NCBI GenBank assembly: GCA_018780265.1
Contig: JADMJV010000021.1
Coordinates: forward strand, 64,001-86,682
DNA length: 22,682 nt
Direction of reading: 5' to 3'
DNA from: a bacterium
Lineage (GTDB): Bacteria; Vulcanimicrobiota; Xenobia; Xenobiales; JADMJV01
In this document: positions 1-22,682 of the stretch, one piece after another
How the letters are laid out: the number at the start of each line of letters is the position of its first letter
Position numbering within the stretch: position 1 is the stretch's first letter
Notes under the pieces: model-generated
The model's database searches: none
Told to the model about the DNA's origin: nothing
The model's input: the letters and a program-made list of their open reading frames with translations, nothing else
Position numbers and translations under genes: made by a program

Positions 1-685
1 TATCGCGAGCCAGCACCAGTTTGCCCACCGGTTGTCCGCTAAAGTCGGCCAGCGGAGTCAACAGAGTGTGCAGGCTGGGGGTTGCCTTTTGGCCCAACCC
101 GTCCAGAGTGGTCGACCCCTGGCCCTGATTGGGCAAGAGAGCCACCTGAGTAGCCGTGTCTCTGGACAGTTTGGAGACGAACTCCTGATCCAGGCAGATG
201 CCCAGCAGCAGCACTCCCTCGACCACGTCGCCCCGGCGGTAAATGGGCGAAGCGGCAGCCATGTACAGGCCCGACGGGCAGGTCCAGAAAGCGGCCCCCA
301 CCTGGCCCTCCAGGGCTGCCTCCAGGAGCGGGTCGGGCCAGGGCAGAGCCTCCTGAACCCCGTCGGTGCGGGCCCGCGCTTTTCCCTGATCGTCGCAGAT
401 CAAAATGACGTCGAGGGCCGGGTTGTTCTTCTGGGCGTCCTTCAGATAGTCCAGCAGGGTGGCCGGGTCGGTGCCTCGCAAAACGCGCACAAAACCGGCT
501 TCCCCGGCCATGCCCGTGGCCGCGGCCACCAGGCTTTGGGCCTGACTTTTGCTCAGACTCAGCCAAACATTCTCGGCAACTCGCAGCGAGCGGTCCAGAT
601 CGGTCAGAGTCTGGCTGCGCACCGCCGAATAGATCACCCAAAAATAGGCGCCCAGGGCAGCGCTCACCACCAGGGCGATCAACAT
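1..685 (-). CDS. Partial membrane-anchored sensor-like protein; its C-terminus lies outside the window. It has an N-terminal Arg-rich/TM segment followed by a soluble, probably extracytoplasmic, domain. The partner output domain is unknown.
   Basis: Hand translation of the minus strand from ATG(683-685) to the window edge gives MLIALVVSAALGAYFWVIYSAVRSQTLTDLDRSLRVAENVWLSLSK...GKLVLARD. It is in frame and has no stop. The six-frame track omits it because it runs off the window edge. The N-terminal hydrophobic helix is preceded by RLRAR. Alternative GTG start at 707-709. This is the same frame as the upstream cupredoxin gene; the TAG at 716-718 separates them. Confidence 0.45.
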   Translation of the reverse strand, partial: MLIALVVSAALGAYFWVIYSAVRSQTLTDLDRSLRVAENVWLSLSKSQAQSLVAAATGMAGEAGFVRVLRGTDPATLLDYLKDAQKNNPALDVILICDDQGKARARTDGVQEALPWPDPLLEAALEGQVGAAFWTCPSGLYMAAASPIYRRGDVVEGVLLLGICLDQEFVSKLSRDTATQVALLPNQGQGSTTLDGLGQKATPSLHTLLTPLADFSGQPVGKLVLARD

Positions 686-715
686 AAGCAGACGAGCACG
701 CAGTCGCACGGGGGC

Positions 716-1381
716 CTAAAGGGTCAGGTCGACGTGTACGCTGCCCTTGGCCGGCACGTCGATCACTTTGGTCACGGCCGGCAATCGGGGATGCCAGGCT
801 TTGATCACGTGTTTGCCGGCGGGCACGTTGTCCAGCCTGAACTGATGCCCGGCATCGGGGGAGGCAAAAAAGCCACTGTCGAGCACCAATAGATAGGCGT
901 TCATTTCGGGATGAATGGCGCAGAAAAGCTCAACGATTCCGGCCTGGGGAAAGGTGATTTCGCGCGACTCCCCCTGAGGATATTCGGGCAGATGAAAGGG
1001 CCGGCACTCCGATTGGGAGTAGACCGAGTGGAAGATGGAGTCTCCGTTGACAAATTCCACCGTCGAACCCTGGTAAATGGGCAGCACGTAAGGCGCAAAC
1101 TGGCGATTTTTTTGATCCAGTCTGACCCGCGCCGGTTTGTTCTGGCCTCCCGGCGTGTCCAGCAAAAATATCACCACATTGGCATTTTCATCGATGCGGG
1201 TGGGGTTGCGACTGGGGCCCTGATAAAGGGGACCGCCCACCACTCCCGGGTGGCGCTGCAGACTTCCCTTCGGCTTGCGGCCCAGGGGCGAGCGTATCTC
1301 CACGCTGCCTTCGATCGTTCCAGCCTGGGCCGCCCACGTCAAAACACCGATCAGCACCGCCCCAAGCCAAAGAGTTTTCAC
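716..1381 (-). CDS. Secreted cupredoxin (plastocyanin-fold, type-1 copper site) protein with a C-terminal carboxypeptidase-regulatory-like beta-sandwich domain.
   Basis: The ORF track entry is 716..1468 and starts with a TTG. The only other start-like codon before the signal peptide is the GTG at 1379-1381, which gives MKTLWLGAVLIGVLTWAAQA|GT, a good signal peptide. The motifs GDSIFHSV ... FCAIHPEMNAY match cupredoxin copper ligands (His, Cys, His, Met). The C-terminal PAGKHVIKAWHP...VIDVPAKGSVHVDLTL looks like a CarbopepD_reg-like domain. Confidence 0.6.
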   Translation of the reverse strand: MKTLWLGAVLIGVLTWAAQAGTIEGSVEIRSPLGRKPKGSLQRHPGVVGGPLYQGPSRNPTRIDENANVVIFLLDTPGGQNKPARVRLDQKNRQFAPYVLPIYQGSTVEFVNGDSIFHSVYSQSECRPFHLPEYPQGESREITFPQAGIVELFCAIHPEMNAYLLVLDSGFFASPDAGHQFRLDNVPAGKHVIKAWHPRLPAVTKVIDVPAKGSVHVDLTL

Positions 1382-1456
1382 CTGCGCTGCTACTACGTTG
1401 GCACGGCCTTCCCTTTGGCAAGCAGGCCAGCGGCCGGCCACCGAGAACCGTGGCGG

Positions 1457-3847
1457 GTGAAATTGCAAGGCGGGCTGGCAGCAATGCTGGGGGGTTGGCT
1501 GCTACTGGGGTTGGCCGTGGCCGCCCCCTTATTTCCTCCCAACGACAACGACCAGGCAGCCGCCTGGCTGCGATCGCTGGGCCTGGGCGACCCGGGACGC
1601 GCCTCCAGTCGCTGGGAAGTGGCTCTGCAATTATCGCGTGCCCAAGAGCGCCTGCAGGCCGGTCTGGCCCCGCTGCTGAGCAAAACCGAACTGGAACAGA
1701 TGCAAAAATTGCTGGCCGCCTACCAACCGGAGTTGGAGCAAATGGGCGTGCGTCTGCAAACCCTGGAAGACCGGGTGGCCCAACTGGACGAAAGGGTGAC
1801 CGAGCAAGGCCGCATTCGCTTTTCGGGCACCTTTCGCTCCAGTTTTGTCAGTACCGGGGTCAGCAACACAGGCAATCCGCGCGGAGGTTTTGGCCCGGGC
1901 GCCCTCAATTATGACGATCTGGCCGGCAGTATCACCGGGGCTAACCTTACACCGCTCAATCCCTTAGGGGTCGAGCCTGTGATCGATTTTGTCACCGGCC
2001 GCCCACTCTTTAACGCCAACAGCTTCACCAGCGCCCTCCTGCTCAACGTGGAGGCCGACGTCTCCGAGGACGTGCTGGCCCAGCTTCGCCTCTACGCCTA
2101 CAGCTCCCAGGGGAACCCGCTGCTCGATGCCGTCTATGGTGTGCAACCGCCAACGGCGGCCAACCCTTTCGCGGCAGGCACTTCGCCCTTCACCGGCATG
2201 GGCCTGGACCAACTGGCCGTAACCCATATTCCCAGCTCGACCACCCTGACGGTGGGCAGTTTCTTGCCCCGCTACATGTCGCCCCAGGTTTTTTTGGGGG
2301 CCGTCAATCCGCGCGTGGGCGAACCGCGGGTACTGGAGAGTTACGGACTGCATCTGACCGGCGAACTGGACAACCAGCGCTGGGGCTGGGAAGTTTTTGG
2401 CACACGCCTGTATGACGGCAATCCCGGGGTCACCGCCCCCTACAAGAGCTTTGCCCTGGGTGCCGCCCTCAACTATCGCAATGCCGGCTGGTCAGCCACC
2501 CTCAGCGGCCTGCGCGCTTTTGACGACAACGCCACCGCCCCCGGTCTGACCGTGGGCCAGTATACCAACTTCAACCAGGTCGCCGGCCTGGGCACCATGA
2601 ACTGGGTCAACCCGCCCGGCCATTACGTGGGTCAACAAGGCGGTCCGGGCAGTCCGCTGGTGGCCGGGGTTGGCACCACCACCGACAATCGTCCCCTGGC
2701 CGGCATCCCCAACAGCGACGGTTTTGGGCCCCGGGCCACCTTGGGTCCGCAGCAACTGACCATGGGCAGCGTTCACCTGGAGTATGCGCCCGGTGAATAC
2801 ACCCTGAAGGGGGATTACGGACTGTCGGACTATCGACCCAGCCGCAACTCCAGCTTCTCTACGCGAGGCGCCCTGTGGCGCCTGGGGGCGGCCACCGAAC
2901 TGTTCGAGAACAGGCTCCATCTCGAACTCGACTACCGCTATACCGATGCCCGTTACGACCCCATGCTGCTGCAATTTGCCTCGCCCATCGCCGGACTGTC
3001 GCCGTTGCGGGTCTACCACCGCTTTCCCGATCGGGACCAGTTTTGGCAGTTCTGGTCGCTCCACAACACCAACGAATTTCCCCACAACCGTCAGGGTTTC
3101 TGGTTCAATACCCGCTACCAATACGACCCCGATGGTGCGGTCAGCTTCTCGTATCGCAACCTGACCCAGGTGAGCACCTCGCTGCAGGACGTTCGTTTCT
3201 TGCCTGGCGCGCTGGGCCCCACCACCCCCAACACGCTGGTGCTGGGATTTTCTCCGGGTTTCATCGACACCGTTTTTCGCGAGTTTTCTCCGCTCTCGTT
3301 TGACGCCAATCTGCAGCCGCTCGAGAATCCACGAGGCTACGTCTCCAGCTATGCGGCCAAGGTGGGCCACGTCTTTACGGGCACCCCCTGGAAGTTGGAT
3401 GCAGCCTACGACAGCTGGACCTTCCGTCGCTCCACCTCTCTGCCGGCGGCTTTGGGGGGATCGCAAAATCTGGTCGATCTCACCTATGCGGTGGGCGACC
3501 TGGCGGTGGGCTACCGCGTCGACGAAAATCTTATGCTGACACTGGGTTGCGAGCGCTCTACCATTCACGGACACTACGATCCGGGCGGGATTTACAACCC
3601 CCTGGCCATCGCCACCAACCGGAATGATTTCCTCACCCGCGACCTGGTTCAGACCAACCCCTACTTCAAACTGGACTGGAACGTGTCGGACGGAGTCCGT
3701 TTCGGCACCGAGTTGATGCTCTACCATACGGTCGACCGCGTTCCCACTTCGGTCACTCCCGGGCCCCTGAACGGAATCGGTTCCACCGCCCACCCCTTCA
3801 GTTGGGATGGACACCGATTCGGAACCACCCTGGAGGTGGATTTCTAG
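1457..3847 (+). CDS. Outer-membrane beta-barrel porin-like protein. It has a signal peptide, an N-terminal coiled-coil segment and a C-terminal beta-barrel ending in Phe. It is possibly a cyanobacterial OprB/Som-type porin, but no SLH domain is recognisable.
   Basis: The ORF 911..3847 overlaps the minus-strand cupredoxin gene at its 5' end. A plausible start is GTG 1457 (MKLQGGLAAMLGGWLLLGLAVAAPLF), or ATG 1484. There is a heptad-like segment LEQMQKLLAAYQPELEQMGVRLQTLEDRVAQLDERV. The long C-terminal region is rich in alternating aromatic/Gly/Asn/Thr beta-strand patterns and ends ...RFGTTLEVDF, the OMP C-terminal Phe signature. Confidence 0.6.
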   Translation: MKLQGGLAAMLGGWLLLGLAVAAPLFPPNDNDQAAAWLRSLGLGDPGRASSRWEVALQLSRAQERLQAGLAPLLSKTELEQMQKLLAAYQPELEQMGVRLQTLEDRVAQLDERVTEQGRIRFSGTFRSSFVSTGVSNTGNPRGGFGPGALNYDDLAGSITGANLTPLNPLGVEPVIDFVTGRPLFNANSFTSALLLNVEADVSEDVLAQLRLYAYSSQGNPLLDAVYGVQPPTAANPFAAGTSPFTGMGLDQLAVTHIPSSTTLTVGSFLPRYMSPQVFLGAVNPRVGEPRVLESYGLHLTGELDNQRWGWEVFGTRLYDGNPGVTAPYKSFALGAALNYRNAGWSATLSGLRAFDDNATAPGLTVGQYTNFNQVAGLGTMNWVNPPGHYVGQQGGPGSPLVAGVGTTTDNRPLAGIPNSDGFGPRATLGPQQLTMGSVHLEYAPGEYTLKGDYGLSDYRPSRNSSFSTRGALWRLGAATELFENRLHLELDYRYTDARYDPMLLQFASPIAGLSPLRVYHRFPDRDQFWQFWSLHNTNEFPHNRQGFWFNTRYQYDPDGAVSFSYRNLTQVSTSLQDVRFLPGALGPTTPNTLVLGFSPGFIDTVFREFSPLSFDANLQPLENPRGYVSSYAAKVGHVFTGTPWKLDAAYDSWTFRRSTSLPAALGGSQNLVDLTYAVGDLAVGYRVDENLMLTLGCERSTIHGHYDPGGIYNPLAIATNRNDFLTRDLVQTNPYFKLDWNVSDGVRFGTELMLYHTVDRVPTSVTPGPLNGIGSTAHPFSWDGHRFGTTLEVDF

Positions 3848-3867
3848 AGGGCTAGAACGCCCCGCCC

Positions 3868-4830
3868 GTGCGCAAAATTGCCCTCAGGCTTGGACTTCTA
3901 TGCTGCGGATTGGTGGTAGGACTGGTTCTGGCCGAATTGGGCCTGCGCCTGGTCTTTCCCACCGACCTGACCAGTGGTGGCTTTCAGATGAATTTTGCGG
4001 CCGGCACCTTGAACAGTTTCGTGGCCGACGACGAATGCGGGTATTTGCCCAAGACCAACTCGGACGAATATAGCGAATTTGGCTGTCTGCACAACCCATA
4101 CAAACGGGAGAAATCTCCCGGCAAGAAGCGCGTCCTCTTCCTGGGCGACTCGGTTACCCATCGGGGTCGCCTGGTCCGGGCCTTGCAGTGTTGTTACGGG
4201 GACGAGCGCTACGAGTATTGGAATGCCGGTGTAGAAAGTTTTAATACTGCTCAGGAATTGGTGCTGTATCGTCGATTCAACGCCAAGATCAAGCCCGACC
4301 AGGTGATCCTGTCTTTCCATAACAACGATTTTATGCAAACTCCGCTGGTCTTTCATAAAGACGGCCGTCTGCAGATGCTCACCCCTCAGCGTGACCGCAA
4401 GCGCATCAACATGTGGTGGTTCGCCAATAGCTATTTTTATCGCTTTCTGATCGGCCTCTCCTGGCGGGGCGATAGCGAGCAAAAGGCCGTGGAGGTTCGC
4501 CAGACTCTGGCCGACATGCAGGCCCTGATGGCCGAGCAAGAGGTCGATTTTCGAGTCATTCTGCTGCCGCTCATGAAGCCCCTCAAAGACTGGGACGATG
4601 GCGAAAACTGGTCGCGCAAACAGAGCACCGCGATGTTCGAATCCCTCAAGATCCGCAGCTACGATCTGCTCCCGAGCCTGGAAGGCATGCTGGCCAAAGG
4701 CACCGCTGTCGAGGAAGAGGCGGGCGATGCCTGGCATCCCAACGATACGGCCGCGGCGGTCTTCGCTGCCGATCTGCAAAAACAGGGCCTACTTATTCTT
4801 GGTGACGAGAAACTTATCCAAAATCAGTAG
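3868..4830 (+). CDS. SGNH/GDSL-family hydrolase (esterase/acyltransferase-like) with an N-terminal membrane anchor.
   Basis: GTG start. N-terminal TM (IALRLGLLCCGLVVGLVLAELGL). Block I VLFLGDSVT (GDS motif with Ser nucleophile). Block V DAWHPND (DxxH). Confidence 0.65.
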   Translation: MRKIALRLGLLCCGLVVGLVLAELGLRLVFPTDLTSGGFQMNFAAGTLNSFVADDECGYLPKTNSDEYSEFGCLHNPYKREKSPGKKRVLFLGDSVTHRGRLVRALQCCYGDERYEYWNAGVESFNTAQELVLYRRFNAKIKPDQVILSFHNNDFMQTPLVFHKDGRLQMLTPQRDRKRINMWWFANSYFYRFLIGLSWRGDSEQKAVEVRQTLADMQALMAEQEVDFRVILLPLMKPLKDWDDGENWSRKQSTAMFESLKIRSYDLLPSLEGMLAKGTAVEEEAGDAWHPNDTAAAVFAADLQKQGLLILGDEKLIQNQ

Positions 4831-6573
4831 GTCCAGGTCGCTGACGCCAAAGGTGTAAAAGGCGTTTTCGGGACTGGTCACCAGCGGTTCACCGCGCAAG
4901 TTGAGGCTGGTATTCATCAACACGGGCGTGCCGGTGGCCTGGCCAAACTGATGGACGATTTCGTAGTAGAGGGGATTGGATTCGCGATCCACCGTCTGCA
5001 GGCGACCGGTGCCGTTGTGACATACGGCCGGAATTTCGGCGTGGCGCTCTTCGGGGATGGGACTGACCATCAGCATGAAACGCTGTGGGTATTGATTGGC
5101 GGCTTTGTCCAGGGTGAAATAGTCCTGCGCCCGCTCCTCGGTGACTACGGGAGCGAAAGGACGGAAAGCCTCGCGGAATTTGATCTTGGTGTTGACCACT
5201 TCTTGCATCTCAGCCTTACGTGGATCAGCCATGATGGAACGATTGCCCAGGGCTCGCGGCCCCCACTCAAAACGACCCTGGAACAGGGCGATCACCTGGC
5301 CCTTGAGCATGGCCGAAACGGCCCGCTCGGCGATTTTTTCCACTTCATCGACCTGCTCGTGGGGCAGTCCGGCCTTCTCGATGGCCGCCCTCTCTTCGGC
5401 CAGGCTGAACGACTGGCCGTAGTAAGCGTGCTTCATAATGAGCTTGCGCGGCTTCTTGAGCAGCACGTGATACACGTAGAGGGCTGCCCCCAGCGCTCCG
5501 CCCGCATCGCCGGCGTTGGGCTGAATGTAGACTTCGTCAAAGAGCGACTGGCGCATGACGCGACCGTTGGCCACGCTGTTGAGCGCGACACCGCCGGCCA
5601 TGACCAACTTCTTGAGGCCCGTCTTGACCTGCAGAGTATTGGCCATCTTCAAAATCGCTTCTTCGGTGAGCAACTGTAGAGAAGCGGCGACATCTGCGTA
5701 ATACTGGTTGCGACCGGCTGCCTCTTCACGACCCCGGATATCGTCGCCCGTCGACTCGGTGAAGAAGGGGCTTTCCGGCTCACGCGGAGGGCCGAAGAGG
5801 GCCACGAACTTGGAGTTGAAAGCGTCGGTCAGGCTCTCGTGAAAACTGAAGTAATCCATGTTGAGCGAGAAGCTGCCGTCTTCGTGAAGGCGGAAGATGC
5901 GCTCCAACTTCTCCATGTAACGCGGCTTACCGTAAGGCGCCATGCCCATGACTTTATACTCGCCGCTGTTGACCTTAAAGCCCAACCAGGCGGTGAAAAC
6001 CGAGTAGAGCAAACCCAAGGAGTGGGGAAAGCGAATTTCTTCGGTCAGTTCCAACTCGTTGCCGGCACCGGTCGTCCAGTCGCCCTTGGCGGTGCCCATG
6101 GCGGTGGTGGTCCATTCGCCCACGCCATCCAGGGTGAGTACAGCCATCTCCTCAAAGGGAGAGCAGAAGGCGGCACTGGCGGCATGACTGATGTGGTGGT
6201 CCACAAAAAGCAGCTTGTCGTGGGGAAAGTCAGGAAACTGCTTGAGGATATCGCCCTTGACCCAAAGCTTATTGCCAAACCAGGCCAGCATGGCTTCGCG
6301 AAAGTGGCGCCACGACCGGGGGAAGGTGTGCAGATGAGTGAGCAAAATGCGCTGAAATTTGGGCAGGGGCTTTTCGTAGAAGACGATGTAGTCCAGATCT
6401 TTTTGTTGAATGCCGCCTTCTTTCAGGCAATACTCCACCGAGGCGGTGGGGAAGCGATGATCGAATTTAATGCGTGAAAAGCGCTCCTCCTGGGCGGCTG
6501 CAACCAGTTCGCCGTCCATGAGCAGGGCGGCCGCCGAATCGTGATAATAAGCGGAAATTCCCAGGATATTCAT
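4789..6573 (-). CDS. NodU/CmcH-family O-carbamoyltransferase.
   Basis: The family-typical N-terminus MNILGISAYYHDSAAALL is at the internal Met; the ORF track extends to 6630, but the conserved N-terminus argues for 6573. Length is 594 aa with a typical two-domain layout (YrdC/Kae1-like). It overlaps the upstream small ORF in a TGATG stop/start arrangement. Confidence 0.9.
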   Translation of the reverse strand: MNILGISAYYHDSAAALLMDGELVAAAQEERFSRIKFDHRFPTASVEYCLKEGGIQQKDLDYIVFYEKPLPKFQRILLTHLHTFPRSWRHFREAMLAWFGNKLWVKGDILKQFPDFPHDKLLFVDHHISHAASAAFCSPFEEMAVLTLDGVGEWTTTAMGTAKGDWTTGAGNELELTEEIRFPHSLGLLYSVFTAWLGFKVNSGEYKVMGMAPYGKPRYMEKLERIFRLHEDGSFSLNMDYFSFHESLTDAFNSKFVALFGPPREPESPFFTESTGDDIRGREEAAGRNQYYADVAASLQLLTEEAILKMANTLQVKTGLKKLVMAGGVALNSVANGRVMRQSLFDEVYIQPNAGDAGGALGAALYVYHVLLKKPRKLIMKHAYYGQSFSLAEERAAIEKAGLPHEQVDEVEKIAERAVSAMLKGQVIALFQGRFEWGPRALGNRSIMADPRKAEMQEVVNTKIKFREAFRPFAPVVTEERAQDYFTLDKAANQYPQRFMLMVSPIPEERHAEIPAVCHNGTGRLQTVDRESNPLYYEIVHQFGQATGTPVLMNTSLNLRGEPLVTSPENAFYTFGVSDLDLLILDKFLVTKNK

Positions 6574-6788
6574 CAGCCTTGCCTTTGCGCTTCCGCCAGC
6601 GTGTGTTCGGCCTTGGGACGATGAATCCACGAAGAGACCTGTTTGTAGCCGTTCAGCCCCAGGGCATCGCCTTGCAAGCGGGCCAGCAGTGCAAAGATGG
6701 GCACCACAAACACGTAAAAGGCGGTGAGAATAAGCCGGGACTGAAATTCACCCACGGCCTGAAAAGATTCCTTGACGTAGCTCAACAT
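6573..6788 (-). CDS. Small (71 aa) single-TM protein translationally coupled to the carbamoyltransferase.
   Basis: ATG at 6788 is preceded by GAAGGA with a 5-nt spacer. There is a hydrophobic helix LILTAFYVFVVPIFALLA. Its stop codon shares one nucleotide with the carbamoyltransferase ATG (TGATG at 6571-6575 on the minus strand). Confidence 0.45.
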   Translation of the reverse strand: MLSYVKESFQAVGEFQSRLILTAFYVFVVPIFALLARLQGDALGLNGYKQVSSWIHRPKAEHTLAEAQRQG

Positions 6789-6803
6789 AGGGGTCCTTCG
6801 TGG

Positions 6804-6965
6804 TTAAAAGAGAGTGTAGAGGAACGGGCCCAGACCCGTAGAGTTGCCGAAGACGATAATGCCGACAAAGACCAGCATAATGCAGAGCATGGGGATCAGC
6901 CACCACATCTTCTCTTTCCAAAGAAAACCCATCAATTCGCGGAGGGTAAGCATTGCCGACTTCAT
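6804..6965 (-). CDS. DUF5989 / SxtK-like small membrane protein (53 aa).
   Basis: MKSAMLTLRELMGFLWKEKMWWLIPMLCIMLVFVGIIVFGNSTGLGPFLYTLF. The ...KWWL(I/A)P...G...PF(I/L)YTLF pattern is the hallmark, from memory, of the small proteins found next to NodU/CmcH carbamoyltransferases (SxtK-type). Confidence 0.7.
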   Translation of the reverse strand: MKSAMLTLRELMGFLWKEKMWWLIPMLCIMLVFVGIIVFGNSTGLGPFLYTLF

Positions 6966-6972
6966 TGGTCTT

Positions 6973-7383
6973 TCAGTCCTTCGGTAAAATTGCGTCGCTG
7001 GCGTCGCTCTGCATGCTGCCGAGCAGGATAGCCGCAATGGCCAGAATCTCGCCAAATAGAACACAGTGCTTCAAACTGGTGGTGCTCCCGGGCGTCAATG
7101 GCCAGGCCAGGTTGTGATTGAAGATCATCACGACTTTGGTCAAAATCCAGCAATTGAAACCAAAAAAGAAGCCCACCATCAAATAGCCGAGCAAAGTGGT
7201 GCGATGCTGGCACAGGGCGAAGAAAATACCCAGTACTGCGCAGGCCACCAGGCCCGGTACGGCGCTTGCTAACGGCACCTTGGCTGCCAAAGTAAAGGCT
7301 GCGCCCGCCAGTGCGCCAATTAACGCGCCGGCCCAGGCTGGAATGACCAGTTGGCCTATAGATGAATGAGTATCTGCTACCAC
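6973..7383 (-). CDS. Polytopic small membrane protein (136 aa), possibly the SxtJ-like partner of the DUF5989 protein. Tentative.
   Basis: GTG start. Three to four hydrophobic helices (AWAGALIGALAGAAFTLAA; GLVACAVLGIFFALC; LLGYLMVGFFFGFNCWIL; VLFGEILAIAAILLG). The stop lies 7 nt upstream of the DUF5989 start on the same strand. Confidence 0.45.
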   Translation of the reverse strand: MVADTHSSIGQLVIPAWAGALIGALAGAAFTLAAKVPLASAVPGLVACAVLGIFFALCQHRTTLLGYLMVGFFFGFNCWILTKVVMIFNHNLAWPLTPGSTTSLKHCVLFGEILAIAAILLGSMQSDASDAILPKD

Positions 7384-7433
7384 AGGCGGCCCGTTCGCTA
7401 GTCAATCCGAGCGTTCCTGTGTATACTGCGATC

Positions 7434-7997
7434 ATGAGATTGAATTGTCTTCTTTCCTTGCTGCTATTGACTTCGACCGGTTGGGCTCACCCTCTGGCCG
7501 ACCAGGCCAAGGCCATCGAAGAGCAATCGCTGGTATTGAGACAACGCATGGGTCCCGACAATCCCAACCTGACCTGGGGTCAAAAGATGGCTCTGGACGA
7601 CATTACCCGGTTGGCCAGTGCCGCTTCGGCAGCCCGCCAGGCCCTCACTCCCGAGGACGTGGATTGGGATTCATGCCGGGCCACCTTGGTTGAGATGCAG
7701 GTGGCCGGAAATCGCGTCCGCATGAGTTTGCCGGTTTCGGTGCTCGACAGCGAAGGCCAGACCCTGGGACAGCAAATGGTGCTGCAAGTTCAGGAGATTG
7801 ACAAAGAGGCGCGTGCTGAGAGAGACCAACACTTTGACCGCCAGGTCGCATCCGCACGGCCCAGCATCTCTTTTGGCCTGGGCTTTGGCAACTACTGGGG
7901 CTCGCCGTGGCGTAGTTACGGCTACGGCTTTGGGGGGGGATGTTACCCCGGCTACTTTGGCGGTTACCGAGGCGGCTACGGCCGCCCCTGCCGCTAA
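7434..7997 (+). CDS. Secreted hypothetical protein with a C-terminal Gly/Tyr-rich low-complexity tail.
   Basis: Internal ATG at 7434 gives the signal peptide MRLNCLLSLLLLTSTGWA|HP. The tail is SFGLGFGNYWGSPWRSYGYGFGGGCYPGYFGGYRGGYGRPCR. A TATACT hexamer sits 6 nt upstream of the ATG. Confidence 0.55.
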   Translation: MRLNCLLSLLLLTSTGWAHPLADQAKAIEEQSLVLRQRMGPDNPNLTWGQKMALDDITRLASAASAARQALTPEDVDWDSCRATLVEMQVAGNRVRMSLPVSVLDSEGQTLGQQMVLQVQEIDKEARAERDQHFDRQVASARPSISFGLGFGNYWGSPWRSYGYGFGGGCYPGYFGGYRGGYGRPCR

Positions 7998-8512
7998 TTC
8001 TGCTCGACCAGGATGTCCAAAACCAACTCGCCCAATCTGGCGATTTGGCCGGCCTCGACTTCCAGGTGATCAGACCAGATCTCTTTGTCCCCGATACCGG
8101 CTACCCGCACCAGGTAGGTACGGTCGGACCCCGGCAGGCGCAGTTCAAAGGAGCCGTCTTCGCGGGTAAAAGTCCAGTAACGCTCTTTCTCAAATCGAGC
8201 TTCGACAGCCAGACCCGGGGCGGGACTTGAGCCGCTGGCGGTGGCAATACTGCCTTTGAAACCGGTATCGGAGTCAAGAGGCTGCTCCCAGCCAAACTCA
8301 AGGTCGGCGTGGTCGCCCAGGGCCTTGGTCAACATCAAGTGTCCGTCAGGCGACAACCCGGCCTGCGAAAGCAACTCCAGCGCCGTTTCCTGAATGTAAT
8401 AGTCAACGTCGCTCTCGGTCTCTTCTTCAAGAATCTCTTGGATGACCGTAAAGTCTGCGCGACTGATTTCACCCAGAACAGTACCGGTCGTTCGATCGGA
8501 AAGTATCAGCAT
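7994..8512 (-). CDS. Acidic hypothetical protein (172 aa). The C-terminal half is a beta-sandwich-like region (LVRVAGIGDKEIW...).
   Basis: Complete ORF with ATG start. It is the last gene of the minus-strand operon, 29 nt after the ACT-protein stop. Its stop codon overlaps the stop of the convergent 7434..7997 gene (CTAA). Confidence 0.5.
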   Translation of the reverse strand: MLILSDRTTGTVLGEISRADFTVIQEILEEETESDVDYYIQETALELLSQAGLSPDGHLMLTKALGDHADLEFGWEQPLDSDTGFKGSIATASGSSPAPGLAVEARFEKERYWTFTREDGSFELRLPGSDRTYLVRVAGIGDKEIWSDHLEVEAGQIARLGELVLDILVEQN

Positions 8513-8541
8513 TGGGCTATCTTATCCTCCGAAACGTCAAT

Positions 8542-9072
8542 TCAAACCGAAACCGGCTCGACCTCTACATCTACGTTCAAATCGTCACCCACTTGCTGGA
8601 GACGGCGACGCAAGGCAGAAAGCGACAGCGAGGCAGGAGCGCTGATGCGCATTTGCATTTCAAAAAGCGGCACACCGCTGTAGGGGGCATTGACCAGCTG
8701 GGACTCCAGGTTGTCCACCGATACGCCCTGCTCCACCAGATGATGAACCAGGTCGTGGACGATCCCTTCGTGATCGGCCCCACGCACGGCCACTTGCAGA
8801 GGCAGCATGCCGGCGTGACTGCGCCTCAGAGAGGTGGACTTGTGGGTCATAAGCAGATCTAATTGGCTGGCCACGCTCTCTATTTCTCCCGTCAATCCCG
8901 GCACCTGAGCCTCATCCACCGAACACAGGAACATCATGGCGAACTCGCCGCCAAGCACGGCCATCCTCGAATCTTCCAGGTTGGCCTGGAATTTGGCGAG
9001 TGATTCGGTCACCCGGTCGACCAGACCGGTGCGGTCGGGACCCAAAAGAGAAAATACCAGATACTGCTTCAT
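8542..9072 (-). CDS. Tandem ACT-domain regulatory protein (GcvR / glycine-cleavage-repressor-like).
   Basis: Internal ATG gives MKQYLVFSLLGPDRTGLVDRVTESLAKFQANL (ACT beta-alpha-beta opening). A second ACT-like repeat is LPLQVAVRGADHEGIVHDLVHHLVEQGVSV. Length is 176 aa. Confidence 0.7.
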   Translation of the reverse strand: MKQYLVFSLLGPDRTGLVDRVTESLAKFQANLEDSRMAVLGGEFAMMFLCSVDEAQVPGLTGEIESVASQLDLLMTHKSTSLRRSHAGMLPLQVAVRGADHEGIVHDLVHHLVEQGVSVDNLESQLVNAPYSGVPLFEMQMRISAPASLSLSALRRRLQQVGDDLNVDVEVEPVSV

Positions 9073-9114
9073 GCCTGGCGCTTCTCTGTCGACCCTCGTG
9101 TTCCTACGCAATCT

Positions 9115-10023
9115 TTATGTGTGACTGAGACCCGACTCCAGGGTGCGAAAGTATTCCACCGTCGCCAGTTCGCGCAAGCAATAGGCCTGGTGCGAGGTCA
9201 GCGCAACCTCCGGGTTGGCGTCGGCGGGCAGTTGACTGCGCAGATAGCGCTCCCAGAAGCCGCCCAGATTGCACATTCGGGCTACCGCCAGGCGCGGGGG
9301 ATGCAGTCCGGTCGAAAATCGCGAGCGCAGGCGAGAGTGCTTTTCCACATAGATTCTGGCCGAGCGGGCCTTGGCCCGGGCCTGAGCTAAAGCTCCGGTA
9401 ATATTGGCCCGAGTAGGCGGCCTTTTGATGTGAAAGCCGATGGCCTTATAGTTGTTGTGCTTTTTAAGTCCAATGGCCATCAAGCGCAGGCCTAGCTCCT
9501 GATCCTCCCAGCCATACTCTTTAAAGTCCTCATCAAACAGGCCGGCTTCCTTGAGGTGCTGCAACTTGACCGAGACGTTGCTGGTCCAGAAGAAGGACGT
9601 AGAGATGTCAGCTGCGGTAAATTTCGGCGCCACCGGTCGCACAGGTTCGGAGATGTGATTGACCCAGCCGTTGCATACGCAGCGGTCAAACTGGTCGTGA
9701 ATGACCAGGTGCTCCTCAAGCAGACGAGGGTCGGCCAGCACGTCATCGTCGATATACAGCATCACCCGCCCACGAGCGGCACGAATCCCCGTATTGCGGG
9801 CGGCCGCCAGGGCCGAGTGGGGCTGCCACAAGTAAGTCAGGGGGTAGGGCAGCTCAGACCGAACCTCGCGCACCATATCGGCGGTGCCATCCTCGGAGCC
9901 ATCGTCCACCAGCACCACTTCAAAACGCTCGTGGCCAATCGTCTGGTCACACAGCGACAGCAGCACCGTTTTCAGAGTGGCCTGTCGGTTGCGGCTGCAA
10001 AGGCCCACCGTGATGTCGATCAT
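9115..10023 (-). CDS. Family-2 (GT-A fold) glycosyltransferase.
   Basis: MIDITVGLCSRNRQATLKTVLLSL...VVLVDDGSEDGT...RNTGIRAARG...YIDDD (DxD). Its start overlaps the stop of the upstream GT2 gene as ATGA (10020-10023). Confidence 0.8.
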   Translation of the reverse strand: MIDITVGLCSRNRQATLKTVLLSLCDQTIGHERFEVVLVDDGSEDGTADMVREVRSELPYPLTYLWQPHSALAAARNTGIRAARGRVMLYIDDDVLADPRLLEEHLVIHDQFDRCVCNGWVNHISEPVRPVAPKFTAADISTSFFWTSNVSVKLQHLKEAGLFDEDFKEYGWEDQELGLRLMAIGLKKHNNYKAIGFHIKRPPTRANITGALAQARAKARSARIYVEKHSRLRSRFSTGLHPPRLAVARMCNLGGFWERYLRSQLPADANPEVALTSHQAYCLRELATVEYFRTLESGLSHT

Positions 10024-10853
10024 GAGGAGAGTTCCTTCCAGCCCGCCTGCAGATAGGCCCGCTCCACTTCCAGCCAGCGGCGCACCAGGGCCGGCGCGGG
10101 CAGGCGAGAAAGGAGCGAATTCTTCCAGCGATTGGCAAAATGCAGGCCCGATCGCAACCACATGCGCAACGAAGGATAGCGGCGATATAGTTGGGCCGCG
10201 GCCTGCCCGTCCAGGGCGGCTACCCGCAGACGCTGCTGGTGATCGAGAGGCGGCTTCCAGTGATAGACATAAGTGTGCACGTCAAAAACTCGGGCTACTT
10301 TGAGCCGTTTCAGTCGAACGCCCAGTTCGGCGTCTTCCCAGCGGGCAAAGGATGGGTCGAAGAGACCGGATGTCATCAACAGCCGGCGTTCCAGGGAAGC
10401 ATTGCTGGTACACAGGTAGTTTTTGGAGAAATGCTTCCAGGGTTGACCCAGCGGCGGTAGGGGAGGGTAGAGCGGCTTGGGCACATTGACCACCGGGCCG
10501 CGCACCAGGCAGCCGGGATTGGCCGCCAAAAGGTGAGCGTGGCGCTGCAAAAAATCGGGCGGGATCAAGACGTCGTCGTCCATAAACAGAATGTGCCGAC
10601 CCCGGGCGGCTTCGATAGCCCGGTTACGAGCTCGACTGGTGCCTCCGTGGTCTTGTTGCAGGGCTCGTAGCGGCAACTGACTCTCAAATTCCCGCAAGAC
10701 TTCGGCGGTGTTGTCCTGGCTGCCATCGTCGACCACCAGGATTTCAAAATCGTCGAAGGGGTAATTTTGCAAAGTCAGATGCTGCAGCGTGAGACGCAAG
10801 GCCTGACTGCGATTGCGCGTGGGGATAACGAGGCTCAGGTTCACGGGCGCCAT
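10020..10853 (-). CDS. Family-2 (GT-A fold) glycosyltransferase.
   Basis: LSLVIPTRNRSQALRLTLQHL...ILVVDDGSQDNTAEVL...RNRAIEAARG...FMDDD. The ATG immediately follows the TAA of the upstream PPTase gene (TAAATG). Confidence 0.8.
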   Translation of the reverse strand: MAPVNLSLVIPTRNRSQALRLTLQHLTLQNYPFDDFEILVVDDGSQDNTAEVLREFESQLPLRALQQDHGGTSRARNRAIEAARGRHILFMDDDVLIPPDFLQRHAHLLAANPGCLVRGPVVNVPKPLYPPLPPLGQPWKHFSKNYLCTSNASLERRLLMTSGLFDPSFARWEDAELGVRLKRLKVARVFDVHTYVYHWKPPLDHQQRLRVAALDGQAAAQLYRRYPSLRMWLRSGLHFANRWKNSLLSRLPAPALVRRWLEVERAYLQAGWKELSS

Positions 10854-11552
10854 TTACGGACAGGCACGCCAGTGTCCTTCCGGTCCAAACAAATAGGCCC
10901 GAACCGGCTTCTGGGTAGGGCACACCAGGGCCACACTTACCTCGGGGAAGGGACAGTGGGGACGCGACAGATGCCAGGGTAGTGGCCTGCCTTGCAGGTC
11001 AAACAGTCCCCACCGATCGTCAAAATAGGTGAGGAACTGGTCCAGTGGATGGGTCAGGCCGTCACCCAGGGCTTTGATGTGGGCCTCCTTGGCTGTCCAC
11101 ACCTCGAAAAAGAAATGACGAGGGTTTTCGGACTTCTCTAACTGGAGGGCCTCCGCCGAGGCGAAAAACCTCTGTCCCAGCTTGAGAAACTCGACGCGCC
11201 GTCGCCGGTCTTCCAGGTCCAGTCCCAACTCGCCGTGGGCCGCAATGACCACCCCTGCATAGCCTTCAGAATGGCTTAAATTAAAGGTGCAACTGCCGTC
11301 TCCCAGATAGGGTTTTCCATGAGCAGCCTTGTCCCAGTGAAGATCCTCAGGAGGTCGATCCAGCCACTGGCTGACCAGACGCCGTAACAGGGCGCAGGCC
11401 ACCTGTTGACGGCGTCGGTGGTGGGGAAAAACCAGGCGCGCACAACGCTGCCGGTCGCTGTCGCTGAGCCAGGGGTCCAACTCGTCCTCGGTCCAGCCCG
11501 GATCGTCCAGTTCAAACCAGACCAGGCTGGTCTGCGAGTCAGCCTTCAACAA
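10854..11552 (-). CDS. Sfp/HetI-type 4'-phosphopantetheinyl transferase.
   Basis: FNLSHSEGYAGVV (motif 2) and WTAKEAHIKALG, the W/F-x-x-K-E-A-x-x-K PPTase motif 3. Length ~230 aa. Confidence 0.8.
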   Translation of the reverse strand: MLKADSQTSLVWFELDDPGWTEDELDPWLSDSDRQRCARLVFPHHRRRQQVACALLRRLVSQWLDRPPEDLHWDKAAHGKPYLGDGSCTFNLSHSEGYAGVVIAAHGELGLDLEDRRRRVEFLKLGQRFFASAEALQLEKSENPRHFFFEVWTAKEAHIKALGDGLTHPLDQFLTYFDDRWGLFDLQGRPLPWHLSRPHCPFPEVSVALVCPTQKPVRAYLFGPEGHWRACP

Positions 11553-12408
11553 CCAGTTGCAACGCCGTCTTGCCTACGTAGAGCAGGTCGAATGGACGGA
11601 TCTTAACCACCGAGGTGAGGGGCATTTCGGCGATCCACTCGGTGCCGTCGGTGCGCCTTTCCAGGGTGATGGCGGCGGCCACCGGGCGGGTGAACATGAC
11701 CTCGAAGGCTTTCTCCAGTTCACGCCATTTCCAGGCCATGCAGCGGTAGGGCAGAGCGTCCTCTTCGATCGTCAGGTCCTGATCCCACCAACTGGGGGTA
11801 TCGGGAAGAGGCTCGACACGGGTGCCGCCCAACTGAATCTGGAAACCTGTCATGGGCAGCCGCAGCCCCTGTTGGGCACCACCGAGTATCTCTATAAACA
11901 TGCTGGGCCGCGTCGACAGGGCAATTTTCCGTGAGGCCGACTTGGTATCGCCGCGAGACTCTCCCTCGCGTATGGGATTCCGATAGGCCAGGTCGTGGTT
12001 TACAACCGTGGTGCCGGTTCGGCGCGCTTCGTGAATCTGGCCGATGCGTTCGGGCGCCACACCCCCAAAGCGGAAATCAGCCTGCTGAATATCCAGCAGG
12101 CTGCTGCCTACCTTCACATGGTCTCCTATTTTCAACAGGGCTTCTTTGATGGGGAGACCGTTCACCTCGGTAGGATTGGTGTCTGATCGATGGGCCAGGC
12201 GATAGGCTTTGAGTTCGTCGTCCCAGGTCATGTCGGCGTGAATTCGGGAGATTTGGGGGTCGTTGAGGAGCACCCAGCCCGGCGCCCGATCTCCAGGGGT
12301 GCGGGCCCGCCCAATGGTCACTTCGGCGCTGTCCAGGGGGAACGTTCGACCCTTGTCGGGGCCTTGAGAAACCCGAACCTGCAGACCACAACTGAACATT
12401 AAAGCCAA
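11539..12408 (-). CDS. FHA-domain protein with an uncharacterised C-terminal domain.
   Basis: VTIGRARTPGDRAPGWVLLNDPQISRIHADMTWDDELKAYRLAHRSDTNPTEVNG is a canonical FHA (GR...SR.HA...NGT.VNG). TTG start at 12408 lies 5 nt after GGGAGGA. ATG at 12399 is the alternative. Confidence 0.8.
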   Translation of the reverse strand: MALMFSCGLQVRVSQGPDKGRTFPLDSAEVTIGRARTPGDRAPGWVLLNDPQISRIHADMTWDDELKAYRLAHRSDTNPTEVNGLPIKEALLKIGDHVKVGSSLLDIQQADFRFGGVAPERIGQIHEARRTGTTVVNHDLAYRNPIREGESRGDTKSASRKIALSTRPSMFIEILGGAQQGLRLPMTGFQIQLGGTRVEPLPDTPSWWDQDLTIEEDALPYRCMAWKWRELEKAFEVMFTRPVAAAITLERRTDGTEWIAEMPLTSVVKIRPFDLLYVGKTALQLVVEG

Positions 12409-12569
12409 AACAATCCTCCCTACGACGAACTCCCCGAAGGTTGGGGATTAGCCAAGGTTTTTGCCGAGACCTGCCGTCCCGGCCCAACCTTTTTGGGGAG
12501 TTTCTTTTCGTGGCCGCCAGTCGGGTGGATTCAAGGAAATGGCGGGCCTGTCTAAGAACATTTGCGGCC
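12409..12569. promoter_or_regulatory. Divergent intergenic region between the two FHA genes. It presumably carries both promoters. Contains a GGGAGGA Shine-Dalgarno for the minus-strand gene.
   Basis: 161-bp non-coding gap between opposed starts. GGGAGGA lies 5 nt upstream of the TTG at 12408 (minus strand). Confidence 0.3.
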
Positions 12570-13373
12570 ATGAGTGATGGGACCCGGGAATACAACTATC
12601 AAGATGTGGCCGACCGGTCCGCGCGCTATCCGGTGGTGGGAGCCCTCAATTTGCTGCTGGGCGAGAAGCCTGGCCGGCTGGTTCTGCTCGATGCGCAAAA
12701 TATCAAGATCGGTCGCGATGAAAGCTGCGACCTTCGCTTTGAAATCGATGGATTGAGTCGCAGCCACGCCTTGATCGAACGTCAGGCAGGGGGCGAGTAT
12801 GTGATTACCGACCTGCATTCCACCAACGGACTCTTCGTCAATGGCTACCAGGCCCATCAGCAGGCGTTGCACGACGGTGACCGCATCGCGCTGGGGCCCA
12901 ACCTGGTTTTCTGTTTCCGCGTTTTCCAGTTGGACGAAGCCATGGCCCTGGAAGGTCTGAGCGCAAGTAGTTCGCGTGACGTTGCCACCGGAGCCATCAC
13001 GGCCCCTTTCTTTGAGGAGATGTTGCAGTTCGAATTGGAGTTGGGTCAACGCCGCAATTTCGACGTGGCCCTCATCCATGTGCAGTGGGGCGCCTTTCAA
13101 CAGGGGCATGAAGAACGCCGGGTCCTGGATCTGTACGGCTATCTCGAATCGGTGAAGAAGCCCGGCTCCCTAACCGCACGACTGGGGGCACGCACCTTTG
13201 CCCAATCCATGAGCTACCTCTCCCGCTCTGAGGTAGACCGCCATACCGAGCAACTCTCCCGCCATCTGACCGAAAAGTTCAAGGACGCAACTTTTTTTGT
13301 GGGCTCTGCCTGCAGCCGCGAACTGGCCACTCCTAGCGCCACTAAACTGATTCAAAAAGCGTCTCAGCGCTGA
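12570..13373 (+). CDS. FHA domain fused to a degenerate (probably catalytically inactive) GGDEF-like domain.
   Basis: FHA: IKIGRDESCDLRFEIDGLSRSHALIERQAGGEYVITDLHSTNGLFVNG. GGDEF-like: DVATGAITAPFFEEMLQFELELGQRRNFDVALIHVQWGAF...LTARLGARTFAQ, where GARTF replaces GGDEF. Start chosen at the internal ATG 12570; the track's 12441 is a TTG. Confidence 0.75.
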   Translation: MSDGTREYNYQDVADRSARYPVVGALNLLLGEKPGRLVLLDAQNIKIGRDESCDLRFEIDGLSRSHALIERQAGGEYVITDLHSTNGLFVNGYQAHQQALHDGDRIALGPNLVFCFRVFQLDEAMALEGLSASSSRDVATGAITAPFFEEMLQFELELGQRRNFDVALIHVQWGAFQQGHEERRVLDLYGYLESVKKPGSLTARLGARTFAQSMSYLSRSEVDRHTEQLSRHLTEKFKDATFFVGSACSRELATPSATKLIQKASQR

Positions 13374-13374
13374 G

Positions 13375-14637
13375 ATGTGGCCCTTTGCCGAGCTCAAGGC
13401 GCTGGCCGGACAGGCCGGCAAGGTCGAGTTTCAGGCCGGAGAGATGCTTTTTCGTCAAGGCGATGCCGGCGACAAAGTCTTTCTTATCCGCCGCGGATTG
13501 GTAGAGATTTTTGCCGAAAATTCGGGCCGTCGCCGTCGCCTCAATTTGCGCGGCCGAGGCGAAGTTATCGGTGAGATGGCCCTGCTCGACGGCTTGGGAC
13601 GCTCGGCCAGCGCCGTTGCTCGAACTCAATTACAGGCCCGAACCCTGAGTCGTGACGTTTTTGAGCAACTTCTAACTCACAGACCTGCCCTGGTGCGCAG
13701 CCTGACCAGCCACCTCAGTCACCGCATGCGCGAATTGCAGGGCACTCTGAGCAGCGAACTGGACAAACGCGATCAGGAAGGCAAAGCCACCGGATTGTTC
13801 TCGATCGGTCCCTTTCTACTGGCCGAAAAATTGGGGGAGGGGGGGATGGGGGTGATTTACAGCGCCAGTCATCAGCGCACCGGGCACCCCTACGCCGTCA
13901 AAGTGCTGTCTGTCTCCAGCGAAGAGCAGAGAGCCCGATTTACTCGCGAGTGTGAATTTATGGCCCGCATGGTTCACCCCAACATCGTGCGCATCGATTC
14001 GGCCGGGACCGAAGGCTACTACGGTTACATGGCCATGGAGTTGCTGCGCGGTGAAACCTTGGAGCAGCGGCTCAAGCGTGGGCCCTTGAGCGAAGTCGAG
14101 GTGAGTCGCTGGTTTGTACCGGCCATGGAGGCTTTGGGCTACGCCCACGATATGGGGGTCATGCACCGCGACGTCAAGCCGGCCAATCTCTTTCTGACCC
14201 TGGATGGCACGCTCAAAATGCTCGATTTTGGGATCGCACGCCGCATCAACGGTCCCGAACTCACGGTGGCCGGCCGTTTTTTTGGCACCCCTCAATACCT
14301 TGCCCCGGAGCGCATCGGTGGTCAATCCAAAGCTCAAGAACGACAGTCTGACCAGTATTCCCTGGGCATTTCCATGTATGAGGCAGCGACCGGTCGCTGC
14401 CCCTTTGATTTCGACGATGTGGCCGAAGTGCTGGCCGCCCACCTGCATCGCTGTCCCACCCTGCCCAGTACTATCGCGGCCGTAGACCATGAGGTGGAGT
14501 TGGTCATCATGCGCCTGCTGGCCAAAGAGCCGTCCCGCCGCTATCCCAGCTTTGCAGCCGCCGCCCAGGCCCTGGCAGCGGCCACTTCGGGCAGCGTAAA
14601 ATCTATGACCACCGACTTTGGCACTCGCCGGGACTGA
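13375..14637 (+). CDS. Cyclic-nucleotide-binding domain fused to a Hanks-type Ser/Thr protein kinase.
   Basis: N-terminal cNMP-binding fold: FQAGEMLFRQGDAGDKVFLIRRGLVEIF...GRGEVIGEMALL...RSASAVA. Kinase: GEGGMGVIYSA (G-loop), AVKVL (Lys), HRDVKPANLFL, DFGIAR, GTPQYLAPE. The ATG is 1 nt after the upstream TGA. Confidence 0.9.
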   Translation: MWPFAELKALAGQAGKVEFQAGEMLFRQGDAGDKVFLIRRGLVEIFAENSGRRRRLNLRGRGEVIGEMALLDGLGRSASAVARTQLQARTLSRDVFEQLLTHRPALVRSLTSHLSHRMRELQGTLSSELDKRDQEGKATGLFSIGPFLLAEKLGEGGMGVIYSASHQRTGHPYAVKVLSVSSEEQRARFTRECEFMARMVHPNIVRIDSAGTEGYYGYMAMELLRGETLEQRLKRGPLSEVEVSRWFVPAMEALGYAHDMGVMHRDVKPANLFLTLDGTLKMLDFGIARRINGPELTVAGRFFGTPQYLAPERIGGQSKAQERQSDQYSLGISMYEAATGRCPFDFDDVAEVLAAHLHRCPTLPSTIAAVDHEVELVIMRLLAKEPSRRYPSFAAAAQALAAATSGSVKSMTTDFGTRRD

Positions 14638-14639
14638 CT

Positions 14640-16208
14640 TTACTTGCGGTGGTCCTTGAGAAATTGGCGCCAGCCCTCGGGTAGATGAGTGGCCGGTCGC
14701 CGATCAAAGGAGAGGGTGCCGTGGCCCATCATGGCCAGCACCGTTTGATTAAAAGCCTCGCCGGTGCGCTTGAGCTCGGGACAGGAGGCCGCCAGGCGCG
14801 GCTCACGCTGGAGTTGAGCCAGGAAGCTCCCCAGATCCACTACCGACTGAAAGTCATCAGCATCGGTCGTTTCGCTCTGATCCAGGCAGCGGCGCAGGGT
14901 TTCCTGGTGTCCCCCCTGGCTGAGACGGGTGAGACTGCGCCCCAGTCGGTCCAGGCTGGGCAACAACTGCTTTTGCAGCGCCTGCAGATCGACAGCCACC
15001 AGCGATTTGGCGGGCCGGCCCCGGGCGGCCGAACGCACCAGAGAGGTGCCAAATTCACGCGGGTTGGCAGGGAAGGAACTCTGACCAAACATCGACTCCA
15101 GGGGAAAACCAAAGCCTCGCACGGTGTGCTCGGAAACCACCGCCACCCGAGCCGATCCGGTCAACTTGCTGAGCGACTCCAGTTGCCCGCCGTTGCAAAC
15201 GTCGAGCACAATAGCCTCGGCCCCTTGCACGGTGCGGGCCAGGGCGTCAAAGGACAACCCGGCAGCACTTTGCTGCAGCCCGTGACCGGAGACGTAAACC
15301 ACATGGCGAGAGTTGGGCCATTGGCCGAGGTTTTTTTGCCACAGTTGCTCAAATTGAGACGCTCGGGGGCCATTTCCTACCACTTGATGGGACACATGCT
15401 TCCAGGTCGGGGCCACTTCGTCGTGCTGAGCCACCTTTTGTTTCAGCGCTTGCAGATGTTGGCCGGCGCTCTCGGCGCCGACCTTGGCCCCCAAGCCCCC
15501 TGCCAGCGTGAGCAGACCGCCCAAAACCAGGAGGGGTACGCTCAGAGGGCCTCCCTGCAAGGCCTGCACACAGGCGGTGCCGGCCACCACCAGGCCGGCT
15601 GCCCCCATCGCCCCCATGACCACTGGCAAAGCCGTATGCACGGCATCGCTGGCCACTCCTCCCGCCGCCGACAATCCGCTGACCTCAACCGGTGCCTGCG
15701 TCTTCTCGAGCATCTTTTCAAAGCGAGCGGGTTGGCCCTTGACGTGGCGAGCGATGTCGGGCACCGAGGCATCCCCGAAATAGGTGACCAACAGCGGTTG
15801 ATCGGAAGTCTGGAAAGTGTCCGAAGCGGCACTCCCCATGACCCCAAGCGACAGGGCAGGGTCGTTGATGGTGCCAAACTGCAGGCTCCCGCCGTCGCGC
15901 AGCGGCGTCCACTCATCGCTGGACGCTTTACGACCGTCGATCAGCGTGGTGCCGGTATGCAGGTCGCGCACCCAGAGCTGCCCCTCTTTCCACTGCCCCT
16001 CCGCCTGTTTGGGCTGCCCGGCCCAGCGCACCTGGCAATCAGGGTCCTGTCCAATGGTAAAGACCGAACCATCGGTAGGAAAACGCAGCGAGCCGCCATC
16101 TGGCGTCAGCAGACGCTGCCGCTCAGGCTGCAGGCTCAGCGAATGTCCGATGGACCTGGGCTGATTCCCCGGATTGGATTGCACACGCATAGACTCAGAG
16201 AATATCAC
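14640..16208 (-). CDS. FHA-domain membrane protein with a C-terminal caspase/metacaspase-like (clan CD, peptidase C14-like) domain.
   Basis: N-terminal FHA: SVFTIGQDPDCQVRWAG...LWVRDLHTGTTLIDGRK. There are two hydrophobic segments in the middle (PVVMGAMGAAGLVVAGTACVQAL; LLVLGGLLTLAGGLGA). The C-terminal blocks HVVYVSGHG and AIVLDVCNGG fit the metacaspase His (YSGHG) and Cys (D-x-C-x-x-G) dyad pattern. Confidence 0.7.
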   Translation of the reverse strand: MIFSESMRVQSNPGNQPRSIGHSLSLQPERQRLLTPDGGSLRFPTDGSVFTIGQDPDCQVRWAGQPKQAEGQWKEGQLWVRDLHTGTTLIDGRKASSDEWTPLRDGGSLQFGTINDPALSLGVMGSAASDTFQTSDQPLLVTYFGDASVPDIARHVKGQPARFEKMLEKTQAPVEVSGLSAAGGVASDAVHTALPVVMGAMGAAGLVVAGTACVQALQGGPLSVPLLVLGGLLTLAGGLGAKVGAESAGQHLQALKQKVAQHDEVAPTWKHVSHQVVGNGPRASQFEQLWQKNLGQWPNSRHVVYVSGHGLQQSAAGLSFDALARTVQGAEAIVLDVCNGGQLESLSKLTGSARVAVVSEHTVRGFGFPLESMFGQSSFPANPREFGTSLVRSAARGRPAKSLVAVDLQALQKQLLPSLDRLGRSLTRLSQGGHQETLRRCLDQSETTDADDFQSVVDLGSFLAQLQREPRLAASCPELKRTGEAFNQTVLAMMGHGTLSFDRRPATHLPEGWRQFLKDHRK

Positions 16209-16229
16209 GCCAGGCCCCGCCTTGCCAAA

Positions 16230-16793
16230 TCACGACGCAGTAGGAGTGCCCAGAGGCGCGAACAGGTCCTTTAGATCCAGGGTAAAGCCCCCATAACTCC
16301 AGCGATCCTCCTCGGCCAGGGCTGCTTCAAGCCGATAAGCCCCCCGGTCCAAGCGCAGATGCTCCAGCGTGCGCTCCTCGGGATCGACCAGCACATACTC
16401 CGCTACCCCACTCGCGGCATAGCGATTGAGCTTGCGAACCCGGTCGTGGGAGGCATTCGAGGGCGAGAGAACCTCTACCAACATCTGCGGGATGCCTTCA
16501 ATAAAGTTAGTCTTCACCATGCCAAACTGTTCCGGCAGCAGAAAGATTAAATCGGGCTGCACCGGGCTACAGCCGGGCATCAACAGGTCCATCGGGGCAT
16601 CGAAGACGGCCCCCAGGCCTCTCTGCTCCAGTTGATAAAGAAAAAATTGCAGTCGTCGTGACACAATCTGATGAACGGTTCGGGGACTGGGAGACATGAA
16701 GAGTTCTCCGTCGATAACTTCGTAGCGCCTGCCATCCTCGGGCAGGCCTAGATAATCCTCATAGGTCCAACGTCGGGGCTGAGAGAGGGTCAT
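16230..16793 (-). CDS. Uma2-family (DUF820) putative PD-(D/E)xK endonuclease.
   Basis: MTLSQPRRWTYEDYLGLPEDGRRYEVIDGELFMSPSP...VQPDLIFL...PQMLVEVLSPSN...YAASGVAEYVLVDP is a classic Uma2 layout. Start taken at the internal ATG 16793. Confidence 0.8.
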   Translation of the reverse strand: MTLSQPRRWTYEDYLGLPEDGRRYEVIDGELFMSPSPRTVHQIVSRRLQFFLYQLEQRGLGAVFDAPMDLLMPGCSPVQPDLIFLLPEQFGMVKTNFIEGIPQMLVEVLSPSNASHDRVRKLNRYAASGVAEYVLVDPEERTLEHLRLDRGAYRLEAALAEEDRWSYGGFTLDLKDLFAPLGTPTAS

Positions 16794-16891
16794 AGACCTC
16801 CATTTCACCACGCCTGTGCCATAGCCTGCTCGACTGGCATTGCAATCTGCCGCCAGGTAGGAATGCAGCTGGACTTGAGGTATCTTCAAAT
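16794..16891. promoter_or_regulatory. Divergent intergenic region between the Uma2 endonuclease and the DUF1998 helicase.
   Basis: 98-bp gap between opposed start codons. No convincing -35/-10 could be assigned by eye. Confidence 0.25.
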
Positions 16892-19354
16892 ATGAGCATA
16901 ACAACGGTCCTCGAGGAACTGCTGGCGATCGAAGGCAGACGCGACACGCTGACGCGCATTGAGAGATTTCCAGCCAGACCCGCCCGGTGGGGGCCGTGGC
17001 CCGGCGTGATCCGGGACGAACTCAAGCAAGCCCTGCGGGCCAAGGGGATCGAGCGTCTTTATTCGCACCAGAGCCAGGCCGTCGAAGCGGGCGTGGCCGG
17101 CCGCGATCTGGTGATTGTCACTCCCACGGCTTCGGGCAAGACCCTATGTTACAACCTGCCCGTGGTCCAGTCGGTGCTGCAAGAGGCCAGCAGCCGCGCC
17201 CTGTACCTTTTCCCCACCAAGGCTCTGGCTCAGGATCAGATGGCCGAATTGCACGACCTGTGCAAGCGGCTGGAAACGTCTGTACAACTCAATCTGGGGG
17301 CCTTCACCTACGACGGCGATACCCCCGCCGACGCGCGCAGGGCCGTACGTTCCAAAGCCCACGTGGTGATCACCAATCCGGACATGCTACACACCGGTGT
17401 ACTGCCCCATCACACCAAGTGGAGCCGCTTTTTTGGCAATCTGCGCTACGTGGTGGTGGACGAACTGCACACCTATCGGGGCGTTTTTGGCAGCCACCTG
17501 GCCAATGTCTTTCGCCGCCTCCAACGGATCTGTCAGTTTCATGGATCCAATCCCACCTTTATCTGCTGCAGCGCCACCATTGCCAATCCCAAGCAGTTGG
17601 CCGAGAGCCTGTTGGAGCGTGAGGTTGAGTTGGTAGGGGAGAGCGGCGCCCCTCAGGGCGAGAAGACCTTTCTCTTCTACAATCCCCCCATGCTGAACAA
17701 AGAACTGGGAATTCGCCGTTCTTACGTCAGTTCGGCCCGACGTCTGGCCGGAAAATTCATCGAGAAAGGGCACAAAACCATTCTTTTCACCGGTTCCCGC
17801 CTCAACGTGGAGGTGCTGACCCGGTATCTCAAAGACAAGTTTGAGCGTACTGAGGCCGAAGAGGGTCGCATTCGCGGCTATCGCGGCGGCTATCTGCCCG
17901 GCCTGCGTCGCGAGATCGAAAGCGGCCTGCGCCAGGGCACAGTGCTGGCCGTGGTCAGCACCAGCGCTCTCGAGCTGGGCATCGACGTGGGCAGCCTGGA
18001 TGTGGCCATCCTGGCCGGCTACCCGGGATCGGTGGCCAGCACCTGGCAGCAGGCCGGTCGGGCCGGTCGGCGTCAATCGGCCTCGGTGGTGGTCATGGTG
18101 GCCCGTAGCGATCCGTTGGACCAGTTTTTGATGCAGCATCCCGAGTATTTCTTTGAGAGCAGCCCCGAACACGCTCGCATCAATCCCGATAATCCGGCGA
18201 TTTTGTTGAGCCACGTGAAGTGCGCCGCTTTCGAACTGCCCCTGGAGAAAGGCGAAAAACTGGGCCGGGCCACCATCGACGAAATCGTGGCTTATCTGGT
18301 GGAGAAACAGGTGCTCCACGAATCGGGCGACCAGGTTCACTGGGCTCAGGAAGTCTATCCCGCCGACAACATTAGCCTGCGCAGCAGCGGTCCCGAGAAC
18401 TTCGTGATTATGGACATGGACCAGAACAACCGCGTCATCGCCGAGGTGGACTGGAATTCGGCCCGCTCCACGGTATATGAAGATGCCATCTATATGTGCG
18501 AGGCCAGAACTTACAACGTCAAACGCCTGGACTACGCCCAGCGACGCGCCTACGTGCGCGCCGTCGAGGTGGACTATTACACCGACGCCATCACCTCCAC
18601 GGCCGTCAAAGTGCTGGACAGTTTTCAACGCCAGTCGGTGCCGGCCGAAGAGCGGGTGGTCTACGAGCACGGCGAGGTGCACGTCAGTTGGCGCGTTTCG
18701 GGCTTTAAGAAGATCAAGTTCTACAGCCGCGAGAACGTAGGATTCGGCCAGGTCCACCTGCCCGATCACGAGATGCACACCACCTCGTTCTGGCTCACCT
18801 TGCGCGAAGAGTTTTTTAAGGACCTGCAACTCAATCGGGCCGACAGCCTGGAGGGAGTGTTGGGCCTGGCCCACTGTCTCCATCATCTGGCTCCCCTCTA
18901 CCTGATGTGCGACGCCAAAGATCTGGACCATTGCGTGGGCGAGCGTTCCGGGCGCTGGTTTGTGCGTCCCGAGGCATCCACTCAGGGGCGTTATGAGTTT
19001 GCCCTGGCTGCCGGCGATGACTCCGATAGCCAGGGTGAAAACTGGCTGCGCATCGGGGCCAACGAACCTGAGAAGCTGGAAGACTTGCCCACCGAGGTGT
19101 TGGGCCGCTTTGATCCCACCCTCTACCTTTATGACAATATCCCCGGCGGCATGGGACTGGCCTCTCAGCTTTTCGATCTCTTTCCCACATTGCTGGCCCA
19201 AACGTGTCAAATGCTGGAAACTTGCCCCTGCGATGAGGGCTGTCCCAGTTGCGTGGGCCCCCCGCACGAAGTAGGCGGACGGGCCCGAGCGGTGGCCCTT
19301 CAGATCGCCCGTGCCCTTCAAGAATTTGAAGCCGTGTCAGCCAGGCCTTCTTGA
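16892..19354 (+). CDS. DEAD/DEAH-box (DExH) helicase with C-terminal DUF1998 four-cysteine domain (MrfA/YprA-like).
   Basis: Motif I TPTASGKT, motif II VVDELH, motif III CCSATIANP, motif VI QQAGRAGRR. The C-terminal DUF1998-type cluster is ...HCVGE...TCPCDEGCPSCVGPP. Length is 820 aa. Confidence 0.9.
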   Translation: MSITTVLEELLAIEGRRDTLTRIERFPARPARWGPWPGVIRDELKQALRAKGIERLYSHQSQAVEAGVAGRDLVIVTPTASGKTLCYNLPVVQSVLQEASSRALYLFPTKALAQDQMAELHDLCKRLETSVQLNLGAFTYDGDTPADARRAVRSKAHVVITNPDMLHTGVLPHHTKWSRFFGNLRYVVVDELHTYRGVFGSHLANVFRRLQRICQFHGSNPTFICCSATIANPKQLAESLLEREVELVGESGAPQGEKTFLFYNPPMLNKELGIRRSYVSSARRLAGKFIEKGHKTILFTGSRLNVEVLTRYLKDKFERTEAEEGRIRGYRGGYLPGLRREIESGLRQGTVLAVVSTSALELGIDVGSLDVAILAGYPGSVASTWQQAGRAGRRQSASVVVMVARSDPLDQFLMQHPEYFFESSPEHARINPDNPAILLSHVKCAAFELPLEKGEKLGRATIDEIVAYLVEKQVLHESGDQVHWAQEVYPADNISLRSSGPENFVIMDMDQNNRVIAEVDWNSARSTVYEDAIYMCEARTYNVKRLDYAQRRAYVRAVEVDYYTDAITSTAVKVLDSFQRQSVPAEERVVYEHGEVHVSWRVSGFKKIKFYSRENVGFGQVHLPDHEMHTTSFWLTLREEFFKDLQLNRADSLEGVLGLAHCLHHLAPLYLMCDAKDLDHCVGERSGRWFVRPEASTQGRYEFALAAGDDSDSQGENWLRIGANEPEKLEDLPTEVLGRFDPTLYLYDNIPGGMGLASQLFDLFPTLLAQTCQMLETCPCDEGCPSCVGPPHEVGGRARAVALQIARALQEFEAVSARPS

Positions 19355-19438
19355 AAGCCATAGGTGCGATGCCCGCATAGTTCGTATCCATTGCGCCAGC
19401 GTAAATAGCCGCCATCACTCCCACAGTCTGAATCGAAA

Positions 19439-20015
19439 TCACCAGCACATTGCCCACCACCCAAGCAGAGCTCCCAGGGCCGCACCCGCCAAGATTTGGC
19501 GGAACCAATGCTCCAGTTGGGGGAGGCCCTGGTCACCAATTTTTCCGGAGGAAACGGCATCTTTGATGGGACCGATTACGGGAGCGTAAATCTGCTGAGC
19601 CAATCGCGTCACAAGAAAAACGAAATTATAGATTGACAGCGCCGTCGCCACCCTCCCGGTCAACACTGCGGATACTCGGCTCGAAATGGCACTGGAAGCC
19701 AACAGTGATACAACAGCATTGAGCGCCACTACCGCCCAAAGAGCTTGCACAAGAGAGTGTCCGTGTTGAGCCAGTGACTGGGTGGCACTGCGAATGATCC
19801 GCCAGTGCGCACAATCCCCCAACCGTCCAAATGGCGGTGGCGGCGACATTGGTCAGCAGGAAGGCCGCTGGCACGCCTTCCAGGCAAAACAATTTGATAC
19901 CCAGACTCCCCGGTGGTCTCAGCGAGCGCAGCAAAGTGCGCCACCCTTGCGGAGTCAACAGGCGGAGCAAAACTCTGAGCATCGATTGGCGGTGAGTATC
20001 TCCTTGGATATCCAT
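19439..20015 (-). pseudogene. Possible frameshifted and truncated N-terminal membrane-domain remnant of an ABC exporter. Low confidence.
   Basis: Two overlapping minus-strand ORFs lie in different frames (19626..20015 and 19439..19849). Concatenated, they read like the start of a type-I ABC exporter TMD: MLRVLLRLLTPQGWRTLL...LFCLEGVPAAFLLTNVAATAIW // LWAVVALNAVVSLLASS...GRVATALSIYNFVFLVTRLAQQ...ILAGAALGALLGWWAM. No ATPase domain follows. Confidence 0.25.
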
Positions 20016-20117
20016 CGACGTCGCCCTTTTTCCCCGTCCAGATGGTCCCCTGGTTCGGTCTCAGCAGGGGCCGCTGCGAGTGGCGCGAAAGCGGATCAGG
20101 TGTTACGTCACCTTCCA

Positions 20118-20501
20118 ATGCTCCTGAGAGTTTATCAATCCGTCAAAATACGCCACTTGCGTTGGGCTGCCGGGCTATTGGTGCTGTCTGTCTGCGGCTG
20201 CGGCGCTGGCATAGGAGCCATGACCTATGGCTGGCACGGCGCGCTGCTAGCCCCCTTGGGCCTGCTGGTCACGATGGCCCTGGCTTTACACCTCTTCATT
20301 GTCATCTCACTGGCCCTGGGAATGCGAAGCTATCGTAACAAGCAGCCCCGAGCCGCCCTCTTGTTCTTGTGGGTTGCGGCTGTTTTTCGCAGCTACGACC
20401 GGAGTGGCAAGGCCAACTCGGCCCTGGTGGAGTCACGCAACCTGGTGACTGCGCAAATGATGCAGAAGATGGCTATGAGCTTCCTGTCCCAGCCTCGCTA
20501 G
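20118..20501 (+). CDS. Small hypothetical membrane protein (127 aa, three predicted helices).
   Basis: Internal ATG 20118 of ORF 19782..20501. Hydrophobic segments WAAGLLVLSVCGCGAGIGAM, ALLAPLGLLVTMALALHLFIVISLALG and ALLFLWVAAVF. The 5' part of the long ORF (MALRMIRQCAQSPNRPNGGGG...) is not protein-like. Confidence 0.3.
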   Translation: MLLRVYQSVKIRHLRWAAGLLVLSVCGCGAGIGAMTYGWHGALLAPLGLLVTMALALHLFIVISLALGMRSYRNKQPRAALLFLWVAAVFRSYDRSGKANSALVESRNLVTAQMMQKMAMSFLSQPR

Positions 20502-20807
20502 AACCCATCCATTCGCGGTGTAACTCCGTCCTCAAGGCGAAGTCTGGGTCCGGCGGGAGGATCGCCTACTGATTGGTCGGCCAGCAGGCCCTTGCCCAAA
20601 ATGCCCTGCAAACCGCATTCAGTAGCATTGAGTTGGAGAATGTTGAGCTGCTGTTGGAATGTAGCTCTTTGTTGACCCCGGTGGAGTGGCAATCTGCGCA
20701 CCGACAGGGGCGATGGCGGTGCAACCTGTCAGGAGTCCGGCCCAAGTCAAGACAACCTCTTTGACCGATGGCAAAGGAAGCCTGTGCCACTGGGGGAATG
20801 ACGTCGC

Positions 20808-21896
20808 GTGCAGGGCCATTATGACAGCAGCGGCCGGATCAGCCTGGATCTCGAATCGGCCGCGCGACGTATCGCCGGCAACCAGACGGTCAATCCCAGC
20901 GAGGCAGTGGCCAGTCTATTGGCCGGCCTGCTGGCATGGAACCCCACCAGCCTGCACCTCAACACTTGGGATGGCCTGGCTGTGGGAGCCACAGGGCTGC
21001 ACCGTCGTCCTGATATGCTGGAGTTGATCAGCGCTCGATTCTTGTCTAACACCGTCGATTGGGTCGCCGATCACCTCTGTCTCGGTCTCCACTCCTTGCT
21101 CCAAGGGGTCCGGTCAGCCGCCTTTCACTGCACAAACCCGGCTCACTCTCTGGGCCTTCGCCACCCCATAGAGGCCCAATGGCCCATGGCTCCACGCTGG
21201 CCTCGACATCTGCCCCCGGCCCCAAATCTAGACGCCCACTGGAGGCTGTTCCCGGCTCCCCCCCTCGACCTTGCTTGCCTGCGACGCCGCTTTCTTAAAT
21301 GTCACGTACCGCTGTTCATCAACGGTCAGCCCCTGCTCCAACACGCCCTGCAACCATCCACCCTGGAATACCTGTGGGAAAGTCACGATCTTCACCTACC
21401 CTCTCCCGACCAGGGGTTTGCGGCCGCCTCCCTTGGCTATGCGGGCGTGGAACTGGGTCAGGATCTGGGCCAGCCATTGCTCCTGAAAAAGAAGCACACC
21501 CTGATATTGGGACGCGACTTCGACGGCCCGGCGTGCAAAACTCCGCCCCTCTACCAACTCGAAAGACCCGAATCGATTTCCCTGTTTCGCTCAGGAACCG
21601 GTCACTGGGCATCCGTTCCTCGGTGCAGCTCGTGCGCCGCCCTGCAACTGAGAACCCGGCATGCCACACGGGTATTCGCCGTCGTCCATGGATTCACACT
21701 CGACCCCCTGGAGCTACCCGACTGGGAGCCTGGTTGGCGCGTCTGGGTGCCGTCCCCCGCCCACTACCTCTCGCCCGACCTACGATCCCTGATCCAGCCC
21801 AAAATCATTATGAAAAGAGCGGCGGAATCGCTGTCTCGTGCAAAAAAGCGCCTCCAGCCCCACCAGGCCAACCTGCTCAACTCTCTGCCGCGCTAG
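20808..21896 (+). CDS. Hypothetical protein (362 aa) with a Pro-rich central segment. No recognisable domain.
   Basis: Long ORF with coding-like third-position GC bias. GTG start. The alternative overlapping frames (21299..21916 +, 21319..21669 -) are Pro/Arg/Gly-rich and junk-like. The start site is uncertain. Confidence 0.4.
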   Translation: MQGHYDSSGRISLDLESAARRIAGNQTVNPSEAVASLLAGLLAWNPTSLHLNTWDGLAVGATGLHRRPDMLELISARFLSNTVDWVADHLCLGLHSLLQGVRSAAFHCTNPAHSLGLRHPIEAQWPMAPRWPRHLPPAPNLDAHWRLFPAPPLDLACLRRRFLKCHVPLFINGQPLLQHALQPSTLEYLWESHDLHLPSPDQGFAAASLGYAGVELGQDLGQPLLLKKKHTLILGRDFDGPACKTPPLYQLERPESISLFRSGTGHWASVPRCSSCAALQLRTRHATRVFAVVHGFTLDPLELPDWEPGWRVWVPSPAHYLSPDLRSLIQPKIIMKRAAESLSRAKKRLQPHQANLLNSLPR

Positions 21897-21912
21897 GACC
21901 GCGGCTCGAAGA

Positions 21913-22682
21913 CTAATCGAGAAACCAGGAGGGAATCACATTCTTCTGGCCCGGGTACTCAAAGGCCTGATTGGGAAAAGCATCATCGCAGTATCCAAAA
22001 TGAAAGACCGCCGGCGAGGACTTTCCCCGGTGAAACCGATAGGCTTCCTGAGCCACCCCCATCTCATAGGCTGTGACGCGCTCATGCTGGCGCAGATGAG
22101 CCCCCCAGCTCTCCTCCAGGTACACCTCGCGATAGACAGTGGGGTCGGCCAGGTCGACAAACAGACCCCAGCGAAGCACCCCGTTGCGGTAGCGAATCCG
22201 TCGCAATTTCATAATCGCCGCTCGAAAAAACGGCGTATCTTCCAGGGCCACCTGATATTCCACTGTCACCAGCACTGGCCCATGTCGCACCGGCACATCG
22301 CCAGCGGTCTCCGGGTCGGGCCAAAAGTGGGTCGACTCCAGACTAAATTTTTCACCTGTCTGGACCGGCGCCAGCCAGGTGGTGCAACTGCTGATCAGCA
22401 GCAGGCCGGCACTAAACAAAAGGCTGGGACGCAGACCCAGATGAGTGGCCAGATAGCCCCAAATCAAGCTGCCAAAACTGGCCGCCCCAAAAAACGCCAA
22501 CAGATACACCGACATCGCCCGGGCTCGAACCCAGGCCGGAGCGATCGACTGGGCCGCCAGATGAAAGCTGGCCAGGATGCAAATCCAGGCCGCGCCTCCC
22601 GAGAACATGGCCAGACTGGCAATCCACTTGGCCCTGGCCACAGCCAGCAACAGGAGCACCGGCACCATGGCCAGCCAGGCCC
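21913..22682 (-). CDS. MFS-type transporter, C-terminal portion; the N-terminus lies beyond the window. It has a ~130-aa soluble C-terminal extension.
   Basis: Hydrophobic helices (VPVLLLLAVARAKWIASLAMFSGGAAWICILASF; MSVYLLAFFGAASFGSLIWGYLATHLG; SLLFSAGLLLISSCTTW) are followed by a soluble tail. The frame is open to the window end. Confidence 0.6.
   Translation of the reverse strand, partial: AWLAMVPVLLLLAVARAKWIASLAMFSGGAAWICILASFHLAAQSIAPAWVRARAMSVYLLAFFGAASFGSLIWGYLATHLGLRPSLLFSAGLLLISSCTTWLAPVQTGEKFSLESTHFWPDPETAGDVPVRHGPVLVTVEYQVALEDTPFFRAAIMKLRRIRYRNGVLRWGLFVDLADPTVYREVYLEESWGAHLRQHERVTAYEMGVAQEAYRFHRGKSSPAVFHFGYCDDAFPNQAFEYPGQKNVIPSWFLD

Follow-up and report, generated by a model that had tools for sequence, protein, structure and literature searches.

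A canonical Sfp-type phosphopantetheinyl transferase in a glycosyltransferase operon of an uncultured Vulcanimicrobiota bacterium

Why a phosphopantetheinyl transferase (PPTase) should be encoded among glycosyltransferases, with no carrier protein in its neighbourhood, is the question raised by a minus-strand operon in a 22,682-nt stretch of DNA (22.7 kb; the whole stretch is referred to here as the window) from an uncultured Vulcanimicrobiota (Eremiobacterota) bacterium that probably belongs to class Xenobia or lies close to it. The operon comprises FHA1 (11539..12399, 286 aa, tandem FHA; longest ORF 11539-12408, probable ATG at 12399), an Sfp-type PPTase of the W-x-x-KEA-x-x-K subtype (10854..11552, 232 aa, TTG start), the soluble family-2 (GT-A fold) glycosyltransferase GT2A (10020..10853, 277 aa), its paralogue GT2B (9115..10023, 302 aa; longest ORF extending to 10161), an ACT-ACT protein of GcvR-like architecture (8542..9072 from an ATG, 176 aa, or 8542-9111 from a TTG) and, as the last gene, hyp172 (7994..8512), which encodes a lineage-restricted, cytoplasmic protein of 172 aa. 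This order, proposed in the initial annotation, was borne out by Pfam and NCBIfam domain calls on all six genes, and direct reading of the sequence likewise upheld the tight junctions described there. With its TTG at 11552, the PPTase gene overlaps the FHA1 stop codon (11539-11541) by 14 nt, or by 11 nt if translation begins at a second TTG (11549); the GT2A ATG comes immediately after the PPTase TAA (TAAATG), and GT2A and GT2B share an ATGA overlap (10020-10023). The other gaps in the operon are 42 and 29 nt, and tight coupling is seen in all relatives. Upstream, the divergent intergenic region 12400..12569 probably holds the operon's promoter, judging from gene layout, while a simple scan found no promoter-like site in it.

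The PPTase is a canonical and catalytically intact member of the Sfp type, passing domain, motif and fold tests alike. It is matched by the Pfam families ACPS (E 1.8e-13) and AASDHPPT_N (E 8.6e-8), and its top PDB sequence match is Sfp (1QR0, E 1.9e-14). The motifs GKP, FNLSHS, GxDxE and WTxKEAxxK do not vary among 19 homologues with identity down to 30%, and the motif and Mg/CoA-contact residues align with those of Sfp and are all invariant. The AF2 model has a pLDDT of 93 and a complete Sfp fold, which Foldseek matched to the Sfp-CoA-PCP complex 4MRT (E 1.4e-16, TM 0.77/0.80). Moreover, the reading frame is unbroken in all loci, with a TTG start in the window and, in nine relatives, a CTG start within a CTGA overlap with the FHA1 stop; neither the window nor the ten close-clade relatives examined offer an ATG or GTG start. 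Within the block, no gene is less conserved than that of the PPTase (55-67% identity, versus 77-81% for GT2B).

Among known enzymes, the operon PPTase resembles Sfp of Bacillus subtilis and the stand-alone PPTases Synechocystis Sppt, P. aeruginosa PcpS and M. tuberculosis PptT in its length of about 230 aa, its two-lobed pseudo-dimeric fold and the shared motifs GKP, FN(I/L)SHS, G(I/L)D(I/L)E and W-x-x-KE(A/S)-x-x-K, although it is only 21% identical to Sfp, its best PDB match in sequence and fold, over the structural alignment. PcpS and PptT are encoded away from carrier proteins, and the operon PPTase, as far as its neighbourhood is concerned, likewise lies away from any carrier protein, as does Sppt. 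Unlike these enzymes, it is located inside an FHA/GT2 operon, is translationally coupled and starts at TTG or CTG, and its substrates are predicted ones. Its best NCBIfam model is HetI (NF042922, E 3.9e-26), the heterocyst-glycolipid PPTase of Nostoc, with which it has the W-KEA subtype in common. HetI, too, functions in a pathway whose end product is a glycolipid. The operon PPTase is not a HetI equivalog, because it scores 91.8 bits against a cut-off of 370 bits; in further contrast, no hgl-type PKS genes lie near it and the lineage is not cyanobacterial.

No carrier protein was found near the operon. PP-binding, AMP-binding, ketosynthase and condensation domains are absent from all 20 large ORFs of the window, and none of its 190 six-frame ORFs of 55-160 aa has a PP-binding match. 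A search with a carrier-protein HMM and phmmer (seven diverse carrier queries), in which two positive controls were recovered at E 5e-29 and 1e-14, gave no match in the window or in 17 PPTase-linked loci (275 kb), and neither the window nor these loci contain a carrier protein, PKS, NRPS or adenylating enzyme. PP-binding, AMP-binding and KS domains are also missing from the precomputed Pfam tables of relatives, and no carrier-like domain is hidden inside the operon proteins, with hyp172 and the FHA1 C-terminus checked. The lack of nearby carrier, PKS and NRPS genes noted at the outset thus holds for the neighbourhood, the window extending beyond the operon by about 8 kb in one direction and about 10 kb in the opposite one, and for the 17 loci; a carrier gene just outside the operon, which would have made the PPTase an ordinary PKS/NRPS-associated one, was also looked for in the 10-kb flanks of relatives and not found.

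GT2A and GT2B form the deeply conserved core of the block, as comparison of the sequences indicates. Both carry a Glycos_transf_2 domain (E 5.5e-27 in GT2A and 1.9e-24 in GT2B) and are 32-36% identical to each other; GT2A has no predicted TM segments. GT2B shows the strongest conservation in the block, with 759 homologues and with orthologues 55-87% identical across Xenobia-labelled MAGs. The best PDB match of both, in two stretches each, is E. coli K4 chondroitin polymerase, which has two GT-A domains (E 4.8e-29 for GT2A, 6.7e-20 for GT2B), and the best NCBIfam match of both is the Myxococcus EpsD-type EPS glycosyltransferase, far under the cut-off (172.6 versus 370 bits for GT2A). Likeness to these enzymes includes the DDD and WED motifs, which are visible in GT2A and invariant in 26 GT2B sequences. 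By analogy, the two coupled GT-A enzymes could resemble a split bifunctional polymerase; they differ from the K4 enzyme in being separate polypeptides of about 280-300 aa, and K4 systems lack the PMT_2 (GT-C) enzyme that sister clades of the operon add.

The gene order is kept among relatives in part. All ten close relatives have the complete six-gene block, eight of them being labelled Vulcanimicrobiota and one other titled Burkholderiales, but the adjacency of FHA and PPTase is clade-specific, as other genes stand between them in L092 and L101. In sister clades, GT2A-GT2B occurs without the PPTase (GT2B identity 56-62%), a PMT_2 glycosyltransferase gene usually coming next. Such Type II loci combine PMT_2, NTP_transf_3 and ACT genes (L093, L106 and L113), or have no PMT_2 match, L107 carrying NTP_transf_3 and ACT while L108 ends inside NTP_transf_3; the PPTase-less Type III loci (L094, L104, L105, L109 and L110) have a PMT gene. 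In an unbootstrapped NJ tree of GT2B, the PPTase-linked loci form a single clade, and a single PPTase capture event therefore suffices to explain them. The PPTase tree is poorly resolved at depth, so several independent recruitments are formally possible. Distant PPTase homologues (≤45% identity, 75 loci in other phyla) share none of the operon's neighbours.

Of the two alternatives raised initially, a PPTase acting in trans is favoured by the PPTase-less GT2 pairs, the single clade and the lack of a carrier-like domain, while a phosphopantetheine-dependent glycoconjugate made by the operon gained no positive support. The best reading, which we consider probable, is that the PPTase acts in trans, possibly as a housekeeping enzyme, and rides on a cell-envelope glycan operon. 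It would move 4'-phosphopantetheine from CoA onto carrier proteins whose genes lie in other parts of the genome, presumably the fatty-acid ACP and/or PKS/NRPS carriers, in the manner of the trans-acting stand-alone enzymes Sppt, PcpS and PptT. Its position would go back to one insertion in an ancestor, ahead of GT2A in an older sugar-transferase module, and it may have been retained there because it depends on being transcribed with the operon and coupled in translation to FHA1. GT2A-GT2B would then be a separate functional module that adds sugars, in sequence or in alternation, to a glycan of the cell envelope or to a lipid-linked intermediate. There is precedent for one Sfp-type PPTase serving FAS in Synechocystis SPPT, which is reported to be the sole PPTase of that organism (PMC5605751).

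A second reading, which we regard as unlikely though still deserving some weight, is that the PPTase and the glycosyltransferases are coupled in function: the PPTase would prime a distant carrier whose acyl or aminoacyl cargo passes to the glycan or glycolipid made by GT2A-GT2B, and co-transcription would be an adaptive way of regulating a single envelope pathway in concert. Known analogues are heterocyst glycolipids (HetI), Nod-factor acylation (NodF) and D-alanylation (DltC). In L092, L100, L101 and L111, the PPTase falls to 35-45% identity and the flanks are rearranged, yet the PPTase-GT2A-GT2B triad stays adjacent, with junctions from 13-nt overlaps to 7-nt gaps; such lasting adjacency could be due to selection for a common function and not to inertia, which counts against the favoured reading, and translational coupling along the whole operon points the same way. 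Genes for cell-wall functions turn up repeatedly around the module (SLT and PBP4 in L089, Mur ligases in L093, AnmK in L101 and Amj in the window), and most close relatives encode a NodU-like carbamoyltransferase at a distance of 1.4 kb, although L007, L008 and L013 lack the carbamoyltransferase module. Against coupling, none of the 17 linked loci has a carrier, adenylating or acyl-transfer gene, the orthologous GT2 pair occurs in sister clades without a PPTase, and a single event can account for all linked loci.

It is very improbable that the PPTase instead modifies a serine of an operon protein, either Ser54 of hyp172 or one in FHA1, to give a phosphopantetheine-tethered intermediate for the glycosyltransferases. 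Ser54 is invariant (AGLSPD; G-L-S-P-D) and sits at a helix N-cap, loosely like the GxDS position of carriers, and both hyp172 and the PPTase are confined to the operon of this lineage. However, the small alpha/beta N-terminal domain of hyp172 has a beta-beta-alpha-beta-alpha-alpha-beta topology rather than the four-helix carrier fold, its C-terminal domain is a transthyretin/CarboxypepD_reg-like beta-sandwich, Pfam gives it no PP-binding signal, and it is found with ACT and GT2B in L089-L091 (short contigs); the FHA1 C-terminus is FHA-like, and we know of no PPTase with a non-carrier fold as its acceptor in vivo. Least probable of all is a decaying or inactive paralogue kept merely as operon filler, since the rapid evolution of the PPTase, the fastest in the block, and its lack of an ATG or GTG start are set against invariant catalytic and CoA-binding motifs, intact frames and a confident fold, and Sfp-type PPTases are generally fast-evolving.

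The initial annotation also placed the operon under phospho-signalling and amino-acid control, of which the former is plausible. FHA1 is matched on residues 12-110 by the Pfam families FHA (E 2.7e-8) and Yop-YscD_cpl (E 2.6e-11), and a profile search of the PDB matched its N-terminal FHA best to the small regulators GarA/OdhI/Rv1827 (E 3e-8), with the pThr-binding residues GR, SxxH and TN invariant in 11 orthologues. Its C-terminal 130 aa align with the N-terminal FHA profile (hhalign probability 93.6%, E 2e-7) and lack the pThr-binding residues, so FHA1 combines a canonical FHA with a degenerate FHA-like domain; in this second domain, and in its score of 26 bits against the OdhI cut-off of 200, it differs from GarA/OdhI. 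Divergent from the operon on the plus strand (12570..14637) are FHA2 (267 aa; FHA E 4e-18; ATG at 12570, where the identical contig L001 has its FHA2 gene call) and a cNMP-binding Ser/Thr kinase (420 aa; Pkinase E 1.9e-51, cNMP_binding E 7.7e-21). This pair is absent from the position in L004-L013, where a C11-like gene adjoins FHA1 instead; it is an inserted pair specific to the organism of the window, outside the conserved block. Amino-acid control through the ACT-ACT protein is still a guess: ACT_6 (E 5e-20, residues 16-88) and a second, weaker ACT_4 domain (103-174) equal GcvR, the two-ACT glycine-cleavage repressor, in architecture and length, but the score against PRK11589 (GcvR), 61.8 bits, is far under the 267-bit cut-off, and no gcv genes or GcvA lie nearby. 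The ACT-ACT gene lies near the GT2 pair in both Type I and Type II loci.

FHA1 may connect the operon products with Ser/Thr-kinase signalling, and the presence of a PPTase in a glycosyltransferase operon of this lineage is a real finding, and a fairly ordinary one.

The six genes of the operon lie in close succession on the minus strand and comprise FHA1 (11539-12399, from an ATG at 12399, with the longest ORF opening at a TTG at 12408), a 4'-phosphopantetheinyl transferase (PPTase; 10854-11552, from a TTG at 11552), the paralogous family-2 glycosyltransferases GT2A (10020-10853) and GT2B (9115-10023), an ACT-pair protein (8542-9072) and the 172-aa protein hyp172 (7994-8512), all six being delimited from the ORF listing and a reading of the minus strand. 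The FHA1 stop overlaps the PPTase TTG by 14 nt (11 nt if a second TTG is used), PPTase and GT2A meet as TAA-ATG, GT2A and GT2B share ATGA, and the spacing is 42 nt between GT2B and the ACT-pair gene and 29 nt from there to hyp172. The gene order and tight junctions of the initial annotation (14-nt overlap, TAAATG and ATGA) were thereby confirmed by sequence, and all of its domain calls by Pfam and NCBIfam. A simple scan found no internal promoters or terminators above shuffled expectation, and Rfam gave no RNA element in the window. An anti-phage defence system was also considered and rejected, as no operon protein had a PADLOC match.

Sfp-type (group II) PPTases are recognized by a length of about 220-240 aa, an AASDHPPT_N domain followed by an ACPS domain, and the motifs GKP, FN(I/L)SHS, (V/I/L)G(I/V/L)DxE and (W/F)(S/T/C)xKE(A/S)xxK, with D107, E109 and E151 of Sfp as the reference Mg2+ ligands, as well as by a pseudo-dimeric alpha/beta fold that can be superposed on Sfp. 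The PPTase has both domains above the Pfam cut-offs, namely AASDHPPT_N (PF22624, E 8.6e-8, residues 29-105) and ACPS (PF01648, E 1.8e-13, residues 109-181). Among 19 aligned homologues, the most distant at 30% identity, G79-K80-P81, N91-L92-x-H94-S95, G110-x-D112-x-E114 and W152-T153-x-K155-E156-A157-x-x-K160 vary little or not at all and align to the motif residues of Sfp, which is also the closest solved structure by sequence (E 1.9e-14). This W-KEA subtype has been described for actinomycete PPTases (PMC6042109). The AF2 model (pLDDT 93, pTM 0.89) was matched by Foldseek to the Sfp-CoA-PCP complex 4MRT_A (E 1.4e-16, TM 0.77/0.80, 224 columns) and to AASDHPPT (TM 0.79). HetI (NF042922) is the best NCBIfam model (E 3.9e-26), at 91.8 bits against a curated cut-off of 370 bits, so that equivalence to HetI is not assigned. 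The PPTase call, for which a domain search had been named as the check, thus held for Pfam, motifs and fold alike, and the protein is a complete Sfp-type enzyme and apparently active.

The N-terminus of the PPTase has been cut short in public gene calls. According to the AF2 model and the Sfp alignment, the fold opens with a beta-strand at residues 8-14 (VWFELD), and the long N-terminus is thus real. In nine relatives, no ATG, GTG or TTG precedes this strand, and the sole start-like codon is a CTG sharing the sequence CTGA with the FHA1 stop (L004 9932-9935; L005 9944; L007 9905; L009 9995; L010 9989; L012 9989; L013 9998; L095 1026; L098 52), while TTG serves as the start in the window (overlap 11539-11552) and in L011. 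Because the CTG or TTG start overlaps the upstream stop, the public calls begin at downstream ATGs, reach 198-212 aa and lose the first strand. This arrangement would couple PPTase translation to FHA1 by termination-reinitiation and keep expression weak, as would be adequate for an enzyme required in catalytic amounts.

A carrier protein was sought as a PP-binding bundle of four helices whose helix II opens with (D/H)S(L/I). Neither the 20 large ORFs of the window nor its 190 six-frame ORFs of 55-160 aa gave a PP-binding, AMP-binding, ketosynthase or condensation match. Moreover, no carrier turned up in the six-frame ORFs of the window and 17 PPTase-linked loci (275 kb) with either a custom carrier HMM or phmmer queries from seven diverse carrier proteins, and both controls were recovered. 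The earlier statement that no carrier protein, PKS or NRPS lies nearby thus stands for the window and for 17 syntenic or related loci with flanks of up to 10 kb, and none of them has the carrier-protein, PKS, NRPS or adenylation gene that would mark an in-cluster PKS/NRPS-associated PPTase. Several candidates were set aside individually: hyp172, whose model combines a mixed beta-alpha domain with a beta-sandwich; the C-terminus of FHA1, where a cryptic carrier was rejected since its 130 residues are a degenerate FHA domain; and the 71-aa and 53-aa ORFs beside a carbamoyltransferase gene, which encode TM peptides or DUF5989. Hyp172, the FHA1 C-terminus and the small ORFs had no PP-binding match. 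In L101, a divergent locus, a FabH-like gene lies 6 kb downstream; that it opens a fab/ACP cluster was considered and rejected, as no ACP comes after it.

In FHA1, G30-R31, S51-x-x-H54, T74-N75 and N80 are invariant among 11 orthologues, and the N-terminal domain, above the Pfam FHA cut-off and resembling GarA/OdhI, is predicted to be a canonical phosphothreonine-binding FHA domain, while the degenerate second FHA at the C-terminus (hhalign 93.6%, E 2e-7) has lost the pThr-binding residues. The ACT pair shares architecture alone with GcvR (PRK11589), at 61.8 bits over the full length against a cut-off of 267 bits. The N-terminal 76-aa domain of hyp172 (7994-8512 (-); also in L089-L091) is extremely conserved (DxDYYxQ...LELLSQAGLSPD...LEFGWE), without a Pfam match or a PDB match by sequence. 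The hyp172 gene is always directly 3' of the ACT-pair gene, including in a 43%-identical lineage in which a lytic transglycosylase comes next.

The gene order FHA1-PPT-GT2A-GT2B-ACT-hyp172 is complete in ten close relatives, L004-L013, as shown by tblastn of the window proteins, which answers the question of synteny raised in the initial annotation for the whole six-gene block. An MrfA/Hrq1-like helicase lies upstream of the block in all ten, and a C11-like gene separates it from FHA1 in L004-L006 and L009-L012 and is absent in L007, L008 and L013. Identity is lowest for the PPTase (55-67%), compared with 77-81% for GT2B, 75-80% for the ACT pair and 72-80% for hyp172. An identical PPTase was found on three Logan contigs, and Vulcanimicrobiota is named in the NCBI titles of close homologues, at 49-72% identity, and of GTDB-representative loci, with two exceptions, one titled 'Bacterium isolate SZAS-1' and L013 titled Burkholderiales. 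L013 (CAZYPN010000013.1, 'uncultured Burkholderiales') and L092 (JACQGK010000200.1, 'Armatimonadetes') carry the helicase/FHA/PPT/GT2/GT2/ACT arrangement typical of Vulcanimicrobiota loci, and both are likely mis-binned or mis-classified. Among 75 more distant PPTase loci (<=45% identity), mostly of Acidobacteriota, none shares a neighbour with the operon. Compared with all close relatives, the window has two insertions, one of FHA2 with a cNMP-binding Ser/Thr kinase (12570-14637 (+)), the other of a Uma2-family nuclease gene (16230-16904 (-)). In PADLOC, generic PD-T4-6 kinase models were hit by the kinase and PDC-S03 by Uma2, which is probably family-level similarity alone.

Both glycosyltransferases belong to family 2 (GT-A, inverting), which is defined here by Glycos_transf_2 together with a DxD motif for metal and nucleotide-sugar and an acidic catalytic-base motif. 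PF00535 was matched at E 5.5e-27 by GT2A and 1.9e-24 by GT2B; GT2A carries FMDDD and RWED, while DDD (D92-D94) and W172-E173-D174 are invariant among 26 GT2B sequences, and both are soluble GT-A enzymes, neither having a TM segment. The closest PDB match to both is the E. coli K4 chondroitin polymerase, and the nearest NCBIfam model is Myxococcus EpsD (NF041875), to which GT2A (172.6 bits) and GT2B (132.9 bits) score below half of the 370-bit cut-off, short of equivalog assignment. Genes for Mur ligases, AnmK, SLT, PBP4 and Amj recur near the module. Taking together the glycosyltransferase features, these cell-wall genes and a GT-C partner in sister clades, the product of GT2A and GT2B is most likely a cell-envelope glycan or a lipid-linked intermediate.

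GT2B has 759 homologues, and its orthologues at 55-65% identity include entries named Candidatus Xenobia and Candidatus Bruticola, the latter of the family Xenobiaceae. Context look-ups and a metagenome scan defined three arrangements. Type I, PPT-GT2A-GT2B, occurs in the window clade, L092, L100, L101, L111 and L119, with PPTase identity down to 35-45%. Type II has no PPTase and consists of an opposite-strand ADP-ribosylglycohydrolase, GT2A-GT2B and later NTP_transf_3, with ACT as well wherever the contig reaches far enough; a PMT_2 (GT-C) gene lies directly 3' of GT2B in L093, L106 and L113, and no PMT_2 match was obtained in L107 and L108, the L108 contig ending within NTP_transf_3. Type III is GT2A-GT2B-PMT, with neither PPTase nor ACT. 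In sister clades, GT2A-GT2B is followed directly by a PMT_2/PMT gene in L093 (9174-13783), L094 (9096-12413) and most of L104-L110 and L113, and this arrangement looks like a conserved envelope-glycosylation module of the class Xenobia. A distant lineage has GT2B-ACT-hyp191 and then a lytic transglycosylase. In L092, the gene immediately 5' of the PPTase is still the ADP-ribosylglycohydrolase, which would fit an insertion of the PPTase between that gene and GT2A. A luciferase-like monooxygenase gene lies just upstream of the PPTase region in L092 (6366-7361) and L101 (7376-8344) and is absent from the window clade; in L101 it runs straight into the PPTase, and in L092 the opposite-strand ADP-ribosylglycohydrolase lies in between. 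Both loci have an FHA gene a few kb away. In a neighbour-joining tree of GT2B, drawn without bootstrap, Type I forms one clade whose sister is Type II, and Type III branches at the base; in that of the PPTase, the GT2-linked enzymes stand side by side without support, some replicates being lost to saturated distances. Because Type I is a single GT2B clade, one ancestral capture of a PPTase 5' of an older GT2A-GT2B module is enough to explain the data.

Some other genes of the window were also inspected. A NodU/CmcH-type carbamoyltransferase of 613 aa (4789-7383 (-)) has, upstream of it, genes for a four-TM protein of 136 aa, a DUF5989 peptide of 53 aa and a TM peptide of 71 aa, a module resembling the small SxtJ/SxtK proteins that accompany O-carbamoyltransferases. 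The carbamoyltransferase module is kept in most close relatives and absent from L007, L008 and L013; this absence and the lack of NodA/B/E/F homologues led us to reject as the core a Nod-factor-like pathway combining GT2, the NodU-like carbamoyltransferase and the PPTase. A secreted-looking protein of about 187-211 aa with a Gly/Tyr/Phe-rich C-terminus (GYGFGGGCYPGYFGGYRGGYGRP) is encoded at 7362-7997 (+), convergent with hyp172, whose end its stop overlaps by 4 nt; it has no Pfam match and is kept in relatives at 32-67% identity. Two further large, conserved proteins are syntenic in relatives and essentially without a family match, one of about 790-978 aa (911-3847 (+)) and one of 522 aa (14640-16208 (-)) that has two TM segments and a C-terminus weakly resembling Peptidase_C11. 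At 18831-20060 (-), three overlapping ORFs in different frames share the matches to Amj (the alternate lipid II flippase), with model positions 1-85, 103-167 and 149-180 in inconsistent order, which may reflect a frameshifted or disrupted gene or an assembly error.

Two readings had been offered at the outset, a PPTase acting in trans and an operon making a phosphopantetheine-dependent glycoconjugate, and the evidence favours the former and not the latter. The PPTase is probably a trans-acting, possibly housekeeping enzyme riding on an envelope-glycan operon. PcpS and PptT are examples of stand-alone PPTases. In Synechocystis, a single Sfp-type PPTase serves FAS (PMC5605751), which provides a precedent. 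Adaptive co-regulation, in which the PPTase is linked to a carrier-dependent modification of the glycan, is the main alternative and less likely; its one support is the PPT-GT2A junction, long retained while the flanks changed, set against the lack of a carrier gene in the 17 linked loci searched. It is rather doubtful that PPTase-GT2A-GT2B is itself a selected unit, making an envelope glycoconjugate via a phosphopantetheinylated carrier that is encoded elsewhere or has a non-canonical fold, with FHA1 connecting it to Ser/Thr-kinase signalling; the three genes have kept their adjacency and translational coupling even as PPTase identity fell to about 35%. A non-canonical acceptor among the operon proteins is very unlikely, given the folds of hyp172 and the FHA1 C-terminus, and so is an inactive paralogue, with the PPTase motifs intact.

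No account of a PPTase with Eremiobacterota, a family-2 glycosyltransferase operon or a polysaccharide cluster was found in the literature, and the operon is a lineage-specific setting for a PPTase of the already known Sfp type. Wider interest would arise only if the PPTase were mechanistically tied to the glycan; a selected PPTase-GT2A-GT2B unit would then connect phosphopantetheinylation with GT2-type glycan synthesis, in one Xenobia-related clade, in a way not described before. If the PPTase instead acts in trans, as we favour, GT2A-GT2B, with or without PMT_2, ACT and a transthyretin-like protein, would be a conserved envelope-glycan module across the class Xenobia, and the start-codon analysis would correct a systematic mis-annotation. 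The enzyme would then probably be the general PPTase of an uncultured phylum about which little is known, and as such useful for the heterologous expression of Eremiobacterota biosynthetic clusters.

Follow-up and report, generated by a model that had tools for sequence, protein, structure and literature searches.

A cyclic-nucleotide-binding Hanks kinase with an FHA-pseudoGGDEF partner and an FHA protein with a C11-type peptidase: two probably separate signalling modules side by side in a Xenobia genome

Hanks kinases with FHA partners are an already-known signalling design. In the Mycobacterium fhaA-fhaB-pstP-pknA-pknB and T6SS ppkA-fha1 clusters, a Hanks kinase is grouped with more than one FHA docking partner or substrate; these are co-directional operons that include a phosphatase and have defined outputs (cell division, T6SS assembly). 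The locus described here differs from them: no phosphatase gene lies in the cluster, the genes fall into three transcription units, and the apparent outputs are a dead GGDEF domain and a C11 protease. One of its proteins, FHA-2, shares its layout with DgcB of Bdellovibrio bacteriovorus (Bd0742; PDB 6HBZ/6HC0), a tail-FHA-GGDEF diguanylate cyclase in which the phosphorylated tail residue pT14 is bound by the protein's own FHA domain and controls the GGDEF domain (PMC6733907). The likeness extends to a conserved tail Thr, a disordered tail, a canonical FHA domain, and a GGDEF fold; in FHA-2, however, GARTF replaces GGEEF, the metal-binding Asp is absent, and KPGS replaces RxxD. To our knowledge the DgcB kinase has never been identified, whereas FHA-2 is joined by operon structure to the gene of a cNMP-sensor kinase in 7 of 7 loci. 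GarA/OdhI with PknG/PknB of Actinobacteria offers a further comparison: GarA is a single-domain protein that regulates TCA-cycle enzymes, its kinases are not cNMP-gated, and its ETTS motif stands against T-x-E-[FY] in the FHA-2 tail.

Like eukaryotic PKG-type enzymes and bacterial CNB-STK fusions, the kinase of this locus combines an N-terminal cyclic-nucleotide-binding (CNB) domain and a Ser/Thr kinase domain in a single polypeptide; unlike the PKG type it has only one CNB domain, and neither a leucine zipper nor an autoinhibitory pseudosubstrate region was recognised. In a survey of Planctomycetota Ser/Thr kinases (STKs), the CNB domain appears among those associated with STKs (PMC11032199). 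Our literature searches found no biochemically characterised bacterial CNB-STK. The characterised C11 peptidases (clostripain, PmC11, and thetapain and iotapain of B. thetaiotaomicron) are secreted and FHA-less; FHA-3 differs in having no signal peptide, an N-terminal pseudo-FHA domain, and a two-helix hairpin within its fold.

The stretch of DNA that was analysed, hereafter the window, comprises 22,682 nt (GCA_018780265.1, contig JADMJV010000021.1, positions 64,001-86,682) from a member of the class Xenobia of the Eremiobacterota/Vulcanimicrobiota, an uncultured soil phylum. The cluster lies at positions 11539-16208 of the window, and its four reading frames were recovered as first described (Table 1). 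They alternate between the strands, form three transcription units, and are not a single operon. The FHA-2 stop codon and the kinase ATG are separated by 1 nt (TGA G ATG), which bears out the tight coupling claimed earlier; the kinase and FHA-3 are convergent, with stop codons 2 nt apart. The promoters of both FHA-1 and FHA-2 presumably lie within the intergenic region between these divergent genes, where a search for a sigma-70-like consensus returned none.

Table 1. Features of the cluster, in window coordinates.
Feature	Coordinates	Strand	Description
FHA-1	11539..12408	-	soluble, 289 aa, tandem-FHA
FHA-1 C-terminal degenerate FHA-like domain	11545..11904	-	residues 169-288; hhalign against own N-terminal FHA
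FHA-1 N-terminal canonical FHA	12079..12375	-	residues 12-110; Pfam FHA 2.7e-8; alignment A4
FHA-1/FHA-2 divergent intergenic region	12409..12569	.	161 nt
FHA-2	12570..13373	+	267 aa, tail-FHA-linker-pseudoGGDEF, DgcB-like architecture
FHA-2 N-terminal tail	12570..12629	+	invariant M1, T5, E7, [FY]8, S17; alignment A2
FHA-2 canonical FHA	12651..12920	+	R49, S63-R64-x-H66, S84-T85-N86, N91
FHA-2 catalytically dead GGDEF-fold domain	12972..13370	+	GG[DE]EF and RxxD motifs replaced
Kinase	13375..14637	+	soluble cNMP-binding Hanks Ser/Thr kinase, 420 aa
Kinase cyclic-nucleotide-binding domain	13375..13734	+	Pfam 7.7e-21; alignment A5
Kinase catalytic domain	13804..14601	+	Pkinase 1.9e-51, 175 bits; alignment A5
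Kinase C-terminal tail motif T412-x-x-[FYLI]	14608..14619	+	Thr invariant in A5
FHA-3	14640..16208	-	pseudo-FHA + C11 (clostripain-type) clan-CD peptidase, inserted TM hairpin
FHA-3 C11 peptidase body	14643..15401	-	residues 270-522; invariant S-G-H309-G, D336-x-C338-N-G
FHA-3 membrane hairpin	15474..15644	-	two hydrophobic helices, residues 189-217 and 216-245; within peptidase fold
FHA-3 C11 strands and helix	15666..15794	-	residues 139-181; part of peptidase body
FHA-3 N-terminal FHA-fold domain	15840..16127	-	FHA beta-sandwich fold

The preliminary description saw here one Hanks Ser/Thr kinase with an N-terminal cyclic-nucleotide-binding domain, flanked by FHA-fold proteins, and both the kinase and its setting were confirmed. 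The CNB domain (PF00027, cNMP_binding) scored 74.3 bits against a cutoff of 27.5, and its phosphate-binding cassette is intact and family-invariant (G62-E63 ... G66-E67-M-A-L71 ... R76-S-A78). Across the nine members of the kinase alignment, A5, the catalytic motifs are invariant: GxGGxG 154-159, K176, E192, HRD 264-266, N271, DFG 284-286, T297, and APE 310-312. Full-length CNB-kinases made up four clusters among the top 150 representatives. The Thr of the C-terminal tail motif, T412, is a candidate site of autophosphorylation and FHA docking.

In FHA-2, the FHA domain is canonical (Pfam 3.1e-18, 66.4 bits against a cutoff of 20.7). The tail motif T5-x-E7-[FY]8 is invariant in the 19 sequences of alignment A2, and the tail is a candidate phospho-acceptor and FHA ligand (T-x-E-aromatic). 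Residues 1-17 are disordered in the AF2 model (pLDDT <50), so no docking of the tail is visible there. The earlier reading of a degenerate GGDEF domain was upheld: the C-terminus has the GGDEF fold, although the Pfam search gave no PF00990 match, and its active site is dead, with G206-A-R-T-F210 aligned on GGEEF (family consensus G-P-R-x-F) and non-acidic residues in place of the metal-binding DxD. At the I-site, where RxxD would stand five residues upstream of the GGDEF position, the sequence reads K197-P-G-S200, aligned with R-P-L-D of 8wcn; a family-invariant R162-x-x-D165 lies off the I-site, at the alpha1/beta1 junction. With a dead active site and KPGS at the I-site, FHA-2 is not expected to synthesise c-di-GMP, and I-site binding is probably impossible. 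The proposal that FHA-2 binds c-di-GMP is thus unsupported, and a receptor role through the GGDEF I-site was rejected.

FHA-1 matched two Pfam families, FHA (PF00498; 34.6 bits against a cutoff of 20.7) and Yop-YscD_cpl (2.6e-11). Its N-terminal FHA domain has a complete set of pThr-binding residues (G33-R34, S54-R55-x-H57, S75-x-T-N78, N83-G84). The C-terminal domain, first reported as unknown, resembles the N-terminal FHA of the same protein in a profile comparison (hhalign 96.9%, E 1.6e-10) and is probably another FHA domain in degenerate form, with GG in place of GR and YRCM in place of SRxH. Against the FHA domain of FHA-2 homology was undetected (hhalign 7%).

The real start of FHA-3 is probably Met7 (ATG at 16190). 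Its N-terminal domain has the FHA fold, but Q54, Q65, Q68, and G86 occupy the positions at which an FHA domain has its pThr-binding Arg, Ser, His, and Asn, respectively (hhalign register). Two competent readers therefore remain in the cluster, not the three originally counted. A Pfam search of all four proteins recovered FHA (in FHA-1 and FHA-2), Pkinase, and cNMP_binding as anticipated, but not GGDEF or C14, and for FHA-3 it gave no FHA match at E up to 1. The two hydrophobic helices of FHA-3 reach Kyte-Doolittle 19-residue maxima of 1.99 and 1.87 (all ≤1.2 in the other three proteins), and AF2 places them at 185-217 and 224-260. Because the hairpin interrupts the peptidase fold, a cytoplasmic location is predicted for both soluble domains. 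An FHA-TM-metacaspase-like protein had been proposed; FHA, TM, and caspase fold stood, but the peptidase is C11/clostripain-like, and assignment to the C14 caspases/metacaspases was rejected because C14 is not the closest family in fold and sequence. FHA-3 has the C11 fold, a His-Gly/Cys dyad, and an Asp two residues before the Cys; the invariant SGH309G and D336xC338 match the dyad and S1 Asp of PmC11, which predicts Arg/Lys specificity. Its own match to Peptidase_C11 (PF03415) is sub-threshold (E 0.0066, 16.5 bits against 25.8), and its homologue P0008 has a precomputed PF03415 match. The His-Cys spacer, at 29 residues, is shorter than the 46 of PmC11 and lacks the part that contains Lys147, the PmC11 autoprocessing site; the processing loop may be absent. 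All 25 clusters of the FHA-3 family are from Xenobia. Where a C11 homologue contains an additional, canonical FHA domain (P0007, P0019-P0024), its gene has no FHA-1 in the neighbourhood, whereas FHA-1 mostly adjoins the homologues with a single pseudo-FHA; P0002 (L008) and P0005 (L005) are single-FHA C11 homologues with no FHA-1 in the available flank.

Gene neighbourhoods were compared among loci from one class (Xenobia) of one phylum. In 7 of 7 loci (the window, which is locus L001, and L007, L022, L023, L024, L026, and L027) FHA-2 directly precedes the cNMP-kinase, and the two genes overlap or are separated by no more than 12 nt. In five of the seven, neither FHA-1 nor FHA-3 is within reach of this pair. 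Adjacency of FHA-1 and FHA-3 occurs in about eight loci, mostly without the other pair; in L002, L003, L011, L010, L019, and L020 the two adjoin with neither FHA-2 nor the kinase. One genome, GCA_018266105.1, has FHA-1/FHA-3 on JAFEBA010000010 (L020) and FHA-2/kinase on JAFEBA010000068 (L024). All four genes occur together only in the window and L007, and the two pairs are separate in at least 10 other loci. The claim of a dedicated relay thus gave way to two independently conserved pairs. The neighbourhood is not absent from all related genomes, since L007 keeps the four genes, but its conservation is shallow.

The explanation we favour, and consider probable, is that two Xenobia signalling modules have separate histories of inheritance and were brought together in this lineage, module A inserting antisense between FHA-1 and FHA-3, the pair that forms module B. 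Module A would consist of FHA-2 followed by the cNMP-kinase, translationally coupled. A cyclic nucleotide bound to the CNB domain would control the soluble, intact Hanks kinase, which would phosphorylate T-x-x-hydrophobic motifs, namely its own C-terminal T412 and T5 of the FHA-2 tail, both sites being predicted from conservation and motif resemblance. The canonical FHA of FHA-2 would then read the pThr, by a tail switch of the DgcB/GarA type or by docking on the kinase, and the oligomeric or partner-binding state of the dead GGDEF-fold domain would change. The invariant T-x-E-[FY] (FHA-2) and T-x-x-hydrophobic (kinase) tails suggest such a DgcB/GarA-like phospho-tail switch. Module B would pair FHA-3, as a cytoplasmic C11 cysteine peptidase anchored by its membrane hairpin, with FHA-1, the competent pThr reader for FHA-3 and probably a protease adaptor or regulator. 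Against module B as a functional pair stand the single-FHA homologues P0002 and P0005 and the 76-90% identity of the flanking genes, with which the FHA-1/FHA-3 adjacency may be inherited synteny and not a sign of selection for linkage. The PPTase, GT2, GT2, and ACT genes, physically coupled to FHA-1, could also be the true functional context of FHA-1.

It is possible, if on balance doubtful, that the juxtaposition is neutral and that the rearrangement which put module A between FHA-1 and FHA-3 has no effect on function. These two would then respond to other kinases, for example the Pkinase-AAA16-TPR protein beside MrfA in relatives, and FHA-1 may mainly regulate the PPTase/glycosyltransferase operon it heads. 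The independent distribution of the pairs in all other genomes is consistent with this, as is a rearrangement-prone locus: FHA-3 is inverted in L002/L003/L011 relative to L010/L019/L020, a Uma2 gene in the window is absent from every related locus, and L007 alone has an extra 359-aa ORF within the cluster. There is also a 14-nt overlap between the end of FHA-1 and the beginning of the PPTase gene that follows it, which places FHA-1 at the head of a minus-strand FHA-1/PPTase/GT2/GT2/ACT gene string. On the other hand, insertion exactly between two FHA-fold genes is improbable a priori if sites are random, the arrangement has outlived substantial divergence between the window and L007, and the insertion places FHA-1 and FHA-2 under a common divergent promoter region.

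A single dedicated relay, in which a cyclic nucleotide acts through the kinase on three FHA readers, each with its own output (protease, GGDEF scaffold, and unknown domain), and the whole is selected as a unit, appears unlikely. The pairs are apart in most module A loci and in six module B loci, the FHA of FHA-3 has lost its pThr-binding residues, the strands alternate, and the extra ORF in L007 and the extra Uma2 in the window indicate that the cluster is not a fixed cassette. Its merits are the joint retention of the four genes in the window and L007 across a divergence of 67-90% protein identity, the tight, conserved junctions of 1 and 2 nt, and a background density of FHA genes of about zero in some 119 kb of annotated Xenobia flanks. 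Other Ser/Thr kinase genes are also found in the vicinity of single-FHA FHA-3 homologues: in L008 the homologue and such a kinase are immediately convergent, and in L002, L010, and L020 a Pkinase-AAA16-TPR gene lies 2.5 kb away. It is very improbable that the locus serves in anti-phage defence or abortive infection, with a caspase-fold protease that kills the cell once triggered by the kinase and with the Uma2 nuclease and a helicase as accessories: PADLOC matched the kinase domain to PD-T4-6 and mad6 and Uma2 to the candidate PDC-S03, but these matches cover generic kinase, helicase, and Uma2 domains and none of FHA-1, FHA-2, or FHA-3, Uma2 is not shared by relatives, the locus is syntenic and vertically inherited, between housekeeping-type genes at 76-90% identity, and it has no mobile-element or tRNA landmarks.

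Returning to the two modules, three components have so far been uncharacterised: a bacterial kinase putatively gated in cis by a CNB domain; an FHA-pseudoGGDEF partner genetically welded to its kinase, with the tail-Thr layout of DgcB; and a lineage-restricted family of cytoplasmic, membrane-hairpin C11 proteases fused to a decayed FHA. Experimental biology is almost lacking for the phylum Eremiobacterota, to whose class Xenobia the host belongs, so these are leads, not results. If the model of module A is correct, it would offer a clean two-protein system for a phospho-tail/FHA switch with a defined input, and control of the protease by a kinase, if real, would represent a form of regulated intracellular proteolysis new to bacteria. 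We think it rather improbable that the modules are joined in a cyclic-nucleotide-to-proteolysis pathway from kinase to FHA-1 to C11 protease, with the FHA-2 tail switch in parallel. The pThr marks would there be read by FHA-1, which would recruit or unlock the FHA-3 protease, and the decayed FHA of FHA-3 would act as a regulatory pseudo-domain; such a pathway would amount to a bacterial caspase-fold protease licensed by a kinase and would give an FHA-GGDEF tail switch its first assigned kinase.

Conservation of the gene neighbourhood was the decisive result. All four genes occurred together only in the window (with its identical fragment, locus L001) and on the Xenobiales contig L007, whose identities to the window were 90% for FHA-1, 78% for FHA-2, 76% for the kinase and 67% for FHA-3; elsewhere they formed two separate pairs. 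Each of the seven loci with an FHA-2 orthologue (window/L001, L007, L022, L023, L024, L026 and L027) had the cNMP-kinase right beside it, the two genes overlapping or lying no more than 12 nt apart; across these loci FHA-2 identity fell to 49%. In L022, L023 and L024 this pair had unrelated neighbours (M20 and M64 peptidases, dehydrogenases), and neither FHA-1 nor FHA-3 lay within 8-10 kb. FHA-1 adjoined FHA-3 without FHA-2 and the kinase in L002, L003, L010, L011, L019 and L020, in the same synteny as in the window (carbamoyltransferase, then ACT-GT2-GT2-PPTase-FHA-1, FHA-3 and an MrfA-type helicase) and with identities of 76-89% for the flanking proteins. FHA-3 pointed the same way as FHA-1 in L010, L019 and L020, and was inverted in L002, L003 and L011. 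In genome GCA_018266105.1, FHA-1/FHA-3 lay on one contig (L020) and FHA-2/kinase on another (L024). Juxtaposition of the two pairs is confined to one sub-lineage, and its simplest history is a single event, in the ancestor that the window and L007 share, which inserted the FHA-2/kinase pair antisense between FHA-3 and FHA-1.

The preliminary description, which saw one kinase writer and three FHA readers in a dedicated relay, was largely real as an observation and good in its reading of domains, but the relay was overstated: the locus holds three transcription units and two gene pairs with separate evolutionary histories, and two of the three readers are competent while the third, in FHA-3, is decayed. 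The solid finding is the pair of FHA-pseudoGGDEF protein and cNMP-kinase, a novel twist on the kinase-FHA tail-switch theme; the membrane-anchored FHA-C11 protease family is the more unusual object.

All four ORFs of that description were found in the window, where G+C content is about 60% and composition shows no break at the locus. The three transcription units (table) follow from the strands, gaps and overlap of the genes: 1 nt separates the FHA-2 stop from the kinase ATG, the kinase and FHA-3 converge with stop codons 2 nt apart, and FHA-1 ends 14 nt inside the phosphopantetheinyl-transferase (PPTase) gene, overlapping its start. The true start of FHA-2 is ATG 12570, because full-length homologues measured 265-276 aa (12 of 18 exactly 267 aa) and all opened M-x-[DE]-x-T-x-E. 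FHA-3 probably starts at Met7 (16190), since its homologues open MRVQ or MRIQ. The ORF antisense to FHA-3 is a high-GC shadow ORF and not a gene, as homologues back the minus-strand reading. The promoter scan was uninformative (three promoter-like sites against 1.2 expected, none between FHA-1 and FHA-2), the terminator scan gave background levels only, and searches of the window found no Rfam RNA families and no tRNA.

Coordinates of features in the window and, where named, in related loci
Feature	Coordinates	Strand	Length or composition
FHA-1	11539..12408	-	289 aa
FHA-2	12570..13373	+	267 aa
cNMP-kinase	13375..14637	+	420 aa
FHA-3	14640..16208	-	522 aa as listed
Transcription unit 1		-	FHA-1 -> PPTase -> GT2 -> GT2 -> ACT
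Transcription unit 2		+	FHA-2 -> kinase
Transcription unit 3		-	(Uma2 ->) FHA-3
ORF antisense to all of FHA-3	14685..16274	+	529 aa
Uma2-family gene	16230..16904	-	
GT2 ORF	9115..10161	-	
GT2 ORF	10020..10853	-	
Carbamoyltransferase	4789..6630		
ORF, no Pfam match	32..892	+	
ORF, no Pfam match	911..3847	+	
ORF, no Pfam match	19782..20501	+	
ORF, no Pfam match	20808..21896	+	
FHA-1 linker, residues 154-157	11938..11949		
FHA-2 R162-N-F-D165	13053..13064		
ORF between FHA-1 and FHA-2, L007	7386-8465	-	359 aa
Pkinase-AAA16-TPR kinase, L008	2397-5867	-	
Pkinase-AAA_16-TPR kinase, L002	13951-17541	-	

Homologues were few (31 clusters for FHA-1, 19 for FHA-2 and 25 for FHA-3, among 5.8 billion), and those with a named source all came from class Xenobia of the Vulcanimicrobiota/Eremiobacterota. 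An FHA-2 profile scan of metagenomes returned mainly generic FHA proteins and only two true orthologues. Among the top 150 representatives, four clusters matched the kinase over its full length and the others over the kinase domain only; the exact kinase sequence recurred only on a 3.2-kb metagenome contig. Upstream of a distant (44%) cNMP-kinase, P0089 in L025, the contig ends after 160 nt, a stretch with no FHA-2-like C-terminus.

The extra ORF of L007, where the window has a 161-nt intergenic gap, gave weak, sub-threshold matches to putative metallopeptidases (DUF6782, 1.2e-3; ATLF, 2.7e-3). L007 lacks the Uma2-family (PD-(D/E)xK-like) gene, which lies between FHA-3 and the helicase in the window only; being absent from every other syntenic locus as well, it is an insertion specific to this lineage. 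The annotated gene begins with a TTG, which gives a 13-nt overlap with the start of the helicase; Met38 is probably the true start, since the Pfam match covers no residue before 49. Four further sizeable ORFs, one of them 978 aa, matched no Pfam family at an E cutoff of 0.01.

Pfam placed an FHA domain in FHA-2 (3.1e-18) and found no match in its C-terminal half. The family profile, however, recovered GGDEF structures in seven of its ten top matches, with G-[AP]-R-x-F aligned on GGEEF and K-P-G-S on the RxxD I-site; this identifies the half as a GGDEF fold, and the earlier "degenerate GGDEF" label holds. The suggested binding of c-di-GMP found no support and was rejected, the I-site and active-site positions being non-canonical in 19/19 family members. 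The dead GGDEF does have a conserved R-x-x-D, with R162 invariant and D165 shared by at least 90% of sequences, but it sits where alpha1 meets beta1 and not at the canonical I-site position. Ahead of the canonical FHA, the alignment showed an invariant N-terminal tail, M1..T5-x-E7-[FY]8..S17, which is disordered in the structural model.

The kinase joins a cNMP-binding domain (Pfam 7.7e-21) to a Hanks kinase domain (1.9e-51) in one chain, as first described. Its phosphate-binding cassette (G66-E-M-A-L71, R76-S-A78) and catalytic motifs (GxGGxG, K176, E192, HRD, N271, DFG, APE) were invariant across nine family members, as was the Thr of T412-x-x-[FYLI] near the C-terminus; with no hydrophobic segment, the protein is predicted to be soluble. 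FHA-2 T5 and kinase T412 are plausible FHA ligands, since each would present a pThr with a hydrophobic residue at +3. From the conservation of these two sites and their likeness to FHA ligands we propose that a cyclic nucleotide would act on the kinase, which would phosphorylate T5 of FHA-2 and also its own T412; the pThr would then be engaged by the FHA domain, changing the state of the dead GGDEF scaffold. This proposed mode of action resembles that of DgcB or GarA but differs in its built-in cNMP input and non-catalytic output domain. Fusions of CNB domains to STKs are listed in genomic surveys (PMC11032199); our literature searches turned up no biochemical work on such a fusion in bacteria.

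Outside its pseudo-FHA, FHA-3 matched family C11 peptidases, and its AF2 model was confident (pLDDT 86.4, pTM 0.83). S-G-H309-G and D336-x-C338-N-G were invariant in 26/26 family members and correspond to the His133/Cys179 dyad of PmC11 and to Asp177, its S1 determinant for Arg/Lys (PMC4850288). Structure and catalytic residues thus both agree with C11, and FHA-3 is predicted to be a pseudo-FHA joined to a cytoplasmic C11 peptidase anchored by a membrane hairpin. Characterised C11 members, in contrast, are secreted and lack the inserted hairpin and pseudo-FHA; FHA-3 also has a shorter His-Cys spacer, from which the part that holds the autoprocessing site in PmC11 is missing. Searching full texts for clostripain and FHA together yielded one survey paper, which was unrelated. 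Identity of FHA-3 to its syntenic counterparts (L002, L010, L019, L020) was only 46-50%, against 74-89% for FHA-1, MrfA and carbamoyltransferase on its flanks; this gap points either to much faster evolution of FHA-3 than of the genes around it or to its replacement by a paralogue.

A sub-family of C11 homologues (P0007, P0019-P0024; L004, L009, L012-L018) carries a second, canonical FHA inserted after the first, with GR, SRxH and STxG all kept. In P0007 the first FHA, too, retains GR and SREH, which makes a functional first FHA in the ancestor probable. These homologues stand alone, with no FHA-1, FHA-2 or kinase nearby, whereas forms with the decayed FHA alone mostly have FHA-1 next door (exceptions L005 and L008, with limited flanks). 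This suggestive complementarity raises the idea that FHA-1 may supply the pThr reader to FHA-3 in trans. A further tendency is for C11 genes with a single FHA to have a Ser/Thr kinase in the vicinity. In the window and L007 this is the cNMP-kinase, in L008 a Pkinase-AAA16-TPR kinase directly convergent at a 3-nt gap, and in L002, L010 and L020 one of that type at a distance of 2.5 kb. The genomes are close relatives, so a gene order passed down from their ancestor could be all that this proximity reflects. The two pairs may be functionally linked, though this is rather doubtful. That the locus is a defence system or island is unlikely and was rejected: PADLOC matched only the generic domains of the kinase, the helicase and Uma2 (the last to candidate PDC-S03), and this part of the chromosome has been inherited vertically. 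In SCN-62-11-like genomes the large, STAND-like Pkinase-AAA_16-TPR kinase is convergent with MrfA; the window has no such gene after MrfA.

Pfam supported an FHA domain in FHA-1 (2.7e-8). Its C-terminus, previously called an unknown domain, aligned to the protein's own FHA (hhalign 96.9%, E 1.6e-10); a new domain was rejected in favour of a predicted internal duplicate that no longer has GR and SRxH. In the inter-domain linker a conserved Thr leads into a basic segment (consensus T-K-K-A-x-R-K-I-A-L-S-T-R-P; T155-K-S-A-S-R-K-I-A-L-S-T-R-P in FHA-1 itself), present in all long-linker homologues and missing from the short-linker paralogues P0065-P0069; a role as phospho-site and/or Arg/Lys-protease site is pure speculation. 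The conserved string headed by FHA-1 is of envelope or secondary-metabolite type, and the carbamoyltransferase and a GDSL-like ORF belong to it with the GT2s, PPTase and ACT-domain protein. As listed, its two GT2 ORFs share 142 nt; an internal Met is the probable start of the downstream one, given that its L002 homologue is 298 aa long.

Follow-up and report, generated by a model that had tools for sequence, protein, structure and literature searches.

A repair-type MrfA/YprA-family helicase gene and the probably incidental Uma2 gene beside it

Closest described systems

Within the repair branch of the YprA family, 3'-to-5' helicase activity and the repair of mitomycin C adducts have been established for B. 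subtilis MrfA and M. smegmatis SftH. In B. subtilis mrfA and mrfB form a predicted operon, and across bacteria the distribution of MrfA is wider than that of MrfB. The nucleases of YprA-family systems are either fused to the helicase or encoded downstream of it (Bell et al.), and a "YprA only" clade state has been described in which a repair-type YprA helicase has no conserved genomic partner (Bell et al. 2025, bioRxiv 10.1101/2025.09.15.676423). A second relative is the anti-phage system DISARM, in which the helicase DrmA and the DUF1998 protein DrmB are the products of separate adjacent genes, accompanied by the PLD nuclease DrmC and a methyltransferase. As for Uma2/DUF820 proteins, outside cyanobacteria their genomic contexts are not conserved and mobile elements are involved (Steczkiewicz et al. 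2012).

The locus described here, part of a 22.7-kb stretch of DNA analysed as a whole (the window), contains an MrfA/YprA-family helicase gene with a Uma2 gene as its divergent neighbour. By a wide margin the most probable reading is that the helicase belongs to the repair branch of its family and that the Uma2 gene is an independent insertion whose position is incidental. The features discussed are as follows; tRNA and Rfam scans of the window were both empty.

16892-19354, plus strand: MrfA/YprA-family SF2 DExH DNA helicase, 820 aa (Pfam, PDB and NCBIfam matches, motifs).
16230-16793, minus strand: Uma2-family (DUF820/TT1808, COG4636) PD-(D/E)xK-fold protein, 187 aa (PF05685 and other matches).
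16794-16891, no strand assigned: divergent spacer of 98 bp between the Uma2 and helicase start codons (sequence, alignment and blastn boundaries).
16209-16845, no strand assigned: strain-specific inserted segment of ~640 bp, the Uma2 coding sequence with short flanks (boundaries approximate).
14640-16190, minus strand: lineage-conserved divergent neighbour of the helicase, 516 aa (orthologues, Pfam), given as context and not as part of any proposed module.

The helicase and the absence of an adjacent MrfB

The helicase is a member of the MrfA/YprA family with conserved motifs, and the original prediction of an MrfA/YprA-like DExH helicase with a C-terminal four-cysteine DUF1998 module was borne out by Pfam, structural and motif evidence alike. 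Its match to PDB entry 6znp (B. subtilis YprA/MrfA) has an E-value of 2.1e-235 and is nearly full length, with residues 13-682 and 742-804 aligning to residues 15-673 and 684-745 of 6znp_A; the aligned stretch spans the RecA1, RecA2, winged-helix, OB, connector and MZB/DUF1998 Zn-binding domains of MrfA. The Pfam domains occur in the same order as in the B. subtilis protein (DEAD 9.6e-35, Helicase_C 6e-13, WHD_HRQ1 8.7e-09, MZB/DUF1998 (PF09369) 4.4e-18), and the auxiliary domains (N-terminal region, winged helix, OB, connector and MZB) are collinear with the solved MrfA structure when compared at the sequence level. The top NCBIfam match is TIGR03817 (6e-194). Motifs I, II, III and VI are all present, as GKT at residue 82, DELH (the DExH box) at 190, SAT at 227 and QQAGRAGR at 386. 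Like MrfA the protein has four closely spaced Zn-binding cysteines, here within the CxCxxxCxxC cluster CPCDEGCPSC at residues 778-787; C778, C780, C784 and C787 occur in all 14 sequences of an alignment with homologues and agree with the Zn site reported by Roske et al. The protein thus has the features that Burby and Simmons set out for MrfA homologues. The MAGs that contain its nearest homologues are labelled "bacterium" and Candidatus Eremiobacteraeota; the host organism is not a cyanobacterium.

There are some differences from B. subtilis MrfA. About 60 additional residues (683-741) lie within the MZB region, and at least part of this segment is also found in 13 aligned homologues from other MAGs. 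Furthermore, whilst the function of the B. subtilis protein is established, that of the present helicase is assigned by homology, and distant homologues are known to fail to complement one another across species. With that qualification, the protein can be regarded as an orthologue-level member of the family's DNA-repair branch, to which B. subtilis MrfA and M. smegmatis SftH belong. Judged from these homologues it is most likely monomeric and ATP-driven, moving 3'-to-5' and loading on single-stranded DNA, where a "canopy" formed by the OB, connector and MZB domains would shut over the loading strand. It probably acts in the excision-type repair of bulky adducts.

The third difference is that no mrfB/yprB gene lies downstream of the helicase gene. 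MrfB/YprB, a DnaQ-like DEDDh exonuclease (PF13482 plus TPR; PDB match 8un9, 1.7e-28; the YprB naming confirmed by a search for MrfB homologues), was sought with a profile built from 34 neighbours and run on stop-to-stop ORFs, and this search supersedes greedy ORF calling, which produced spurious antisense ORFs in GC-rich loci and found MrfB in only 32. Of the 75 loci whose downstream DNA was long enough, 56 had MrfB next to the helicase, fused to it or nearby (52 adjacent downstream, 2 fused, 2 nearby downstream), the remaining 19 having none. The canonical partner thus emerged from a blind analysis as the commonest gene downstream, which validates the neighbourhood test. The same profile found nothing in the window or in the close relatives L001-L009; an unlinked copy may lie elsewhere in the genome. 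The absence of MrfB and of the DISARM partners, which had been claimed beforehand, was confirmed for the window, and neither its ORFs nor the 10-kb flanks in relatives contain a methyltransferase or PLD gene.

A helicase of MrfA type without a conserved partner falls into the described "YprA only" state of the repair branch, an assignment made on similarity to MrfA and on absent defence-branch features and not on placement in a tree. The partner-less condition is shared with the 19 sampled loci noted above. The lineage would then be one in which MrfB/YprB is not adjacent, being either elsewhere in the genome or absent.

The Uma2 gene and the region around it

The Uma2 gene starts at the ATG at 16793 and not at the upstream TTG of the mechanically called ORF. 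Its product matches PF05685 over nearly its full length (6e-31; 107.7 bits against a Pfam gathering cut-off of 27) and has PDB matches to 9y1l (1.3e-32), 6okh and 1wdj, which together with 3ot2 represent the family structurally. The conserved motifs are intact (YEVIDG at residue 24, QPDL at 79, EVLSPS at 107, EYVLVDP at 132) and include a PD-(D/E)xK-type signature (PD...EV.S...EY..VD). It also matches the PADLOC candidate PDC-S03 at 1.3e-34, an unvalidated candidate for which a literature search yielded nothing. Nothing distinctive was seen in this Uma2 gene, and the term "endonuclease" is a prediction throughout the family; any activity would be predicted from family membership. The protein probably works alone, as a PD-(D/E)xK endonuclease from a family, Uma2, that is mobile and present in many copies. 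Its GC content (0.576; GC3 0.649) is slightly below that of the neighbouring genes, a difference too small for base composition to be used as evidence of foreign origin.

The original prediction placed the divergent Uma2 start 98 bp from that of the helicase, and the spacer is exactly that long. Its two sides differ in their distribution: the helicase-side ~45 bp (16846-16891, GGTAGGAA...TTGAGGTA.CTTCAA.ATG, including the Shine-Dalgarno sequence GAGG) are common to all relatives, and the Uma2-side ~52 bp are common only to a sister strain (contig L091). Nucleotide synteny with four relatives (L002, L003, L007 and L008) ends at ~16208 and restarts at 16856-16875 in blastn and alignments, so that the inserted segment separates two genes that in relatives are direct divergent neighbours. 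Repeats, direct or inverted, and a target-site duplication were sought around the insert, but the only matches were short, at chance level and unconvincing; the insertion is marked by neither flanking repeats nor a transposase. Read from these alignments, the Uma2 gene is a recent, strain-level, compact accessory insertion, which would have come as ~640 bp between the helicase gene and its ancestral divergent neighbour. Upstream of the helicase, the intergenic region seems to be a minor hotspot at which accessory genes are gained and lost at strain level.

That ancestral neighbour is the 516-aa gene; in L001-L004 and L007-L009 the gene immediately upstream of the helicase is its orthologue (45-48% identity). 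It had been called as a 522-aa gene, and most likely it starts at the ATG at 16190, the start conserved in the alignment of relatives (MR[V/I]Q). With this start the Uma2 stop codon is 39 nt away and not 21 nt as first described. The label "FHA-metacaspase" also needs to be softened, as the N-terminal FHA match is sub-threshold (E = 0.0013; 19.5 bits against a cut-off of 20.7) and is followed by a hydrophobic middle and a C-terminal region with only a weak clostripain-like match (Peptidase_C11, E = 0.0065).

Conservation of the neighbourhood and alternative readings

The close relatives L001-L009 represent five distinct relatives with helicases 81-87% identical to the one studied here. Synteny is kept left of and across the helicase, as a glycosyltransferase-GT2-ACPS-FHA block in those relatives with enough flank, and in three of them it reaches a carbamoyltransferase gene. 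The distant comparison set consists of 80 MrfA-like loci, 0.97 Mb in all, drawn from other phyla, with one locus, L011, of the same class (Candidatus Xenobia); a kinase-like sequence lies upstream of the helicase in L011.

The conserved surroundings raise the question of whether the helicase is tied to the FHA and Ser/Thr-kinase genes that flank it, its repair activity being under phosphorylation-dependent control. The genes concerned are the divergent FHA/C11-like gene, genes for FHA proteins and, in relatives, a convergent Pkinase-AAA_16 gene. In four of the five distinct relatives the FHA/C11-like gene adjoins the helicase divergently with no gene between them, and the kinase gene (1,200 aa) overlaps the 3' end of the helicase gene in four of five and lies 18 bp past its stop codon in the fifth; the window has furthermore gained an FHA and cNMP-binding kinase pair at 12441-14637. 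A functional link is nevertheless rejected because the synteny is restricted to relatives with helicases 81-89% identical, for which shared ancestry is a sufficient explanation. Even amongst these the L005/L006 relative is without the C11-like gene, and the large kinase is missing from the window. Further afield, other genes lie upstream of the helicase in L012 and L068, which are Eremiobacterota-type loci, and in L010 from Planctomycetia, and no such pairing is prominent among the 80 loci. It would seem improbable, then, that the helicase is controlled in this way, even if this is the alternative that survives best.

Somewhat less probable again is the proposal that Uma2 replaces MrfB as the nuclease partner of the helicase, the two genes being co-regulated from a shared divergent promoter region of 98 bp as a module for repair or against foreign DNA. 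The divergent arrangement, the lack of canonical MrfB in the window and the intact catalytic-type motifs of Uma2 are all in keeping with it, as is the use of PD-(D/E)xK nucleases such as Vsr by other branches of the YprA family. Against it, the arrangement does not recur. All five distinct close relatives lack Uma2 at this intergenic site, although flanking synteny is kept, and the sister-strain contig (92% nucleotide identity), which has the same Uma2 gene, has a 252-aa alpha/beta-hydrolase gene between it and the helicase. Among the other MrfA-like loci analysed, none of 74 has Uma2 within two called genes of the helicase. A Uma2 profile did find a copy within 6 kb in one of the 80 loci, L011, where it lies on the far side of mrfB, 3.1 kb downstream from the helicase; this second Xenobia locus, in which less than 4 kb separates Uma2 from mrfAB, might point to a weak association or simply to a class with many Uma2 copies. 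Single-sequence phmmer was too insensitive to be used alone for this purpose and a profile of 121 Uma2 sequences was used instead; phmmer, the profile and a separate scan with Pfam, which covered 107 flanking ORFs, agree, and the scan showed no recurrent Uma2 near MrfA-like helicases.

The nearest other Uma2 homologues likewise never adjoin such a helicase, and two of them occur with mobile-element genes, in keeping with the variable contexts of the family outside cyanobacteria. One (P0122, 85% identical), from a contig that bears the name Xenobiales, has a transposase fragment and a TetR gene as neighbours; another (P0128, 62%) is beside IS66 genes in MAG GCA_018266105.1, in which the syntenic helicase (P0004) is on a different contig; a third (P0155, 56%) is a member of a tandem Uma2 pair. 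Furthermore MrfB in the loci examined is directly downstream on the same strand or fused, never divergent, and Uma2 here has the orientation of the FHA/C11-like gene and not that of the helicase. A recurrence of Uma2 next to DUF1998 helicases was thus not observed, and as the adjacency does not recur the proposal of Uma2 as a functional partner of the helicase fails the refutation test that came with it.

Least likely of all is that the locus encodes an anti-phage defence of the YprA family with an unusual nuclease, either DISARM-like or of another kind (Dpd, Druantia, ARMADA, BRIGADE, TALON): the helicase does share its YprA-family core and DUF1998 with DISARM and is matched by the PADLOC models SngC, BrxHI, DruE, DrmA and DpdF (1.7e-50 to 1e-11), and Uma2 matches PDC-S03, but the PADLOC matches listed cover the RecA-core part of the helicase alone or stop short of its C-terminal domain (those of DrmA covering part of the core only, at 1e-26 or weaker), the helicase is far nearer to the repair protein MrfA (2e-235, near full length), helicase and DUF1998 are fused in a single 820-aa ORF where DISARM splits them, there is neither the PLD nuclease and methyltransferase of DISARM nor a C-terminal nuclease domain of the ARMADA/Druantia kind, and the surrounding syntenic genes are housekeeping and signalling genes and not a defence island.

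The preferred reading, a repair-branch helicase beside an incidental Uma2 insertion, makes the locus an ordinary one, with a helicase of a well-studied family in a partner-less state that has already been documented. It is very unlikely, to the same degree as the replacement of MrfB considered above, that the newly inserted Uma2 has been co-opted as the nuclease of an MrfA-type helicase in a strain-level lineage without an adjacent MrfB; if it had been, this would be a very young helicase-nuclease pairing and the first assigned function for the Uma2 family. The locus also serves as a warning that one divergent gene pair is not enough to read a functional module. Its value lies mainly in correct annotation, with the helicase filed as a repair-type MrfA/YprA homologue.

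The helicase and its family

The gene at the centre of this locus lies in a window of ~60% G+C, and the expectation that it encodes an 820-aa DExH helicase with a DUF1998/MZB four-Cys module is borne out, with the Pfam domains and motifs all present. MZB is the "MrfA Zn-binding domain", DUF1998 being its old name.

Features of the helicase and of the gene that diverges from it
16892-19354, + strand: helicase ORF, 820 aa
Helicase Pfam domains: DEAD (9.6e-35), Helicase_C (6e-13), HRQ1-type winged helix (8.7e-09), MZB (4.4e-18)
Helicase motifs: I, GKT, 82; II, DELH (DExH), 190; III, SAT, 227; VI, QQAGRAGR, 386
Helicase Cys cluster: CPCDEGCPSC, residues 778-787
16230-16793, - strand: Uma2 gene, 187 aa (PF05685, 6e-31)

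When all PDB sequences are searched the top match is B. subtilis YprA/MrfA (6znp, E = 2.1e-235), with helicase residues 13-682 and 742-804 collinear with 15-673 and 684-745 of the 751-residue chain; the runners-up, Lhr-type and Hel308/Ski2-type helicases, reach no better than 1e-20. The top NCBIfam model is TIGR03817 (6e-194), and models for DISARM DrmA, DpdF/DpdJ and Druantia DruE score far more weakly and cover the RecA core only in part. The helicase has ~60 residues (683-741) that are additional to the Bacillus protein, which are not peculiar to this strain as at least part of the segment is present in all 13 homologues aligned, all from other MAGs. Burby and Simmons (bioRxiv 10.1101/426304) use as working criteria for a MrfA homologue a DExH core, a C-terminal domain and four conserved cysteines, all of which are found here, and the closely spaced four-Cys coil that has been shown to bind Zn2+ in MrfA (Roske et al., PMC7797055) is present in this helicase too. 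The source bacterium is not cyanobacterial. The nearest helicase homologues belong to MAGs that carry the label "bacterium" or Candidatus Eremiobacteraeota, with Vulcanimicrobiota and Candidatus Xenobia among the nearest representative genomes. On the PDB match and the shared features, the identification of the protein as MrfA/YprA-like in the original prediction is correct.

Neighbours of the helicase in relatives and across the family

The Uma2 gene does diverge from the helicase as described, the start-to-start spacer (16794-16891) being exactly 98 bp when Uma2 begins at the ATG that gives MTLSQPRR, a start that is identical in L091, a metagenomic contig of 2.4 kb with 92% nucleotide identity to the window. 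The further suggestion that the two genes form a module is not supported by the comparisons made with five close relatives, L091 and a broad sample of 80 loci.

Five distinct close relatives have helicases 81-87% identical to the query (P0002, P0003, P0004, P0007 and P0011; loci L001-L009), and none of their genomic contexts contains a Uma2 gene (0/5). To the left, synteny is kept where the flank suffices (ACT, two GT2 glycosyltransferases, phosphopantetheinyl transferase and FHA protein), reaching a carbamoyltransferase gene in three relatives; in 4/5 it continues with an orthologue (476-509 aa) of the window's 516-aa protein, followed by the helicase, divergent and 84-160 bp away. In nucleotide comparisons 3955-12398 and 16872-19311 align with the relatives' loci, homology stopping at the helicase stop codon, and ~16209-16845, which holds Uma2, is seen outside the window only in L091. 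A leader of ~45 bp before the helicase ATG (16846-16891), made up of GGTAGGAA, ~12 nt and TTGAGGTAGTTTCAAGCATG, is common to all relatives, with equivalents noted in L002, L003, L007, L008 and L091, and the Uma2 cassette lies just beyond it. The leader is conserved about as well as coding sequence and contains the Shine-Dalgarno.

L091, which evidently comes from a sister strain, carries the nearest Uma2 homologue (P0121, 97% identical) in the order helicase start, conserved leader, alpha/beta-hydrolase gene, Uma2, FHA/C11-like gene.

Additional gene in the sister-strain contig
278-1036 of L091, + strand: alpha/beta-hydrolase, 252 aa, AHSMGG serine motif, DUF900 (2.7e-05)

The hydrolase gene lies exactly at the junction between Uma2 cassette and helicase leader (window-equivalent ~16838-16850) and, because it intervenes, the pairing of helicase and Uma2 is not constant even between strains; accessory genes seem to be gained or lost from strain to strain at the intergenic site before the helicase.

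The broad sample covered 80 loci (0.97 Mb; one genome per species, GTDB representatives) whose helicases share 48-59% identity with the query; they come from Acidobacteriota, Syntrophia-type deltaproteobacteria, Aminicenantes, Planctomycetia, Xenobia and others. Blind clustering of two genes on each side of the helicase gave one dominant family of ~430-aa proteins, encoded immediately downstream in the helicase's own orientation and bearing a DnaQ-type "DTETTG" motif; the family matches PF13482 (1.6e-35), TPR and the solved MrfB exonuclease 8un9 (1.7e-28), and its members are named YprB in public sources. Among the 75 loci that have 1.3 kb or more of DNA downstream of the helicase, a profile of this family found MrfB at 56 (adjacent downstream at 52, fused at two, nearby downstream at two) and at none of the other 19. 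The apparent MrfA-MrfB fusions each occupy a single uninterrupted frame (L021, 5997-9707; L067, 5961-9572; 2/80 loci), in line with the "fused to MrfB" state that Bell et al. (bioRxiv 10.1101/2025.09.15.676423) mention. A Uma2 profile of 121 sequences, run over the 80 loci unfiltered and with E values as high as 50 allowed, matched besides the window only L011 (Candidatus Xenobia MAG; 9578-11635). Its Uma2 is 3.1 kb from the helicase on the downstream side, beyond mrfB and convergent to it, 235 bp past its end; this single case may simply reflect a large number of Uma2 copies in the class. An independent Pfam scan covered 107 flanking ORFs in the size range of Uma2 and yielded at most one Uma2, the L011 ORF, which had been included as a positive control. 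The method clearly recovers the true partner, MrfB, and gives no signal for Uma2.

The Uma2 gene and the flanking genes

The Uma2 protein retains the family signature PD...EV.S...EY..VD and so may well be an active nuclease. It matches, alone, the PADLOC candidate model PDC-S03 (1.3e-34), which adds nothing firm since no literature on that candidate was found. Its homologues have contexts of their own: P0122 (85% identical) adjoins a transposase fragment and a TetR gene on a Xenobiales contig, P0128 (62%) adjoins IS66 genes in MAG GCA_018266105.1, where the syntenic helicase P0004 is on another contig, and P0155 (56%) is one of a tandem Uma2 pair near cell-wall genes; no DUF1998 helicase is near any of the three. 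The tandem pair (L094, 1769-3013) likewise hints at many Uma2 copies in the class. Outside cyanobacteria Uma2/DUF820 contexts are not conserved and involve mobile elements (Steczkiewicz et al. 2012, PMC3424549). The most plausible reading of Uma2 is as an accessory gene that stands on its own.

Judging by the MR(V/I)Q conserved in relatives, the next gene after Uma2, which runs in the same direction, has its most likely start at the ATG at 16190 (MRVQS); this gives a 516-aa protein and a gap from the Uma2 stop of 39 nt instead of the stated 21 nt. Its "FHA-metacaspase" label survives only as an FHA match just below threshold (E = 0.0013; 19.5 bits, cut-off 20.7) and a weak match to clostripain/C11 (E = 0.0065). 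Operon logic, if any, would tie Uma2 to this gene, a link that is unsupported because relatives have the FHA/C11-like gene without Uma2. The gene (14640-16190, - strand) is a conserved divergent neighbour of the helicase in the lineage (L001-L004, L007-L009), and its product evolves much faster (45-48% identity) than the adjacent FHA protein (74-77%) or the helicase (83-87%) of the same relatives; a strongly hydrophobic, Gly/Ala-rich middle part suggests membrane-spanning segments. It forms the right border of a second insertion that the window has and the five relatives lack, 12399-14640, with which there are three FHA-type proteins and one kinase within 5 kb.

Genes in and beside the second insertion
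11539-12408, - strand: conserved FHA gene, left border
12441-13373, + strand: FHA-domain protein, inserted
13375-14637, + strand: cNMP-binding Ser/Thr kinase, tightly packed with the preceding gene

Directly after the helicase stop is a decayed gene for Amj ("alternate to MurJ" lipid II flippase; 19365-19849, - strand), with Pfam profile positions 1-85 in one frame (19439-19849, 4.6e-14), 149-180 in another (about 19365-19460, 7.7e-05) and the remainder missing. In the relatives a convergent Pkinase-AAA_16 gene (1,200 aa) overlaps the 3' end of the helicase gene (4/5) or lies 18 bp past the stop (the fifth). Synteny with all relatives ends exactly at the Amj remnant, and this boundary therefore resembles a scar left by rearrangement, or possibly a join made in assembly. 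Four further large ORFs match no Pfam family and are not represented in any of the loci retrieved, and some may not be real genes in this GC-rich DNA.

Unmatched ORFs, all + strand
911-3847: 978 aa
32-892: 286 aa
19782-20501: 239 aa
20808-21896: 362 aa

Defence, co-option and the proposed function

As had been stated, the partners known from MrfB and DISARM systems are lacking. The MrfB profile matches neither the window nor L001-L009, and neither the window, which reaches 16.9 kb before the helicase and 3.3 kb beyond it, nor the relatives' 10-kb flanks were found to contain a DNA methyltransferase, a PLD nuclease or a stand-alone DUF1998 gene. In DISARM helicase and DUF1998 are separate, whereas here they are fused in one protein, and the helicases of ARMADA and Druantia have typical C-terminal nuclease domains that this one does not; a reading as a defence system is therefore not supported. 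That Uma2 has very recently been co-opted as a partner of the helicase would seem highly improbable.

By homology the protein would be a monomeric, ATP-dependent 3'-to-5' DNA helicase that would load on single-stranded DNA, the OB-connector-MZB canopy closing over the strand, and probably acts in excision-type repair of bulky adducts, as do B. subtilis MrfA and M. smegmatis SftH. MrfA occurs more widely than MrfB (Burby and Simmons, bioRxiv 10.1101/426304), and Bell et al. (bioRxiv 10.1101/2025.09.15.676423) divide the repair branch of the YprA family into two states, one "YprA only" and lacking a conserved context, the other associated with MrfB. This locus, with no MrfB match in the window, is an instance of the "YprA only" state. 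Both the gene and its configuration are of a known kind, and Uma2 is a coincidental neighbour.
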